From: Chloroflexota bacterium
GTDB taxonomy: Bacteria > Chloroflexota > Dehalococcoidia > E44-bin15
Length of the DNA stretch: 64,000 nt
NCBI GenBank assembly: GCA_030604825.1
Contig: JAUVVB010000003.1
Location: 4,224-68,223 of the forward strand
Reading direction: 5' to 3'
Shown here: piece by piece, positions 1 through 64,000 of the stretch
Position numbering within the stretch: the stretch's first letter is position 1
How the letters are laid out: every line of letters starts with the position of its first letter
Program-made: the position numbers and the translations under genes
The notes under the pieces: generated by a model
What the model was told of the DNA's origin: nothing
Seen by the model: the letters and a program-made list of their open reading frames with translations, nothing else
The model's database searches: none

Positions 1-1962
1 GATATCTTTGAGCCCAGCGCCGAAGACCTCATGGATGCCATCTCCGATAGCCTCACCCTCGACGGCGATGTGCTGCGCGCCCTGGAGAGCCTGTTTCGGC
101 TGGGGATGCAGGGGCGCTTTGGGCAGAGGCTTCTCGGCCTTCAGGATTTGCTGGAGCAACTGCGCGCCGCCCGGAGGCAGACCCTGGAAAGATATGACCT
201 CAGTTCCATCCTCGATGAAATCCGTGACAGATTGGATCAGGTCATCAAGACTGAAAGGGAGGGCATAAACAGGCGCCTGGAGCAGGCTGAGGCCACTGGG
301 GACCAGGATCTGGTCAAGGTGGTTCAGGACCTGGCTGCCAGAAACTGCTCCTTTCTGGAAAATCTCCCCCGAGAGATCGCCGCTGCCATCAAGGAGCTGG
401 CAAGCTACGAGTTCATCGACGCTGAGGCCAGGCGACAGTTTGAAGAGCTTATGGATATGCTCAAATCGAGGGTCATGGATTCCTACTTCCGGGATATCCG
501 TCACGACCTCGAGGGCCTGACCCCGGAGGAGCTGGGGAAGCTGAGGGATATGGTGCAAAACCTCAACCGCATGCTGCGGGAGAGGATGGCAGGGCTGGAG
601 CCCGATTTTGAGGGTTTCATGCAGAGGTTTGGCCATTACTTCGGGGCAGAAAGGCCGCAAAGCCTTGATGAGCTGGTGCAGATGCTTCAGCGGAGAATGG
701 CACAGATGCAGTCCCTTCTGGATAGCCTCGCCCCGGAGCAGAGACAGGCCCTCGAGGACCTGGTGGAGTCCCTGCTTCAGGATGAGGGCCTGAGGCAGGA
801 GATAGAGGAGCTGGCAGCAAATCTGGAGCGTCTCTTCCCCATGGGGGAGCTGAGGGCTCACTACCCCTTCAGCGGCGAAGAGCCCCTATCCCTGGCGGAG
901 GCGCTGCGGCTTATGGAGGAGCTCCAGGGGATGGATGAGCTGGAAAGGCAGCTAAAGGGAAGCCGCTTTGCCCCCAAACCGGGGCAGATCGATGCCCAAA
1001 AGGTGCGCCACTTTTTGGGGGAGGAGGCATACCGCTCCCTGGAGCAACTGAGGCGAATCACCGACGTCTTGGAGGAGGCGGGTTATATTGGGAGGAAGAG
1101 CGGCAGATGGGAGCTCACCCCGAGAGGTATAAGGAAGATCGGGGAGAAGGCGCTGAGGGAGATCTTCTCCTATCTGAAGCGAGGCAGATTTGGCAGGCAT
1201 CCGGTGGCGGCCAGTGGTATGGGCGGCGACCAGGCCGATGAAACCAAGAAGTATGAATTCGGCGACCCATTTCACCTCCACATCGAGAGGACGCTGATGA
1301 GCTCCCTCCGTCGTGAGGGTCCGGGAAGCCCGCTCAAGGTAAAGCCAGAGGACTTTGAGGTTTACCAGGTGGAGTATCTCACCCAGTGCTCCACGGTGCT
1401 GATGCTCGACCTTAGCTGGTCGATGCCGGTGCGGGGTAACTTCTTTGCTGCCAAGAAGGTGGCCCTGGCCCTGGATAGCCTGATTCGAGCCCAGTTCCCC
1501 AGGGACAACCTCTATATCGTTGGCTTTTCCGATTATGCCCGGGAGATCAAAAAGGAGATGCTTCCCCATATCAACTGGAACGAGTTCGTCTATGGCACCA
1601 ACATGCATCATGGATTCATGCTTTCCCGTCAGCTTCTTTCCCGGCATAAGGGCGGGAGCAGGCAGATCATAATGGTGACCGATGGCGAGCCCACCGCCCA
1701 CCTGGAGCAGGGTCATGCCTATTTCGACTATCCGCCAAGCCCGCGCACCCTTCAGTTGACCCTCAGCGAGGCAAAGCGCTGCGCCAAGGAGGGGATCGTC
1801 ATTAACATCTTCATGCTTGATAGAGACCCCTACATCATGGAGTTCGTCGACCTGCTCACCAAGGTCAGTGGAGGTCGCGCCTTCTACACCTCCCGTGAAA
1901 ATCTGGGCCAGTATGTGGTGGTGGATTACCTGAGCCACAGGAAGAGGCGGATCACTTCATAG
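1..1962 (+). CDS. VWA (von Willebrand A) domain protein with long helical N-terminal region; 5'-partial
   Basis: Frame is open from base 1 (DIFEPSAEDLMD...). C-terminal VWA MIDAS-like motifs: LMLDLSWSM, IIMVTDGEPT. Confidence 0.85.
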   Translation, partial: DIFEPSAEDLMDAISDSLTLDGDVLRALESLFRLGMQGRFGQRLLGLQDLLEQLRAARRQTLERYDLSSILDEIRDRLDQVIKTEREGINRRLEQAEATGDQDLVKVVQDLAARNCSFLENLPREIAAAIKELASYEFIDAEARRQFEELMDMLKSRVMDSYFRDIRHDLEGLTPEELGKLRDMVQNLNRMLRERMAGLEPDFEGFMQRFGHYFGAERPQSLDELVQMLQRRMAQMQSLLDSLAPEQRQALEDLVESLLQDEGLRQEIEELAANLERLFPMGELRAHYPFSGEEPLSLAEALRLMEELQGMDELERQLKGSRFAPKPGQIDAQKVRHFLGEEAYRSLEQLRRITDVLEEAGYIGRKSGRWELTPRGIRKIGEKALREIFSYLKRGRFGRHPVAASGMGGDQADETKKYEFGDPFHLHIERTLMSSLRREGPGSPLKVKPEDFEVYQVEYLTQCSTVLMLDLSWSMPVRGNFFAAKKVALALDSLIRAQFPRDNLYIVGFSDYAREIKKEMLPHINWNEFVYGTNMHHGFMLSRQLLSRHKGGSRQIIMVTDGEPTAHLEQGHAYFDYPPSPRTLQLTLSEAKRCAKEGIVINIFMLDRDPYIMEFVDLLTKVSGGRAFYTSRENLGQYVVVDYLSHRKRRITS

Positions 1963-2009
1963 ACGGCGTTCTGGCCATCGGGTGGTGCTTGGGGGAAATA
2001 ATAAGAGGG

Positions 2010-2342
2010 CTAGGGGCTTTCGTAGGAGCCAAAGATAAAGTTCAAGTCCTTCTCCAGAGCTGAGATGCTTGCTGGCGGAAAGAGCTTTTCATCTATATCG
2101 ATCATCATTTTCGTTTCCCCCAAAGCGGACCCCACGATGTGTACCCTGAGGCATTCCTTCTCAGCCTTCTCTCCCCCTTTGAATATCAGGGTGCCCCGGG
2201 AGATGTGTGATGAGCCGCCAGTAAGGGAATATGTTTGCAACTTTGACTCCGACACTACAAAGCCGTACTTCTGGACAAAGTCTTTAACCTCATCGTAGAG
2301 CATCTCAGGGTTTATGTTGTTGTATGTCTTCCTAATCTGCAT
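2010..2342 (-). CDS. Small hypothetical protein (110 aa)
   Basis: ATG at 2342 is preceded by GGGGGAAAGG. It follows the oxidoreductase operon on the same strand. The track's longer N-terminus overlaps the upstream gene. Confidence 0.7.
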   Translation of the reverse strand: MQIRKTYNNINPEMLYDEVKDFVQKYGFVVSESKLQTYSLTGGSSHISRGTLIFKGGEKAEKECLRVHIVGSALGETKMMIDIDEKLFPPASISALEKDLNFIFGSYESP

Positions 2343-2398
2343 CCTTTCCCCCTGTTTGATTATGTTCCCCTGCCATTTTATTGTCAAGCGATGCCAGG

Positions 2399-5038
2399 CT
2401 ATCCTGCCTTCTCTATTCTTACCGCAGATAGCTTTAGTTCCCCACCGGTCACCAAGTTTGCTGCGCCTTTGGCGAAATGGGCGCTCATGGACACCACCCC
2501 CGGGGGCGAAGCCTCCGTTATCCTTGCCTTTGCCTTCACCTGGCCACGGCGTGAGATGACCCTCACCCATTGGTTATCGGCGATGCCCAGATTGGCGGCA
2601 TCTGCGGGGTTCAGCTCCACCAGCTCCTCGCCCCTCAGCCTCATCAGCCCCTCCACCTTCTGGGTCATGCTGCCCAGGTGATAGAGGCTGCGCTCCGTGG
2701 TCAGCATCAGCGGATACTGCTCATCGGGAAGCTCTGCCGGCGCTTCATACTTTAAGGGGGCGAATCTGCCTCTGCCTCGGCTGAAGCCTTCAGCGTGAAG
2801 GTTCGGGGTCCCGGGATGATCCCTGGTGGGGCAGGGCCATTGAATCCCGGCTTCTGTGAGGCGCTGGTGGGAGATGCCACCATACTGGGGGACGAGGCGG
2901 GCGATCTCTTCCATGATCTGGGATGGGGAATCGAATTCGAAGCCCTCAAATCCCATCCTGCTTGCTATCTGGCAGGCGATCTGCCCATCGGGCCTGGACT
3001 CATCTATGGGCTCTATTGCCTGGCGCACCAGCTGCACCCGGCGCTCGGTGTTGGTGAAGGTCCCATCCTTCTCGGCGAAGCTCGCCGCCGGCAGAACCAG
3101 ATGGGCCAGGCGAGCGGTCTCGGTGAGGAAGATGTCCTGAACCACCAGGAACTTCGTCCGCCTCAGCGCCTTTCTCACATATCGAATATCTGCCATGTTT
3201 AGCGCCGGGTTGGCCCCGACGATATAGACGGCCTTTATCTTACCCTCAGCGGCAGCCTCGAGCATCTCAGTCAGGCTTAGCCCGGGATTGGGGTTAAGCG
3301 GATAGCCCCAGGCCCTCTCGAATTTCTCCCTGCTCTGGGGGTCTGACAGCGGTTGATAGCCGGGGAGGAAATGGGGCAAGGCACCCATGTCTGAGATGCC
3401 CTGGGCGTTATTCTGCCCTTTTAGCGGGTTCAGGCCGCTGCCCTTGCCCATGTTTCCGCTGAGCATCGCCAGGTTGGCCAGGGCAAGCACGTTCTGGGTG
3501 GCCTGGCTGTGCTGGGTGAGCCCCGAGCCGTAGAGGATGACTGCCGGTTTATGGGTAGCCAAGGTGCGTGCCGCCTCCTTCAGCAGCTCCTGGGGAACGC
3601 CGCTGATTTCCTCGGCCAGGCCCAGGTCGAAATCCCTTAAACAGTCTTGAAATTGCTCAAAATTCTGGCATCGCTCCTCGATGAAGGAAAGGTCAGCCAG
3701 GTTCTCATCCAGCATCACCCGCATCATTCCCATGAGCAGGGCGAGATCGCTTCCGGGGCGATTCCTCAGCCACAGGGTTGACAGGCGGCAAAGGTCGATC
3801 TCCCTGGGGTTTGCCAGGATAAGCTTTGCCCCTTTCCTTGCTGCCCTCCTTATCCGCTGCCCCAGTATGGGGTGGGAGGAGGTGGGGTTGGTTCCGATGG
3901 CGAGGATGCACGCCGCCCTCTCGATGTCATCCATGGAATTGGACATGGCGCCATCGCCAAAGCTGTGGCCCAGGGCTTCCAGCGAGGGGGCATCGCAGAG
4001 GCGGGAGTCGCTGTCGATATCGTTACTTCCCATGGCCACGCGGGCAAATTTCTGCAGGATATAGCCATCCTCATTGGTTCCCTTGGCCGAGGCAATGAGG
4101 GCAAATTCCTCGCCCCTATATTTGGCGAATTCCGTTGCCATGAGATCGATGGCCTGCTCCCATGATATCTGCGAAAAGGTTCTCCCCCTCTTGACCAGGG
4201 GTGAGGTGAGCCGATCCCGGTGGTGAACGAAATCGGCGATGCCAAAGCGCCCCTTGGCACAAAGGGTACCCTTATTTGTGGCGTTCTCCTCATCGCCGCG
4301 CACCCCGACGATGGTGCCCTCATCCAGCCCCAGGTATATGCCGCAGCCAACGGCGCAGTAGGGGCAGATGGTCTTCACCTCCTCCTTGGGCCACCTCAGG
4401 TCCTTCTCCACCAGGGCAGCAACGGGGCAGATGGCGACGCACTCCCCGCAGGACTCGCACCTTTCATCTATCACCGGCTGGACATCGAAGGGGCGGAGCG
4501 TGGTTTCAAAGCCGCGGAAGGTGAAGTCGATGGCATTGGCGCCCACGATTTCGCTGCACACCGAGACGCATTTCCCGCAGACGACGCACTTATTGGGGTC
4601 GCGGATGAAGAAGGGGTTGCTGGCATCTACCGGAAGCGCCTTGGGGGTGGGCCTGAGGCGCTTTGGCTTCAGCTTAACCCCAACGAAGGCGGCGATCCGC
4701 TGCAGCTCACAGTGGCGATTCTTGGCGCATGCCCCGCAATCGGGGCACTCGGCGGCGATCAAAAGCTCGGCGGCAGTGCGGCGCAGCCTCCTGACCTGGG
4801 GGGTATCAGTATGAACCACCAACCCCTCGGCCACGGGCTCGGTGCATGAGGTCACCGGATCGGCCCTTCCTTCCACCTCCACGAAGCAAAGCCGGCAGCC
4901 GGCATGGGGCTCCTCCGCCCAGCGCAGGGCACAAAGGTTGGGGATGTAGATGCCATTATCCAGCGCCGCCCACAGGATTTTTTCGCCCTTGGGCGCTTTG
5001 ATGGTAATGCCATCTATGATCAGATCGACCGTATCCAT
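2399..5038 (-). CDS. Formate dehydrogenase alpha-like molybdopterin oxidoreductase with N-terminal NuoG/HydA-type Fe-S domains; atypical active site
   Basis: [2Fe-2S] motif (LC...GCRLC...SC), 2x[4Fe-4S] (CVVCGKCVSVC, CESCGECVAICP), CPYCAVGC...C, and Mo-bisPGD motifs (FAEKDGTFTNTERRVQ). Active-site loop RLCDAPS; KGQNN. Confidence 0.9.
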   Translation of the reverse strand: MDTVDLIIDGITIKAPKGEKILWAALDNGIYIPNLCALRWAEEPHAGCRLCFVEVEGRADPVTSCTEPVAEGLVVHTDTPQVRRLRRTAAELLIAAECPDCGACAKNRHCELQRIAAFVGVKLKPKRLRPTPKALPVDASNPFFIRDPNKCVVCGKCVSVCSEIVGANAIDFTFRGFETTLRPFDVQPVIDERCESCGECVAICPVAALVEKDLRWPKEEVKTICPYCAVGCGIYLGLDEGTIVGVRGDEENATNKGTLCAKGRFGIADFVHHRDRLTSPLVKRGRTFSQISWEQAIDLMATEFAKYRGEEFALIASAKGTNEDGYILQKFARVAMGSNDIDSDSRLCDAPSLEALGHSFGDGAMSNSMDDIERAACILAIGTNPTSSHPILGQRIRRAARKGAKLILANPREIDLCRLSTLWLRNRPGSDLALLMGMMRVMLDENLADLSFIEERCQNFEQFQDCLRDFDLGLAEEISGVPQELLKEAARTLATHKPAVILYGSGLTQHSQATQNVLALANLAMLSGNMGKGSGLNPLKGQNNAQGISDMGALPHFLPGYQPLSDPQSREKFERAWGYPLNPNPGLSLTEMLEAAAEGKIKAVYIVGANPALNMADIRYVRKALRRTKFLVVQDIFLTETARLAHLVLPAASFAEKDGTFTNTERRVQLVRQAIEPIDESRPDGQIACQIASRMGFEGFEFDSPSQIMEEIARLVPQYGGISHQRLTEAGIQWPCPTRDHPGTPNLHAEGFSRGRGRFAPLKYEAPAELPDEQYPLMLTTERSLYHLGSMTQKVEGLMRLRGEELVELNPADAANLGIADNQWVRVISRRGQVKAKARITEASPPGVVSMSAHFAKGAANLVTGGELKLSAVRIEKAG

Positions 5039-6954
5039 TATTTCTTCGAAGGGGGAACCAAACTCTTGGGCGATAGCCTTATTATGGCATCGTATTGAGG
5101 GGGGCAGGCTTCAAGGCAGGTTCCGCACTTGACGCACTTTTCCTGATCAATGATCTTTATCCCCCTCTTTCCGGTAGATATCGCCTCCACGGAACAGCTC
5201 CCCACACAGGCATCGCACGAGCGCTCGCATTTCTCGGGGATGATGTAGTAGGCGGTGAGCTCCTTACAGTAATGCGCTGGGCAGCGCCCCTCCTTTATAT
5301 GGACTTCATATTCATCGCGGAAATAACGGATGGTGGTGAGGATGGGGTTTGGCGCCGTCTTCCCCAGGCCGCAGAGGGCCCCTTTTTTCACATCTTGGCC
5401 CAGTTCTATCAGGAGGTCTATATCCTCTATCTTGCCCTTGCCCTTAGTGATATCCTCAAGGACATCTAGCATCTGCCTTGTCCCCAATCGGCACATGGTG
5501 CACTTGCCGCAGGATTCTCGCTGGGTGAACTCCAGGAAATAGCGGGCGGCGTCGACCATGCAGTTGTCCTCGTCCATGACTACCATTCCCCCCGAGCCCA
5601 TCATCGCCCCGACATCGGTGAGGGAATCGAAATCGATGGCGGTATCCAGCAGGCTTTCGGGGAGGCAGCCGCCGGAGGGCCCGCCGATCTGCACCGCCTT
5701 AAACCGCTTCCCTTTAGGGATCCCGCCGCCAACCTCGAAGATGAGCTGGCGCAGCGAGGTGCCCATGGGCACCTCAACGAGGCCGGTGTTCAGTACCTTC
5801 CCGGCCAGGGCGAATACCGCAGTTCCCCTGCTCTGCTCCGTGCCCAGGGAGGCAAACCATGGCGCACCCCGATGGATGATCTGGGGAACGCTGGCCAGGG
5901 TCTTAACGTTATTGATCAGGGTTGGCTTTCCCCACAGGCCGTGGGTGGCTGGATAGGGAGGGCGATGCCGAGGCATCCCCCTCCTTCCCTCCATGGACCG
6001 GATCATCGCCGTCTCCTCGCCGCAGACAAAGGCGCCGGAACCCCTCATTACCTCAGCGTGAAAGCTGAAGTCGCTGCCCAGAATATCATCGCCCAGTAAC
6101 CCCAAATCCTGGGCTTGCTTCAGGGCGGTTCGGGCGCGCTCCACCGCCAGGGGGTACTCCATTCGAACGTAGATATAGCCCTTTGCTGCCCCCACTGCAT
6201 AGCCAGCGATGATCATCCCCTCGATGACTGATTGAGGTTCGCTCTCCAGGATGGCTCGGTCCATGAAGGCGCCGGGGTCGCCCTCGTCGGCATTGCAGAT
6301 CACGTATTTTGGCTCTCCCGCCGCCTGGCGACATATCTGCCACTTCTCTCCCGTGGGGAAGCCAGCGCCACCACGCCCCCTGAGCCCTGACCTTTTGACC
6401 TCCTCAATAACCCCCTCCCTCCCCATCGCCAGTGCCTTGGCCAGCCCGCCATAGCCCCCGTTGGCGATATATTGGTAGATGTCCTCGGGGTCGATATAAC
6501 CGCAGTTTTTTAGCAGGACGCGGGTCTCATATTTGAACCTGGGCTGATCGAAGATACTGGGGATGAGCTCGTTTTCCTCCAGGGCACCCAGGGCAAATTC
6601 CAGGCAGGGGTCATCGCCCAGCAGGAAGTCCTGCACCAGCCGGGAGGCAATCCCGGGGGTCACATAGCCGTAGCAAATGGGGGGGTAGCCTGGCTTTTCT
6701 ATGATCACCAGCGGCTCGGCGTAGCAATAACCCATGCAGCCAACCTGGGTTAGCTTGGCCTCAACCTTATGCCTCTCCAGCTCATCGTGGAGGGTTTTCA
6801 CCACATCCAGAGCCCCGGCTGCCCTGCCGCAGGTGGCGGTGCCAACCAGGAGGTGAGGCCTTTTGCCGTCTTTAAGCGCTTCCCACCGTTTAAGGGCTTG
6901 GCCCCTGATCTCCTCGAAGGCCTGCCATATCCGCCCCTTAGCCTTATCGGTCAC
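5038..6954 (-). CDS. NuoF/HydB-like NADH/FMN-binding beta subunit
   Basis: GLRGRGGAGFP, NADEGDPGAFMDR, GAFVCGEET, GGPSGGC, ESCGKCTMCRLG, C-terminal ferredoxin-like domain, N-terminal thioredoxin-like [2Fe-2S] domain. Confidence 0.95.
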   Translation of the reverse strand: MTDKAKGRIWQAFEEIRGQALKRWEALKDGKRPHLLVGTATCGRAAGALDVVKTLHDELERHKVEAKLTQVGCMGYCYAEPLVIIEKPGYPPICYGYVTPGIASRLVQDFLLGDDPCLEFALGALEENELIPSIFDQPRFKYETRVLLKNCGYIDPEDIYQYIANGGYGGLAKALAMGREGVIEEVKRSGLRGRGGAGFPTGEKWQICRQAAGEPKYVICNADEGDPGAFMDRAILESEPQSVIEGMIIAGYAVGAAKGYIYVRMEYPLAVERARTALKQAQDLGLLGDDILGSDFSFHAEVMRGSGAFVCGEETAMIRSMEGRRGMPRHRPPYPATHGLWGKPTLINNVKTLASVPQIIHRGAPWFASLGTEQSRGTAVFALAGKVLNTGLVEVPMGTSLRQLIFEVGGGIPKGKRFKAVQIGGPSGGCLPESLLDTAIDFDSLTDVGAMMGSGGMVVMDEDNCMVDAARYFLEFTQRESCGKCTMCRLGTRQMLDVLEDITKGKGKIEDIDLLIELGQDVKKGALCGLGKTAPNPILTTIRYFRDEYEVHIKEGRCPAHYCKELTAYYIIPEKCERSCDACVGSCSVEAISTGKRGIKIIDQEKCVKCGTCLEACPPQYDAIIRLSPKSLVPPSKK

Positions 6955-7487
6955 TTGCTATTTTCCTCGCCCTTTTCTTTCTCCAGCTCGAAGGATAGCA
7001 GTATGCCGTCCACCCTGGTGGGCGAAACCCTGCCCTGAACCTCCTCGTCAACTACGCTCACCGGGGCCATGGCGCAGCAGCCCACACAGGCCACTCGTTC
7101 CAGACTGACCTGGCGATCTGGGGTGGTTTGCCCCGGTTTGATGCCCAGCCGCCTTTCCCAGGCCTCCAGGATGTTCACCCCGCCCTTCATATGGCAGGCA
7201 GTTCCCAGGCAAACCTTTACCGGGTGCTTTCCCGGCGGGTTAAGCCGAAATTGATTATAGAAGGTGGCCACACCCAGGACCTCGATCTCCGTGATCCGCA
7301 TAAATTTGGCGATCTCCTTGATCGCCTCCCTGGGTAGATAACCAAACCTGGCCTGAATCTCTTGCAGAATGGGGATCAGCTTTCCCCTTTCCCCACCATG
7401 CCCCCTCAGTATTTCCCGTGTCTGCCTTATTCGCTCCTCTTCATCCGTCACCGATATGCCTGACCTCGCCTGAATCAATCTGTCCAA
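6951..7487 (-). CDS. NuoE/HydC-like [2Fe-2S] subunit
   Basis: VCLGTACHMKG and VACVGCCAMAP motifs; its stop overlaps the start of the beta subunit. Confidence 0.93.
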   Translation of the reverse strand: MDRLIQARSGISVTDEEERIRQTREILRGHGGERGKLIPILQEIQARFGYLPREAIKEIAKFMRITEIEVLGVATFYNQFRLNPPGKHPVKVCLGTACHMKGGVNILEAWERRLGIKPGQTTPDRQVSLERVACVGCCAMAPVSVVDEEVQGRVSPTRVDGILLSFELEKEKGEENSK

Positions 7488-7587
7488 TTATAACATAATA
7501 AAGGTGACTAATAGAAATGAGAGGTGCTGGACAAAGGGGGGGCAGCGGTGTAATCTGGTTTGTCGAGGGATTAAGAGGAGGTCAACA

Positions 7588-8715
7588 ATGAACTTCGAGA
7601 TCACCGCCGAGCAGAGGGAGTTGAGGCGGGAGGTGGCGGAGCTTGCACGGAGATTTCAGCCCAGGATTGATGAGTGGGAGGCAAAGAGCATTGCCCCCAG
7701 GGAGCTATTTGAGGAGCTGGGCCGGAGGCGCTGGATGGGGCCCATCGTCCCCCCACAGTACGATGGGATGGGCAAAGGGGCTATGGAATACTGTATCATC
7801 AGCGAGGAGCTGGCCAGGTTTGGGCTCTTTGGCCCCCAGCCCACCATTCAGGCGGAGAAGCACCTCCTTGCCTCGGGAAGCGAGGAACAGAAACAAAGCT
7901 ATCTTCCCATGCTGGCCAGGGGGGAAGGGATAGCGGCCATTGCCATCTCCGAGCCCATGGTGGGCTCCAGCTTCGAGCTAATGGAGACCACGGCGCTCAA
8001 AAGGGAAGGGGGCTATGTGCTCAACGGGCGTAAGTCCCACATCAACTTTGCCGCCGATGCCGCCATAATCCTGCTCTATGCCAAAAGCGAAAGGGGCCTC
8101 TCCATCTTCATCGTTGAAAGGGGAACGCCGGGCATCAGGTTCGAGAAGGGAGACCCCATCGGGCAGAGGATGCAGCCCATCTACGATTTCACCCTGGAGG
8201 ATGTTCGGATTCCCCAGAACCAGCTATTGGGCGAAGAGGGCGATGGCATGAGCACCTTTTTCGCCAGCTTCAACCTGAGCCGCATCGGGAATGCCTCATG
8301 CCTCATCGGGCTGGCCAGAGGTGCGCTGGAGGAGGCCATCGATTATGCCAAGCAGAGAAGGGTGGGAGGAAACCTGGTAACCGATTTCCAGGGCATCCGC
8401 TGGATGGTAGCCGAGCTGGTGACCAGGATCGAGGCGGCAACCCTGCTCAGGGACAAGGCGGCATGGCTGGAGGATCGGGGGGTGGAGCACGCCCTGGAGA
8501 CGGCCATGGCCAGGTACTATGCTGCCGAGGTGGCGGAGGAGGCCTGTTCCCAGGTCTTCTCCCTGGTGGGAGGCTGGGGTTGCCGCCGGGAGAGGCCCTT
8601 TGAACGCTTCTGGCGGGACGCCAAGGTGGGCAAGCTGGCCGGCGGCTCCTCCGAGGTGCTCAAGAACCTCATCGCCAGGCGGGTGCTGGGCAAGGAGGGA
8701 GCTCCATTATCTTGA
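7588..8715 (+). CDS. Acyl-CoA dehydrogenase
   Basis: AISEPMVGS, LNGRKSHI, RVGGNLVTDFQGI, GGSSEV motifs; GAGGAG RBS before the ATG at 7588. Confidence 0.92.
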   Translation: MNFEITAEQRELRREVAELARRFQPRIDEWEAKSIAPRELFEELGRRRWMGPIVPPQYDGMGKGAMEYCIISEELARFGLFGPQPTIQAEKHLLASGSEEQKQSYLPMLARGEGIAAIAISEPMVGSSFELMETTALKREGGYVLNGRKSHINFAADAAIILLYAKSERGLSIFIVERGTPGIRFEKGDPIGQRMQPIYDFTLEDVRIPQNQLLGEEGDGMSTFFASFNLSRIGNASCLIGLARGALEEAIDYAKQRRVGGNLVTDFQGIRWMVAELVTRIEAATLLRDKAAWLEDRGVEHALETAMARYYAAEVAEEACSQVFSLVGGWGCRRERPFERFWRDAKVGKLAGGSSEVLKNLIARRVLGKEGAPLS

Positions 8716-8740
8716 CGTTGCCCCATCGCCTTGCTACAAT
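8712..8740 (+). promoter_or_regulatory. sigma70-type promoter for thiolase/DUF35
   Basis: TTGACG-17 nt-TACAAT. Confidence 0.6.
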
Positions 8741-8773
8741 CGCCATCGTCTCAATAGAATCTTTGGAGGGGAA

Positions 8774-10045
8774 ATGATCAAAAAAGCTCGTAAGTTAGGA
8801 AGGGGGGTTGCTATAGTAGGCGCTGGAATGAGCAAATTCGGCACCTTCAGGGGAATGTCCGGTCGGGACCTGGTGGTGGAGGCCTTCAAGGAGATGAGGG
8901 CCTCCGTTGATAAGGGCTTCGACCCCAATGACATTGAGGCCTTATATGTAGGTAACCTTTCCAGCGACCTCTTCGAGGGGCAAGCCCATACTGCCCCCAT
9001 CATTGCCGACTGGCTGGGGATGATCCCCAAGCCGGCGACCAGGATCGAGGATGCCTGCGCCTCCAGCGGCGTTGCGCTCAGGGAGGGTATCATCGCCATC
9101 GCCTCCGGGCTTTATGACATCGTTCTGGTGGCTGGGGTGGAGAAGATGACCGACCTGCCCACGGAGAGGGTTACCGATACCCTGGCAGCCGCCGCCGATG
9201 CCATCTATGAGCTGCCCGCAGGCTTCACCTTCCCCGGGCTCTACGCCGCCATCGCCACCGCCCACATGAAGAAGTACGGGACCAAGATAGAGCACTTCAT
9301 GAAGGTGGCGATAAAAAATCACGATAATGGGGCGCTAAACCCCAAGGCCCAGTTCAATAGCTCCATCAGGGACATCATGGCCAGCCGCATGAAGAAGGCC
9401 GAGGAGCGGGGGCAGCCCGTTCCCGCCTGGAGGGATGAGATGGACTTCCTCAACGACCCCCAGGCTAATCCCATCATCGCCTGGCCGATGAGGCTGTTCG
9501 ATTGCTCCCCCATCACCGATGGTGCTGCCTGCATTCTGCTGGCGGCGGAGGAGATAGCCAAAAACTTCACCGACAATCCCATCTACATCATCGGCGCTGG
9601 TCAGGCAAGCGATGTCGCCCTTCATCAGCGGGAGGACCTCACCTCGATAACGGCGGCGAAGGTAGCTGCCCAGCAGGCCTATGAAATGGCGGGCGTTAAG
9701 CCTCAGGACATCCAGATAGCCGAGGTTCACGATTGCTTTACCATCGCCGAGATAGTGGCCACCGAGGACCTGGGCTTCTTCAACCCTGGCGAGGCGCCCA
9801 AGGCTGTGGAGGATGGAATTATGGCCAGGGACGGAGCCAAGCCCATCAACACCTCCGGCGGGCTCAAATCCAAGGGGCACCCGGTGGGGGCATCGGGTGC
9901 TGGCCAGGTGGTGGAGATTTGGAGCCAGATGAGGGGGGAGGCGGGAGCGCGCCAGGTCCGGGGCAAGGACATCACCCTGGCCCTGACCCACAATGTAGGT
10001 GCCACCGGCGGCACCTGCGTAGTTCATATCTATGAAAGGCGGTGA
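8774..10045 (+). CDS. SCP2/archaeal-type thiolase (acetyl-CoA acetyltransferase family)
   Basis: EDACASSG, EVHDCF, SKGHPVGASG, THNVG; GGAGGG RBS. Confidence 0.92.
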   Translation: MIKKARKLGRGVAIVGAGMSKFGTFRGMSGRDLVVEAFKEMRASVDKGFDPNDIEALYVGNLSSDLFEGQAHTAPIIADWLGMIPKPATRIEDACASSGVALREGIIAIASGLYDIVLVAGVEKMTDLPTERVTDTLAAAADAIYELPAGFTFPGLYAAIATAHMKKYGTKIEHFMKVAIKNHDNGALNPKAQFNSSIRDIMASRMKKAEERGQPVPAWRDEMDFLNDPQANPIIAWPMRLFDCSPITDGAACILLAAEEIAKNFTDNPIYIIGAGQASDVALHQREDLTSITAAKVAAQQAYEMAGVKPQDIQIAEVHDCFTIAEIVATEDLGFFNPGEAPKAVEDGIMARDGAKPINTSGGLKSKGHPVGASGAGQVVEIWSQMRGEAGARQVRGKDITLALTHNVGATGGTCVVHIYERR

Positions 10046-10463
10046 ATCGGTGGAACAGAGAGAATTTAGCGGCGCTTCCTTTTACCAGTTTCTAGGTGAA
10101 GGGAAGCTCATGGCTTCGAGGTGCAAAAAATGCGGCACCCTGTATCTGCCTCCCAAGCCCCTTTGCACCAGGTGCTATAGCAATGAGATGGAGTGGGCGC
10201 AGATGAAGGGGAAGGGAAAGCTGGCTGCCTTTACCACCATCGCTGTGGCCCCCACGCTGATGATGGAGGAGGGCTATGGCCGGGATAATCCCTACTGCAC
10301 CGGCGTGGTGGAGCTGGAGGAGGGCCCCAAGATCAGCGCCCGCATCCTGGGGGTGGACGCCAAGAAGCCCGAGGAAATCGAGGTTGGCACCCCGCTCACC
10401 GTGGAGTTTGTGGAGCGGGGTGAAGGCGAGCAGAAGAAGACGTTTCTGGCGTTCAGGGCGTAA
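10032..10463 (+). CDS. DUF35-type Zn-ribbon/OB-fold protein, thiolase partner
   Basis: CKKC...CTRC Zn ribbon plus OB fold (VVELEEGPKISARI); overlaps the thiolase end. Confidence 0.9.
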   Translation: MKGGESVEQREFSGASFYQFLGEGKLMASRCKKCGTLYLPPKPLCTRCYSNEMEWAQMKGKGKLAAFTTIAVAPTLMMEEGYGRDNPYCTGVVELEEGPKISARILGVDAKKPEEIEVGTPLTVEFVERGEGEQKKTFLAFRA

Positions 10464-10497
10464 TAGATAGCTTTCTGGCGAAAAAAGGAGGTGAGAG

Positions 10498-10827
10498 ATG
10501 GAAGCTGATAGGCTTCGTGGAGTGGCAGTGTCCTGCTTCGGGCTGATTCTTCTAACGGGCGCCATTCTGGTCCTGGTCTTCGTTCCCTCGTGGGGGCGAT
10601 GGGTGGCAGCATACCCGGCGCAGATAGCCGAATTGCCGTTCCCCCCCGAGGCAACCCCGATTGTTATGGGCCTCACCGCAATAATTGGCCCGCTCCTGGA
10701 GCAAATAGGTGGCTATATCCAGGCGGTGGGCTATTTCATCGGCAGCCTGCTGACGATCGTAGCAATAGGGCTAACCTCTATTGGCTTTTCTTTGGCAAGA
10801 GGGCAAGCCTCTAAACATCTGGAATGA
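10498..10827 (+). CDS. Hypothetical membrane protein
   Basis: AAGGAGG RBS; 2-3 hydrophobic segments. Confidence 0.65.
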   Translation: MEADRLRGVAVSCFGLILLTGAILVLVFVPSWGRWVAAYPAQIAELPFPPEATPIVMGLTAIIGPLLEQIGGYIQAVGYFIGSLLTIVAIGLTSIGFSLARGQASKHLE

Positions 10828-10913
10828 CGGAACTTCAAGGTGAGGATTCTTTTCGACTTACGAAAATCATGTAGCCCCGCTAGTGATTCTTATGGTGAAA
10901 GGAGAAGACTACA

Positions 10914-11393
10914 GTGACGAAAAACATTGTGATCGCAGTATTGGCCGTGGTACTGGTAGCTGCCATTGGTGTATGTGTCTATCTTGGTATTGCACTTTCT
11001 GATGCACGGTCTGAAAACGCCTCGCTACAGTCTGAATATGCCTCGCTACAGTCTGAATATGCCTCGCTAGAGTCTGAATATGAGAGCCATCAAGTCACGG
11101 TGGCGGATGTAGCCGCAAAGGCTGATCTCTACCTTGCCGTCGCCCGACTCAGGTGGCAGGACTCGGCGGAGTCTCCTTATTGGATGACGGATTGGGAATA
11201 CAAAAGGCACAGAGACCAGGTCTTGCGAGCTACCAACGATGGGCGCCTAATAGATGCAGCAGATACATGGTGGCATAGCGGGCCGGAGTCGGAAGAGTGG
11301 GATAACTGGCAGTACACTAGGGCACTAATCGAGGGTTTGGCTGAGACCCTGGATGATATCGGCTGTGAAGATTGGACATGGGTAACTGAATAG
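10914..11393 (+). CDS. Hypothetical membrane-anchored coiled-coil protein
   Basis: AAGGAG RBS, GTG start, N-terminal TM helix, heptad repeats SE(N/Y)ASL(Q/E). Confidence 0.65.
   Translation: MTKNIVIAVLAVVLVAAIGVCVYLGIALSDARSENASLQSEYASLQSEYASLESEYESHQVTVADVAAKADLYLAVARLRWQDSAESPYWMTDWEYKRHRDQVLRATNDGRLIDAADTWWHSGPESEEWDNWQYTRALIEGLAETLDDIGCEDWTWVTE
11010..11082 (+). repeat. In-frame 21-bp tandem repeat (~3.5 copies)
   Basis: tctgaaaacgcctcgctacag / tctgaatatgcctcgctacag / tctgaatatgcctcgctagag / tctgaatatg. Confidence 0.9.
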
Positions 11394-11584
11394 CAGCTCC
11401 AGGCACGGCTTGACAGACCAGGGAAGTTTGCCTACCCTACCCCTGCAGGAGTTCGTATATGGCCCTCGTTCCCTTCAAATCGTTCCCTCATAGAGGGACC
11501 TCGCTAGTCGGGCACAGAGCCCGGCTCGATAAACTACCAAGAATGTCTGCTGGTTTCAGTGCTGTCGGCTCACGGAGGTGCTGA

Positions 11585-11956
11585 ATGAAAGCAACCTACA
11601 AATCGAGGAGGAATTGGTCGCTTATCTTCTGGGGGGCAGCAGCAGTAATAGGGTGGGTCTTTGGCATTGCGAGCGATGCCAGTTGGCAGGCGGGGAGCTA
11701 TGGTGCTAGCGATTTCATGCTCGCTCTCAATCTCATCTTCTTCATTGCTGCTACAGTAGCGGTCTTTATGGCCTGCTACTACTGGGCAAGATACAAGGGG
11801 CGAAGCGGATGGTTCACCCTGTGCGGGCTGGTTGCCCCCCTGGGGTTCCTCATCCTCACCTTCATGGAGGACCAGTGGAAGGAGGGGCCGCCGCCAACAG
11901 ACGAGCTGCCCCAACCTCCCCCCTATATCGTGGCTGGCGGCCCGCCAAAGATATAA
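11585..11956 (+). CDS. Hypothetical membrane protein with Pro-rich tail
   Basis: GGAGG RBS; three hydrophobic segments; KGRSGW loop. Confidence 0.65.
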   Translation: MKATYKSRRNWSLIFWGAAAVIGWVFGIASDASWQAGSYGASDFMLALNLIFFIAATVAVFMACYYWARYKGRSGWFTLCGLVAPLGFLILTFMEDQWKEGPPPTDELPQPPPYIVAGGPPKI

Positions 11957-12078
11957 ATTGAGTAGGGAGAACTGTGAAATGAAGGGCGGGTAATGTCACT
12001 AATAAACAGCATTGACCTGTAGCCAGTTCCGCACCTAGCGTATCACCTTGCCCGAATGCATGTGCGGAGGTGAAAAGA

Positions 12079-12465
12079 ATGGAGCGGGATGCCAATGAGA
12101 TTGAGCAGGCGGAACTATAGGAGGAGGACGCGATAAGGGAGGTATATACTTTTGCCGCCGAAAGGTTGTCTGAAGGAGCATCTGAACAGCAGGTGTTTGA
12201 AGAGCTGAAGGAAAAGGGTGTGCCAGATGATGCGGCTATGGTCATTACGCGTGATGCGTGCAGTATCAGGGCAGCGGCTCGAAGGCGAAGCGGGCTGAAG
12301 GGTATCGGCTGTGGATTCCTCATGCTGGCAGTGGGGGGCATCATCACAGGGGTTACGTATGCTGCTGCGGCGGGAGGTGGATACTACATAATAACCATTG
12401 GTCTTTTTATAGCAGGTGCAATAGCTATCCTTACTGGCTTATGGAGACTTATCACTGCAAGATAA
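12079..12465 (+). pseudogene. Membrane protein ORF interrupted by an in-frame TAG (12118-12120)
   Basis: GGAGGTG RBS and ATG at 12079 are in frame with the 12166-12465 ORF; there is a single TAG at codon 14. Confidence 0.55.
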
Positions 12466-12509
12466 AGCAGAAAAGGGTGCCTATGAACTGCGCTTAAGGT
12501 AGAAAGGGG

Positions 12510-12728
12510 GTGAGCTACATGAGAACGATGTTGCTGTTTGCGGGGGGGCTAGCGGCGGTGGCAGCAGTGTTCAGTATGATTTCCCTACTTATTTGGTGGG
12601 TAGACTGGGCACAGTATGGGCAGTTTGAGCTACCAGTGGTATACGGCACATTAGACGGCTTTTGCGTCATTCTGATATATGGAGCCATAGCCATTGCTGC
12701 AATCGCCCTAGCTAGACGGGAATCATAG
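12510..12728 (+). CDS. Small hypothetical membrane protein
   Basis: AAAGGGG RBS; two hydrophobic segments. Confidence 0.55.
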   Translation: MSYMRTMLLFAGGLAAVAAVFSMISLLIWWVDWAQYGQFELPVVYGTLDGFCVILIYGAIAIAAIALARRES

Positions 12729-12737
12729 GAAGATAAG

Positions 12738-12845
12738 ATGGATGAGAAGCAATTAAGGCAGTTAGTAGCGGCACTCGAAAAAATCGCTAGGGAGCTGGAT
12801 GCGATTCATCGTGCCCTGGTGAACATTAGTGGTCGGCTACGCTAG
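12738..12845 (+). CDS. Putative 35-aa amphipathic peptide
   Basis: MDEKQLRQLVAALEKIARELDAIHRALVNISGRLR*; AGGAAG upstream; directly follows the preceding ORF. Confidence 0.4.
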   Translation: MDEKQLRQLVAALEKIARELDAIHRALVNISGRLR

Positions 12846-12910
12846 GCAAATGTCTAGGAACCCCGCCAGGACTACGAGGGCACAAGGCCCACTTGCCTGC
12901 TGAGTGTTGG

Positions 12911-13019
12911 ACCCCACCGCCACCGCAAAGGGTCTGTAGCCCCCACCTCAGGTTGTGGCGCACCATCCAGTGAACCATCTCGGTGAGATAGAGAACGCCG
13001 CTACAGCCAATGGGATGCC
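12911..13019 (-). repeat. Diverged 109-bp copy of the thiolase 3' coding region (13086-13194)
   Basis: 8 mismatches in 109 bp; 7 are synonymous in the thiolase frame and 1 is F>L. Confidence 0.9.
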
Positions 13020-13051
13020 TTTTTTTGAAGCGGATTTAGAGATGCCTTTTT

Positions 13052-14293
13052 CTATGTCTCCCTCTCCACAATGGTGGCAATCCCCACCCCACCGCCGCCG
13101 CAAAGCGTCTGGAGCCCCCACCTCAGGTTGTGGCGCACCATCCAGTGGACCATCTCGGTGAAATAGAGGACGCCGCTGCAGCCGATGGGATGCCCAAGGG
13201 CTATCGCCCCTCCGCTGGGATTTATCCTGGGGTCGTCATAGGCGACCCCGAACTCCTGGCAGAAGGCAAGCACTGGCGAGGCGAAGGCCTCGTTGGGCTC
13301 CCAGACCTCGATGTCATTGAAGGTAACGCCGGCGCGCGCCAGCGCCTTCTTCATCGCCGGAATGGGGCCGAGGAGCATGATTATCGGGTCATCGCCGGCC
13401 ACCGCCATCGACCTTATGGTCACCATGGGCTCAAGTCCCAGCTCCTCCGCCTTCTCCCTTGACATCAGCATGGTGGCTGCCGCCCCATCGACGATGCCCG
13501 AGGAATTCGCCGCCGTTACCTTGCCCTCTTTCTTAAACCTGGGCTCCAGCTCCTTCATCTTCTCATAGGCAGCCTCGGGGTCGTCCAGGGCTATAGCGCG
13601 AGGAGGCTCATCCTTATCCACCACTATTGTGGGTTCACCCTCCCGCTCGATCCTGACGGGCACGATCCTCTTCTTATACCACTCGTCATCCCTGAGTGCC
13701 TTCACCGCCTTCTGCTGGCTCCACAGGCCGAACCTGTCCATGTCCTCCCGGGACTGATTGTATTTTTCGCCAACCATCTCGGCGGCAACACCCATCAGCA
13801 CCAGCCCCCTTTTTACTACGTTGGGGTGAAAGGAAATCGGATAGCCACTCTTTTGCGCCGCCTCAAAGTCGGACATCATAGGGTAATGGGACATATTCTC
13901 CACCCCGGCGGCGATCATGATGTCGCCACAGCCGCACATAATTGCCTGAGCCTGAGAGTTGATCGCCTGAAGCCCAGCATTGCAGTAGCGGTTGATGGAC
14001 CAGCCGGCAACCTCATCGGGAAGCCCAGCGGCTATGACACCCATCCTGCCGATATTCATCCCCTGCTCTCCAATCTGGCTCAGGCACCCCACGGCCGCAT
14101 CCTCGATCTCAGCGGGGTTGAAGCGGGGGCACTTTGCTTTCACCCGCTCTACCAACCCCTCCAGGGCTGCGGCGATGAGATGCTGAGCGGAAACGTCGCA
14201 GAAGGCCCCCTTCTTCTCCATCCCCTTCCATCCCGACCTCCCGGTAGGGGTGCGCACTGCCTCGACAACCACTGCCTCTCTCAGTTCCTTCAT
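13052..14293 (-). CDS. Thiolase (acetyl-CoA C-acyltransferase)
   Basis: NRYCNAG, NEAFA, GGAIALGHPIGCSG, TLCGGGG catalytic motifs. Confidence 0.93.
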   Translation of the reverse strand: MKELREAVVVEAVRTPTGRSGWKGMEKKGAFCDVSAQHLIAAALEGLVERVKAKCPRFNPAEIEDAAVGCLSQIGEQGMNIGRMGVIAAGLPDEVAGWSINRYCNAGLQAINSQAQAIMCGCGDIMIAAGVENMSHYPMMSDFEAAQKSGYPISFHPNVVKRGLVLMGVAAEMVGEKYNQSREDMDRFGLWSQQKAVKALRDDEWYKKRIVPVRIEREGEPTIVVDKDEPPRAIALDDPEAAYEKMKELEPRFKKEGKVTAANSSGIVDGAAATMLMSREKAEELGLEPMVTIRSMAVAGDDPIIMLLGPIPAMKKALARAGVTFNDIEVWEPNEAFASPVLAFCQEFGVAYDDPRINPSGGAIALGHPIGCSGVLYFTEMVHWMVRHNLRWGLQTLCGGGGVGIATIVERET

Positions 14294-14296
14294 ATT

Positions 14297-15328
14297 TCAC
14301 CTCACGATTTTCTGGGGAAGCCTCTGGATGATCTCCTCTGCCTCCCTGATTATTTGGTCGATGAGCTCCTTTACTGTGGGGATATCCTCGATCCTGCCCG
14401 CTACCTCCCCGCAGAGCACGGCGCCCCCCTCCACATCCCCCTCGTAGATCAGGGCATACTTCTCCAGGTCCTCCCTGAGCTTCTCCAGGTCGGCAAACAT
14501 CTCCTTCTCCTGGGTGACCCTGGCCTCCTTGTCCACCGGCTTGGGGGCGGAGAGGGAATATTTGTTCTTGAGCAGCCTTATCGGGCCAAAGGCCCCTTGA
14601 ACTATGGTGGTATCGGTATCAGTCGAGCGGACGATGAAGTCCTTATAGTTTTGGTGGAACTCGCAGTCCCTGGTGGCAATGAACCTGGTTCCCATCTGAA
14701 TGCCAATAGCCCCCATCGTCAGGGAGGCTGCCAGTCCCGTGCCATCGCAGATGCCGCCACTGGCAATCACCGGTATCTTCAGCGCCTTCACCACCTCGGG
14801 GACCAGGACCACGGTGTTCACCTGCTCATAGGATTGGTGCCCTCCTCCCTCGTATCCGGTGGCGATGACGCCATCGCATCCCGCCGCTTCCACCCTCCTG
14901 GCGTGGTAGAGGGAGGGGGCGACGTGGAAATGGAGAAGCCCGGGGGATTTTCTTATCTCCTCTGCCGGTCGGCGGGGATCACCGGCGGAGGTGATGACCA
15001 GCTTGAGCCGCCTTTTTACCTCTGTGTCCCTCTCCCTGGCCTCAACGACCTCCTTGAGCACTGCTGGGGCATCGATCTGAATCCGGGCCACGCGGATATT
15101 CACCCCAAAGTTCCCCTCAGTATGCTCCATCAGGTACTGGATGGATTCCTTCATCTTCTCCGCCGGGTTGATGGGGGGCTCGGTTCCCACCCCCCAGTGG
15201 CTGATGATGCCAAAGGCTCCGGCATTGGAGACCGCAGCCGCCAGTTGCGCCGTGTCAAAGGGCCCCATCCCTGCCTGGATTATGGGGTGTTCTATGCCCA
15301 GCATTTCACAGAGTTCCGTCTTTATCAT
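14297..15328 (-). CDS. Nitronate monooxygenase / FabK-like FMN enzyme
   Basis: LGIEHPIIQAGM, GYEGGGH, PVIASGGI, QMGTRF; AAGGAGG RBS before the ATG at 15328. Confidence 0.88.
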   Translation of the reverse strand: MIKTELCEMLGIEHPIIQAGMGPFDTAQLAAAVSNAGAFGIISHWGVGTEPPINPAEKMKESIQYLMEHTEGNFGVNIRVARIQIDAPAVLKEVVEARERDTEVKRRLKLVITSAGDPRRPAEEIRKSPGLLHFHVAPSLYHARRVEAAGCDGVIATGYEGGGHQSYEQVNTVVLVPEVVKALKIPVIASGGICDGTGLAASLTMGAIGIQMGTRFIATRDCEFHQNYKDFIVRSTDTDTTIVQGAFGPIRLLKNKYSLSAPKPVDKEARVTQEKEMFADLEKLREDLEKYALIYEGDVEGGAVLCGEVAGRIEDIPTVKELIDQIIREAEEIIQRLPQKIVR

Positions 15329-15501
15329 GTTTTCCTCCTTGAAGACCGATCTATTGCTTCGATGATGAGAACCAAAGCCCAGCGACATTTTAGCTCCAAA
15401 ACGCCCTGTTGAAAAGCCCCCTGGAATATAGGCCTCGGTTGCCGAAAAGGGGTCCATGGTTTATATTAGTGCTGATCTTTTGGCAACCTTAAAGGGATAG
15501 A

Positions 15502-16758
15502 TTGTCAGCGCTTTTCCCCAGGGCAAGGTTTTACGGTTGGATAGCACTAGCAGGGGCAATGCTAGTGTATTTTTGTGGCTGTGGAACCGTATTCTACGCC
15601 TACGGCGTTTTCGTGCCTTCAATAATTGGGGAGTATGGCTGGTCCAGCACGGTGGTCTCGGGGGCGTTCTCCCTGTTCTTCCTTCTCGGTGGTCTTGCCG
15701 GCCCCCTCATCGGAGCCTCCATCGTCAGGTTCGGGCCGAGGGTTAATATCATCATCGGGAATGCCCTCGCCGCTTTCGGCCTAGCAGGCCTGTATTTTGC
15801 CACCCAGCCCTGGCACCTTTACCTATTTTTCGGGGTGCTGGTGGGGCTGGGTATTGGTTTCGGGCTGTTCGCCGCCACCACCGCGGTAGCCAACAACTGG
15901 TTCATCAGAAGAAGGTCGCTGGCGATGGCGCTTACCGTTGCCTCCGGTGGCCTAGGCGGCCTCGCCTTTCCCCCGTTGATCGCTTTGCTCATCAGCGCCA
16001 CCGGGTGGCATGCCGCCTGGTTGGTTTTGGCTGCCATCCAACTGGTGCTGGCGGTGGTGGTCGGTGGGGTGCTCCTCATCAGGGATAGGCCGGAGGACCT
16101 GGGGCAGTTGCCCGATGGCATGGCTGCCGGGGTGGTTTTGGACAGAGCGGCGCCATCGCCGGTTTACCACACGCCGGTGGATTGGGACGCGAAACAGGCG
16201 ATGAGGAGGCGCACCACCTGGCTGCTGGTTATCCTGGGTGCGGCCAACATCTTCGCCCTCAACATGATGACGGTGCACCAGGTGAAATATCTGGTGGATA
16301 TCGAGATCGACCCCGTGGTAGCAGCCACCGCTTTCGGCCTTCTTCCCGGGATGAGCATCCTGGGACGGCTTGGCTTTGGCGCACTGGCAGGAAGGATTGA
16401 GCCCAGATATTTGGCCACCATCTGTCTCGCCATACAGGCGGTGGCGGTGATCATCCTCATGAATGCCACTTCCCTGCCCCTGGTCTACCTCTATTCCGTG
16501 CTCTTCGGGATATGCTATGGGGGATTAATACTGGCTCACCCGACCATGATCGGGGCCTATTATGGACGAGCCCACTATGCCCAGATATTGGGCTGGCTAC
16601 TTCCCATAGTCACCGTCATTGGTGCCATTGCTGCCCCCTTGGCTGGCGCCGTTCATGACGCTACCAATACCTACACCCTTGCCTTTGTGGTGGTAATTGC
16701 CTTCTGCGCCCTGGGAGCGGTTTGTGCCTTTTGGGCCCGACCCCCAAAGCCACAATGA
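15502..16758 (+). CDS. MFS transporter (OFA/monocarboxylate-like)
   Basis: About 12 hydrophobic segments; GASIVRFGPR and WFIRRRSLA MFS motifs. Confidence 0.9.
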   Translation: MSALFPRARFYGWIALAGAMLVYFCGCGTVFYAYGVFVPSIIGEYGWSSTVVSGAFSLFFLLGGLAGPLIGASIVRFGPRVNIIIGNALAAFGLAGLYFATQPWHLYLFFGVLVGLGIGFGLFAATTAVANNWFIRRRSLAMALTVASGGLGGLAFPPLIALLISATGWHAAWLVLAAIQLVLAVVVGGVLLIRDRPEDLGQLPDGMAAGVVLDRAAPSPVYHTPVDWDAKQAMRRRTTWLLVILGAANIFALNMMTVHQVKYLVDIEIDPVVAATAFGLLPGMSILGRLGFGALAGRIEPRYLATICLAIQAVAVIILMNATSLPLVYLYSVLFGICYGGLILAHPTMIGAYYGRAHYAQILGWLLPIVTVIGAIAAPLAGAVHDATNTYTLAFVVVIAFCALGAVCAFWARPPKPQ

Positions 16759-16789
16759 GCTAGCATGATATAATAGCCCAGCGGGCATT

Positions 16790-17584
16790 ATGCTGAAAGG
16801 AGGAGCTTTGGAGTACCAGGACATCATCTACAGCAAAGAGGGGCACGTTGCCACCATCACCCTTAACCGCCCTGAGCGTCTCAATGCCTTCAGCATGGCG
16901 ATGATAGATAGCATTCAGCGGGCGCTTCAGGATGCTGCTGGGGATGAGCAGATCAGGGCCATCGTTATCACCGGGGCGGGGCGAGGGTTCTGTTCTGGCT
17001 TGGATATGAAATCGCCCCCCGATTTCGCTGCCGTCTCAGGAACGACCACGGTCCAGCTCCCTCGACTGCCCCTAATCGCCCTCGACATCGACAAGCCCAT
17101 GATCGCCTCTATCAATGGTCCCGCCATCGGGTGGGGGCTCGAGCTGGCTCTTCTGTGCGACATCAGAATTGCCGCCGAGGAGGCCAGGATTGGAGACCTG
17201 CACGTGAGCCGTGGCGTGATTGCCGATAACGGTGGGCTCTTTCTTCTACCGCGACTGATTGGTTGGGCCAGGGCCTGTGAGCTATACTTCTCGGGGCAAC
17301 TGATCGACGGCAAAGAGGCGGAGCACATCGGCCTGGTGAACCGGGCAGTGCCTCTGGAGCAACTGGAGGCGGCAACGCGGGAGGTGGTGAATAACATCAT
17401 CAAGCAGCCTCCCCTGGCGGTTCAGATGGCCAAGAGGGCGATGCGGGATGGGCTGGCCTCGGACCTGAAGGCGGTCCAGGACAACGTACTGCTCATCCTT
17501 CGCTTGCTGGTCCAGACCGAGGATTTCAAGGAAGCGATGAGCTCCTTTATTCAGAGGCGAGAGCCTCAATTCAGGGGTAGGTAG
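16790..17584 (+). CDS. Enoyl-CoA hydratase/isomerase (crotonase family)
   Basis: ITLNRPERLNA, GRGFCSGLD, GPAIGWGLELALLCD; an alternative TTG start at 16808 follows AGGAGG. Confidence 0.9.
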   Translation: MLKGGALEYQDIIYSKEGHVATITLNRPERLNAFSMAMIDSIQRALQDAAGDEQIRAIVITGAGRGFCSGLDMKSPPDFAAVSGTTTVQLPRLPLIALDIDKPMIASINGPAIGWGLELALLCDIRIAAEEARIGDLHVSRGVIADNGGLFLLPRLIGWARACELYFSGQLIDGKEAEHIGLVNRAVPLEQLEAATREVVNNIIKQPPLAVQMAKRAMRDGLASDLKAVQDNVLLILRLLVQTEDFKEAMSSFIQRREPQFRGR

Positions 17585-17587
17585 CGC

Positions 17588-18553
17588 TCAGCGCAGACGG
17601 GATAGGCGCTCCGCGATCTCCCTTGCCCCGTTTATGATGCTGTCAACCAGCTGCTTCACCGTGGGCACATCGTGGATCAGCCCTACCACCTGGCCGCAGG
17701 CCATGATTCCGCCCTGAACATCTCCCTCAGCCATCGCCTGCCTCCCCCTCTCGCCGGCGATCAGGGGTATGAGGTCCTTCAGGGTAGCGCCTTTCTCCTC
17801 CATTTCCAGCACCTTCTGCGCAGTCTCATTCCTCATCACCCTGGCTGGATTGCCGATGGAGCGCTCCACCAGCATGGTGGCCGTCTCCGCCGCCTCGAGG
17901 AAAGCCTGTTTGAAGTTATCGTGGATGGGGCATTCCTTGGTGGCCATGAATCGGGTGCCCATGAGCACCCCCTCTGCCCCCAGCGCCAGGCAGGCGACAA
18001 ATCCGCGGGCATCGCCAAACCCTCCTCCACCCACCACCGGCACCTTCACTGCATCCACCACCCGGGGGAGGAGGATCAGGGTGGTAACCTCCTCGGCGCT
18101 GGGATGGCCACCGCACTCGAAGCCCACTATCTCCACGATGTCCGCCCCCGCCCGCTCGGCACTACTGGCATCCCTTACCCGGGCGCACTTGTGCATCAGC
18201 AGGGCACCGCCCTTCTTGATCCGCTCCACATAGGGTGTAGGGCTTCTCCCCGAGGTCTCGATCACCTTTATCCCCTCTTCCAATGTGGTGTCGATAGACT
18301 CCTCGATGCTCACCGGCCTTAGCATGGGGAAGAGGTTGATGTTCACCCCGAAAGGCTTATCGGTGAGGCTCCTGGTCTTCCTGATCTCCTGGCGCAGTTC
18401 ATCCTTGCTATCGAAGGTGGCTGAGGGGAGGATGCCGAAGGCACCGGCATTGGCCACTGCCGCCACCAGCTCCGCCCGGGAAAGCGCCTGCATGGTGCCC
18501 GCAATCAGGGGATGCTCGATGCCCAGCATTTCGGTGACCCTTGTTTTGAACAT
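17588..18553 (-). CDS. Nitronate monooxygenase / FabK-like FMN enzyme (paralog)
   Basis: LGIEHPLIAGTM, GFECGGHP, GGGGFGD, LMGTRF. Confidence 0.88.
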   Translation of the reverse strand: MFKTRVTEMLGIEHPLIAGTMQALSRAELVAAVANAGAFGILPSATFDSKDELRQEIRKTRSLTDKPFGVNINLFPMLRPVSIEESIDTTLEEGIKVIETSGRSPTPYVERIKKGGALLMHKCARVRDASSAERAGADIVEIVGFECGGHPSAEEVTTLILLPRVVDAVKVPVVGGGGFGDARGFVACLALGAEGVLMGTRFMATKECPIHDNFKQAFLEAAETATMLVERSIGNPARVMRNETAQKVLEMEEKGATLKDLIPLIAGERGRQAMAEGDVQGGIMACGQVVGLIHDVPTVKQLVDSIINGAREIAERLSRLR

Positions 18554-18630
18554 TTTTACCCTCCGCAAAGACCTTGATGGCAAAGCATACCAGCAATGAG
18601 GGGCGAGGTCAAGAATTAAAGAAATCTTCA

Positions 18631-18659
18631 TTGACATCTTCCCTACTTCCTCCTATAAT
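18631..18659 (+). promoter_or_regulatory. Perfect sigma70 consensus promoter
   Basis: TTGACA-17 nt-TATAAT upstream of the acyl-CoA dehydrogenase. Confidence 0.75.
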
Positions 18660-18705
18660 CGGCGCAGACGGGTTCCGGCGCGGGGCCAGCTAAGGGGGGA
18701 TTAAA

Positions 18706-19899
18706 ATGGATTTTCGCTTTACCCAGGAGCAGGAGGCACTGAGGAAGCAGTTTGAAACCTTTTTTGAAGAGGTGATGAAGGAGGCACCAGCGGATTGGGG
18801 GATAGGATTGGAGAGCATGGTGGGCTCCGATGAGGGGTGGGCCTTCCATTGCCATGTCGGTCGCAAGCTGGCGGAGAGGGGCTGGCTCACCCTGCCCTGG
18901 CCCAAGGAATATGGGGGGCAGGCCCTTTCCCACATAGAGCAGCTCATCTTCAACGAGGTGAGGGGATACCACAGGGCACCTGGCATCGATATCTGGGGTC
19001 TCGAGATGCTCGCTCCTACCTTGATGATCTATGGCACGGAGGAGCAGAAAAAGGAACACCTGCCCCCCATGGCGAGGGCGGAGAGCCACTGGTCTCAGGC
19101 ATGGAGCGAACCCAATGCCGGCTCCGACCTGGCATCCCTTACCATGAGGGCGGTGGAGGAGGGCGATGACTTTGTCCTCAACGGGCAGAAGATATGGGCT
19201 ACCGGTGCCCATCGCGCCGACTGGACGTTCACCCTGGCGAGGACCGACCCCGAGCAGCCCCGCCACCGCGGGCTCAGCTATTTCCTGGTGGACCTGAAGA
19301 CCCCGGGGGTATCCCAGCGCACCATCCCCGACATGGCTGGCCATGAAACCTTTACCGAGATTTTCTTTGACGATGTTCGTATCCCAAGGCGAAACCTGGT
19401 GGGGGAGAAGAATCAGGGCTGGTATCTAACCCTGGTCACCATGAACCTGGAGAGGTCTGGCATCGGGGGAATAGCGGAATCGCGGCGAACCATAGAGGAG
19501 CTCATCCAGTTTGCCAAGGAGACCAAGCGGGACGGGGAGACCCTCTGGGAAAACCCCTTCGTTCGCCACCGCATAGCTCAGCTTGCCATAGAGGCTGAAG
19601 TGGGGCGAGCCATGGCCTACCGGGTTGCCTGGGTCCAGAGCAAGGGGGGAATCCCTGCCCGAGAGGCATCGGCAGCGAAAGTCTATAGCAGTGAGTTGGG
19701 GCAGCGTATCGCCTACACCGGATGCCAGATCATGGGGCTTTACGGTCAGGTGAAGAGCTCCAAGTGGGCCCCCCTCAGGGGAAGGTTTGAGAGGGCCTAT
19801 CAGGCATGCGTGGGCATGAATATCGCTGCTGGCACCTCGGAGATCCAGCGCAATATCATCGCCACCAGGGGATTGGAGCTGCCCCGCGAGCCCAGATAA
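18706..19899 (+). CDS. Acyl-CoA dehydrogenase (FadE-type)
   Basis: WSEPNAGSDLA, LNGQKIW, GEKNQGW, AGTSEIQRNIIA. Confidence 0.93.
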   Translation: MDFRFTQEQEALRKQFETFFEEVMKEAPADWGIGLESMVGSDEGWAFHCHVGRKLAERGWLTLPWPKEYGGQALSHIEQLIFNEVRGYHRAPGIDIWGLEMLAPTLMIYGTEEQKKEHLPPMARAESHWSQAWSEPNAGSDLASLTMRAVEEGDDFVLNGQKIWATGAHRADWTFTLARTDPEQPRHRGLSYFLVDLKTPGVSQRTIPDMAGHETFTEIFFDDVRIPRRNLVGEKNQGWYLTLVTMNLERSGIGGIAESRRTIEELIQFAKETKRDGETLWENPFVRHRIAQLAIEAEVGRAMAYRVAWVQSKGGIPAREASAAKVYSSELGQRIAYTGCQIMGLYGQVKSSKWAPLRGRFERAYQACVGMNIAAGTSEIQRNIIATRGLELPREPR

Positions 19900-19914
19900 T
19901 GCGAGGCTGACTTC

Positions 19915-21234
19915 GTGGCTGATGTTCAACCCTTTCGCGGTCTGCGCTATAATCTGGAGCGAATTGGCGACCTTTCTGCGGTGATCAGCCCCCCTTATGA
20001 TGTTATCTCCCCCCAGGAGCAGCTTCTTTACCATGATAGAAGCCCCTATAACGTGATCCGGCTTGAGTTTGGAGAGGAGCGCCCCGGGGATTCCGACCAG
20101 GATAACAAGTACACCCGGGCCGCCACTACCATGAGGGGTTGGCTGGGGGAGGCAATCCTGGTGCGGGAGGAGCACCCCGCCTTCTACCTCGTGGAGCACC
20201 ATTTCCTTCATCAAGATAGGCTCAGAAGTCGCTTTTCCCTCATCGCTCGCGTTCGGCTGGAGGAGCTGGCCAGCGGTCAGATCCGCCCCCATGAGACGAC
20301 GATGAGAAGGCCAGCGATAGATCGCCTCCGCCTTCTCCGGTCATGCCACGCCAACTTCAGCCCGGTGATGGGGTTGTTTCGTGGCGATGGGGGGCTGGTC
20401 TCGCTCTTTGAGGAGGTGGCGAAGCAAAGCCCCCAGCTCGAGGCCAGGGACGATCAGGGGGTGAGCTATCGACTTTGGATGGTGGGCGGGGAGGAGAGGG
20501 TCGCCCAGCTTTCCCGATTCTTCGCCGACAAGGTCATCTACATCGCCGATGGGCACCACCGCTATGAGACCGCCCTGGCCTACCAGGGGGAACGCCGCTC
20601 TGCCCTTTCCTCCTATACGGGGAGGGAGGGCTTCAATTTCGTGATGATGACCCTTAGCGATGCCGATGACCCCAATCTGGTCATGTTTCCCACCCATCGC
20701 CTGGTGCGGGGCATAGAGCGGGAAAGGCTGGAAGGTTTGGAGGCGGCGCTTGGCATCTATTTTCAAAAAAGGTTGCTATCCCCCCAGGCGAACCAGAGCC
20801 AGACCCTCAAAAGCTGGCTTGATGCCCTAAGCAGGAAGAGCGTAACCTTTGGCCTTTATGGTCTCCATGGGCAGCAGCTCTGCCTTCTGACGGGGGAAAG
20901 GGAAGCCTTGGAGAAGGTGCTGCCCGACCACTGGCCAAGACCGCTCAGGGAGCTGGATGTAGGCCTGCTTCAGTGGGTGGTTCTGCGCCAGATGCTGGTC
21001 CTCGATAGCATTGAAAAGGAGGAGGACTGCCTTGAATATACCCGTGACGGGCTGGAGGCCCTATCTCGGGTGGATTCTGGAGCCTGGCAGCTAGCCTTTC
21101 TGCTCAACCCCGCCCCCATCTCCAGCGTCATCGCGGTGGCCGACTGCGGGATGAGGATGCCCCAGAAGTCCACCTATTTCCATCCCAAGACACCCACCGG
21201 GCTGGTGATTAACCCGCTCTGGGATGAGGGGTGA
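19915..21234 (+). CDS. DUF1015 family protein
   Basis: PPYDVIS, YIADGHHRYETA, MPQKSTYFHPK. Confidence 0.88.
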   Translation: MADVQPFRGLRYNLERIGDLSAVISPPYDVISPQEQLLYHDRSPYNVIRLEFGEERPGDSDQDNKYTRAATTMRGWLGEAILVREEHPAFYLVEHHFLHQDRLRSRFSLIARVRLEELASGQIRPHETTMRRPAIDRLRLLRSCHANFSPVMGLFRGDGGLVSLFEEVAKQSPQLEARDDQGVSYRLWMVGGEERVAQLSRFFADKVIYIADGHHRYETALAYQGERRSALSSYTGREGFNFVMMTLSDADDPNLVMFPTHRLVRGIERERLEGLEAALGIYFQKRLLSPQANQSQTLKSWLDALSRKSVTFGLYGLHGQQLCLLTGEREALEKVLPDHWPRPLRELDVGLLQWVVLRQMLVLDSIEKEEDCLEYTRDGLEALSRVDSGAWQLAFLLNPAPISSVIAVADCGMRMPQKSTYFHPKTPTGLVINPLWDEG

Positions 21235-21235
21235 G

Positions 21236-22069
21236 ATGTCTGGAAGATATGAAAGGATAGTCCGCGATCCCGACCTGGCATTGGCACTAACAAAGGAAGA
21301 AATAAAAGACCTCCTCCTGGAAGCGGGAAAGGTCTTTGAGCTTGAGCAAAACCTGATCCCTCTTGGGTCGGGGCGTGCCATCTTCGTTGGCGATACCCAC
21401 GGCGATTTCGATGCCACCAAGAGGGTCATCGCGAAGCATCCAATTCCGGAGAACAAGGTGGTTTTCCTGGGGGACTACGTAGATAGGGGCCCGCAGTCCA
21501 TGGCGAACATCAATTATCTATTATCCCTGAAGCTGGCCTATCCACAGAACCTCTTCCTGCTCATGGGCAACCATGAAGCCTATGGCATCATGCCCTTTTA
21601 TCCCGCAGATTTCTGGCAGCAGCTCGATGGGGAGCTATCCCAGCTATACGCTTCCCTGCTGCTCAAGCTCCCGCTGGCGGTATCCACCTCAAATGGAGTC
21701 ATCGCCCTTCATGGCGCGCTGCCTGACGTGGGCAGCGTGGAGGCGATAAACGAGATAGAGATCGGCAGCGAGGAGTGGAGACAGATAACCTGGGGCGATT
21801 GGCAGGAGGGAGAAGGTTCCTTCCTCGGCGATGACCCTTTCAGCGGGAGGCCCCAATTCGGCGAGGACTACTTCAACGACATAATGGCTAGATTGGGGAA
21901 GAGGGTTTTGATCCGATCCCACCAGCCAACGGCGCCGGCGGCCATGTTTGGGCGGAGGTGCCTCACCATATTCACCTCCTCCGCCTATATGCCCTTAAGG
22001 ACCATTGCCCTGCTTGACCTGAGCAGGGAGATGCACACGGTGGATGACCTGCCGGTGGAGAGGGTTTGA
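21236..22069 (+). CDS. PPP-family metallophosphoesterase (Ser/Thr phosphatase-like)
   Basis: GDTHG, GDYVDRG, GNHE, HG, RSHQ motifs. Confidence 0.9.
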   Translation: MSGRYERIVRDPDLALALTKEEIKDLLLEAGKVFELEQNLIPLGSGRAIFVGDTHGDFDATKRVIAKHPIPENKVVFLGDYVDRGPQSMANINYLLSLKLAYPQNLFLLMGNHEAYGIMPFYPADFWQQLDGELSQLYASLLLKLPLAVSTSNGVIALHGALPDVGSVEAINEIEIGSEEWRQITWGDWQEGEGSFLGDDPFSGRPQFGEDYFNDIMARLGKRVLIRSHQPTAPAAMFGRRCLTIFTSSAYMPLRTIALLDLSREMHTVDDLPVERV

Positions 22070-22836
22070 TGGACGAGAAATATGCTCTCATCGACTCTCA
22101 TGCCCATCTGGAGGAGGTGGAGGACCTGGAAGCTGCCATCGCCAGGGCAAGGGACTCGGGCGTAGTTGCCATCATCACCGTGGGCTCCGACTACGAGTCC
22201 AACCATCAGGCCCTGGATATAGCCCAGCGGCATAACTCCTTTGTCTACCCCGCCCTCGGCCTCCACCCCTGGAGCCTCTCCTTTTCCACCCTGGACCGTA
22301 ACCTCCAGTTCATCGAGGATAACGCCGAAAATATCGTGGGCATAGGCGAGATCGGGCTTGATTACCATAAAAGTGTGATGAAGGGGAGCAGCAAGGAGCT
22401 GCAAAAAGAGGCGCTGGCAAGCCTTCTGGGACTGGCAAAAAGGTTGGGGAAGCCGGCAATCATTCACTCCAGATATGCATGGAGGGATGCCTTTAGCTTG
22501 GCCAGGGACGCCGAGATTAAGCAGGCCGTCTTCCACTGGTACACCGGCCCCCTGAACGTTCTCCGGGATATATTGGGGTGTGGATACTTCGTTTCAGCCA
22601 CTATCGCTGCCGAGTATCATGAGGAGCATAGACGTGCCATAAAAGAGGCCCCCCTGGAGAGGCTGCTGCTGGAGACCGATTCCCCGGTGGTATATAGGCA
22701 GGGGCTAAGGGCAGAGCCCTCCCATGTGCTGAGGTCGCTGCAGGCGGTGGCCAATCTGAAGGGCCTGGAGCCGGGGATAATAGCTGCCAGAACCACCGAA
22801 AATGCGGTGGCCCTTTTTGGCTTGAAAGGTTGTTGA
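22069..22836 (+). CDS. tatD: TatD family deoxyribonuclease
   Basis: DSHAH, GEIGLDY, IIHSR, VFHWY, LLETDSP. Confidence 0.93.
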   Translation: MDEKYALIDSHAHLEEVEDLEAAIARARDSGVVAIITVGSDYESNHQALDIAQRHNSFVYPALGLHPWSLSFSTLDRNLQFIEDNAENIVGIGEIGLDYHKSVMKGSSKELQKEALASLLGLAKRLGKPAIIHSRYAWRDAFSLARDAEIKQAVFHWYTGPLNVLRDILGCGYFVSATIAAEYHEEHRRAIKEAPLERLLLETDSPVVYRQGLRAEPSHVLRSLQAVANLKGLEPGIIAARTTENAVALFGLKGC

Positions 22837-23110
22837 GGGGACGCTGCCGCTTAGCCGCGTCTCCACCTCCAGATGAGGAGGATGAAGGGCGGCACCGTGA
22901 GTGCCAGGATCAATGACAGCATCAACCCACCGCCCAGGCCATAGGGAATATAGAAGACGATCGCCGAGGCGATGGTATAATAGAGGGTGATCTTCAGCCC
23001 GCGAATCGTTGTCCAGCCCCCGATTTTGGTTGATTTTCCCCTTATTTTGCCCGATTGTCAATGCTGCCCCTTGCCGCCACAAAATCGGCCGTGTTATCCT
23101 TTGGGGGGAA

Positions 23111-23884
23111 ATGGGCGAAACGGCGGATAGGCTTACCTTTTTGGGCACCGCCGGGGCACGGGTGATGGTGGCGAACCAAATCCTCGCCTCAGGCGGCATC
23201 TGGCTTGAGCTGGGAGGCAGGGAATTGCTCCTCGATCCCGGCCCCGGCACCCTGGTCCAGGCTACCAAGAGGAAGCTCAGGGCTTCAAAGCTCGATGCCA
23301 TCATCCTCTCCCATCGCCATCTGGACCACGCCGCCGATGTCAATATCATGGTCGAGGCCATGACCGAGGGGGGGCTTCGCCGAAAGGGGGCTCTCTTTGC
23401 CCCGGGCGATGCCCTGGATGAAGACCCGGTGGTCCTCCATTACCTCAGGCCATACCTGGAGCGCATCGAAATCCTTGAGCAGGGGAAGAGCTACAGCGTC
23501 GGCGATGTCTCCTTCCGAACCCCCATCAGGCACCGCCATCCCGTGGAGACCTATGGGCTGATCTTTGAGACGCCAAAACATACCGTCTGCTTCATCATTG
23601 ATACCCGCTTCTTTGAGGATTTATCTGTCCACTATAAAGGCGATCTTCTCATCCTCAATGTGGTTCGGCTGGAGCCCGGTGGCCCCTTCGACCACCTTTC
23701 AGCGCCTGAGGCGGGGAAGATCATCAGGGAGCTCAAGCCGAGGGCAGCCATCATCACCCACTTCGGCATGACCATGTGGCGGGCAAAGCCGTGGGAGGTG
23801 GCAAAGAGGCTTTCCGAGGAGACCGGCGTCCGCGTAATCGCTGCCCGTGACGGGATGAGGTTTGAACTCGCCGAGCTGGACTAG
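23111..23884 (+). CDS. MBL-fold metallo-hydrolase (RNase Z/PhnP-like)
   Basis: FLGTAG, DPGPG, SHRHLDH, ITHFG. Confidence 0.88.
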   Translation: MGETADRLTFLGTAGARVMVANQILASGGIWLELGGRELLLDPGPGTLVQATKRKLRASKLDAIILSHRHLDHAADVNIMVEAMTEGGLRRKGALFAPGDALDEDPVVLHYLRPYLERIEILEQGKSYSVGDVSFRTPIRHRHPVETYGLIFETPKHTVCFIIDTRFFEDLSVHYKGDLLILNVVRLEPGGPFDHLSAPEAGKIIRELKPRAAIITHFGMTMWRAKPWEVAKRLSEETGVRVIAARDGMRFELAELD

Positions 23885-23895
23885 AAGGGGGAAAT

Positions 23896-24381
23896 ATGGG
23901 AGAAAGGGTTGAGCAGGAGATCGGCGCCCTGCTGAGGCAGCGAGGATTAACCTTGGCCACCGCTGAATCGGCTAGCGGTGGGCTTATATCCCATCTGATC
24001 ACCAATGTCCCCGGCAGCTCCGATTATCTCAAGGGCTCCGTAGTTGCCTATGCCAACGAGGTAAAGGAGAAGGTGCTGGGGGTAAGGGGGGAAACCCTGG
24101 AGATTCATGGTGCGGTTAGCCAGCAAACCGCGGAGGAGATGGCCCAGGGGGTGAGGAGGCTGATGAATGCCGACATCGGTCTCTCCGATACCGGGGTTGC
24201 CGGGCCCAGCGGCGGCACCCCGCAAAAGCCAGTGGGATTGTTCTATATTGGAATCTCCTCCCACCTTGGCACTAGGGCAGTGAGGCACGTCTTCGGGGGG
24301 GATAGGCTGGAGAATAAGGAGGCTGCTGCCCGGGCAGCCCTCGGCATGCTCAAGGAACACCTCCTGGGGCTGGGGCGATGA
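23896..24381 (+). CDS. pncC: CinA C-terminal / NMN deamidase
   Basis: LATAESASGG, GSVVAYAN, GAVS, TGVAGPSG. Confidence 0.88.
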   Translation: MGERVEQEIGALLRQRGLTLATAESASGGLISHLITNVPGSSDYLKGSVVAYANEVKEKVLGVRGETLEIHGAVSQQTAEEMAQGVRRLMNADIGLSDTGVAGPSGGTPQKPVGLFYIGISSHLGTRAVRHVFGGDRLENKEAAARAALGMLKEHLLGLGR

Positions 24382-24382
24382 G

Positions 24383-24787
24383 ATGGAAGAGAGACACGTC
24401 GTTACCTGCTTCCTGGAATATGAGGGCAAGATCCCCATCCTGAGAAGAAGCGAGAGGGTGGGAACCTATAGGGGGAAGTGGGCAGGCGTCAGTGGATACA
24501 TCGAGGAGGGGAACACCCCATACCAGCAGGCATTGAAGGAGATAGGCGAGGAAACGGGGCTTGGCACGGAGGATGTTGAGCTGGTGAAGCAGGGCCAGCC
24601 GCTGGAGGTCATCGACGAGGAGATAGGGAGGAGGTGGGTGGTTCACCCCTTCCGCTTCAGGGTGAAACGGGCGGATCAGATCAGCATCGATTGGGAACAT
24701 ACCGAGATGAAATGGATAGAGCCCAAGGACATCGCCAAGTATGAGACGGTTCCCAACCTGATGGAGACATGGGAAAGGGTGGCCTAG
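24383..24787 (+). CDS. NUDIX hydrolase
   Basis: Nudix box GYIEEGNTPYQQALKEIGEETGL. Confidence 0.9.
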   Translation: MEERHVVTCFLEYEGKIPILRRSERVGTYRGKWAGVSGYIEEGNTPYQQALKEIGEETGLGTEDVELVKQGQPLEVIDEEIGRRWVVHPFRFRVKRADQISIDWEHTEMKWIEPKDIAKYETVPNLMETWERVA

Positions 24788-24789
24788 CC

Positions 24790-25686
24790 GTGGATGCTGA
24801 GATTGAGGAGAAGATCGAGGAAATCGGGAGGGATCGAGAGCATGGCGCCGGCCAGCTTTCACGGCAGGCCATCGGCGTGATGAGGCTGGTGGCGGAGAGG
24901 AGCCAGGTGGAAGATGTGGCCCAATTCCTGGATGAGCTAACCAGAGCCGCCAGCAAATTGATCCAGATAAGGCCAGCCATGGCCTCGATAACAAATGGCG
25001 TTTCCAGATTCACATATGAGGTCTTGGGGAAAGCAGAGCAAGAGCGGGATTTGAGTTCGCTGCGGAGCTTCGCCCTCTCCAAAGCTGATGAACTCGTTAA
25101 GAACTTGGTTGAGGCTGCCCGCAAGGCCGCCGAAAACGGTGCAGAATTGATCGAGGCGGGGGATAGGCTTGCCACTTGTAGCTACAGCTCAACGGTATGC
25201 CAGGCCTTCGCCCTGGCAAAAGCTAGAGGAAAGCAGATCGAGGTCATAGCCCTGGAATCCGGCTCCTATGGCCAAGCCACCGCCCACGAGCTCAGATCGA
25301 AGGGAATCCCGGTCCAGGTTATTCCAGATACCGCCATAGAGGATGAAATATTTAGGGCGAATAAGGTTTTTGTGGGTGCCGATGCCATCCTTTTCGATGG
25401 CTCCCTGATAAATGGCAGCCCAAGCTATGAGCTGTCTGCGGCGGCGAAAAGGGCGAACGTCCCCTTTTATTCCCTGTGTGAAACCACTAAATTCGATGTT
25501 CGCCGCTATCGGGGAAAAAGCCTCAGGCCGGAAAGGGGCTTCGACCTCGTTCCCCACCATCTGGTGACGGCCATCGTAACCGAAGAGGGGATGATCGAGC
25601 CAAGGGGGGTTGCTCAGGTCGTGAGGGATTTGGCAAAATATGTGGAAATCCTCCCGGTCATAGGAAGGGGAAATAATTCGTCTTGA
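24790..25686 (+). CDS. eIF-2B / MtnA / ribose-1,5-bisphosphate isomerase family protein
   Basis: DREHGA, RPAMA, TCSYSST, VFVGADAI, NGSPS, FDLVPHHLVTAIVTEEG. Confidence 0.82.
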   Translation: MDAEIEEKIEEIGRDREHGAGQLSRQAIGVMRLVAERSQVEDVAQFLDELTRAASKLIQIRPAMASITNGVSRFTYEVLGKAEQERDLSSLRSFALSKADELVKNLVEAARKAAENGAELIEAGDRLATCSYSSTVCQAFALAKARGKQIEVIALESGSYGQATAHELRSKGIPVQVIPDTAIEDEIFRANKVFVGADAILFDGSLINGSPSYELSAAAKRANVPFYSLCETTKFDVRRYRGKSLRPERGFDLVPHHLVTAIVTEEGMIEPRGVAQVVRDLAKYVEILPVIGRGNNSS

Positions 25687-26389
25687 TGAAGGCGAAGTTT
25701 TGCTTCACCCTGTCTGCACCCCTTATGATGTGTCCCAGCTCGGTGCTATGGCCGGGAAGGAGATGCTCCACATCAAGCTGGGAGAGCCTTTCAATGCTCT
25801 CCTTGAGCAGCCTTCCATCCCCGCCGGGGAAATCGGTCCTGCCCACCGCGCCAAAGAATATCACATCCCCGGTTATCAGAACCTGGTTATCGGGACAGTA
25901 GAGGCTTATGGAGCCTGGGGAATGACCTGGGGTATGGAGGATTTCCAGGTTTACCTGGCCCAGGCTTAACTTCCCTTCCTGGAGATAGAAATCGGGCTCA
26001 AATTTGGCCTCCCTGCCCATCATCTTGGCCAGCCAGTTTCCCACCGCCCGTTGATATTCCGCCTCATCCTGGTGCAGGGCGATGAGGGCTCGCTTTGCCC
26101 TCCCCCCTTTTGCCCTGGTTATCTCCACCAGGGCCTGATTCGCCTCGCAGTGATCGGGGTGGGAGTGGGTGTTGATTATCAGCCCGATATCCTGTGCCTC
26201 GATTCCATCCTTCTTCATGATGCCAAGCAGGTGTTCGAAACAGCTTTCCCTGAGCTCATTGACCAGATGTCCCGAATCTATGAGAACATGGGGTCGCTCG
26301 CCATCGAGGACATGGGCCACAAGATAGCTGTGGCAGTTGTTGCCCCTCCCCGTCCAGATATAGCAGTAAAGGTTATCCAAAAGCCTCAT
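25658..26389 (-). CDS. MBL-fold metallo-hydrolase (glyoxalase II-like)
   Basis: THSHPDH, HTPGHSPG, TGD, PGH. Confidence 0.9.
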   Translation of the reverse strand: MRLLDNLYCYIWTGRGNNCHSYLVAHVLDGERPHVLIDSGHLVNELRESCFEHLLGIMKKDGIEAQDIGLIINTHSHPDHCEANQALVEITRAKGGRAKRALIALHQDEAEYQRAVGNWLAKMMGREAKFEPDFYLQEGKLSLGQVNLEILHTPGHSPGSISLYCPDNQVLITGDVIFFGAVGRTDFPGGDGRLLKESIERLSQLDVEHLLPGHSTELGHIIRGADRVKQNFAFIKTNYFPFL

Positions 26390-26423
26390 CTTCTCAAACC
26401 TCCGGGGGAAGTGAGGAATTGTC

Positions 26424-26684
26424 TTACGGATTTCTGAGCACTTTGTCTTGATCGCCGATATTTCGTAGGATCAAGGTATCATCTCTTAGTTCGAATGATA
26501 AACGGATCGACCTGGTAGCTCTGGCTTCCCATATGCCTCTTGTGCCTTCTATTTTCTTCACCTGAAGACTCGGATGTCGTAGATCTTTGGCTAAAAGAGA
26601 AAGGGCCTTATCGGCCCCTTTCTGCTCTTTGGCAGTCAATTTCCTGTATGCCTTTTTGAATCGATCAGTTCGGGCTAGCTTCAT
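26424..26684 (-). CDS. RelE/ParE-superfamily toxin
   Basis: 86 aa, basic; TDRFKKAY, HPSLQVKKIEG, WEARAT, RLSF pattern; lies downstream of an antitoxin. Confidence 0.82.
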   Translation of the reverse strand: MKLARTDRFKKAYRKLTAKEQKGADKALSLLAKDLRHPSLQVKKIEGTRGIWEARATRSIRLSFELRDDTLILRNIGDQDKVLRNP

Positions 26685-26692
26685 TCGACTTT

Positions 26693-26971
26693 CTACGACT
26701 TTAGCTCCGCGATCAGTTCATCTACCGAATCAAAAGTCTTCAAACGCCCAGTTCGTATATCCTCATCCGCCTCGCGCTCACCCTCTTGCCATTCCCTCGT
26801 CCAAAAGTAAGCCTGACTTTTCTCCACGAGCCTCTTCACACTCATGGTTATGGTGTCACTCTCAACGCACAATTGGATATAGTCTCCCTCCCCAATCTGT
26901 GCAGCCCTGCGCAAAGAGGCGGGCAATGTGATCTGACCACGGCGATTTACCTTGACAATTTCGGTCATCAT
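26693..26971 (-). CDS. AbrB/MazE/SpoVT-family antitoxin
   Basis: VKVNRRGQITLPASLR; C-terminal FWTREWQEGEREADEDIRTGR. Confidence 0.85.
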   Translation of the reverse strand: MMTEIVKVNRRGQITLPASLRRAAQIGEGDYIQLCVESDTITMSVKRLVEKSQAYFWTREWQEGEREADEDIRTGRLKTFDSVDELIAELKS

Positions 26972-26996
26972 TAGAGAACCTCCATAGTTTCTGGAT

Positions 26997-27011
26997 TACG
27001 GAAAATCCGTA
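26997..27011. promoter_or_regulatory. Palindromic operator upstream of the TA pair
   Basis: TACGGA-AAA-TCCGTA, between the promoter and the antitoxin start. Confidence 0.55.
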
Positions 27012-27032
27012 TTTCTGCTTTTCGTCACAAAC

Positions 27033-27061
27033 ATCCTATCATATGTTAGCACATTTGTCAA
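27033..27061 (-). promoter_or_regulatory. sigma70 promoter of the TA operon
   Basis: Minus strand TTGACA-17 nt-TAGGAT, with extended TGn. Confidence 0.6.
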
Positions 27062-27178
27062 CACTTTGACACCGCCTCTCACTAGACCCAACAAGAAATG
27101 CCTCGTAGCATGCGTGATCAAGAACGGGGGCTTTTTATTGGCCTGACTACCCTCTATAATAGTGAATCGAGGAAGGCG

Positions 27179-27763
27179 ATGGACGAATTAAAGAGCGCTT
27201 TTGAGCGGGCACTGGAAAAGGCGGAAAAGCTGGGCAAGCTATCCCCCGAGGAGATGATGGAGAGGAAGGAGGAGGAATATATTCCCATTGGCAGGGCATT
27301 GGCCCAGCGCTACCTGAATCATGGCTATAGCCAGGTCCTCAAGGAGGAGGCGGATAAATATAGTCACCAGGAAAAGGAAATAGTGATCCGGGCTGTCGTT
27401 TCCACCCTGGTGCAGGCCATAGAGCTGGGAAACGATGAGCTTGCGGAGAGGGCCATGGAGGGCATCCTGGCGCTCAAAGGGGAAGGGAGACTTGGCCATA
27501 TAAAGGGAGAGATAAAGAGCCTCTTTGAGGAATATAAGCAGGCGGGAGAAGCCAAATATGAGGAGGAAGGGGAGGTGATAGAGCAAAGGGAGCGGGAGCT
27601 TTTGCGCCAGCTGGGTATCTCTGGAAGTGCCATTGCGGAGATTAACCTGGAGGCTGCTGAAGGGTGGAAGGAGCTTGCCCAGGAGCTCCGCTCGCAATAT
27701 GACCGGAGGCTTGAGGAACTCAAGCTTAAGTTGCTGCAGGCTCTCGGCCTTCCCCGGAAATAG
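27179..27763 (+). CDS. Conserved helical hypothetical protein
   Basis: MDELKSAFERALEKAEKL start; GAGGAAGG RBS; TATAAT upstream. Confidence 0.7.
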   Translation: MDELKSAFERALEKAEKLGKLSPEEMMERKEEEYIPIGRALAQRYLNHGYSQVLKEEADKYSHQEKEIVIRAVVSTLVQAIELGNDELAERAMEGILALKGEGRLGHIKGEIKSLFEEYKQAGEAKYEEEGEVIEQRERELLRQLGISGSAIAEINLEAAEGWKELAQELRSQYDRRLEELKLKLLQALGLPRK

Positions 27764-27790
27764 GGACCGAGTTCAAAAAAGGAGGAAGCG

Positions 27791-29746
27791 ATGGTTGGTC
27801 AAGAACTGAGGCTGGAAAAGCTTTTTACCCCCATCAGGATCAAATCCATGGAGCTCAAGAATCGGCTGATCATGCCCCCCATGGGCACCATACTGGCCGA
27901 TGCTGAAGGGGCAGCCACCGACAGGCTTATCGATTACTATGAGGCGCGGGCCAAGGGGGGCGCTAGCCTTATCATTGTGGAGGTCACCAATGTCCATCCC
28001 TACACCCATATAGGCATTGGCGACCGGGGGAGCTGTGCCATCTACGATGACAAGCTCATTGTCGGATGGAAGCGGTTTACCCAAAGGATTCACGCCGCCG
28101 GGGCAAAGGCCTCCATGCAGCTTTATCATCCTGGCAGGCAGACGATAACCCTGGACCCGGCGAAGCCACCCGTTGCCCCCTCGGCAGTCCCCTGTCCCTG
28201 CCCTATCTGCCACGATGTGCCCAGGGTGCTCACCATCCCCGAGATCGAGGAGCTGGTTCAGGCCTTTGCGGAGGGGGCTCGGCGGGCCAAGGAGGCCGAC
28301 TTCGATGCCGTGGAGATCCACGGTGCCCATGGCTACCTCATCGCCCAGTTCATGTCCGCCTATTCCAACAAGCGAAACGACCGCTATGGGGGTGACCTGC
28401 GGCGGAGGCTTCGCTTCCCCTTGGAGATATTGCAGGCGGTTAGGGAGCGGGTGGGCCCAGATTTCCCCATTATCTTTCGCTATAGCGCTATTGAGGATGT
28501 GCCTGGGGGCCGTGACCTGGAGGAGTCGGTGGCCATTGCCCCCCTCTTGGTGCAGGGCGGCGCCGACTGCCTCAGCATCTCCACCGGAACCTATGCCAAC
28601 CTGATGAGCAGGCTCATCGCCCCCATGGGCATGCCCATGGGGCTGAACGTTGAGGCTGCGGCGGCGGTGAAGAGGGTGGTGGATGTGCCCGTCATCGCCG
28701 TGGGCAAGCTCAACGACCCCATAATGGCGGAGGGGGTCATCGCTGAGGGCAAGGCCGACCTGGTAGCCATTGGGCGGGGGCTTATCGCCGATGCCGAGCT
28801 TCCCAACAAGTTCGTCGCGGGGCAGTTAGATGATATAAGGTGGTGCATCGCCTGTAATGAGTGCATCTTTCGCCTGGCTACCGCTGCTCGCTTCTGCTGT
28901 CTGGTGAACCCCGAGCTGGGGAGGGAGCGGGAGATGGAGCTAAAGCCTGCCCCCAAGGCGAAGCGAGTACTTGTTGCTGGCGGTGGCCCAGCGGGCCTCG
29001 AGGCGGCTAGGGTAGCTGCCCTCAGGGGTCACCGGGTTGTCCTTTACGAGAAGGAGCAGCAGCTCGGTGGTCAGTTTCGCCTCGCCTCCATCCCGCCGTG
29101 GAAGCAGGAGATAATCCCCTACCTCAATTATCTCCATCGCCAGGTGGAAAAGGCGGGCGTGGAGGTGGTGCTGGGGCAGGCGGTGACCGCTTCGGTGGTG
29201 GAGGAGATGAAGCCGGATGCGGTGGTGGTAGCCACCGGGGGAAGGCCGCAGATTCCAGATATACCGGGGATCGATGCCCAGAACGTGGTTACTGCCCATG
29301 ATATCCTGGCGGGAAGGGCGGTGGTGGGGCAAAAGGTGCTCATTGCCGGAGGTGGCATGGTAGGATGTGAGGCCGCCGATTTCCTTGCCGAATATGGAAA
29401 GGATATCACCATCGTGGAGATGCTTTCTGAACTGGCCAGCGATGTCCCCATGGGAGCAAGGCAGCTATTGCTTCAGCGCCTTGAAGCGGAAAGGGTGCAG
29501 GCTATTACCTCGGCTACCATCAAGAGAATAACTGCCGATGGTGTGGTGGTGGAGCGTCAGGGGAGGGAGGAAGCCATTGGCGGCATGGACAGCATCGTCC
29601 TCGCCCTGGGCATTGCCTCAGCTGGCGAGCTGGCCGAGGAGATCGGGGACAAGGTCAGCGAGGTTCACCTTATCGGCGATGCCAAAACCCCGGGCCGGGC
29701 CCTTGAGGCCATCGCTGCGGGCGCTGAGGTGGGGAGGCAGATCTAG
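27791..29746 (+). CDS. Old-yellow-enzyme family NADH:flavin oxidoreductase (FadH/BaiH-like enoate reductase)
   Basis: EIHGAHGY, NKRNDRYGG, CIACNEC...C..NP Fe-S motif, GGGPAGLEAA. Confidence 0.92.
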   Translation: MVGQELRLEKLFTPIRIKSMELKNRLIMPPMGTILADAEGAATDRLIDYYEARAKGGASLIIVEVTNVHPYTHIGIGDRGSCAIYDDKLIVGWKRFTQRIHAAGAKASMQLYHPGRQTITLDPAKPPVAPSAVPCPCPICHDVPRVLTIPEIEELVQAFAEGARRAKEADFDAVEIHGAHGYLIAQFMSAYSNKRNDRYGGDLRRRLRFPLEILQAVRERVGPDFPIIFRYSAIEDVPGGRDLEESVAIAPLLVQGGADCLSISTGTYANLMSRLIAPMGMPMGLNVEAAAAVKRVVDVPVIAVGKLNDPIMAEGVIAEGKADLVAIGRGLIADAELPNKFVAGQLDDIRWCIACNECIFRLATAARFCCLVNPELGREREMELKPAPKAKRVLVAGGGPAGLEAARVAALRGHRVVLYEKEQQLGGQFRLASIPPWKQEIIPYLNYLHRQVEKAGVEVVLGQAVTASVVEEMKPDAVVVATGGRPQIPDIPGIDAQNVVTAHDILAGRAVVGQKVLIAGGGMVGCEAADFLAEYGKDITIVEMLSELASDVPMGARQLLLQRLEAERVQAITSATIKRITADGVVVERQGREEAIGGMDSIVLALGIASAGELAEEIGDKVSEVHLIGDAKTPGRALEAIAAGAEVGRQI

Positions 29747-29798
29747 CTGCTTGCGCCGTGCCCTGGCTTGAAGTACAATTAGACCACGGGGTACTGGG

Positions 29799-30581
29799 AT
29801 GAAGGCAGAAAAAGCGCTTCACATCTTCACCAGGCCACAGGTGAAAAGGCCTCGCCTTGTCTTGGCCTGGGGCTGCATTGGCGAGGTGGGAATTGAAGTC
29901 CTCACCTACTTGAAGGATAAGCTGGGCGCTGGGGAGTTTGGGGAGATCGAGCCCTACGATTTCTTCGATGTGTCGGTGGCGGTAAAGGATGGACTGGTGG
30001 AACTGGAGTTCCCTCGGAGCAGGCTCTATTCCTGGGAAAGCAGAGAAGGGGAGGATCTGATCCTGCTTATCGGGGATCGCGAACCGCCCATGGCCCGCTA
30101 TGAGTACGCCAACTTCCTGCTGGATGTGGCAGAGCAATTCGCGGTGGAAAGGATATACACCGTCTGTGCCTTCCCCTCCTCGGTCTCCCACACCGCAGAG
30201 CCCAGGGTGTTCGGGGTGGTGAACGATGCAAAACTGGTGAAATACCTGGAGCAACATGAGGTAAATGGGGTGGGGGAGAGAGACCTCACCAGCATGAACG
30301 CCCTCCTGCTTGGCCTTGCCCAGCAGCGGGGATTCCAGGGCATCTACCTGCTGGCGGAGGTGCCCCTTTATGCCGTCAAAAGGGAAAATCCCAAATCCTC
30401 AAGGGCGGTGCTCAAGGTGTTGACCACCATGCTGGGCATCGATATCGATATGGCCGAGCTGGATGAAAGGGTGGGCAGGGTGGAGGAGGAGATGGATAGG
30501 GTGATGAAGGAGGCATCGCAGGCCTTTCTGGAGGATTTCACCATCGATTATCGAGACCTGTGGCGGGAAGAGGAAGGCTGA
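29799..30581 (+). CDS. PAC2 family protein (proteasome assembly chaperone-like), paralog 1
   Basis: AWGCIGEVG, EIEPYDFF, SMNALLLG, ENPKSSRAVL. Confidence 0.82.
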   Translation: MKAEKALHIFTRPQVKRPRLVLAWGCIGEVGIEVLTYLKDKLGAGEFGEIEPYDFFDVSVAVKDGLVELEFPRSRLYSWESREGEDLILLIGDREPPMARYEYANFLLDVAEQFAVERIYTVCAFPSSVSHTAEPRVFGVVNDAKLVKYLEQHEVNGVGERDLTSMNALLLGLAQQRGFQGIYLLAEVPLYAVKRENPKSSRAVLKVLTTMLGIDIDMAELDERVGRVEEEMDRVMKEASQAFLEDFTIDYRDLWREEEG

Positions 30582-31447
30582 TGGAAGCGGTTAGACTCTA
30601 CGAAGAGCCCCAGCTCAAAAGGCCCTCCCTCATTGCAGCATGGCCGGGAATGGGAGGAGTGGCCATAATAGCAGCCGAATATCTGAGGGATAAGCTGGGC
30701 GCTGAGGAGTTTGGGGAAATCGAGCCCTACGATTTCTTCGACCTGAGCGCCGTCTCCATTCGCGATCACGTGGTGGAGGAGCCCCAGTTCCCCGGGAGCA
30801 AATTCTACTTTTGGCAAGGGGAGGGAAAGGAGCTGATAATCTTCATCGGTGAGGCTCAGCCCCTGACGAAGGGCTATCGGCTTGCCAACCTGATCCTCGA
30901 TGTGGCCCAGAGGCTGAACGCCAAAATGGTTTATACCTTTGCCGCCGCCCCCAGTCATGTGCACCATTCCAAGAGGCCCAGGATACTGGGGGCAACAACC
31001 CATGCCCGGCTCATGGCGACGCTGAGCCGGAACGATGTCACGCCCATGGACGTGGGCAGCATCAGCGGCATGAACGGCCTCCTTTTAGGGGTTGCCAAGG
31101 AAAGGAACATGAGGGGGGGTTGCCTGCTGGGGGAGATCCCGGTTTACACCACCCACATACCAAATCCCAAATCATCCCGGGCTGTTCTGGAGGTCCTGAC
31201 CAAAATCCTGGGCATCGAAATCGATTTCTCCGACCTTGATAGCTGGGCTAGGGAGACAGAGGAGGAGATTGCGAAGAACATCGCTTTCCTCCGTGAGGCC
31301 CACGGGGAGGAGGCGAAGCGGCTTCTCGACTATTTCGACCAGCTAAAAGAGCAGGCCGAGGTTCAAGAGCCTCTGGAGATGAGCACCGAGGAGCTCCTCA
31401 GGGAGGTGGAGAGATTCCTCAAGGGGGAGAGGAGGAAGGAGGGCTAG
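30581..31447 (+). CDS. PAC2 family protein, paralog 2
   Basis: AWPGMGGVA, ISGMNGLLLG, PNPKSSRAVL; start overlaps the stop of paralog 1. Confidence 0.85.
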   Translation: MEAVRLYEEPQLKRPSLIAAWPGMGGVAIIAAEYLRDKLGAEEFGEIEPYDFFDLSAVSIRDHVVEEPQFPGSKFYFWQGEGKELIIFIGEAQPLTKGYRLANLILDVAQRLNAKMVYTFAAAPSHVHHSKRPRILGATTHARLMATLSRNDVTPMDVGSISGMNGLLLGVAKERNMRGGCLLGEIPVYTTHIPNPKSSRAVLEVLTKILGIEIDFSDLDSWARETEEEIAKNIAFLREAHGEEAKRLLDYFDQLKEQAEVQEPLEMSTEELLREVERFLKGERRKEG

Positions 31448-32592
31448 CCTATCATCTCCAGGAAGGCCTGCACCCTGGTCCTCAGCGGAGCCAGAGCTAC
31501 CATGGTATATTCGTGCTCCAAGTACAAGTTTGGCAGCCCAATCCCATCGAGATAGTCCTTGAGCGCAGGCACCTCATAGCCATGGGTATCACAGTACTTC
31601 ATGGACTGGAGGATCACCCCGTTGACCTTCCACTCCTCGGCGTAGTCCCTGAGGTAGCTGAACCTGGCCTCCAGGTCCTTTTGATACGACTCCGTGGTCT
31701 CCCTGAAGGTTCGAGGGCACTTGATATCAGCCAGGTAGCGATGGACTATCCCATCTAGGGGGTCTGCGGTGAGCTCCACATCCGGCCAGTAGTGCCTTGA
31801 GCCCACGCAGGTATCGTCCATCACCACATTCGCTCCCATCCCCTCCATCATCTCTATAAAGGCCACATCATCTATGGGGCTACCCCAGATGAGCAGCCTC
31901 GCCCCCTTCTTTTGGGGACCATCCTTTCTCTCCTTGACCTCCTTTATCGCCTCTCTCAGCAGCTCATTCCCTTCCTCCACCGGGATGCTCATCAGCGCCA
32001 CCACCGTCTTTAGCGTCTCCGTCCCCGAGAGGAGGGGAGGGTCTGGCTTTCTAAGCTCATATAGCTCCCTCACCAGCGCCCGCTGCTGGTTATGGAGGGA
32101 TATCTCCTGCTTCAGCCGCTCCGGGGTCATCTCCTTGCCGGCATACCCCTCTAGGGTGGTCTTGAAGGAATTAAGCTCCTCCTTGAGGAAGTCGAAGGAA
32201 GCCCGGTGCACCACATGGGGGAAGTCTATGAAGTGGTAGTAGGAGGGCTCGAGGTAATAGTCCCAAAGGTGGCACAGTTTCTCCCCGCAATCGCAAACAT
32301 GAGCCCCGACAAAGCCATCCAGGAAATCATACCTTTCCTTGAGCCCGAGATCGAAGGCGCTGCGCAGGAAGGGGCACATTATGGTGGGCAGATAGGCATC
32401 GGCCTTGGTTATCGCCTCGTTCATGTCTCCCAGAACCCTGAAGGGGACGAAATCCAGGGCGGTCACCATCTCCAGGGGGGGATAGCAGCAAAGATAGCCC
32501 ATTATCCTCTTTCCCCCGGCCTTTAGCTCCCTGACCCTTTTGTCCCTCTTTTGGTAGCTCTCGTCTGCCCTTGCCAGCCCTTTTTCTGCCAT
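31444..32592 (-). CDS. 2-hydroxyacyl-CoA dehydratase / class I benzoyl-CoA reductase family subunit (BcrC/BzdN/HgdB-like)
   Basis: GYLCCYPP, MCPFLRS, HVCDCG, DDTCVGSR, KYCDTHG, TRVQAFLEM. Confidence 0.85.
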   Translation of the reverse strand: MAEKGLARADESYQKRDKRVRELKAGGKRIMGYLCCYPPLEMVTALDFVPFRVLGDMNEAITKADAYLPTIMCPFLRSAFDLGLKERYDFLDGFVGAHVCDCGEKLCHLWDYYLEPSYYHFIDFPHVVHRASFDFLKEELNSFKTTLEGYAGKEMTPERLKQEISLHNQQRALVRELYELRKPDPPLLSGTETLKTVVALMSIPVEEGNELLREAIKEVKERKDGPQKKGARLLIWGSPIDDVAFIEMMEGMGANVVMDDTCVGSRHYWPDVELTADPLDGIVHRYLADIKCPRTFRETTESYQKDLEARFSYLRDYAEEWKVNGVILQSMKYCDTHGYEVPALKDYLDGIGLPNLYLEHEYTMVALAPLRTRVQAFLEMIG

Positions 32593-32623
32593 AGCTGAGC
32601 CTCCTTTTCCGTCATCCCTATCT

Positions 32624-33949
32624 TTACCCCAGCCCCTCCCTCTTCCTTATCTGCCGATAGTGCTCCATGGTCTCCTCGAAGGCCTCGGCCTGGTTCAAGG
32701 CCTGGGCCTCATCGAAGACGGTGAGGTCCACGATATCGCCCTGCATAAACAGCGAGGGCACCCTGGCGCGTTCCATAACCACATTTGCGCCATGCGTCAG
32801 CCAAATGCTGGCAGTGCGGCAGGTGAGCAGGGGATGAAACAGGACTCCATCCACCTTGTACTCCCTGGCAAAGTTGACATAGGGCTGAGCCCCGAGTGCC
32901 GATCGCTCTCCCCTCGGTATGTTTATGTTCGTTGAAGTGTACCAACCATAGGCGAACCGGGCAATGCGCTCCAGGGGATCGGTAACCCCCTCCATATCGA
33001 TGGGAGGCGGGGGATGATAGCCCATGCTCTCGATGACGAAGTTCCACCCCCTTTCCGCCAGCCGATCGAAGAAGCCCAGGCTGTGCCAGGGGGGGAGTTC
33101 GGCGAACATCAGCCGGTATTTCTCCCCGGCAACTGCCCCTATCCCGGCGTCTACCCTGGCCTTCACCTCCTCATATACCGCCGTATATGCCTCCAGGGTT
33201 TCCCTCTCCCCCGCCAGGTAGTAACAGGGAACCATGCAGGTCCAGAAGTCCCTGGAGTGCATCGGGCAGGGGATGGCCTTGCGCAGCTCATTACTCTCCC
33301 ACCATACCCTGAAGACCTGCTCCTGGGTGTCCAGTGCCTCGTTCAGATGGTCCCAGTCTATCTTCTTCCCCAAAAGGCGCTCCACGAAATTCACGAACTC
33401 CCTCAACTCCGCCACCATATACCTGATGACATGTTCGAAGGTGCCCTCCATGGCTGCTTCTTTCACCCCGGGGTGGGGGAACTCCAGCACCCAAACCGGC
33501 ACGTCCCAATAGCGCCTCAGCGCCTGGAACCACTTATACCTGGCGTCGCAGAAGGCGCCGGAGCTCATCATAAAGGCGGGCTTTGCCATCCCCCCCATGG
33601 GGGCTTCTGCGGGGATTTCCCCCAGCTCTATCATGCTGGTGGTATAGCCGATGCAGTTCCGGGCATAGCCGCAGAGATGGGTGGGAAAGCCCTCGGCGTC
33701 GCTCTTGCCCAGGTAACCTTGGGCCGCCCCCATGGCGGCACATACCGTGCCATAGTTTTCGGGGTAAACGGGTACCACATCCATGGCCCTGAGGATTGGA
33801 TCCCCCTCCCACCAGTTGACCATGCACCAGGCCACCGGCTTCCCCGCCTTAGCTGCCTCCACGCTCTCGATATACATCTTATCCACCATGGGGCGCATCA
33901 GCTTCCTCGATTCCAACCTGTTTATCGCCCTCTTCTTTTCCTCAGCCAT
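32624..33949 (-). CDS. 2-hydroxyacyl-CoA dehydratase / class I benzoyl-CoA reductase family subunit (BcrB/BzdO/HgdA-like)
   Basis: YPENYG, HLCGYARN, FCDARYKWF, LTCR, EAFEE. Confidence 0.85.
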   Translation of the reverse strand: MAEEKKRAINRLESRKLMRPMVDKMYIESVEAAKAGKPVAWCMVNWWEGDPILRAMDVVPVYPENYGTVCAAMGAAQGYLGKSDAEGFPTHLCGYARNCIGYTTSMIELGEIPAEAPMGGMAKPAFMMSSGAFCDARYKWFQALRRYWDVPVWVLEFPHPGVKEAAMEGTFEHVIRYMVAELREFVNFVERLLGKKIDWDHLNEALDTQEQVFRVWWESNELRKAIPCPMHSRDFWTCMVPCYYLAGERETLEAYTAVYEEVKARVDAGIGAVAGEKYRLMFAELPPWHSLGFFDRLAERGWNFVIESMGYHPPPPIDMEGVTDPLERIARFAYGWYTSTNINIPRGERSALGAQPYVNFAREYKVDGVLFHPLLTCRTASIWLTHGANVVMERARVPSLFMQGDIVDLTVFDEAQALNQAEAFEETMEHYRQIRKREGLG

Positions 33950-34028
33950 AACCAAGACCTCCTTTCCTTAGCCCCTCTATATATTAGCTCAACGGCGAGC
34001 GGAGGTAAAGCCCTAGCGGATGACGCCA

Positions 34029-34057
34029 TTGACAAATTGCCCCAAGCTGGTTAGTAT
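34029..34057 (+). promoter_or_regulatory. sigma70 promoter for acyl-CoA ligase/fabF
   Basis: TTGACA-17 nt-TAGTAT. Confidence 0.55.
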
Positions 34058-34089
34058 AGGCAAACTCATAAAAGGGTATGGGGTGAGAA

Positions 34090-35607
34090 ATGACCCTGGT
34101 CCAGATGCTCAGGGAGAAGGCGGAGCGCTACGGGGAGAAGGATTTGCTGGTCTTGGGCGATGAGAAGCTATCCTACCGCCAGCTCGATGAAACCTCAAAC
34201 AGGGTGGCAAATGCCCTGATAAAACTGGGGATGGAGAAGGGGGATCGGGTGGCCATCTTCCTCTCCAACCGCCTCGAATTCGGAATCATCTATTTTGGCA
34301 TCATAAAGGCGGGGGGCGTAGCTGTCCCCCTGGATACCCGCTATAAAGGGGATGAGCTGGCCTCCCTTTTTGGCAATTTCCAGGGCCGCTTCCTGATAAC
34401 CGAGAGCGCCTTCACCGAGACCTTAGCCCCCATTTTGCCTCACCTCAAATCCGTGGAGCATGTCATAGACCTGGATGCCCCATCTGATGCACCCTTCCAT
34501 TCCTATCGGCAGATGTTGGCGGAAAATCCCCCTTACCCTCCCCAGGTGGAGGTTGACGCTGAGGACCTGGCCATGATCATCTATACCTCGGGGACCACTG
34601 GCAATCCCAAAGGGGTGGCCAACTCCCATCGTAACATCCTCACCGAGCTGGAGGTGATGGCCAACGCCTTGGAGGTGACCGATAGGGAGGTCGCCATGAT
34701 GTTCGCCCTGCCCCTTTTTCACATCTTCGCCCTTACCGTGGCCTTCCTCACCACGGCATCGAGAGGGGGCACTACGGTCATGGTTCCCGGACTTACCCTC
34801 AGGGAGCTTCTTCAGACCATGGAGAGGAAGAGGGCTACCTGGTTTATGGGGGTGCCCTCCATACTTCTGCTGATGGCCAATATGCCGGAGGCGGAGCGGA
34901 GGAAATATGACCTCAGCTCCCTCCGGCTCTGCTTCTGTGGCGGCGCCGCCCTGCCCGCCGAGCTGATGATCAAGTTCAAGGAGCGCTTCGGTTTGCCCAT
35001 CACCCAGGTCTGGGGGCTCACCGAGGCTTCGGGGACGGTCACCCTCCAGCCCATCGATGGCTCGGGGAAGTTCGGCTCCGCGGGCAAGGTGCACCCCGGC
35101 TGGGAGCTCAAGATAGTGGATGACGATGGCAGGGAGCTACCCCCCAACGAGCCCGGGGAGATCATCGTTAAGGGGGATGGGGTGATGAAGGGCTACTACA
35201 ATAACCCTGAGGGCACCGCTGAGGCGCTAAAAGATGGCTGGCTCTATAGCGGTGACATCGCCAGGGTGGATGAAGATGGCTATCTCTTCATCATGGGGAG
35301 GAAGAAGGAGATGATCATCGTGGCGGGGCAGAACATCTATCCCAGCGATATCGAGGATGTATTATACCAGCATCCCAAGGTGGCAGAGGCAGCGGTAGTG
35401 GGCATCCCCAATGAGCTCAGGGGGGAGGCGGTGAGGGCGGTCATCGTGCTCAAGGAGGGGGAGGTGGCCACGGAGGAGGAGATCAAGAGATTCTGCCGTC
35501 AGCGCATGGCGAGCTTTAAAGTGCCCAAGGAGGTCAGGTTTGCAGCTTCCATGCCCAAGACCCCCACCGGGAAGATCCGCAAGGAGGAGCTGAAGAAGTT
35601 GACATAA
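34090..35607 (+). CDS. Long-chain-fatty-acid--CoA ligase (AMP-binding)
   Basis: IYTSGTTGNPKG, WGLTE, YSGDIA, GRKKEMI, PKTPTGKI. Confidence 0.93.
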   Translation: MTLVQMLREKAERYGEKDLLVLGDEKLSYRQLDETSNRVANALIKLGMEKGDRVAIFLSNRLEFGIIYFGIIKAGGVAVPLDTRYKGDELASLFGNFQGRFLITESAFTETLAPILPHLKSVEHVIDLDAPSDAPFHSYRQMLAENPPYPPQVEVDAEDLAMIIYTSGTTGNPKGVANSHRNILTELEVMANALEVTDREVAMMFALPLFHIFALTVAFLTTASRGGTTVMVPGLTLRELLQTMERKRATWFMGVPSILLLMANMPEAERRKYDLSSLRLCFCGGAALPAELMIKFKERFGLPITQVWGLTEASGTVTLQPIDGSGKFGSAGKVHPGWELKIVDDDGRELPPNEPGEIIVKGDGVMKGYYNNPEGTAEALKDGWLYSGDIARVDEDGYLFIMGRKKEMIIVAGQNIYPSDIEDVLYQHPKVAEAAVVGIPNELRGEAVRAVIVLKEGEVATEEEIKRFCRQRMASFKVPKEVRFAASMPKTPTGKIRKEELKKLT

Positions 35608-35614
35608 GGAGAGT

Positions 35615-36859
35615 GTGGTGAAAAGAAGGGTGGTAATTAGCGGCATGGGATTGATAACGCCGCTAGGCATGGGGCTGGAAACCAATTGGCAGGCGCTGTG
35701 CCAGGGGAGATCGGGGATAGGGAAGGTCACCAGATTTGATGCCAGCTCCTTCCGCAGCCAGATTGCCGGTGAGGTGAAGGACTTTGATGCCGCCGATTTC
35801 ATGGATGTGAGGCTGGCGCGAAGGATCGACCCCTTTATCCAGTTTGCCCTGGCAGCAGCCTTGATGGCGGTGGAGGACTCCCAGCTTAAGATCAGCCCCT
35901 CCAACGCGGAGCGGGTTGGCGTCATCGTGGGAACGGGCCTGGGGGGGCTAGCAACCATGGAGAGAAACGCTCAGCTCCTTCTTGCTGGGGAGCAGCACCG
36001 GATTTCCCCCTTCTTCCTTCCTGGCTTCATCGCCAACATGGCTCCAGGGCAGATCGCCATCACTTTGGGCGCCAAGGGACCCAATAGCTGTCCGGTGACC
36101 GCCTGTGCTGCCGGGACCCATGGTGTAGGGGATGCCTTCAAGGTGATTCAGCATGGGGAGGCCGATGTCATGATCGCGGGGGGGACGGATGCCCCTGTCA
36201 CCCCATTGGTCTTCGCCGGGCTGGATGCCATGAGGGCCACCTCCACCAGAAGCGACCAGCCGGAGCGGGCTAGTCGTCCCTTCGATAAGGACCGCGATGG
36301 CTTTGTCGTCTCCGAGGGCGCAGGCATCCTCATCCTCGAGGAGTTGAATCATGCCTTGGCCCGAGGGGCAAAGACCTATGCTGAAGTGGTGGGCTACGGC
36401 TTCAACAACGACGCCTATCACATGACCGCTCCATCACCCGATGGGGAGGGGGCCGCTCGCTGCATGAGGATAGCCCTCAACGATGCCCAGCTCTCCCCCC
36501 AAGAGGTGGATTACATCAATGCCCATGGCACCTCAACCCCCCTAAACGACCTCTCGGAAACCCTTGCCGTAAAGGAAGTCTTCGGGGAGCATAGCAAGAA
36601 GCTTTGCCTCAGCTCCAATAAATCCATGGTGGGACATCTCTGTGGCGCTGCGGGGGCGGTGGAGGCCATCTTATCTGCTCTCACCATCAACAGGGGGATC
36701 ATCCCGCCTACCATCAACTATGAGACCCCCGACCCCCAGTGTGACCTCGATTATGTGGCCAACCAGGCTCGGCAGGCCAAGGTGAGGATTGCCCTCTCCA
36801 ACTCCTTCGGCTTTGCCGGCCACAACGGTACCGTAGTCCTCAGGGAGTTCGAGGAGTAG
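35615..36859 (+). CDS. fabF: 3-oxoacyl-ACP synthase II
   Basis: VTACAAG, PFDKDRDGFV, INAHGT, KSMVGH, SNSFGFAG. Confidence 0.93.
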   Translation: MVKRRVVISGMGLITPLGMGLETNWQALCQGRSGIGKVTRFDASSFRSQIAGEVKDFDAADFMDVRLARRIDPFIQFALAAALMAVEDSQLKISPSNAERVGVIVGTGLGGLATMERNAQLLLAGEQHRISPFFLPGFIANMAPGQIAITLGAKGPNSCPVTACAAGTHGVGDAFKVIQHGEADVMIAGGTDAPVTPLVFAGLDAMRATSTRSDQPERASRPFDKDRDGFVVSEGAGILILEELNHALARGAKTYAEVVGYGFNNDAYHMTAPSPDGEGAARCMRIALNDAQLSPQEVDYINAHGTSTPLNDLSETLAVKEVFGEHSKKLCLSSNKSMVGHLCGAAGAVEAILSALTINRGIIPPTINYETPDPQCDLDYVANQARQAKVRIALSNSFGFAGHNGTVVLREFEE

Positions 36860-36919
36860 ACCGCGGCACATAGCAAAATAAGGGGTGGATTGGGCTAGGC
36901 CGGCGTGAAGTATTGTGCA

Positions 36920-36965
36920 TGGTGGGCCGCAAGGGAATCGAACCCCTGACACGCGGATTAAAAGT
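36920..36965 (-). repeat. attR-like displaced 3' half of tRNA-Lys, including CCA
   Basis: Reads ACTTTTAATCCGCGTGTCAGGGGTTCGATTCCCTTGCGGCCCACCA; 38/43 identical to 39400-39442. Confidence 0.92.
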
Positions 36966-37083
36966 GCGTCCGCGCTCATCCCGCCCTATGCCGCCAGATA
37001 CGATTTGGTGCTGTCCCGTCCACCGCCACCGCCCATTTCGTATCTGCTGGTGATGCCCTGTGCTGCCCCGTGCTAACCAGTAT

Positions 37084-37102
37084 GTTTGCAAAATGTTTGC
37101 AA
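37084..37102. repeat. 19-bp arm-type repeat, copy 1
   Basis: GTTTGCAAAATGTTTGCAA, identical to 39362-39380. Confidence 0.9.
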
Positions 37103-37261
37103 CTTTTGGGGGTGAATGACGGGGATGGAAGGCTGGTTAATCACAGGGTGGGGGACTTAGGGAGGATAACCCTGAATTGCTTGTTGAGTGTTTGGGTTAT
37201 GCAAGCGCAAGAGGCAAGGTGATTGTTGATCGAAGGTCAAGTGAAGGAATGTTCCTCTACA

Positions 37262-37927
37262 TCACGACGCCAAACGATCTTCAAGCAACAATAAGTCCGT
37301 GCTATCCAATACTTTATATTCACTGGGATCTAGTCCAGCATTTGTTAGGCGCAGATAGAATGCGTCTCGGTGTATATATGTAATGAAAAAGCCTTCAGCT
37401 TTTCCTCCCGATAGTGTTTCAATTTGACTCAAGTCATCCTTCTGTCTTCTTATGGAATCCCAGTCATCTAATGAACACTTGCTTTGTAGACAATGCCCTC
37501 TCTCTTGACTACAACCAGCAGCATCAATTGAGCCCGATGTCCATACACCAATTCTTACCTGAACTTCTATGTCGGCTCTGGGATATATCTTGCGGCAAAT
37601 GAAATATGAGAAAACTTCTCCGACCGCGCCCCGCAAATGATCAATTTCACTGGAGTCTCCTGCGTAGATTGCATCCAGCTCATTCAAGATCTCAAGTGCC
37701 CTAACATGTGCACTGTGCTGGTTCAAGAACAATTTGGCTTGAGGATGTTGGCGAAACTTTGTGAAACCCTTCCGGCAAAAGAGAGTCCCCGGTATGGTCA
37801 GTAGCTGAAAATCCGGGACACGATAACTACTACCCTCTTCGTCTTTCAGCAGATTGCATAATCTTTCTACCCGCCTCTGATAAGCCTCTCGAGGATTGGG
37901 GCGAATCGGAACTAGGTCGAAAACCAT
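37262..37927 (-). CDS. Putative PD-(D/E)xK-superfamily nuclease (QxK variant)
   Basis: Motif spacing E104 (RGAVGEVF), D135 (SIDAAG), Q148-S-K150, Q162; GGGGAGG RBS. Confidence 0.6.
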   Translation of the reverse strand: MVFDLVPIRPNPREAYQRRVERLCNLLKDEEGSSYRVPDFQLLTIPGTLFCRKGFTKFRQHPQAKLFLNQHSAHVRALEILNELDAIYAGDSSEIDHLRGAVGEVFSYFICRKIYPRADIEVQVRIGVWTSGSIDAAGCSQERGHCLQSKCSLDDWDSIRRQKDDLSQIETLSGGKAEGFFITYIHRDAFYLRLTNAGLDPSEYKVLDSTDLLLLEDRLAS

Positions 37928-37947
37928 CCGTCTTAGCCCTCCCCGTC

Positions 37948-38367
37948 TTACCTTTCCTCTTCGCCCGCGACTTCTAGCCTACCGGGAGTTATGAGAGGGG
38001 CTGCAAAACTCTTGCCCGTCAAAGTACTAAATAGCTCACTACTAAAAGGGAGGATGGTATTTATAACATGAGTTTGGAAGGCATCGTTCTTAAAAATGTC
38101 CCTCGGCATAGGATCTTGAAACGCGAACCGCACCGCATGTGTTACTCGAAACGAGATTCCCTCGGACTTTATTTCCTGCCTAACTTTCAACTTGAAGCTG
38201 GTCTTCCTCTTTGCGCTGAAGGAAAAGGTTATGGAGCCTTCCAAGGGGATTCTCGATTCACTATCCCTTGCAAGCTCAGGTGCTGTAGCCCGATAGTACA
38301 AACTCAACAGCCGGATTCCGGCAATCCTTATGTGAGGGATTTCGCTCGGTGTTTCACGGCTGCTCAT
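37948..38367 (-). CDS. SecB-like chaperone
   Basis: 139 aa; alternating beta-strand pattern followed by NTILPFSSELFSTLTGKSFAAPLITP, matching the SecB C-terminal N..L.P(Y/F)..E....LT......PL..P motif. Confidence 0.7.
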   Translation of the reverse strand: MSSRETPSEIPHIRIAGIRLLSLYYRATAPELARDSESRIPLEGSITFSFSAKRKTSFKLKVRQEIKSEGISFRVTHAVRFAFQDPMPRDIFKNDAFQTHVINTILPFSSELFSTLTGKSFAAPLITPGRLEVAGEEER

Positions 38368-38945
38368 CGTGTTACATTTACTTTGTAGGATATTGATACG
38401 CTTCGTTCCGACACGTGAAAACTTGTTCTTTCCGAGCGACCTCTCTCCTCACGTTGAAACGAACGCGTGTAGAACCAAGGAACATCAGACGACCGCTTGA
38501 CCAAGTCGTTGAGTTGGTATGGCATGTCGAGAATATGATCTACCGCATGCGCTATGGTTTCTTCGTCAACCATGTTTAGGGAGGAATTTAGAGCCATCAC
38601 TATGTCTGAAAGCACTGACAGAGTCCTTGGATTATCAAAAACATCTGATTCACAAAATGCATTGATGGCTTCCACTACGTCGCTATGAATCCATCGGCAG
38701 ATATCATCACGACTTTCTGCTATACTGGCTAGCAAATTGTTCTCTACAAGCAAATTGAGCTTAGAGAGATAGTTGAGACCGAGATTGGACATTAGGAAAT
38801 CACGGAATAGTCTGCACACGTCGCTCGTCGGGGTTGAACCCAAAGACATTAACCCCCGGAAGTACATGTTCAAGACTCTTGTGACCCCGTGTTCCTCTGT
38901 AGCACTTACCAGATCACGAGTCTGTTCTAGTTGTTTAGTTGCCAT
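38364..38945 (-). CDS. Helical hypothetical protein with ChAD-like C-terminal tail (putative antitoxin)
   Basis: GAGGTG RBS; ATGA overlap with the SecB-like gene; Ser/Thr/aromatic-rich tail PWFYTRSF...TSFHVSERSVSISYKVNVTR. Confidence 0.55.
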   Translation of the reverse strand: MATKQLEQTRDLVSATEEHGVTRVLNMYFRGLMSLGSTPTSDVCRLFRDFLMSNLGLNYLSKLNLLVENNLLASIAESRDDICRWIHSDVVEAINAFCESDVFDNPRTLSVLSDIVMALNSSLNMVDEETIAHAVDHILDMPYQLNDLVKRSSDVPWFYTRSFQREERGRSERTSFHVSERSVSISYKVNVTR

Positions 38946-39361
38946 GACTCACCTCGTATCTATCGTGCTTGTTTTGTAACAACTAAGGAAATGTCGCGAC
39001 TGCCTGCTATGCAATCGCAAACAATCATAAGTGCGAGTACGCATTAGTTGAACATTCTTGCAGCTAATATTAAACATAGAATCCGATAAATGTCAATCCG
39101 TCTTTGGTCCTAAGAACTGTGAGACATACAAGAGAGGGTTTCGCACATCCCTAATTATTATTGCCCAGATCGGCAACCCCGTATATAATGGCGGAAGGGG
39201 AGGCATACTAATGAAGGGTGCTGGGCGGCACCCCTCATCTCCTGTCTTAGACTCCCTTCACGATCTCCTCCGCCTCCCGCAGCGCCTCCGTCTCGTCTGG
39301 GAAGAGGCTGCCCTGAATCGGCGGGCGGCTGCCGCTGCCCCGGTCAGTGGCGGATGAATTG

Positions 39362-39380
39362 GTTTGCAAAATGTTTGCAA
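39362..39380. repeat. 19-bp arm-type repeat, copy 2
   Basis: GTTTGCAAAATGTTTGCAA, about 20 bp downstream of the tRNA 3' end. Confidence 0.9.
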
Positions 39381-39399
39381 ACCGAGGGCAAACAGATAG

Positions 39400-39471
39400 T
39401 GGGCCGCATAGGAATCGAACCTACGACACGCGGATTAAAAGTCCGCTGCTCTACCACTGAGCTACCGGCCC
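39400..39471 (-). tRNA. tRNA-Lys (UUU), CCA not encoded
   Basis: GGGCCGG TA GCTC AGTGGTA GAGC A GCGGA CTTTTAA TCCGC GTGTC GTAGG TTCGATT CCTAT GCGGCCC A cloverleaf. Confidence 0.93.
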
Positions 39472-39526
39472 ACCTGGGGAAATATAGCCCACCATGCTCT
39501 GGCTGTCAATATGGGCCGTTTTCGCC

Positions 39527-40093
39527 CTAGCTTCGCCCGCTGCCGGGCTTGGTCAAGGCGACCCCTCGGGCACATAGGGGGCACTCCTCGGGGGTATAGC
39601 TGGGAACGGATACCTCATGGCAGCTGAAAAAGGGCACGTCGAATTTGACCCCGCCGGAACGGTCCACCAGCACCCCCACCCCTACCGGCTCACCGCCATA
39701 GTTCCTCACCGCCTTCATCACCTGGAGGACGGAGGTCCCCGTGGTCAATACGTCGTCGACGATAAGCACCCTTTCCCCAGGGGTGAGGATGAACCCCCTC
39801 CTGAAGGCCCTGCCCTCGCCTTCCCTTTCCGCCATGATGCTGTTGGCCCCCAGTTGCCTGGCCACCTCGAAGGCAACGATGATGCCACCCAACGAAGGCC
39901 CGGCCACGACCTGGACCCCCTCACCCTGGAAACGCTGGGCAATCATCTGGCAAAGCCGCTGGGTAAGGTGGGGGTGTTGAAGCACCCTGAACTTCTCCCA
40001 ATAGGTGGCGGAGTGCAAGCCCGAGGCCAGTTCAAAATGGCCTTCCAGGATTGCTCCCGCCTCCCTGAAGATCTTCTCCACCTCTGCTGACAA
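39527..40093 (-). CDS. pyrE: Orotate phosphoribosyltransferase
   Basis: GHFELASGLHS; PRPP motif VLIVDDVLTTG. Confidence 0.95.
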   Translation of the reverse strand: MSAEVEKIFREAGAILEGHFELASGLHSATYWEKFRVLQHPHLTQRLCQMIAQRFQGEGVQVVAGPSLGGIIVAFEVARQLGANSIMAEREGEGRAFRRGFILTPGERVLIVDDVLTTGTSVLQVMKAVRNYGGEPVGVGVLVDRSGGVKFDVPFFSCHEVSVPSYTPEECPLCARGVALTKPGSGRS

Positions 40094-40108
40094 GGGGCCT
40101 CTTTCTAG

Positions 40109-40648
40109 CTAGCGCTGGGCAAAGGAATAATTGGGCACCAGCTGCCACTCGCTTACCGGCCAGTAGCATAGCCATGCTTTACCCACTATGTCTTCGCGGG
40201 GTAGCCATATCCCCTGCCGAGCCCAAACATGGGAATCGCTGCTATGATTTCGGTTGTCCCCCAGGACAAAGTAGCAATCCGCTGGCACCTGCTGTGGAGG
40301 GAGAGTATAGCGAGGTTCCTCCAAGATATAGTCGTCCTCACTCAGCAGCCCGCCATTGATATATACCTTGCCGTCCCTTATCTCCACCGTTTCCTCCGGG
40401 ATGGCGGTCACCCTTTTTATCAGGTATTCGCTCGAATTTTGCGGGGAGCGAAATACGATTATGTCCCCCCTCTCTGGGGGGTGGAGGTGGTAAACCACCT
40501 TATTGACCAGTAGATATTGCCCCTGGTGAATGTTGGGCTCCATGCTGGCGCCTATCACCATGTAGCTGTCCAGTGTAGCTTGTGCCGCCAAAAATATGAT
40601 GAGGGCCAGCAGCAGGGTGGCCAGCATCTCGCGCAGCCTAAACTTCAT
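40109..40648 (-). CDS. lepB: Signal peptidase I
   Basis: GASMEP, LIKRV, LGDNRNHSSDS. Confidence 0.93.
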   Translation of the reverse strand: MKFRLREMLATLLLALIIFLAAQATLDSYMVIGASMEPNIHQGQYLLVNKVVYHLHPPERGDIIVFRSPQNSSEYLIKRVTAIPEETVEIRDGKVYINGGLLSEDDYILEEPRYTLPPQQVPADCYFVLGDNRNHSSDSHVWARQGIWLPREDIVGKAWLCYWPVSEWQLVPNYSFAQR

Positions 40649-40785
40649 CCTCTCCCTTCAAGGTTAGCTTTGCTCCCTCAATTATAACCCATCGAGAAAG
40701 CCCCTTCCAGTCCATTTCCAAATTTGCTTTGACTGGAGTTGAAGGTCTGATAAAATGGGCTAATGACATCTCTGGGCAGATAGCG

Positions 40786-41334
40786 ATGGAAGAAGGCGAC
40801 CTCATCCTTGCCAGCAAAAAGGGCGACCTGGATTCCTTTAACCAGCTGGTGGAAAGGTATCAAAGGGAGGTCTATAACCTCGCCCTGAGGATGCTGGGAA
40901 ATTCCCAGGCTGCTGAGGATGCCACTCAGGAGGCCTTTATCTCTGCCTTCAGGGGGATCGCCAGGTTTAGAGGGGGGAACTTCAGGGCATGGCTGTTGCG
41001 CATCGTGGCCAATGCCTGCCGCGACCAGCTTCGCTTATTGAGACGCCGCCCCACCATCCCCCTGGATGCCTTGGTTCTGGAAGCTGACCGCGATACGCCA
41101 TCCCCTGAGGACTACGCCCTGAGGCGAGAGCTGGGGGAGCAGATCGCCAAGGCCCTGGCCGACCTTCTCCCGGACCAGCGCCTTGCTGTCATCCTCTGCG
41201 ACATCGAGGGTCTCAGCTATGAGGAGATCGCCCAGGCTATGAATTGCTCCCTGGGGACGGTGAGGTCAAGGATTAGCCGGGGGCGGGGTCGACTGCGCCG
41301 CCATCTGGCAGAACATGGGGAACTTTCCCCCTAG
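40786..41334 (+). CDS. ECF sigma-70 factor
   Basis: AEDATQEAF, FRAWLLRIVAN, LSYEEIA...GTVRSRISRGR; candidate promoter TTGACT-16-TAAAAT at 40729-40756. Confidence 0.92.
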   Translation: MEEGDLILASKKGDLDSFNQLVERYQREVYNLALRMLGNSQAAEDATQEAFISAFRGIARFRGGNFRAWLLRIVANACRDQLRLLRRRPTIPLDALVLEADRDTPSPEDYALRRELGEQIAKALADLLPDQRLAVILCDIEGLSYEEIAQAMNCSLGTVRSRISRGRGRLRRHLAEHGELSP

Positions 41335-41363
41335 ATATTTCGTCTTTATAGAGGAAGGGAAAA

Positions 41364-41900
41364 ATGTTCAGGCGAAAAGGCGAATGCCAGAGAGTAAGGG
41401 AGATGCTTTCTCCATATATCGACGGGCAACTCAGCCCTGGGGAGAGGGGACTGGTGGAGGGTCATATCGAGGGGTGCGAGGCATGTTGTCAGGAGCTGGA
41501 GTTCTTGAAGGCCACGGTGAATCTGCTTCACCGCGTGCCTATAGTTTCGCCGCCGCGCTCTTTTGCCATCGCTGAAGTGGTGCCCCAGCGGCGTGCTGCT
41601 CCCTTGACTGCGTTGAGCGCTGCCACCGCTGGCGCCGTATTGCTTCTGGCGTTTTTCTTCATCAGCGATGCGCTAAACCTCTTCAGTTCAGAAGTGCTTG
41701 TCGAAGAGCAATTCAGGGAAGGCGCCCTGATGGCTGAGGGAGCCCCAGATATGGCAGAGGCGGGCTACGAGATTGTTGAGAATTGGCCCTTTTGGCAGCT
41801 CGAGGTTGCCTTTTCCGCGCTGGTGGTGATACTGGGGGCGATGACTATAATTTGGTGGCTTAAAAGAAGGAAAGGGGGTGAAAAGGCCCCAAGAAGCTGA
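41364..41900 (+). CDS. Membrane-bound zf-HC2 anti-sigma factor
   Basis: C...LSPYIDG...HIEGCEAC (HxxxCxxC) plus two TM segments. Confidence 0.88.
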   Translation: MFRRKGECQRVREMLSPYIDGQLSPGERGLVEGHIEGCEACCQELEFLKATVNLLHRVPIVSPPRSFAIAEVVPQRRAAPLTALSAATAGAVLLLAFFFISDALNLFSSEVLVEEQFREGALMAEGAPDMAEAGYEIVENWPFWQLEVAFSALVVILGAMTIIWWLKRRKGGEKAPRS

Positions 41901-41924
41901 CCTAAACTGGAAAGGGGGTGGCAG

Positions 41925-42644
41925 ATGAGAAAAAGCCCATATTTAGCCGTCAGTTTAGTTCTGGTGCTCATTTTGTTGGGGACAGTAAGTTGTGCCTTGA
42001 GCCAGGCGAACCAAAACAGCGGGTTTACCCCGGTGACTGAGGAGGAGAGCAGGAGGATAGCTGAAGACTACCTGAGGAACAGCCCCACCTTCACCTTTGA
42101 TGGCATGGAGGATACCCTCAGCCTGGTGGAGACCCACACAATGCTTTGCCCCTACTGCTGGGAGTTTGAGTTTGAGTTCCAGTGCCTTCATGCCGGCTAT
42201 GGTGATAGGTCGGGGCAGGCAGTTGCTGAGGTGATAACCCCCCACACAGCGAGGATCCTGGTTCAGGAGGGGCAGGTGCTTGGAGCGACCATCGATGGGG
42301 TGTGGGATATGATGAAGCAGGAGATGCTCCCCGGTGACTGGGGTCAAACAACCGCTGAGGCAATCCTGGTGGAGGTCGGCGATAGCTTCATTTTGTCCCG
42401 GGACTCCAACCCCACCACCGGCTATGCCTGGCAGGCTCAGTTCGATGACGAACTCCTTGAGCTGGTAGAAACCAAATTCGAGCCCTCCTCGGAGGCCATT
42501 GGCGCTGGAGGTGTTGAGAGTTTTGAGTTTCGGGCGCTAAAGCAGGGCGATACTGAAATCACCATGGTCTATAAGAGGAGCTGGGAGGAGGGCTACATCG
42601 AAAAGGTGGTTTTCGGCGTTCACATAACTGAAGTCGAGGCTTAG
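41925..42644 (+). CDS. Secreted/lipoprotein with C-terminal chagasin-like protease inhibitor (I42) domain
   Basis: Signal peptide with Cys (GTVSC); SNPTTGYAW and IGAGG..F.F motifs. Confidence 0.8.
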   Translation: MRKSPYLAVSLVLVLILLGTVSCALSQANQNSGFTPVTEEESRRIAEDYLRNSPTFTFDGMEDTLSLVETHTMLCPYCWEFEFEFQCLHAGYGDRSGQAVAEVITPHTARILVQEGQVLGATIDGVWDMMKQEMLPGDWGQTTAEAILVEVGDSFILSRDSNPTTGYAWQAQFDDELLELVETKFEPSSEAIGAGGVESFEFRALKQGDTEITMVYKRSWEEGYIEKVVFGVHITEVEA

Positions 42645-42659
42645 AGAAAGGAGGTCAAA

Positions 42660-42758
42660 ATGAGAAACAGGTTAGTGGTCATCGGCTTAGCATCGTTAGT
42701 CGCCATCACCGGGGCTGGTTACATCTGGCGTAAGCACCGGAAAGGGGGTTCAAGATGA
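42660..42758 (+). CDS. 32-aa single-pass membrane peptide
   Basis: AAGGAGGT RBS; MRNRLVVIGLASLVAITGAGYIWRKHRKGGSR*; ATGA overlap with the next gene. Confidence 0.6.
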   Translation: MRNRLVVIGLASLVAITGAGYIWRKHRKGGSR

Positions 42759-43519
42759 GAAAGAGGTTGTTGGTAGGTTTGCTTATTGGGGTTGCCCTAT
42801 TGGCGGCGGGCTGTGCTTCCTCGGCAAATGCAAGCTCTGTAACGCCTCCAGGGACAACCCCGCAAAGTATATCAAACTTGGAGGGGAACTACAATCAGAC
42901 GACGGGGCTGTGGGTAACTGGTCAGGGCGAGGTAACGGTAGTTCCCGATTTGGCCGTGCTCAGCATGGGCATTGAGGCCCAGGCACCGACGGTGGAGCAG
43001 GCGATGGATGAGGCCACCACGTCTATGAATCGGGTTATGAATGCCCTTCGCGCCAACGGGGTTGCTGATAGGGATATCAAGACCCAGTGGTTCAACATCT
43101 ATCCGGTGAGAAGGTGGACGGATGAGGGCCAGGAGGTGCTTATTGGCTACCGGGTGACCAACATGGTGAATGCCAAGATCAGGGATGTGGAGGCCACCGG
43201 TCGCATCATCGACCAGGTGGCCCAGGCAGGGGGAGACCTCACCCGAATCCAGGGGGTGAGCTTCACCGTGGATGACCCCTCGCAGTACTATGGCGAGGCA
43301 CGGCAGAAGGCTGTCGCCGACGCTCAAGCCAAGGCGCAGCAACTGGCTGCCCTTGCCGGCGTCAGCCTGGGTCGCCCCTTCTATATCTCCGAGAGCGGCG
43401 GTTTCGTCCCCATCCCCCGGGACTATCGTATGATGGAGGGCGGTGCTCCCCCTACCCCCATCAGCCCCGGGGAGACCGAGATCACCCTCACCGTCCAGAT
43501 GGCTTTTGCCATTGAGTAG
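42755..43519 (+). CDS. SIMPL (DUF541) domain lipoprotein
   Basis: Lipobox LAAGC; VTGQGEVTVVPDLA, DIKTQ, AVADAQAKAQQLA. Confidence 0.88.
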   Translation: MRKRLLVGLLIGVALLAAGCASSANASSVTPPGTTPQSISNLEGNYNQTTGLWVTGQGEVTVVPDLAVLSMGIEAQAPTVEQAMDEATTSMNRVMNALRANGVADRDIKTQWFNIYPVRRWTDEGQEVLIGYRVTNMVNAKIRDVEATGRIIDQVAQAGGDLTRIQGVSFTVDDPSQYYGEARQKAVADAQAKAQQLAALAGVSLGRPFYISESGGFVPIPRDYRMMEGGAPPTPISPGETEITLTVQMAFAIE

Positions 43520-43534
43520 GGGCTCAGATCAGAT

Positions 43535-43570
43535 AAGAGGGGGCAGGTGAACCTGCCCCCTCTTTCTTTG
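43535..43570 (+). terminator. Rho-independent terminator
   Basis: AAGAGGGGGCAGG-TGAA-CCTGCCCCCTCTT perfect stem followed by a T-rich tail. Confidence 0.85.
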
Positions 43571-43599
43571 TTGCACTTTGCCAGGCTGGATGGTAGAAT
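43571..43599 (+). promoter_or_regulatory. sigma70 promoter for the dcd-rib operon
   Basis: TTGCAC-17 nt-TAGAAT. Confidence 0.55.
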
Positions 43600-43626
43600 T
43601 GCCATACCCAGCAGCCGGGGCTCAAA

Positions 43627-44199
43627 ATGGTGCTCAGCGATCGAACCATCAAGGAAGAGCTTGCCAAGGGGAGGATTATCATCGCCCCTCTGGACCCCAG
43701 CTGCATCCAGCCGGCGAGCGTTGATATCCGCCTGGACCGAAAGCTCCTCGTCTTCAGGACCTGGCGTTATCCCTACTATATCGACGTTAGGGAAAACCTG
43801 GAGGACCTCACCGAAATGGTGGAGCTCGACGAGGACAAGCCCTTCTTCTTGCAGCCCGGGGAGTTCGTTCTGGCCAGCACCCTTGAATCCATCAGCCTCC
43901 CCGATGACATTGTGGGCAGGCTGGAGGGGAAGAGTTCCCTGGGCAGGATTGGGCTTTTGATCCATTCCACCGCTGGATATGTTGATCCCGGCTGGCAGGG
44001 GCATCTCACCATGGAGCTCTCCAATGCGGCCAAGCTTCCCATAACCCTTTACTGTGGAATGAGGATCGGGCAGATCTCCTTCCTTCGCCTCTCTTCCCCT
44101 GCTGAGAGGGTCTATGGGACGGAGGGCCTGGGGAGCAAGTATCAGGGGCAGACGGAGCCCACCGCCAGCAGGTACTATCAGGACTTCCAGGAGAAGTAG
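43627..44199 (+). CDS. dcd: dCTP deaminase
   Basis: IQPASVD, GKSSLGR, AGYVDPGW, RIGQI. Confidence 0.95.
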   Translation: MVLSDRTIKEELAKGRIIIAPLDPSCIQPASVDIRLDRKLLVFRTWRYPYYIDVRENLEDLTEMVELDEDKPFFLQPGEFVLASTLESISLPDDIVGRLEGKSSLGRIGLLIHSTAGYVDPGWQGHLTMELSNAAKLPITLYCGMRIGQISFLRLSSPAERVYGTEGLGSKYQGQTEPTASRYYQDFQEK

Positions 44200-44209
44200 A
44201 GGCATTGCG

Positions 44210-45295
44210 GTGGACTTTATGGAGCGTGCTCTCTCTTTAGCCAGGCTCGCCCTGGGGCATTCCAGCCCCAACCCTGCAGTGGGGGCGGTGATCGTTGAGG
44301 ATGACACCATCATCGGCGAGGGCTATACCCAGCCCCCGGGCTCAGACCATGCTGAGGTGGTGGCGCTGAGGCAGGCGGGGGATAGGGCTCGGGGGGCAGC
44401 GATGCATATCACCCTTGAGCCCTGCTGCCATTTTGGGCGAACCCCTCCCTGCACCCGGGCCATCATCGCTGCCGGCATCGCCGAGGTTCATATCGCCGCC
44501 CTGGACCCGAATCCCTCGGTTTCAGGGCGGGGCAAAGAAGAACTGGAGACGGCGGGGATAAAGACCCATCTCGGTGAGCATGAGGAGGAGGCCCGCCAGC
44601 TCAACGAAGCCTATATCAAGTTCATCACCACCGGCCTTCCCTTCATCACCGCCAAGTTCGCCGTAAGCCTTGATGGCAGGATGGCCACCAGAACTGGCGA
44701 TTCCCGGTGGATCAGCGGGGAGCAGTCCCGACAGCGCGTTCATCAACTGCGCCAGGCGGTGGATGCCATCATGGTTGGGGTGAACACCATTGTCTTCGAC
44801 GACCCCCAGCTTACGGCAAGGGAGCAGGCAAAGCCCCTGGGGAGGCAACCCCTGAGGGTCATCGTCGATAGCGAAGGGCGCACCCCACCCCAGGCCAGGG
44901 TATTTGGGGAACCGGGAGGGACGATGGTAGCAGTAACCGAGGCTGCCCCGCCCGACAGGGTGGGCAGGCTTGAGCAGCTCGGGGCTCAGGTGCTGAAGTT
45001 TCCCGAAAGGGACGGACTGGTTGACCTGGAGGAGCTGCTCCGGGAACTGGGCAGAAGGGAGATCACCTGCCTTCTGGTGGAGGGCGGTGCCACCCTCCTC
45101 GGCTCCCTTTTCGACCAGGGGCTTGTGGATAAGGTCATTGCCTTTATCGCCCCTATCCTCATTGGGGGCAGGGAAGCCAGAGGGGTCGTTGGTGGAAAGG
45201 GGGCAGAAAAAATCGGCCATGCCCTCAGGTTGAGGCGGGTAATGGTGGAACGCCTTGGCGATGATGTGATGGTCGTTGGATATTTGGGAGGATAG
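44210..45295 (+). CDS. ribD: Riboflavin biosynthesis deaminase/reductase
   Basis: PNPAVG, HAE, LEPCCH, SLDG, VEGGA. Confidence 0.95.
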   Translation: MDFMERALSLARLALGHSSPNPAVGAVIVEDDTIIGEGYTQPPGSDHAEVVALRQAGDRARGAAMHITLEPCCHFGRTPPCTRAIIAAGIAEVHIAALDPNPSVSGRGKEELETAGIKTHLGEHEEEARQLNEAYIKFITTGLPFITAKFAVSLDGRMATRTGDSRWISGEQSRQRVHQLRQAVDAIMVGVNTIVFDDPQLTAREQAKPLGRQPLRVIVDSEGRTPPQARVFGEPGGTMVAVTEAAPPDRVGRLEQLGAQVLKFPERDGLVDLEELLRELGRREITCLLVEGGATLLGSLFDQGLVDKVIAFIAPILIGGREARGVVGGKGAEKIGHALRLRRVMVERLGDDVMVVGYLGG

Positions 45296-45297
45296 GG

Positions 45298-46005
45298 ATG
45301 TCACTGGTGGTGACGGTCTATGTGCCCAGCGGGATCGTGATGGCTGCTGATAGCCGGGTAACCGCCACCCGCAGGGAGGAGAGGAAGGAAGGGGAACAAA
45401 CCAGGGTGAGGGAGCAGCAGGTGGTGCTCTCCGATCAAGGCTTCAAGCTCATCGCCCTGGATACCCTCCCCATGGGCATCTCCTGTTTTGATACCGCTAT
45501 AATTGGCAATGAGCCTATCGACAGTCATATAAGAAGGTTTACCGAGCAGGCGCTGAGCGACCGGGATAAGGTGGCCGATGTGGCGGGGAAACTTGTCTCC
45601 TACTTCAGGGATCGCTTTGCCAATGTTCCGGTGGGCTTCCATGTCTGCGGCTATCAGGTGGAAAAGAACATGAGCGTCCCCTACGTTTATACCTGCCACA
45701 CCGTGAAGGAGATTTCACCGGCGCGAAGAAACGTCAACGAGCAGGGGAACGTGGTTTATGGCGTGACCTATAGCGGGGAAACATCGGTGCTTCTGCGGCT
45801 GATCACCAAGGAACATGCTCCCCTCTTCCCCGCCATGCCCCTTCAGGACGCCATCGACTACGCCATATACCTGATCAGGACAACCATCGAGACCTTGAGG
45901 TTTGAGCCCCGATTCCCTGGCGTCGGGGGGGCAATCGATGTACTGGTGATCGCCCCTCCGGGCAAGCTGAATTTCATCCAGAGGAAGGAGCTTCACGGAG
46001 GCTAG
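45298..46005 (+). CDS. Ntn-hydrolase / proteasome-beta-fold protein with N-terminal Ser
   Basis: M-S1-LVVTV...GIVMAADSR, K in FKL, SG, GVGGAIDV; inserted between ribD and ribE. Confidence 0.65.
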   Translation: MSLVVTVYVPSGIVMAADSRVTATRREERKEGEQTRVREQQVVLSDQGFKLIALDTLPMGISCFDTAIIGNEPIDSHIRRFTEQALSDRDKVADVAGKLVSYFRDRFANVPVGFHVCGYQVEKNMSVPYVYTCHTVKEISPARRNVNEQGNVVYGVTYSGETSVLLRLITKEHAPLFPAMPLQDAIDYAIYLIRTTIETLRFEPRFPGVGGAIDVLVIAPPGKLNFIQRKELHGG

Positions 46006-46635
46006 ATGTTCACCGGAATCGTGGAAGAGGTAGGCACCGTCATGGTGGCCCTTCCTGGCAAGCTTACAATTTCTGCCACCAGGGTCATTGAAGATACGAA
46101 AAAGGGCGATAGCATCGCCGTGAATGGGGCCTGCCTCACCGTCACTGCTCTTTGGGGCGAATCCTTTTCGGTGGATGTCATGCCTGAGACACTCAGGCGC
46201 ACCAATCTGGGCCGGCTTCGCCCTGGGGATAAGGTGAACCTGGAGCGCCCCTTGGCCCTGGGAGGTCGCCTGGGGGGGCATTTCGTCCAGGGACATGTCG
46301 ATGGTACGGGAAGGGTGCTCTCAACAACCAGAGAGAATGAGGCCCTCCTGTTGAACTTTGAAGCTCCCCAAGAGATAATGAGGTATATTGTTCGAAAAGG
46401 GTTTATCGCCGTGGATGGGGTGAGCCTCACCGTTATCCAATGCGATGACACCTTCTTCCAGGTATCCCTGGTCTCCTATACAGTGGAGAATACCAATCTT
46501 GGTGGCAGGAAAGCGGAGGATGTGGTAAATTTAGAGGTGGATATCATCGCCAAATATGTGGAGCGGCTGAGAGCTGAGCAAGGCTCGGCCATAACCGAGG
46601 AATTCCTGGCCGAGCATGGCTTCCTTTCCCGCTAG
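46006..46635 (+). CDS. ribE: Riboflavin synthase
   Basis: [34 protein letters not shown]. Confidence 0.96.
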
Positions 46636-46648
46636 CTTGGAGGTCAGT

Positions 46649-47869
46649 ATGGCGTTTGCCACAATTCCCGAGGCTATCGAAGATATTAAGGCGGGAAGGT
46701 TCCTCATCCTCGTTGACGATGAGGACCGGGAGAACGAAGGTGACCTGGTCATGGCGGCAGAGAAGGTCACCCCTGAGGCCATCAACTTCATGGCAAAGCA
46801 CGCCCGCGGGCTTATCTGCCTTCCCATTGAGGGGCAGAGGCTGGATGAGCTGGGAATCCCGATGATGGTGGGGTACAACACCTCAAAGCATGAAACAGCG
46901 TTCACCGTTTCCATAGAGGCAAAACACCGGGTGACTACCGGGATCTCGGCTCATGATAGGGCGGCCACCATCACGGCGGTACTCGACTCATCTACCAAGC
47001 CTGAAGACCTGGCTCGCCCCGGTCACACCTTCCCGCTGAGGGCCAGGGAGGGGGGAGTGCTGGTGAGGGTTGGTCATACTGAGGCCGTCGTGGACCTGGC
47101 AAGGCTCGCCGGTCTTTACCCCGCAGGGGTGATCTGTGAGATCATGAGCGAGGATGGCACCATGGCCCGCCTGCCAGAGCTTGAGGCCATGGCGCAGCGG
47201 TTCGGGATCAAGATGGTAACCATCACCGACCTCATTGCCTACAGGAGACGCCATGAGCGGCTGGTACGGCGCGTGGCTCAGGCAAGCTTGCCCACGAAGT
47301 ATGGAGAATTTACCGCCATTGCCTATAAGAGCACCATCGACCCCGATGAGCATGTGGCTCTGGTGAGGGGAGATATCTCAGGGGAGAAGCCAGTGCTGGT
47401 GCGAGTACATAGCGAGTGCCTCACCGGGGACATCTTCGGCAGCCTGCGCTGCGATTGCGGGGAGCAGATCGCCCTCGCCATGCAGGCCATCGCCAACGAG
47501 GGGGGGGGAGTCTTCCTCTATATGAGGCAGGAGGGAAGGGGGATCGGGCTGCATCACAAGATCCGTGCCTATGCCCTCCAGGATCAGGGGATGGACACCG
47601 TGGAGGCCAATGAATTGCTGGGCTTCCCCGCCGACCTTCGCGATTACGGCATTGGCGCCCAGATACTGGTTGATCTGGGCCTGAGGGAGATCCGCCTGCT
47701 CACCAACAATCCCAAGAAGGTGGTGGGCCTTGAGGGTTACGGGCTCAGGGTGGTGGAGACGGTGCCCCTCATCGCCACCCCAAACCCCATCAATATCCAC
47801 TACCTGAAGACGAAGCGGGATAAGATGGGGCACCATTTGGACATGAGACCGCTCGCTGATGAGGGGTAA
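46649..47869 (+). CDS. ribBA: DHBP synthase / GTP cyclohydrolase II
   Basis: [10 protein letters not shown]-type motif ([10 protein letters not shown]), [26 protein letters not shown]. Confidence 0.96.
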
Positions 47870-47899
47870 TAGATTTTCAAGATTCGAAAGGAGGTGAGC

Positions 47900-48364
47900 G
47901 TGAGCAAAAGCTATCAGGGTACGCTTCTGGGCGAGGGGCTGAGGTTTGGGGTGGTGATCTCCCGGTTCAACGAGTTCATCACCAAAAAGCTTCTGGAAGG
48001 GGCGGTGGACGCCTTGGTGCGCCACGGGGTTAAGGAAGGCGACATCGAGGTCGCCTGGACCCCGGGCTCCTTCGAGATCCCTCTCACCGCCAAGAAGATG
48101 GTGGAGACGGGAAGATATGCTGCAGTTATCTGTCTTGGGGCGGTGATCCGGGGAGGAACCCCCCACTTCGAATATATCGCCAGCGAGGTGACCAAGGGGA
48201 TTGCCAGGGTTGGCCTGGAGACGGGGATGCCCGTTATCTATGGTGTGATCACCGCCGATACCCTGGAGCAGGCCATCGAGAGGGCGGGCACCAAGATGGG
48301 CAATGCTGGCTTTGAGGCGGCGATGAGCGCTATCGAGATGGCGAACCTGCTGCGGACTCTATAG
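47900..48364 (+). CDS. ribH: 6,7-dimethyl-8-ribityllumazine synthase
   Basis: [22 protein letters not shown]. Confidence 0.96.
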
Positions 48365-48390
48365 CCTCAACCCCTGGCCAAAAGGGCGGC

Positions 48391-48645
48391 CTATTCGGTG
48401 ACCTTATATACCTGGTCGCCTCGCCTCACCCGATCCGGGACCTTGATCCCCACCGAATCCCCTGCCTTTGCCTCCTTGACATCCACGTTGTTGATCTGCA
48501 TCGAGTCAACGATGATCTCAAGGTCGGTGGTGTATCCCTTGATGTGGATCTTGTCCCCCAGCTTGAGGGGAGCGGTGAGCTCGATCCCGGCCACCACCGG
48601 CCTGGCAAAGAAGTCGCTTACCCTGCCGACTTCCTCCTCCGCCAT
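48391..48645 (-). CDS. Small beta-barrel protein (translation elongation factor domain-II-like / U32 C-terminal-like)
   Basis: VGRVSDFF..PVVAGIEL, LKLGDKIHIKG, SMQI, GDSVGIKV. Confidence 0.75.
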   Translation of the reverse strand: MAEEEVGRVSDFFARPVVAGIELTAPLKLGDKIHIKGYTTDLEIIVDSMQINNVDVKEAKAGDSVGIKVPDRVRRGDQVYKVTE

Positions 48646-48723
48646 CTGGGCCCTCCCTTTTTGAATTTTGGGCTAGTATACCTGTTTCCCATTGCTAAAT
48701 CAATACCCTCTCCAGAAAGCCCC

Positions 48724-48752
48724 TTGACACTGGCATTTCACCATCTTATAAT
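48724..48752 (+). promoter_or_regulatory. Perfect sigma70 promoter of dinB
   Basis: TTGACA-17 nt-TATAAT. Confidence 0.8.
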
Positions 48753-48757
48753 GGAAT

Positions 48758-48771
48758 AGAACATATGTGCG
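48758..48771. promoter_or_regulatory. Putative LexA (SOS) box
   Basis: aGAAC-ATAT-GTGCg, one mismatch to GAAC-N4-GTTC; overlaps the predicted +1 and the ATG. Confidence 0.6.
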
Positions 48772-50165
48772 ATAACGGGCAAAACATCCTTCACGTTGAC
48801 CTAGATGCCTTTTTCGTCTCCGTGGAGCAGGCGCTAGACCCCCAGCTTATGGGCAAGCCGGTGGTGGTTGGTGGCAGGCCTGGGCTTCGGGGTGTAGTTG
48901 CCTCTGCCTCCTACGAGGCGAGGGCCTATGGAATTCATGCCGGAATGCCCCTCGCCCGGGCCCATCGCTTCTGCCCCCATGCCATCTTCCTCAAGGGTAG
49001 CTTCCCTCGCTATCAGCACGCCTCGGAGAGGTTCATCATAATCCTGGGCGATTTCACCCCTGAGCTTGAGCCCGCGGGGATCGATGAGGCGTACCTTGAC
49101 CTTACCGGCTTCGAATCCCTGTATGGCCCTGCCTGGGAGACGGCGCTACGCATAAAACAGAGGATAAAGGAAGAAATAGGGATCACCGCCTCCATTGGCA
49201 TTGGCAGCTCGAAGCTGATGGCCAAGGTTGCCTCCCAGCTGGCAAAGCCCGATGGAGTGCTGGAGGTAGCTCCCGGAGAGGAGCGGCCTTTCCTCGCCCC
49301 GCTGCCCGTTGGCATGCTGCCCTGCGTGGGGCCGAAGACGGAAAGGGTGCTCAAGGGGATGGGAGTTACCACCATCGGGGGGCTAGCCGATCTGCCAGCT
49401 TCCCTTTTAAAAGGCAGGTTTGGCCTCTTGGGAGAGATGATCCATCGCTATGCTAGGGGCATCGATGAAAGGGAGGTGGAGCCCCCTCCCGCTGCCAAGT
49501 CCATTGGCCGGGAGACCACCTTTATCCAGGATACCCTGGATCGCCCCTTCCTGGGGGCGATGTTGCATTACCTCAGCGAAAGGGTAGGTGCTGAGCTGCG
49601 CCGTGATGGGAGGAGGGCGAGACACATCACCCTGAAGCTGAGGTATGCCGATTTCGATACCATCACCCGCAGCCGCACCCTGAGGCAGGCAACGGATGCT
49701 GACAGGGTGATCTTCGATGCCGCGCTTGAGCTCATGGAGAGGTGCCTCTGTCACAAGCGGCAGAAGGTGCGCCTTGTTGGCATCGGGGTATCGGGCTTGG
49801 TGGATGAGGGCAGTCAGCTCAGTTTTTTGGATTCCCCTGCGGAGCGCTGGCGACGCCTGGATACGGTCATTGACCGCATCCGCAGCAGGTATGGCTTCAC
49901 CGCCATCCACAGGGGGAGGACCCTGCTCCTCCAGATTCTCCCGGGAACGCCTCTAAGCCTTGCGCCTGCCGGTGAGCTCGGCGGTCCTCTCCCGGTGGCT
50001 CTTGCCCGCCAGGCGGGCGATGCCCCACTCGGTTATCACCATGTCGGCGAAGTGTCTTGGTATGGTCACCAGGGAACCCTCATCGAGCTGGGGAACGATG
50101 GTAAAACGACCATAAATGGTGGAGCGGAGCAGGGTTACGGCGCGACCCCGCAAGTAGGTATCTGA
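48765..50165 (+). CDS. dinB: DNA polymerase IV with aberrant C-terminal extension
   Basis: HVDLDAFFVSVE, ASYEAR, IDEAYLD, QLSFL clamp motif (49815-49829); the last ~75 aa read through an antisense relic. Confidence 0.9.
   Translation: MCDNGQNILHVDLDAFFVSVEQALDPQLMGKPVVVGGRPGLRGVVASASYEARAYGIHAGMPLARAHRFCPHAIFLKGSFPRYQHASERFIIILGDFTPELEPAGIDEAYLDLTGFESLYGPAWETALRIKQRIKEEIGITASIGIGSSKLMAKVASQLAKPDGVLEVAPGEERPFLAPLPVGMLPCVGPKTERVLKGMGVTTIGGLADLPASLLKGRFGLLGEMIHRYARGIDEREVEPPPAAKSIGRETTFIQDTLDRPFLGAMLHYLSERVGAELRRDGRRARHITLKLRYADFDTITRSRTLRQATDADRVIFDAALELMERCLCHKRQKVRLVGIGVSGLVDEGSQLSFLDSPAERWRRLDTVIDRIRSRYGFTAIHRGRTLLLQILPGTPLSLAPAGELGGPLPVALARQAGDAPLGYHHVGEVSWYGHQGTLIELGNDGKTTINGGAEQGYGATPQVGI
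49953..50150 (-). pseudogene. Relic of acetyl-CoA hydrolase / 4-hydroxybutyrate CoA-transferase C-terminal domain
   Basis: GRAVTLLRST...IVPQLDEGSLVTIPRHFADMVITEWGIARLAGKSHRER; lacks the N-terminus and the AHPDF end. Confidence 0.75.
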
Positions 50166-50338
50166 GGATTTAACCCATACCAATTCTGTAATCCATTGGT
50201 CGCATTGGTTTGCCCAGTTTCCCTGGGATAAGCCTAAGACCAAATTCCTAACTTTTTGAGTACTAATAGAGTATTGTCAATATTCTTATCGAGGGTTATC
50301 ATATTTTTAGAAGAATTCTTAAGTGGATAGGGAGTCAA

Positions 50339-50815
50339 ATGGCTGCATTAAGCGACAAAACGGGGACGACAACGATTGACAAGATCTCGCCAGCGCTGAT
50401 GATCAAAAGGGAGGACCTGGATGATCTCTACACTGAGTGGCTCCGCGTGCCTGAGTGGATTAGAGCCCATGCCTCCATCACACGGCCTGTCCATCGCTAT
50501 GAAGGGGTGCTGACCCTCGAGGATCATTGCCTGGTTTTCCAGGGTCGGGATATAAAAGAGCGAAACGGCTTCAAGGAGGTGATACCCCTCGACAGTATCA
50601 CCAAGATTTCCTTGGGCTTCAATTCCTCCTCTCGCCTTGTAAAGCTGCAGCCCATCATCATCCATTACCAGACCGACGATGGTGTTCAGATAGCCTACCT
50701 GTATAGTGACTTCAATCGTGAAACTGGCATAGCCTACGGTAACCAAGATTGGTATGAGATATTAAAAGGGTATGTAGACAGCCGTGGAGCCGTCCATGCC
50801 CCGTCAATGAGATAG
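50339..50815 (+). CDS. Hypothetical protein (possible PH-like fold)
   Basis: GGGAG RBS; beta-strand pattern G.LTL....LVF, IPLDSI, terminal helix. Confidence 0.6.
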   Translation: MAALSDKTGTTTIDKISPALMIKREDLDDLYTEWLRVPEWIRAHASITRPVHRYEGVLTLEDHCLVFQGRDIKERNGFKEVIPLDSITKISLGFNSSSRLVKLQPIIIHYQTDDGVQIAYLYSDFNRETGIAYGNQDWYEILKGYVDSRGAVHAPSMR

Positions 50816-50973
50816 GACGTTTACTGCATAGAGGTTCCCCCGTCAACGCTCCCCAGACAGGTAGCTCTTCCCTTGCTGCCAAATAAGCATCGGTGTACAA
50901 TAAGGTCGGCTGATGAGATTCGAATGATGAGGCGAGTGATGGATTTCCCAGCAGGTCGAGGCGGTAGGGGACG

Positions 50974-51660
50974 ATGTTAAAGGGATTCTTGATCGCTATA
51001 GGTGTGATTGTCGTTTTGGTGTTCATCGTTGGTGGAGTGGGTTACTATTTGGTTACCCGACCTCCAGAGATAGCAAAAGAGATGCGGCCGGTGGAGGTGA
51101 GCACCGAGGACGCCCAAAGTTTTGACCAGAAACTTGAAGCCTTTAGGGCAGAGGTGGAGGCGGCTGCGGCCGGGGAAGAGGTAAAGTTGATAATCACGGA
51201 GGAAGAGCTTACCTCCAAGGTTAGCGCTAGTATAGAGAAGCTGGTGGAGGATGCTGATCTCCCTTTGGGGGTGAGCGACATTCAGATCAACTTCAGCATG
51301 GGGAGTGCGTATCTGCTGATTACCGCCACGGTTGATTATGAAGGCGCTGCGCCACCGGTTCAGGCGGGGGCGGAAGTGGAGATAGACATCATAGAGGCTG
51401 ATGGTGGTGACAGATTGCTTCAATACACGGTCAACACGCTTAGTCTCGGTGCCCTGCCCGACTGGGCGCAGCGGGCGATCAGGGATATTTTGCTTCCAGA
51501 AGGGATGTCAGGGGCTGTAGCCTTCAGCGAGCTTCCGCAGGAGCTCTGGGGGCTAGATCTGGAAGATTTACCCATCGTCCTGAACGAGGTTTACACCCTG
51601 GAGACGGAAGAGAGAAATCAGCTAGTGTTCTCAGGGATAGCGGTTTCAGAGACGAATTGA
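50974..51660 (+). CDS. Membrane-anchored acidic hypothetical protein
   Basis: N-terminal TM helix; acidic ectodomain. Confidence 0.65.
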   Translation: MLKGFLIAIGVIVVLVFIVGGVGYYLVTRPPEIAKEMRPVEVSTEDAQSFDQKLEAFRAEVEAAAAGEEVKLIITEEELTSKVSASIEKLVEDADLPLGVSDIQINFSMGSAYLLITATVDYEGAAPPVQAGAEVEIDIIEADGGDRLLQYTVNTLSLGALPDWAQRAIRDILLPEGMSGAVAFSELPQELWGLDLEDLPIVLNEVYTLETEERNQLVFSGIAVSETN

Positions 51661-51886
51661 TGGATTTTTGCCCTCTAGAACAGCGCAGCCGCTCTGCTCA
51701 CCCCAAGGGTAACAGTCATGCCACCTGCCCTTTCACCGTTTCTTCCCTACAGAACTTCAGGCTCGCTGCCTGACGCCCGGCAAGGGTTCTGCCATATGCG
51801 CTCCTCCAGGTTTTCCTTGACAGTGAAAAGGGGCGGTGATATAGTTTATCCCAGGAAAATGACCCTGGTTTCCACATGGAGGGAGG

Positions 51887-53629
51887 ATGTTCGAGAAGGA
51901 AAGGATAGAGGAGATTGAGAGGAGAAGGAAGGAGTGGGAGGAGGGGGTGCTTAAGCGCACCCTGGAGAAGTTTGGGATGAAGGTGAGTCCCAACCGGGTC
52001 TACACCCCCGCCGATGTAAAGGATTTCGATTTCCTGGAGAAGGTGGGATTCCCCGGCGAATACCCCTTCACCACCTCGGAATATCCTTCCAATTTGCCTG
52101 CCCTCAGGATCAGGGGTGGGGTGAGTGCCGTGCTGGTGCGGGCGGCGAGGTATTCCGGCTATGGTGCCCCGGAGGATACCAGGGACTACTATAACCACAT
52201 GCGGGAAGCCCTTGGCCGGCGGGGTGGTCCCAATATCGCCTTCGACCTTCCCACCCAGTGTGGCTACGATTCCGATGACCTGGTGGCCCGGGGCGAGGTG
52301 GGGAAGGTGGGGGTGACGGTGGACACGCTGAGGGATTTTGAGGTGATATATGAGGCCTTCGTCGGGGATAACGACCTGGACAAGATAGCCTCCAACTGGA
52401 CGATAAATGCCCCCTGCAACATCATATTGGCGATGTATCTCGCGCTGGCGGAGAAGAGGGGGATACCGATAGATAGGCTGAGGGGGACGCCTCAGAACGA
52501 CATCCTAAAGGAATTTGTGGCCCGGGGGACATATATCTTTCCTGCCCGGCCATCGATGAGGATGATCAGGGATACCATCACCTACTGCACCGAGCACATG
52601 CCGCTGATGAACAGCATAAGCATCTGTGGCTATCATATGAGGGAGGCAGGGGCTATCCCCATCCAGATGGTGGCCTTCACCCTCTGTAATGCCATGGCCT
52701 ATGTTCAGCTGGGGGTGGATGCTGGGCTTGACGTTGACACCTTCATGCGCCGCTTCACCTTCCTCGTCTGGAGCACGGGCATGGATTTCTTCAAGGAGAT
52801 CGCCCGGGCGCGGGCGGCGAGGAGGATATGGGCCAAGATCATGAGGGAGAGGTTTGGCGCTGAGGATCCCAGGAGCTGGATGCTGCGGGGTGCTGGTGGG
52901 GTGGGTGTTCCCACTCACACCTTAACCCTGCAGCGACCGCTCAATAACGTGACGCGAAATGTCATCATTGGCATCGGCAACGCCCTTTCTGGGGGTGTCC
53001 CCACCGGTGGCGTTCCCTACGATGAGCCCCTGGGGCTGGGGCACAGCCTGGAGGCAGAACAGCTTTCCATCGATGCGGGGAGGATATTGCAGTTTGAGGC
53101 CAAGCTGGGGGATGTAATTGACCCCCTGGCCGGCTCCTACTATGTGGAGCACTTGACCGATCGGGCTGAGGAGGAGATCTGGGACATCATCCAAAGGATC
53201 GATGCCATGGGTGGCGCTGTAGCCGCCATCGAGAGCGGCTACATGCAGCGGGAGATCGCCAGGGGTGCCTACGAATATCAGCGGCAGGTGGAGATGGGGG
53301 AGAGGGTGATCGTTGGCGTAAACCGTTTCACCGGTGAGCAGGAGCTGGAGGTGCTCACCCACCGACTGGTGGAACACCCCTATGATCCCAAGAAGAGGGC
53401 GGAGGCAGAGGAGAGGCAGCTTAAGAATCTGGCCCAGGTGAAGGGGGCGCGGGATAATGGGCAGGTTCAGGCGACCCTGAAGCGGCTAAAGGAAGAGGCC
53501 GGGGACGAAAAGGCAAATCTCATCCCCCCCATTCTAGAGGCGGTGAAGGCCTATGCCTCCGTCGGCGAGATGTGTAATGTGTTGAGGGAGGTCTTTGGGG
53601 AATACCAGGCCTATAACGTGACCGCTTAG
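51887..53629 (+). CDS. AdoB12-dependent acyl-CoA mutase, large (catalytic) subunit, divergent
   Basis: FPGEYPF, AFDLPTQ.GYDSD, QNDILKEF, GYHMREAG, DPLAGSYYVE, VGVNRF. Confidence 0.92.
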   Translation: MFEKERIEEIERRRKEWEEGVLKRTLEKFGMKVSPNRVYTPADVKDFDFLEKVGFPGEYPFTTSEYPSNLPALRIRGGVSAVLVRAARYSGYGAPEDTRDYYNHMREALGRRGGPNIAFDLPTQCGYDSDDLVARGEVGKVGVTVDTLRDFEVIYEAFVGDNDLDKIASNWTINAPCNIILAMYLALAEKRGIPIDRLRGTPQNDILKEFVARGTYIFPARPSMRMIRDTITYCTEHMPLMNSISICGYHMREAGAIPIQMVAFTLCNAMAYVQLGVDAGLDVDTFMRRFTFLVWSTGMDFFKEIARARAARRIWAKIMRERFGAEDPRSWMLRGAGGVGVPTHTLTLQRPLNNVTRNVIIGIGNALSGGVPTGGVPYDEPLGLGHSLEAEQLSIDAGRILQFEAKLGDVIDPLAGSYYVEHLTDRAEEEIWDIIQRIDAMGGAVAAIESGYMQREIARGAYEYQRQVEMGERVIVGVNRFTGEQELEVLTHRLVEHPYDPKKRAEAEERQLKNLAQVKGARDNGQVQATLKRLKEEAGDEKANLIPPILEAVKAYASVGEMCNVLREVFGEYQAYNVTA

Positions 53630-53716
53630 GTCGCTGGGGACAGGGGGCTACCTCGATTGTGGGGAGATCTGGGCATCTGCCCCTCTTTGTTTGCCCAATA
53701 AAAAGGAGGAGCTCTG

Positions 53717-54124
53717 ATGACCGAGGAGAAAAGGATCAGGATGTTGATGGCAAAGCCGGGCCTTGATGGCCACGACCGCGGGGCTAGGGTGTTGACCCTG
53801 GGGTTGAGGGATGAGGGGATGGAGGTGATCTACACCGGGCTGAGGCAAAGCCCGGACAAGATAGCCCAGGCGGCGATCCAGGAAGATGTGGATGTGGTGG
53901 GTATGAGCTGCCTTTCTGGGGCCCATAACTACCTCTTCCCCGCGGTGTTGGAGAAGTTGAGGGAATCGGGGGCGGAGGACGTGCTGGTAATTGGCGGAGG
54001 AATTATCCCTAAGGAGGACATCCCCTTCCTCCAGGAGAAGGGGGTCAGCGCCGTCTTCGGCCCGGGGACGCCGATCAAGGAGATCGCGGACTACATTAGG
54101 GAAAACGTGAAGCGGAAGGCGTAG
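53717..54124 (+). CDS. Acyl-CoA mutase cobalamin-binding small subunit
   Basis: [21 protein letters not shown]. Confidence 0.95.
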
Positions 54125-54148
54125 GCGGATTTGGAGGTTTCACCGATA

Positions 54149-55123
54149 ATGGAACTGGTTGAGAAGATGCTTTCCGGCAGCGACCTGTCCCTGGCTCGCC
54201 TGATTACCCTGGTGGAGAGGGAGGCTGCCGAGGTTCCTCGGATAATGAGCCTGATCTATCCTCACCTCGGTAACGCCTATTTGGTGGGCGTTACCGGCCC
54301 CCCCGGAGGGGGAAAGAGCACCCTGGTGGACAGATTGACCGCGGTGATGAGGGCTAAGGGCTTCTCGGTGGGCATCATCGCCGCTGACCCCACCAGTCCC
54401 TTCTCCGGAGGCGCTGTGCTGGGCGACCGGATCAGGATGCAGCAGCACTATCTGGATAAAGGGGTGTTTATCCGCAGCATGGCCACCAGGGGCAGCGCCG
54501 GAGGGCTCCCCCGGGCAGCTAGGGGGGTGATCAAGCTCCTGGACGCTTATGGAAAGGATTTCGTCGTGGTGGAAACGGTGGGCGTGGGGCAGACGGAGCT
54601 GGACATCATGGAGGCTACCGACACCACGGTGGTTGTCCTTGTTCCCGAGGCTGGGGATACCATCCAGACGATGAAGGCGGGGCTGCTGGAGATCGCCGAT
54701 ATATTTGTGGTGAACAAGGCCGACCGGGAGGGGGCGGATTACCTGGCTGTTGAATTGGAGCAGATGTTGCGCATGAGCCCCAAGGACTCGGGATGGCAGC
54801 CCCCCATCCTCACCACCCAGGCAATCCATGACATCGGCATCCAGGAGCTTTATCAGGAGATCGAGAGGCATCGCGACGTGCTTCAGGAAACGGGGCAGCT
54901 CTCCCTCAAGCGACAGGAGCAAAGAAAACGGGAATTCATCCAAAACATCGAACAGGGGATCAGGGCAACCATCCTCAAACTGGCGGAGAAGGATGGCCAG
55001 CTCGTGTCCTTCCTGGAAAGGGTGGAGAAGGGGGAGCTTGACCCCTATTCCGCTTCCATGGAAATCCTCAGCAACAGAACCCTGCTTCAGACCTGGCTTT
55101 CCGAACTGGAGAAGGAAGGCTAG
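54149..55123 (+). CDS. meaB: MeaB-type G-protein metallochaperone
   Basis: GPPGGGKST, GGAVLGDRIRM, ETVGVGQ, NKAD. Confidence 0.93.
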   Translation: MELVEKMLSGSDLSLARLITLVEREAAEVPRIMSLIYPHLGNAYLVGVTGPPGGGKSTLVDRLTAVMRAKGFSVGIIAADPTSPFSGGAVLGDRIRMQQHYLDKGVFIRSMATRGSAGGLPRAARGVIKLLDAYGKDFVVVETVGVGQTELDIMEATDTTVVVLVPEAGDTIQTMKAGLLEIADIFVVNKADREGADYLAVELEQMLRMSPKDSGWQPPILTTQAIHDIGIQELYQEIERHRDVLQETGQLSLKRQEQRKREFIQNIEQGIRATILKLAEKDGQLVSFLERVEKGELDPYSASMEILSNRTLLQTWLSELEKEG

Positions 55124-55147
55124 CCTTAAACTTCGATAGGAGGAGAA

Positions 55148-56521
55148 ATGGACACCACCCGGAGAATCGCTGATTTTGTCGTTGGCACCGGCTATGAGGC
55201 AATTCCCCCGGAAGCGCTCAGATTTGCCAAGGGGGCAATCCTGGATTGCTTGGGTGTTGCCCTAGCTGGTTCCCTGGAGCCTTCGGCAAGGATGGTCACC
55301 GAATATGTCGGCGAAATGGGGGGGAGGGCTGAGGCTGGGGTCATCGCCTCGGGGTTCAACACCCCTGCTCCCCAGGCTGCCCTAGCCAATGGCACCATGG
55401 CCCATGCCCTGGACTATGACGATGTTGCCATGAGTTGGATTGGTCACCCCAGCGTGGTGCTCCTGCCCACGGCACTGGCCCTGGCGGAGAGGGGGAGGCT
55501 CTCGGGAAGGGATGTGCTGGAGGGCTATATCTTGGGCTTTGAGGTGGGGGCGAAGCTGGGGGCGGCGGTGGGTTTCCCCCATTATGATTGGGGCTGGCAT
55601 GCCACCGCTACCCTGGGCACCATGGCCGCTGCGGCCACCGCTGCCAAGATGCTGAGGCTCAATTCCCATCAGGCGGCGATGGCATTGGGAATCGCCGCTT
55701 CCCTGGCGGGGGGGACGAGGCAGAACTTTGGCACCATGACCAAGCCCTTTCATGCGGGAAGCGCGGCAAGGAATGGGACGGTGGCCGCCCTCCTGGCGGA
55801 GAAGGGTTTTACCGCCGATGAGGCCATCCTGGAGAGCCCCATGGGCTTCCTAAGGCTGTTCAGCGGCAGTGGCGAGCCGGAGCAAGCCAAGGCCAGCCAA
55901 GACCTGGGCGACCCCTTTGACATCCTCTCTCTGGGGGTAAGCATGAAGCCCTATCCCTGTTGCCGGCTGACCCACCGCTGCATCGACGCCATGCTGCACC
56001 TGATCAGGGAATACCGCCTCACCGCCGATGATGTGGAGGGGGTGAAATGTAGAACCGCCGAGACCGCCCCCCAAGTACTGATCCACCCCCGGCCCAGGAC
56101 GGCCCTGGAGGGGAAGTTCAGCATGCAGTACTGCATGGCCATCGCCCTTCTGGATGGGAAGGTTGGCCTGAGGCAGTTCACCGATGAGAGGGTGCTTGAC
56201 CCCAAAGCCCAAGAGCTGCTGAGGAGGGTGGAGTTTGTCCATCCCCAGGGGGAGAGCGGTGAGGCACTGAGAATTCCCGAGGCCGTCATCGTCAAGCTCA
56301 GGGATGGCAGGGAGCTTTCCCATGAGGTGGCGGTTCCCAAGGGGGACCCCCAGAATCCGATGACCGAGGAGGAGCTGGCGGCCAAATACAGGGACTGCGC
56401 CAGCCTGGTTCTCTCCGCAGAGGATACCGAGAGGTCGCTGGATATGGTGTCCCACCTTGAGGGGCTGGAGGATATCGCCCCGCTGGTGCATCTAGTGTGT
56501 TTGACGGGCAAATCTGCCTAA
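55148..56521 (+). CDS. MmgE/PrpD family protein
   Basis: NGTMAHALDYDD, GHPS, KPFHAG, KPYPCCRLTH, KFSMQY. Confidence 0.92.
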   Translation: MDTTRRIADFVVGTGYEAIPPEALRFAKGAILDCLGVALAGSLEPSARMVTEYVGEMGGRAEAGVIASGFNTPAPQAALANGTMAHALDYDDVAMSWIGHPSVVLLPTALALAERGRLSGRDVLEGYILGFEVGAKLGAAVGFPHYDWGWHATATLGTMAAAATAAKMLRLNSHQAAMALGIAASLAGGTRQNFGTMTKPFHAGSAARNGTVAALLAEKGFTADEAILESPMGFLRLFSGSGEPEQAKASQDLGDPFDILSLGVSMKPYPCCRLTHRCIDAMLHLIREYRLTADDVEGVKCRTAETAPQVLIHPRPRTALEGKFSMQYCMAIALLDGKVGLRQFTDERVLDPKAQELLRRVEFVHPQGESGEALRIPEAVIVKLRDGRELSHEVAVPKGDPQNPMTEEELAAKYRDCASLVLSAEDTERSLDMVSHLEGLEDIAPLVHLVCLTGKSA

Positions 56522-56541
56522 GATACCAACAGGAGGATGAT

Positions 56542-57759
56542 ATGAAGGGGCCACTGTCGGGGATCAGGGTTCTGGATGTGTCACGGGCCATCGCTGGCCC
56601 CTATGGCTCCATGATCCTTGCCGACCTGGGGGCTGAGGTGATCAAGATCGAGCCTCCAAGATGGGGGGAAAGGGCGCGCCATATCCCCGGGCCTAACCAC
56701 AAGGGAGAGAGCTACTACTTCCTTGCCTTCAATCGAAATAAGAAGAGCGTAACCCTCAACCTGGCCACCGAGCTGGGGAGGGAGGCCTTCTATGACCTGG
56801 TGAGGATATCGGACGTGGTGTGGGACAACTTCCGCCCCAGGGTTATGGAGCGATTGGGTGCCGACTACGACACCCTGAAGGAGATCAATCCCGGCATCAT
56901 CTGCTGCTCGGTAACGGGCTTCGGCTCCTCCGGCCCCTATCGGGATCGCCCCTCCTTCGACCTGGTGGCGCAGGCGATAAGTGGGGTGATGAGCATCACC
57001 GGAGAGCCCGGGGGCCCACCCCTTCGCTCCGGCCCCCCCGTCGCTGACCTGGTGGGAGGCATGTTCGGCGTTCATGGCGTCCTCGCCGCCCTCTACCAGC
57101 GAACCTTCACTGGCAAGGGGCAAAGGGTGGAGACATCCCTGCTGGATGGTCAGGTCTCCAACCTCACCTACCAGATGTCCTACTATTTGTGCGGTGGGGA
57201 GGTCCCCGGCCCCATGGGTTCAGGCCATCTTTCCCTGGTCCCCTACGGGGCCTATAAGGCCAAGGAAGGCTATCTGGTTATGGGTGTGGGCTGGCCTCGG
57301 GTGGCCAGGGTGCTGGGCATCGAGGAGATCATCGACGACCACAGGTTCGAGAGCGGCGAGTCCAGGCTGGAACATAAGGAGGAGCTAGATTCCCTCGTTC
57401 AGCAGGCCTTCCTCAAGGAGAAGGCAGAGGATTGGCTCGCCGTGCTGGAGGTGGAGGATATCCCCTGCGGCCCGGTAAACGCCATCGACAAGGCCATTTC
57501 CGATCCCCAGATAATTCACAACAACATGATCGTGAGCGTAAAGCACCCCTTGGGGGGTGAGGTGAGGATGGTGGGAAATCCGATAAAGATGCCCCAGAGC
57601 ATCGAGGAGGAGTTCACCGCCCCGCCCACCCTGGGGCAGCATGACCACGAAATCCTGGTTGAGCTTCTTGGCTACTCCGAGGAGAGGATCGAGAGGTTGA
57701 GGGAGGAGGAGGAGAGGCGTGCCGAGAAACTGCTTGCCAGCCTGCAGAAGCGGGCCTGA
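56542..57759 (+). CDS. Class III CoA-transferase (CaiB/BaiF), paralog 1
   Basis: LSGIRVLD, AGPYG, NRNKKS, DNFRP, catalytic D in PVADLVGG. Confidence 0.93.
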   Translation: MKGPLSGIRVLDVSRAIAGPYGSMILADLGAEVIKIEPPRWGERARHIPGPNHKGESYYFLAFNRNKKSVTLNLATELGREAFYDLVRISDVVWDNFRPRVMERLGADYDTLKEINPGIICCSVTGFGSSGPYRDRPSFDLVAQAISGVMSITGEPGGPPLRSGPPVADLVGGMFGVHGVLAALYQRTFTGKGQRVETSLLDGQVSNLTYQMSYYLCGGEVPGPMGSGHLSLVPYGAYKAKEGYLVMGVGWPRVARVLGIEEIIDDHRFESGESRLEHKEELDSLVQQAFLKEKAEDWLAVLEVEDIPCGPVNAIDKAISDPQIIHNNMIVSVKHPLGGEVRMVGNPIKMPQSIEEEFTAPPTLGQHDHEILVELLGYSEERIERLREEEERRAEKLLASLQKRA

Positions 57760-57774
57760 AAGGAGGATGACATA

Positions 57775-58986
57775 ATGAGGCCACTGGAAGGGGTAAGGGT
57801 TCTGGCTCTGGAGCGGGCCATCGCTGGCCCCTATGGCTCCATGGTGCTTGCCGATCTGGGAGCGGAGGTGATCAAGGTCGAGCCTCCTCAGACCGGCGAC
57901 CTGAGCAGATTATTCGTCGGTCCAAATCATAAGGGGGAGAGCTTTTACTACATGGCATTCAATAGGGGCAAGAAAAGCCTGGCGCTGGACATCAACACAA
58001 AGATGGGCAAGGAACTCTTCTACGACCTGGTAAAGATATCGGATGTGGTCTGGGATAATTTCTCCGCCGGGACCATGGAGAGGATAGGGGCTGATTTCGA
58101 TACCCTGAGCCGGATCAACCTGGGGATCATCTGCTGCTCCATCAGCGGCTACGGGCAGACTGGTCCCTATCGGGATCGAATCTCCTTTGATGTGGTTGCT
58201 GAGGCCATAAGCGGGGCGATGAGCATCACCGGTGAGCCGGGAAGGCCACCGGTTAGGTATGGCGCCCCCATCGCCGATGAGATGGGAGGGCTGTTTGGCG
58301 CCATTGGCGTGCTGGCCGCCTTGGCGCAGCGGGAACGCATCGGGAAGGGAACCAGGATAGACATCTCCCTCCTCGATGGTCAGATATCCTCCCTGGCCTA
58401 TCACCTTTTGTACTATTTCTGCTCCGGGATCGCCTGCGGGCCTCAACGTTCAGGCCATCTCTCCCTCATCCCCTATGGGGCCTATGAGACCAAGAAAGGC
58501 TATCTTGCTATTGGCCCTTGCTGGCCCAGGATATGTCGTGTCTTGGGCGTTGAGGAGATCATCGATGCCCCCCGGTTCGAGAGCGGCGAGTCCAGGATCG
58601 AGCATCGGGAGGAGCTGGATTCCATCCTCCAGCAGGCCTTCATGAAGGAGAAGGCGGAGGACTGGCTTGAGGTCCTCTATGCGGAGCGCATTGGAGCCGG
58701 CCCGGTGAATACCCTGGATAAGGCGGCTGCCGACCCCCAGGTGCTGGCGAGGAACATGGTGGTGGAGATGGAGCATCCCCTGGGGGGGAAGATAAGGCAT
58801 GTGGGAAACCCGGTGAAGATGCCAGAAATCGGGGAGGAATTCTCCCCTCCGCCTACCCTGGGGCAGGACAGCGAGGAGATCCTGGTGGGGCTTATGGGCT
58901 GCTCCGCGGAGAAGATAAAGCAGTTGAGGCAGGAGGAGGAGCAGCGCGCCGAGGAATTGCTTGCCAGCCTGCGCCGGGCGCAGTGA
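57775..58986 (+). CDS. Class III CoA-transferase (CaiB/BaiF), paralog 2
   Basis: LEGVRVL, AGPYG, NRGKKS, catalytic D in PIADEMGG. Confidence 0.93.
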   Translation: MRPLEGVRVLALERAIAGPYGSMVLADLGAEVIKVEPPQTGDLSRLFVGPNHKGESFYYMAFNRGKKSLALDINTKMGKELFYDLVKISDVVWDNFSAGTMERIGADFDTLSRINLGIICCSISGYGQTGPYRDRISFDVVAEAISGAMSITGEPGRPPVRYGAPIADEMGGLFGAIGVLAALAQRERIGKGTRIDISLLDGQISSLAYHLLYYFCSGIACGPQRSGHLSLIPYGAYETKKGYLAIGPCWPRICRVLGVEEIIDAPRFESGESRIEHREELDSILQQAFMKEKAEDWLEVLYAERIGAGPVNTLDKAAADPQVLARNMVVEMEHPLGGKIRHVGNPVKMPEIGEEFSPPPTLGQDSEEILVGLMGCSAEKIKQLRQEEEQRAEELLASLRRAQ

Positions 58987-58995
58987 AGTGGGGGA

Positions 58996-60444
58996 ATGGG
59001 GGTACCGGTGGCACAGAAGGTATTGCTGGTCAATACCAACCAGATAAAGCCCCCAGTGGTGCCGCTGGCCCTGGATTATCTCGCCTCTGCCCTTCGCCAG
59101 AAGGAATTTGAGGTCGACCTTCTCGACCTCTGTTTCTGCCAGGACTTCGCCCCCGAGATCCGTCGCTACTTGGCCCAGAACAGCGTCTCCGCCATCGCCA
59201 TCACCCTGCGAAACACCGACGATACTCACTTTGCCGGCCAGGATTTCTTCATCCCCCAGCTCAAGGAGATAACCGACTGCCTCAGGGCAAACACCTCCGC
59301 CCCCCTCATCCTGGGCGGGGCTGGTTTCTCCATCATGCCCCAGGCCATCTTGGAGTACTGCGGGCTGGGTCTGGGGATCTGGGGGGAGGGGGAAGCCTCG
59401 CTCCCTTTGCTGCTGAGGAAGCTCAATGCCGGTGAGGACTACCGCGATGTCCCCGGACTGGTCTATCGCGGCGAAAAGGGCTTCCATCGAAATCCCCCCG
59501 AGTACCTCAACCTGAAGAATATGCCCGCTCCAGAGCGGGTCACCGTGGACAACCGGCGCTACTTTGGGGAGGGGGGCATGGGCAGCATAGAGACGAAGCG
59601 AGGTTGCTCCAAGGGTTGCATCTACTGTGCCGACCCCCTGGGAAAGGGGAGAAAAGTTCGCTGCCGCTCCCCCGAGAGCGTGGCGGATGAGATAGAGGCC
59701 CTGCTGGGGATGGGGATTGACCATCTCCACTTCGGCGATAGCGAGTTCAACCTTCCCCCAAGCCATGCTGAGCAGGTTTGCCTTGAGCTCATCAAAAGAG
59801 GGCTGGGCTCAAGGCTGAGGTGGTATGCCTACTTAAGCCCGGTTCCCTTCAGCCGGGAGCTTGCCCTTCTATTCCAAAGGGCGGGATGTGCCGGCATAAA
59901 CTTTGGTGCAGATAGCGGCAATGACGTTATGCTGCGCACCCTGGGGCGGGATTTCACCGTAGAGGACCTGGAGCACACTGCTGGCATCTGCCACCGGGAG
60001 GGCATCATCTTTATGTATGACCTCCTTCTGGGAGGGCCGGGTGAAACCAGGGAATCGCTCAAGCAGACCATCGAGACCATGAAAAGGCTCTCCCCATCGC
60101 GGGTAGGGGCTAGCATTGGGGTGAGGGTCTTCCCCGGAACCAAGATGGCGAAGTTGGTGAAGGGGGAAGGCCCCATAGCAGAAAGCCCCAACCTCCACGG
60201 CGTTAGGGACGAAAAATTCTTTGCCCCGGTCTTCTACCTGTCCTCGGCCCTGGGGGAGGATGCCCCGGGGTATCTTGCCAGCCTCATTTCAGGCGATGAG
60301 CGCTTTTTCAGTGCTTTTGCCGATGGCGGGGATCAGAACTACAACTATAACCAAAACCTCATCCTGGTGGAGGCTATCAGGGACGGCTATCGGGGCGCCT
60401 TCTGGGACATCCTGAGAAGGCTATCGGAGTCCAAAGCCCTTTGA
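58996..60444 (+). CDS. B12-binding radical SAM enzyme, TsrM-like methyltransferase clade
   Basis: NQIKPPVVPLALD, RNTD, GGAGFSIMP, TKRGCSKGCIYC, DSEFNL, GYRGAFW. Confidence 0.85.
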   Translation: MGVPVAQKVLLVNTNQIKPPVVPLALDYLASALRQKEFEVDLLDLCFCQDFAPEIRRYLAQNSVSAIAITLRNTDDTHFAGQDFFIPQLKEITDCLRANTSAPLILGGAGFSIMPQAILEYCGLGLGIWGEGEASLPLLLRKLNAGEDYRDVPGLVYRGEKGFHRNPPEYLNLKNMPAPERVTVDNRRYFGEGGMGSIETKRGCSKGCIYCADPLGKGRKVRCRSPESVADEIEALLGMGIDHLHFGDSEFNLPPSHAEQVCLELIKRGLGSRLRWYAYLSPVPFSRELALLFQRAGCAGINFGADSGNDVMLRTLGRDFTVEDLEHTAGICHREGIIFMYDLLLGGPGETRESLKQTIETMKRLSPSRVGASIGVRVFPGTKMAKLVKGEGPIAESPNLHGVRDEKFFAPVFYLSSALGEDAPGYLASLISGDERFFSAFADGGDQNYNYNQNLILVEAIRDGYRGAFWDILRRLSESKAL

Positions 60445-60469
60445 CAAAGCGGGGCACCCGATATAGAAT
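60441..60469 (+). promoter_or_regulatory. sigma70 promoter
   Basis: TTGACA-17 nt-TAGAAT. Confidence 0.7.
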
Positions 60470-60484
60470 TGTGAGGGGGAGAGG

Positions 60485-61888
60485 TTGAAAAGCAAATACG
60501 ACATCATCATCGTGGGCGGCGGACCTGCAGGCATCTTCGCCGCCTTAGAAATGTCTCAGGCCTCGAATTTGAGCATCCTCCTTCTGGAGAAGGGGAAGGA
60601 TATCGATTCCCGAAGCTGTCCCTCCATCGGGCAGGGGATAAGCTGCCCCCCGTGCTCCCCCTGCGACCTGGTGAGCGGGGTTGGCGGCGCTGGCGCCTTC
60701 AGCGATGGCAAGCTCACCCTCTCCAGTGAGGTAGGGGGCAGGCTTAAGGATTACCAGGGGCTGGAGAGGACCGAGGAGCTGATCCGCTATGTCGATAGCG
60801 TCTTCCTCAAGTTTGGGGGGACGGACAGCGTCTATGGCACTGGAGAAAAAGTGGAGGAGTTGGTGCGCAGGGCCACCCTGGCTGATCTGCGCCTCATCCC
60901 CATGGCGATTCGCCATCTGGGAACGGAGCGCTCCCGCCTGGTGTTCAAGGGGATAGGGGACTTCCTCTCAACCAGGGTTGACCTAAAGGTGAGCACTGAA
61001 GCCCGCACCATCCTCGCCGAGAACGGGGTGGCTAAGGGGATTGAGACCACCGATGGGCAAAGGTTTGACTGCCGCTATCTGATCGTCGCCCCGGGAAGGG
61101 ACGGGGTGGACTGGCTCACCCGCGAGGCCCATCGCCTCAAGCTCACCCTTCAGATTAACCCCATCGATGTCGGCGTCAGGGTGGAGGTACCTGAAGCCGT
61201 CCTTGAGGAGTTGACCAGCGCCTTATATGAGTGCAAGCTGGAATATTACTCCAAGGCCTTTGACGACCGGATCAGGACCTTCTGCATGTGCCCCGCGGGG
61301 GAGGTGACCATGGAGTCCACCGGGGGCAGCGACCCGGTGACCACCGTCAATGGCCAGAGCTATGCCGAGCGCAAGACCGGCAACACGAATTTTGCCCTGC
61401 TGGTGAGCACCATCTTCACCGAGCCCTTCCGCGACCCCCTGGCCTACGGGCGATACCTCGCTCGCCTGGCCAACATCCTCAGCGGTGGGGTCATCATACA
61501 GCGCCTCGGCGACCTATTGGAGGGCAGGCGCTCCACCGAGGAGCGCATCCGGAGGGGGATTGTCCAGCCCACCCTCAAGAGCGCCACCCCGGGCGATCTC
61601 AGCTTCGTGCTCCCCTATCGCTACCTGGTGGGCATCATCGAGATGCTTGAAGCCATGGACAAGCTTGCCCCCGGCGTTGCCTCCCGCCATAGCCTGCTCT
61701 ATGGTGTGGAGGTCAAGTTCTATTCCTCGCGCCTCGCCCTCAGCCAAAACCTGGAGAGCGAGATAGAGAACATGTTTGCCGTTGGTGACGGCGCCGGGGT
61801 TACTCGGGGACTCATCCAGGCATCGGCCTCGGGCGTGGTGGCAGCCGGGGAAATCCTGAGGAGAGCGGGGGTATCCGCTGCTGGGTGA
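60485..61888 (+). CDS. NAD(P)/FAD-dependent oxidoreductase (COG2509-like)
   Basis: VGGGPAG, GGAGAFSDGKL, RTFCMCP, YGVEVKFYS, GDGAGVTRG. Confidence 0.88.
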   Translation: MKSKYDIIIVGGGPAGIFAALEMSQASNLSILLLEKGKDIDSRSCPSIGQGISCPPCSPCDLVSGVGGAGAFSDGKLTLSSEVGGRLKDYQGLERTEELIRYVDSVFLKFGGTDSVYGTGEKVEELVRRATLADLRLIPMAIRHLGTERSRLVFKGIGDFLSTRVDLKVSTEARTILAENGVAKGIETTDGQRFDCRYLIVAPGRDGVDWLTREAHRLKLTLQINPIDVGVRVEVPEAVLEELTSALYECKLEYYSKAFDDRIRTFCMCPAGEVTMESTGGSDPVTTVNGQSYAERKTGNTNFALLVSTIFTEPFRDPLAYGRYLARLANILSGGVIIQRLGDLLEGRRSTEERIRRGIVQPTLKSATPGDLSFVLPYRYLVGIIEMLEAMDKLAPGVASRHSLLYGVEVKFYSSRLALSQNLESEIENMFAVGDGAGVTRGLIQASASGVVAAGEILRRAGVSAAG

Positions 61889-62544
61889 TGTTCATTGGCA
61901 TCGACCTCAGTTCATCCCCCAAAAAGCCCACCGCCTGCGTTGGACTGGATGAAGGGCTGCGTCTTTTTTGGTTTGACCTTCTATTGAGCGATGCCGACAT
62001 CCTGGATGCCATTGTAAGCCACCGCCCTGGCATTGTGGCCATCGATTCCCCCATAGGCTTGCCTCAGGGGCTCTGCTGCCTCGAGGAGGGCTGCTCCTGC
62101 CAGCCGCTCACTCCGGCGAAGGGAAGGGCATGTGAAAGGGAGCTCTCCCACCGCGGCATCCCCAGCTATTACACCACCAAGAGGTCGATCATAAAAAATA
62201 TGGTCTATCGAGCCATCGTCTTAAAGCGTGAAATCGATGCCCTGGGGTGCCAGGTTATCGAGGTCTATCCCTATGCTACAAAGGTGAACCTTTTCGGCAA
62301 ACCCATCCCCTCCAAGTTGGAGCCCGCAGGCATTGCTTTCCTCCGGGAGCGCCTTTGTGGCCTCATGCCCCACAATGCTCCCCAGATATCGGGGTTCAAC
62401 CATGACCTTTGCGATGCCCTTCTCGCCGCCTTTACCGCTTTCCTCTACAGAAGAGGCGAGGTAGAAATTCTGGGTCACCCCGAGGAGGGTGCCATCTGCA
62501 TCCCCAAAACGCCTCTGCTTGACACATCGCCTCCAAGTGGCTAG
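61888..62544 (+). CDS. DUF429 family protein (RNase H-like predicted nuclease)
   Basis: FIGIDLS, VAIDSPIG, IEVYP, DLCDALLAA. Confidence 0.85.
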   Translation: MFIGIDLSSSPKKPTACVGLDEGLRLFWFDLLLSDADILDAIVSHRPGIVAIDSPIGLPQGLCCLEEGCSCQPLTPAKGRACERELSHRGIPSYYTTKRSIIKNMVYRAIVLKREIDALGCQVIEVYPYATKVNLFGKPIPSKLEPAGIAFLRERLCGLMPHNAPQISGFNHDLCDALLAAFTAFLYRRGEVEILGHPEEGAICIPKTPLLDTSPPSG

Positions 62545-62547
62545 AAT
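62519..62547 (+). promoter_or_regulatory. sigma70 promoter of rpsU-yqeY
   Basis: TTGACA-17 nt-TAGAAT. Confidence 0.7.
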
Positions 62548-62589
62548 ATTCGAGAATGTGGGCCATTTTGGCAGGAAGGGGGGGATTAT

Positions 62590-62781
62590 GTGGCTGATGT
62601 AATCCTTGAAGAGAGGGAGAGTTTCGAGAGCCTCCTCCGAAGGTTCAGTAGAAAGGTGCAGCAGGATGGCATCCTTTCTGAGTTCCGCCGCAGGGAGCAC
62701 TATGAAAAGCCCAGCCTGAAACGCAAGAAGAAACAGGCGGCAAAGCGGCGAAAGTCTTCCCGAAGTGTCTTCCCGAAGTAG
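62590..62781 (+). CDS. rpsU: 30S ribosomal protein S21
   Basis: ESFESLLRRF, REHYEKPS.KRKKK. Confidence 0.95.
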   Translation: MADVILEERESFESLLRRFSRKVQQDGILSEFRRREHYEKPSLKRKKKQAAKRRKSSRSVFPK

Positions 62782-62825
62782 CTGAAGGGGAGACTTTTTA
62801 GGGTCAGCTCAAGGATGAGGTAGCG

Positions 62826-63275
62826 ATGACATTACAGGAAAGGCTTATGGCCGATCTGAAGCAGGCGATGAAGGCGGGCGATAAGACGCGCAAGTCGCTG
62901 ATTCGTCTGGTGATTGCGGGCGTCAAGAACGCGCAGATCGATAAAGGCTCCCCCTTGAATGATGCTGAAGTCATTGATGTGTTGAGCAAGGAAGTCAAGC
63001 GGCACCGGGAGAGCATTGCCGAATTCGCCAAGGGAAATCGCCAGGACCTGGTGGCAACGGAAGAGGCGGAGCTTGCCATCCTCTTCGAGTATCTGCCCGA
63101 GCAGCTGAGCCGGGAGGGGATTAGAGAGGCAGCCCGCAAGGTAATCGAACAGGTTGGAGCCAGGGGACCGGGGGATAAGGGGAAGGTGATGTCCCAGCTA
63201 ATGCCCCAGCTAAAGGGAAAGGCAGAGGGGCGGGAGATAAGCGAGGTGGTCTCGGAGTTGCTCGCCGGCTCCTAG
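62826..63275 (+). CDS. yqeY: GatB/YqeY domain protein
   Basis: DLKQAMKAGD, KEVKRHRESI, EAELAIL..YLP, GKVM. Confidence 0.93.
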   Translation: MTLQERLMADLKQAMKAGDKTRKSLIRLVIAGVKNAQIDKGSPLNDAEVIDVLSKEVKRHRESIAEFAKGNRQDLVATEEAELAILFEYLPEQLSREGIREAARKVIEQVGARGPGDKGKVMSQLMPQLKGKAEGREISEVVSELLAGS

Positions 63276-63314
63276 CCGGAATCCTCTTTTAATGGTGTCT
63301 TATTGTATTTACAT

Positions 63315-63349
63315 ACCGCGCTTGATCCTTTAGGGTGCGGTTTTTTTCG
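63315..63349 (+). terminator. Probable Rho-independent terminator
   Basis: ACCGCGC...GTGCGGT stem followed by a T-run. Confidence 0.6.
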
Positions 63350-63495
63350 TTTTTGGTTCTAGGGCAATATCATTGGTTGACCTTCCCCTAAGTCGGATGG
63401 AAAGGGCGTGGCGAAGGGGGCTCGAGGAGGTATTGGGCTGAAAATCCCTTTCTCTTTTCCCCCCGCTGCGGTATAATACTGCAATAGGTGTCAGG

Positions 63496-63951
63496 GTGAA
63501 GGTGGTCTTGCTTCAGGATGTGCCCGGGCTGGGCAGTGAGGGGGAGGTGAAGGAGATAGCCAGTGGCTATGGCAGGAATTTCCTCATCCCCAAGGGGCTT
63601 GCCGAGCCTGCTACCTCAGCGGTGCTGCAGAGGGTGGAGGCTAGGCGTCGAGCCGAAGAGCGGCGCCAGGCCCTGCTGGACGCTGAGATGGAGAGCCTGT
63701 CCCAGACCTTGGAGGGGGTTCAGATCACCCTGAAGGCGAAGGTGGGCACCAAGGAGCGCCTTTATGGTGCCATCACCAGCGCTGACATCGCCCAGGAACT
63801 GGGGCGGGTCACCGGACAGGATATAGATAAGAAAAGGATAGAGCTGGAGGAGCCCATTCGCCAGCTGGGAGAATACGAGGTTGCGGTCAGGCTGTCGAAC
63901 AAGTTGGTTCCCAAGATAAAGGTCGTTATCGAGGAGGAGGAGAAGGGTTAG
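63496..63951 (+). CDS. rplI: 50S ribosomal protein L9
   Basis: MKVVLLQDV..LG..G....ASGYGRNFLIPKGLA, LYGAIT, PIRQLG. Confidence 0.96.
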   Translation: MKVVLLQDVPGLGSEGEVKEIASGYGRNFLIPKGLAEPATSAVLQRVEARRRAEERRQALLDAEMESLSQTLEGVQITLKAKVGTKERLYGAITSADIAQELGRVTGQDIDKKRIELEEPIRQLGEYEVAVRLSNKLVPKIKVVIEEEEKG

Positions 63952-63953
63952 CC

Positions 63954-64000
63954 ATGTTTGAGGAAAGGCTGCCACCCCATGATATAGAGGCTGAGGAAAA
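63954..64000 (+). CDS. dnaB: Replicative DNA helicase, 3'-partial
   Basis: MFEERLPPHDIEAEE matches the DnaB N-terminal PPH..EAE motif; rplI-dnaB synteny. Confidence 0.8.
   Translation, partial: MFEERLPPHDIEAEE

Follow-up and report, generated by a model that had tools for sequence, protein, structure and literature searches.

Organization of the operon

The 64,000-nucleotide stretch of DNA analyzed here (the window) comes from a small-genome sediment Dehalococcoidia bacterium whose genome is 91% complete. It contains an operon with genes for a split acyl-CoA mutase (large and B12 subunits), MeaB, an MmgE/PrpD protein and two class III CoA-transferases, ctA and ctB (Table 1). Domains were assigned to the six proteins with Pfam and NCBIfam profile searches. 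The initial annotation had described six genes on one strand with short gaps, and this description is confirmed by the ORF coordinates, the gaps and the domain matches. An ORF check reproduced the coordinates of all six genes on the plus strand, and the intergenic gaps are, in operon order, 87, 6, 24, -25 and 15 bp. One strong promoter-like site lies ~40 bp ahead of the first ATG. No decarboxylase, dehydrogenase (including acyl-CoA dehydrogenase), hydratase or lyase was found within the operon by Pfam. The flanks form a conserved backbone consisting of the rib operon, dinB and genes for a B12-radical-SAM protein, an FAD protein and a DUF429 protein. The adjacent B12-radical-SAM gene is phyletically independent of the mutase.

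Table 1. Operon genes and putative promoter in the window
Feature	Position	Strand	Length (aa)	Evidence
Putative promoter-like site, sigma-70-type	51817..51845	+		TTGACA-17-TATAGT with upstream (extended) TG; 11/12 consensus matches
Acyl-CoA mutase large (substrate-binding) subunit	51887..53629	+	580	Pfam PF01642, E 1e-140
Mutase small subunit, B12-binding	53717..54124	+	135	PF02310; TIGR00640 174 bits
MeaB/ArgK G-protein chaperone of B12 mutases	54131..55123	+	330	TIGR00750 344.7 bits
MmgE/PrpD-family protein, putative 2-substituted-succinate epimerase	55148..56521	+	457	MmgE_PrpD_N and MmgE_PrpD_C
Class III CoA-transferase ctA (mutase-module clade, A type)	56497..57759	+	420	PF02515 (CoA_transf_3), E 4.5e-125
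Class III CoA-transferase ctB (mutase-module clade, B type)	57775..58986	+	403	PF02515 (CoA_transf_3), E 1.8e-114

The mutase and its chaperone

The large subunit matches the TIM-barrel domain PF01642 over residues 36-571, and the separate small subunit carries the B12 motif DxHxxG as DGHDRG at residues 17-22. These features place the enzyme in the adenosylcobalamin-dependent acyl-CoA mutase family. MeaB scores above the TIGR00750 cut-off (240.75 bits) and has the P-loop GPPGGGKS, as expected of MeaB/ArgK proteins. It is the only copy found in a whole-genome search.

Equivalents of Tyr89, Arg207 and Tyr243-His244 (P. shermanii numbering) are kept in the large subunit, where the motifs ARYSGYG, VARGTYIF and CGYHMREAG align. 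We take Tyr89 and Arg207 to be the residues that bind the substrate carboxylate and Tyr243-His244 to be catalytic. Retention of the carboxylate-binding Tyr and Arg suggests that the substrate keeps a free carboxyl group. H(T/C)QT and LHTN are found in nearly all canonical mutases compared, and the forms HTQT and SLHTN are present in the alignment rows from the same genome (contig C5), Bacillota and Thermus. In every member of the window mutase clade that was compared, H(T/C)QT and (S)LHTN are lost and replaced by GAGGVGVPTHT and PTGGVPYDEPLGLGHS. An insertion of 10-20 amino acids ahead of the Tyr89 equivalent is also specific to this clade.

The enzyme was compared with two known mutase types. 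The carboxylate and catalytic residues agree with methylmalonyl-CoA mutase (MCM) proper (EC 5.4.99.2), but the core motifs do not, and the large subunit scores 419 bits against the MCM equivalog NF006944 with its cut-off of 876. 2-Hydroxyisobutyryl-CoA (HCM) and isobutyryl-CoA (ICM) mutases have Ile (HCM) or Phe (ICM) for Tyr89, Gln for Arg207 and, in HCM, Asp117. In an alignment with HcmA (4r3u), the best solved match of the large subunit overall (381 bits), these three positions are occupied by Tyr, Arg and Ala in the window protein.

Four further large subunits in the genome are more canonical: they reach 573-765 bits with the Pfam model, where the operon's scores 470. The clade is sharply separated, as three representatives in a 50%-identity set share at least 52% identity with the window mutase and the next shares 45%. 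In an IQ-TREE phylogeny the clade comprises 29 rows with support of 100 and holds, besides the window mutase, three mutases linked to alkylsuccinate synthase (ass) loci. These share the insertion and both motif replacements, and the window mutase lies on another sub-branch at 49-52% identity to them. The canonical split MCMs that accompany MeaB and methylmalonyl-CoA decarboxylase in Bacillota, Atribacterota and Treponema (L057-L059, L066 and L068) have the same subunits, chaperone and Tyr89/Arg207/His244. However, they are only 40-47% identical to the window mutase, fall outside the clade, keep HTQT and LHTN, and have neither PrpD nor a class III transferase gene nearby. The mutase clade is well separated and, judging from the alignment, has a rebuilt active site.

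The MmgE/PrpD-like protein

IDS epimerase (2hp0/2hp3) is the best solved relative of the PrpD-like protein at 242 bits, as compared with ~30 bits for PrpD proper; with solved PrpD structures the E value is no better than ~1e-6. Identity as a 2-methylcitrate dehydratase PrpD was rejected because the protein scores 54 bits against NF042438 (cut-off 950), 51 against NF006943 (575) and 38 against TIGR02330 (458). A gap-free alignment shows the complete set of seven catalytic or binding residues, H86, D89, H100, Y146, H151, K199 and K267, which are H85, D88, H99, Y145, H150, K198 and K266 in 2HP0 numbering, with Tyr as the second base. This set is also conserved in the mutase-linked and ass-linked PrpD homologs. 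Since the signature is common across the PrpD subfamily, it is uninformative on substrate. Identity to the window protein is only 36-38% for the ass-linked PrpD proteins, and their placement is not settled.

Methylsuccinate isomerase (Msi) has been assayed; it interconverts (S) and (R) forms, acts on free acids only, and shares the seven residues H, D, H, Y, H, K, K (PMC12290011). The window protein belongs to the same family and subfamily as Msi (PA0881 and its C. necator homolog) and IDS epimerase (PDB 2HP0) and conserves the two-base residues, the likeness to Msi being drawn through the residues named in PMC12290011. Both the window protein and Msi have a CoA-transferase partner. Msi genes always adjoin methylsuccinyl-CoA dehydrogenase in the itaconate cluster of Pseudomonadota (PMC12290011), whereas the partner in the window is a B12 mutase, and neither that dehydrogenase nor an itaconate-type cluster occurs in the operon. 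We suggest that the PrpD-like protein is of the IDS-epimerase/methylsuccinate-isomerase type and putatively a 2-substituted-succinate epimerase. Epimerization or dehydration had been proposed in the initial annotation. The epimerase-type catalytic set favors the former and makes dehydration less likely.

The class III CoA-transferases

Both ctA and ctB match PF02515 over their full length and carry the Asp of class III enzymes (Asp184 in VADLVGG of ctA, and in IADEMGG of ctB), which 24 of 27 homologs also have and which is presumably the counterpart of catalytic Asp169 of Frc. The nearest enzymes to both act on dicarboxylates (SUGCT, mesaconate). The closest solved relative of ctA is SUGCT (9br7, 295 bits), and BbsF is detectable at 162 bits. 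A dedicated clade with support of 96 contains ctA, ctB and all mutase-linked transferases but one, and excludes 24 other transferases of the genome. ctA and ctB are old duplicates within this clade. ctB is the ortholog of the single transferase in G276 and G194, two related genera with the same operon order, and is 85% identical to that of G276.

A heteromeric pair of the BbsEF or SmtAB type was also considered. ctA and ctB are 65% identical duplicates and the two syntenic relatives have one transferase, of the B type, so ctA and ctB are not bound to act together as BbsE and BbsF are. Thus the twin transferases seen at the outset are indeed two genes, but they need not act as a pair, since relatives manage with one.

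Linkage in relatives

Three further genera of the family (G276, G209 and G194) have the operon order, with a single transferase in G276 and G194, so the arrangement is not due to chance. Contig C21 of the window's genome carries a second mutase-PrpD-transferase cluster. In 23 genomes of the class, PrpD lies within ~10 kb of a clade mutase at 18 of ~41 loci. The order at linked loci varies (mutL-mutS-meaB-prpD, mutL-prpD, prpD-mutL and prpD-ACAD-mutL), and these loci fall on the deepest branches of the mutase clade. The proposed pathway depended on linkage being conserved among mutase homologs, and these counts, orders and branch positions show that it is. The mutase, PrpD and the dedicated transferase are also linked where the chromosomal surroundings are unrelated, across several families and in a second phylum.

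The neighboring genes differ among relatives. L023 has carboxyltransferase and enoyl-CoA hydratase genes. L029 and L031 have an acyl-CoA dehydrogenase gene between prpD and mutL together with Bbs-like beta-oxidation genes, which encode a BbsAB-like thiolase with its OB-fold partner, and genes for an SDR and a MaoC-like protein. G179 retains meaB-prpD at this position but has no mutase there. None of the loci examined has an aconitase-type or citrate-linked gene beside the module.

Relationship to alkylsuccinate synthase loci

Three Desulfobacterota-like loci have the order mutS-mutL-meaB-prpD-activase-AssA-like, and their mutases are the ones that nest inside the window mutase clade. The same trio of mutase ('mcmLS'/'hcmAB'), ArgK/MeaB and MmgE/PrpD is known from the literature as an accessory gene set at ass loci, an arrangement described for Desulfatibacillum alkenivorans AK-01, Desulfoglaeba alkanexedens ALDC and Smithella family B (PMC7180275, PMC13685792). 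The pathway had been called uncharacterized in the initial annotation; as a gene set it is not wholly unknown, and its function in both settings is postulated from genes. Window and ass loci share one mutase clade (support 100), the same active-site remodeling and the same PrpD signature.

The settings differ in the activating enzyme. The window mutase is monophyletic with the ass/mas accessory mutases, has the same insertion and motif replacements, and is likewise adjacent to MeaB and MmgE/PrpD. Unlike the ass loci, the window genome lacks AssA, its activase and its small subunits, and no glycyl-radical enzyme, PFL-like or AssA-like, was found in the 91% of the genome that is available. Where one of the ass loci, L251, has an AMP-forming ligase, the window operon has class III CoA-transferases instead. 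An adjacent synthase does occur in a genome of the same family, G128 (C58), where an AssA-like glycyl-radical gene lies 3.3 kb upstream of prpD-mutL. The best solved match of its product is the 1-methylalkylsuccinate synthase MasD (819 bits, versus 534 for BssA). Within the class, the clade mutase is present in 6/6 genomes with AssA-like genes versus 23/301 overall, but only 1 of ~20 AssA-like loci examined adjoins prpD-mutL.

Proposed pathway

We propose, with a probability of about 65%, that the operon serves the uptake-side catabolism of 2-substituted succinates through epimerization, CoA transfer and carbon-skeleton rearrangement. A similar scheme of class III activation, PrpD epimerization and B12 rearrangement of a substituted succinate had been advanced from the initial annotation, and it draws support from the conserved linkage, the ass-mutase clade and the epimerase-type residue set. 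Because an ass-type mutase, its chaperone, an epimerase-like enzyme and CoA-transferases occur here with no activating enzyme, the probable food of the cell is alkyl- or methyl-substituted succinates that other microbes produce. In seep sediments, succinate conjugates are present in free form (PMC7673041).

What the analysis establishes is the identity of the genes, their catalytic residues, the conservation of their linkage and the clade shared with ass-locus mutases; all substrates and the order of steps are inferred. Candidate substrates are alkylsuccinates, for example the (1-methylalkyl)succinates released by alkane-activating neighbors, or short ones such as methylsuccinate. The free acid would be taken up, and the PrpD-like enzyme, as a cofactor-free two-base (His/Tyr) epimerase, would interconvert its C2 stereoisomers. 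ctA and ctB would move CoA from succinyl-CoA onto the usable isomer, and may shift CoA between the two carboxyls. MeaB would load and guard the adenosylcobalamin mutase, which would then turn substituted succinyl-CoA into the corresponding substituted malonyl-CoA. Decarboxylation and beta-oxidation would follow, using enzymes encoded elsewhere in the genome. For the shortest substrate the proposed reaction, methylsuccinyl-CoA to ethylmalonyl-CoA, is by description that of ethylmalonyl-CoA mutase (Ecm). Ecm keeps the carboxylate-binding residues and is a fused single-chain enzyme in its own subclade, acting in the assimilatory ethylmalonyl-CoA pathway.

Alternative explanations

The operon might belong to the ordinary succinate/propionate pathway, with an MCM, propionate/succinate CoA-transferases and PrpD in a methylcitrate-type side route. 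We consider this unlikely, even though the Tyr89, Arg207 and His244 equivalents are kept and the operon holds the only MeaB found in the genome. Clade members L040 and L042 adjoin sucCD, which encode succinyl-CoA synthetase, and a gene of the acetyl-CoA hydrolase/transferase family that is a candidate for succinyl-CoA:acetate CoA-transferase; 1-2 mutase-family candidates were seen in these genomes and the clade member alone passed E <= 1e-170. In addition, a mutase paralog on contig C14 adjoins a methylmalonyl-CoA-decarboxylase-like Na+ pump. These contexts suggest that part of the clade may be ordinary MCM. Against this reading of the window operon are the four more canonical large subunits elsewhere in the genome, the score far below the MCM equivalog cut-off, the missing H(T/C)QT and LHTN, the clade-specific insertion, a PrpD-like protein at 54 bits where 950 are needed, and transferases that are nearest to dicarboxylate enzymes in a clade dedicated to window-type mutases. 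It is about equally improbable that the substrate is an aryl-substituted succinate, with an IaaL/BbsEF-kind transferase activating phenyl- or benzylsuccinate and the mutase acting like IaaGH. In the Iaa system of Aromatoleum aromaticum, a class III phenylsuccinyl-CoA transferase (IaaL), which moves CoA within and between molecules, is paired with an arylsuccinyl-CoA B12 mutase (IaaGH) and IaaF, a benzylmalonyl-CoA dehydrogenase that also decarboxylates (PMC8360864). By description the logic is the same, class III activation followed by B12 conversion of a succinyl-type to a malonyl-type ester (PMC8360864), and the relatives with Bbs-like beta-oxidation genes (L029 and L031) also place acyl-CoA dehydrogenase beside the mutase. 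The Iaa system acts on an aryl succinate, and its listed components include no PrpD-family epimerase. Against an aryl substrate, the one direct link detected leads to AssA/MasD-like rather than BssA-like enzymes, and ctA, although BbsF can be detected among its relatives, is far closer to SUGCT.

Two further explanations are less plausible. The PrpD-like protein could be a tricarboxylate decarboxylase or dehydratase, comparable to cis-aconitate decarboxylase, that feeds the transferases and mutase in itaconate/mesaconate-type C5 chemistry. Cis-aconitate decarboxylases and B. subtilis 'IRG1' are detectable relatives (147-208 bits), and one enolate mechanism is common to members of the MmgE/PrpD family (PMC12290011). 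This role is very unlikely given that the second base Tyr, a mark of two-base epimerases, is present, that IDS epimerase is the best solved match, and that aconitase-type and citrate-linked genes are missing from every module locus examined. B12 mutases are, moreover, inactivated by itaconyl-CoA. Finally, a general MeaB and mutase might lie beside unrelated PrpD and transferase genes only by history. The conserved backbone, in which G179 has meaB-prpD without the mutase, and the phyletic independence of the adjacent B12-radical-SAM gene fit such a history, but the module recurs rearranged in unrelated contexts, in several families and in another phylum, and we give this explanation the least credence. 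Catabolism of 2-substituted succinates is the reading that we prefer.

Implications

After fumarate addition, anaerobic alkane degradation proceeds through thioesterification, epimerization, carbon-skeleton rearrangement and decarboxylation, and the genes for these steps were called 'unclear' in 2021 (PMC8163825). The locus and its relatives offer a compact clonable set in a delimited B12 mutase clade, a PrpD partner with the epimerase signature and a dedicated class III transferase clade. It is possible, though rather doubtful, that the clade is the long-postulated alkylsuccinyl-CoA mutase, that its PrpD partner is the missing free-acid epimerase, and that Ass-less small-genome Dehalococcoidia live partly by scavenging alkylsuccinates released by alkane activators. 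If so, the two groups would be linked by cross-feeding in the sediments of hydrocarbon seeps, and the paralogous mutases, of which a cell has several, would be adapted to different side chains. The presence of the module in genomes without the activating enzyme suggests that substituted succinates are themselves a traded substrate. These compounds are field markers of anaerobic hydrocarbon decay, and trade would alter the reading of their concentrations. It would also give the abundant sediment Dehalococcoidia a concrete niche.

Organization of the mutase operon

The operon consists of six open reading frames at 51887-58986 on the + strand, with gaps of 87, 6, 24, −25 and 15 bp. They encode the two subunits of an acyl-CoA mutase, MeaB, an MmgE/PrpD protein and twin class III CoA-transferases. 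About 40 bp 5' of the first gene is a near-consensus promoter-like site whose −10 element is extended. The B12-radical-SAM gene begins 9 bp past ctB and may be co-transcribed with the operon. It was rejected as a module member, being single-copy in 40/301 genomes of the class, many without the clade mutase, and lying on another contig in genome G179. The FAD protein and DUF429 genes were also rejected, as a promoter-like site of their own precedes them and G179 still has them. Since the radical SAM gene is not tied to the mutase and the FAD protein/DUF429 pair follows a separate promoter-like site, the functional unit is the six genes grouped in the initial annotation.

Several neighboring features were recorded. 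The best solved match of the B12-binding radical SAM protein is the Trp C2-methyltransferase TsrM (253 bits), and its scores fall below all NCBIfam cut-offs. The FAD protein/DUF429 pair occupies the same position in G194 and G179. Two ORFs between dinB and the operon have no Pfam match and a lower GC content (0.51-0.53), and the second starts with a hydrophobic segment. Both are missing from syntenic G194, where dinB directly adjoins the mutase gene. The pair looks like a strain-specific insert.

Coordinates of the operon, its surroundings and features at other loci
Feature	Position	Strand	Description	Evidence
mutL		+	Acyl-CoA mutase large subunit, first gene of operon	Profile searches
mutS		+	B12-binding small subunit	Profile searches; DxHxxG at residues 17-22
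meaB		+	MeaB	Profile score above TIGR00750 cut-off
prpD		+	MmgE/PrpD protein	Profile searches
ctA	56497-57759	+	Class III CoA-transferase	Profile searches
ctB	57775-58986	+	Class III CoA-transferase	Profile searches
B12-radical-SAM gene	58996-60444		B12-binding radical SAM protein	
Promoter-like site	60441-60469		Precedes FAD protein/DUF429 pair	
FAD protein/DUF429 pair	60485-62544		FAD-dependent protein (FAD-depend_C domain) and DUF429 protein, 4 bp overlap	
First ORF after dinB	50339-50815		158 aa	
Second ORF after dinB	50974-51660		228 aa	
Contig C21 mutL (locus L011)	3148-4869		Paralogous mutL	
Contig C14 mutL (locus L010)	36253-37980		Paralogous mutL	
Locus L047	3066-4594		PNPOx-like pair and small ORFs after AssA-like gene	
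Locus L023 (genome G100)	7762-8665		PNPOx-like pair	

Conservation of gene linkage

An even sample of the class, 301 genomes, was searched for the divergent mutase with cut-offs of E <= 1e-170 and at least 52% identity. It was found in 23/301 genomes at about 40 loci, and PrpD-like genes were found in 126/301 (a tally that takes in the unpublished genome G244, on which nothing else here depends). Forty loci were fetched and their ORFs clustered. In 18 of the 40, the mutase and a PrpD gene are no more than about 10 kb apart, and most of these loci also have a class III transferase. This three-way linkage is conserved. Gene orders include mutL-mutS-meaB-prpD-ct, mutL-prpD-ct-carboxyltransferase-hydratase, prpD-mutL-ct-mutS-meaB and prpD-ACAD-mutL-mutS. 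In the mutase tree the deepest branch is among the PrpD-linked loci, and at least 7 state changes are required. The linkage is therefore old and repeatedly rearranged, not a local accident. The initial annotation had staked its pathway on conservation of the linkage among mutase homologs, and the varied orders and deep branches of these 18 loci bear that conservation out.

The exact synteny of the window, from dinB to the backbone B12-radical-SAM, FAD-protein and DUF429 genes, is common to three genera (G276, G209 and G194). The same chromosomal site in G179 (contig C48, locus L053) reads dinB-meaB-prpD-FAD protein-DUF429 and has neither a mutase nor a transferase nor a radical-SAM gene; this query detected no clade mutase in the rest of G179. 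Six mutase loci (L010, L029, L031, L039, L040 and L049) have, within them or close by, a gene for a 530-710-aa radical-SAM protein that carries a PDZ domain; in four of the six it directly adjoins mutS.

The mutase clade and its active site

A search of 1.84 billion 50%-identity representatives yielded just three proteins with at least 52% identity to the window mutase; the next has 45%. One represents a cluster of 99 metagenome proteins including that of a 'Deltaproteobacteria bacterium' MAG (P0242), and another is from Conexibacter (P0243). Scans of genome and metagenome contigs with the generic motif QNDILKEY gave almost only canonical split mutases among the matches listed, and the P0242 cluster was not among these. 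In trees, all three representatives and the Dehalococcoidia proteins form one clade (support 100), outside of which are the canonical split mutases of Bacillota, Atribacterota, Treponema, archaea and the C5 copies of the window's own genome.

The residues equivalent to Tyr89, Arg207 and Tyr243-His244 are conserved in clade members. Retention of the Arg and Tyr implies that the substrate has a free carboxylate. All clade members compared have a 10-20-residue insertion just ahead of the Tyr equivalent to Tyr89, and in all of them the H(T/C)QT and SLHTN core motifs of canonical relatives are replaced. The window mutase differs from HcmA at the specificity positions, which in HcmA are Ile, Gln and Asp.

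The PrpD-like protein

The window PrpD-like protein is nearest to IDS epimerase and remote from 2-methylcitrate dehydratases; profile scores and solved-structure matches rule out the latter function. A protein-atlas search returned only 'MmgE/PrpD family'. Gonner et al. identified the MmgE/PrpD protein of an itaconate cluster as an (S)-(R)-methylsuccinate isomerase, which acts only on the free acid and shares a two-base His/Tyr mechanism with IDS epimerase (PMC12290011). All seven residues that they named are present in the window protein in a gap-free alignment, and also in mutase-linked and ass-linked homologs (the latter encoded beside alkylsuccinate synthase genes). Because this signature is widespread across the PrpD subfamily, it supports proton exchange at C2 of a succinate skeleton as the probable reaction but no particular side chain. 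In the PrpD tree the window protein groups with 15 others (clade support 98), and ten of the 16 are mutase-linked. The ass-linked proteins from Desulfobacterota stand apart on a long branch that the tree does not place firmly.

The CoA-transferases

Both ctA and ctB encode the catalytic-type Asp, and their nearest relatives are dicarboxylate transferases (SUGCT, YfdE and the mesaconate and glutarate models). One clade (support 96) holds ctA, ctB, the C21 transferase, a C2 copy and, with a single exception, the mutase-linked transferases of relatives; it excludes 24 further transferases, the rest of those in the window's genome. The C2 transferase is an 84% copy of ctA, preceded by three tandem solute-binding proteins and followed by MaoC-like, SDR, amidohydrolase and ACAD genes. 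The sole transferase in G276 and G194 is orthologous to ctB, and ctA-type copies occur in G209, C21 and C2. The twin is therefore an old duplication inside a dedicated family. A BbsEF-like heteromer of the two is ruled out by their mutual identity and by the transferase tree. IaaL moves CoA both between and within molecules (PMC8360864); such dual activity could be one reason for keeping two transferases.

Genome setting

The window belongs to contig C28 of a 1.37 Mb genome (G000), 91% complete, which encodes eight mutase large subunits. Four (window, C6, C14 and C21) share 69-72% identity among themselves and reach 470-490 bits with the Pfam model; the remaining four are more canonical. The genome also has about 30 class III transferases, one MeaB, one PduO-type adenosyltransferase and two PrpD-like genes, each beside a divergent mutase. 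A search of this 91%-complete genome found no glycyl-radical enzyme. Contig C21, with the order mutS-hydratase-mutL-prpD-transferase, is a second version of the theme. Genes for a carboxyltransferase, biotin carrier, Na+-pump beta subunit and hydratase follow C14 mutL, and etfBA follows C6 mutL.

C21 mutL has an in-frame TAG about 55 codons ahead of the gene end on a contig of only 7 kb; the gene may be a pseudogene or encode a shorter protein, or the TAG may be a sequencing error. C14 mutL has His at the carboxylate-binding Arg position of the others. Behind it lies a complete Na+-translocating decarboxylase set, with the same synteny in G194 and G276. The genome also has eight tandem transferase pairs whose partners split between two sister clades (8 and 9 rows); they look like a family of heteromeric alpha/beta transferases.

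Relation to fumarate addition

The ass clusters of Desulfoglaeba and Smithella family B are reported to encode both mutase subunits together with an ArgK/LAO ATPase and an MmgE/PrpD protein, with homology to AK-01 locus I (PMC7180275, PMC13685792). The present analysis arrived at this tie independently. On one contig (C58) of G128, from the window's own family, an 837-aa glycyl-radical enzyme is encoded 3.3 kb upstream of prpD-mutL. Among solved proteins the enzyme matches MasD, 1-methylalkylsuccinate synthase, best (819 bits, versus 534 for BssA); the others score about 300. AssA-like genes, at least 43% identical to that of G128, occur in 6/301 genomes of the class. All 6 have a clade mutase, but as kin they are not independent and the co-occurrence is an indication only. 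Support for adjacency to AssA as a general rule in Dehalococcoidia was weaker than hoped (1 of about 20 loci).

A second sample, 401 genomes of one Desulfobacterota-like phylum centred on a 'Deltaproteobacteria' MAG, has AssA-like genes in 15/401 genomes. Three of the fetched loci have the order sigma-54 activator, mutS, mutL, meaB, prpD, radical-SAM activase, small ORFs, AssA-like, MoxR-type ATPase, VWA protein; genes for hydratases, a carboxyltransferase and an AMP-forming ligase lie in the vicinity. The mutases of these loci have the clade's motif pattern and nest within the clade, where the Dehalococcoidia sub-branch with the G128 locus is their sister (support 96). The window mutase is in a separate sub-branch, at 49-52% identity.

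Genomes of sister genera in the same family (G128, G036, G223 and G289) have many glycyl-radical enzyme genes; the window's genus has none. G128 alone has 18 matches, including several AssA/MasD-like copies, some in tandem. Its C58 enzyme is 75-79% identical to enzymes in G546 and G651 of the second sample, which suggests recent inter-phylum transfer or a binning error. The AssA-like gene (L047, L216 and L217) is followed by a pair of PNPOx-like proteins (about 135 aa) and by one or two small ORFs (78-94 aa) with weak resemblance to the 4-hydroxyphenylacetate decarboxylase small subunit. In G100 such a PNPOx-like pair likewise flanks the mutase-prpD-transferase-carboxyltransferase cluster.

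A proposed pathway for substituted succinates

The main rival to a role in substituted succinate metabolism is an ordinary methylmalonyl-CoA role of the mutase. Two clade members are accompanied by sucCD, in genomes where one or two mutase-family candidates were found and only the clade member passes E <= 1e-170, and the C14 paralog with His for Arg sits with the Na+-decarboxylase. Against this role, the rebuilt core implies that the substrate is probably other than methylmalonyl-CoA. As to chain length, methylsuccinate, with Ecm-like chemistry, is compatible with the data and fits as well as longer alkylsuccinates, and aryl-succinates, Iaa- or Bbs-like, are possible substrates.

The gene trio as accessory genes of ass loci and Dehalococcoidia with assA are already on record. 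We did not find in the searchable literature a mutase clade delimited by shared active-site changes, a dedicated transferase clade, an epimerase reading of the PrpD partner in the mutase/ass setting, or the module in genomes without Ass.

The initial annotation proposed activation, epimerization or dehydration, and then mutase rearrangement of a substituted succinate-like acid. In the pathway that we propose, the PrpD-like enzyme would epimerize a free 2-substituted succinate, and ctA or ctB would transfer CoA from succinyl-CoA onto the acid. The MeaB-served mutase would then convert the ester to a substituted malonyl-CoA. Decarboxylation would follow, with the carboxyltransferases on C14 and C17 as candidates, and then beta-oxidation. 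In relatives a carboxyltransferase or an acyl-CoA dehydrogenase adjoins the module instead. Because its genome yielded no glycyl-radical enzyme, the organism would be supplied with the substituted succinate from outside the cell. Seep sediment is reported to contain succinate conjugates of propane and toluene, together with Dehalococcoidia that have several assA variants (PMC7673041).
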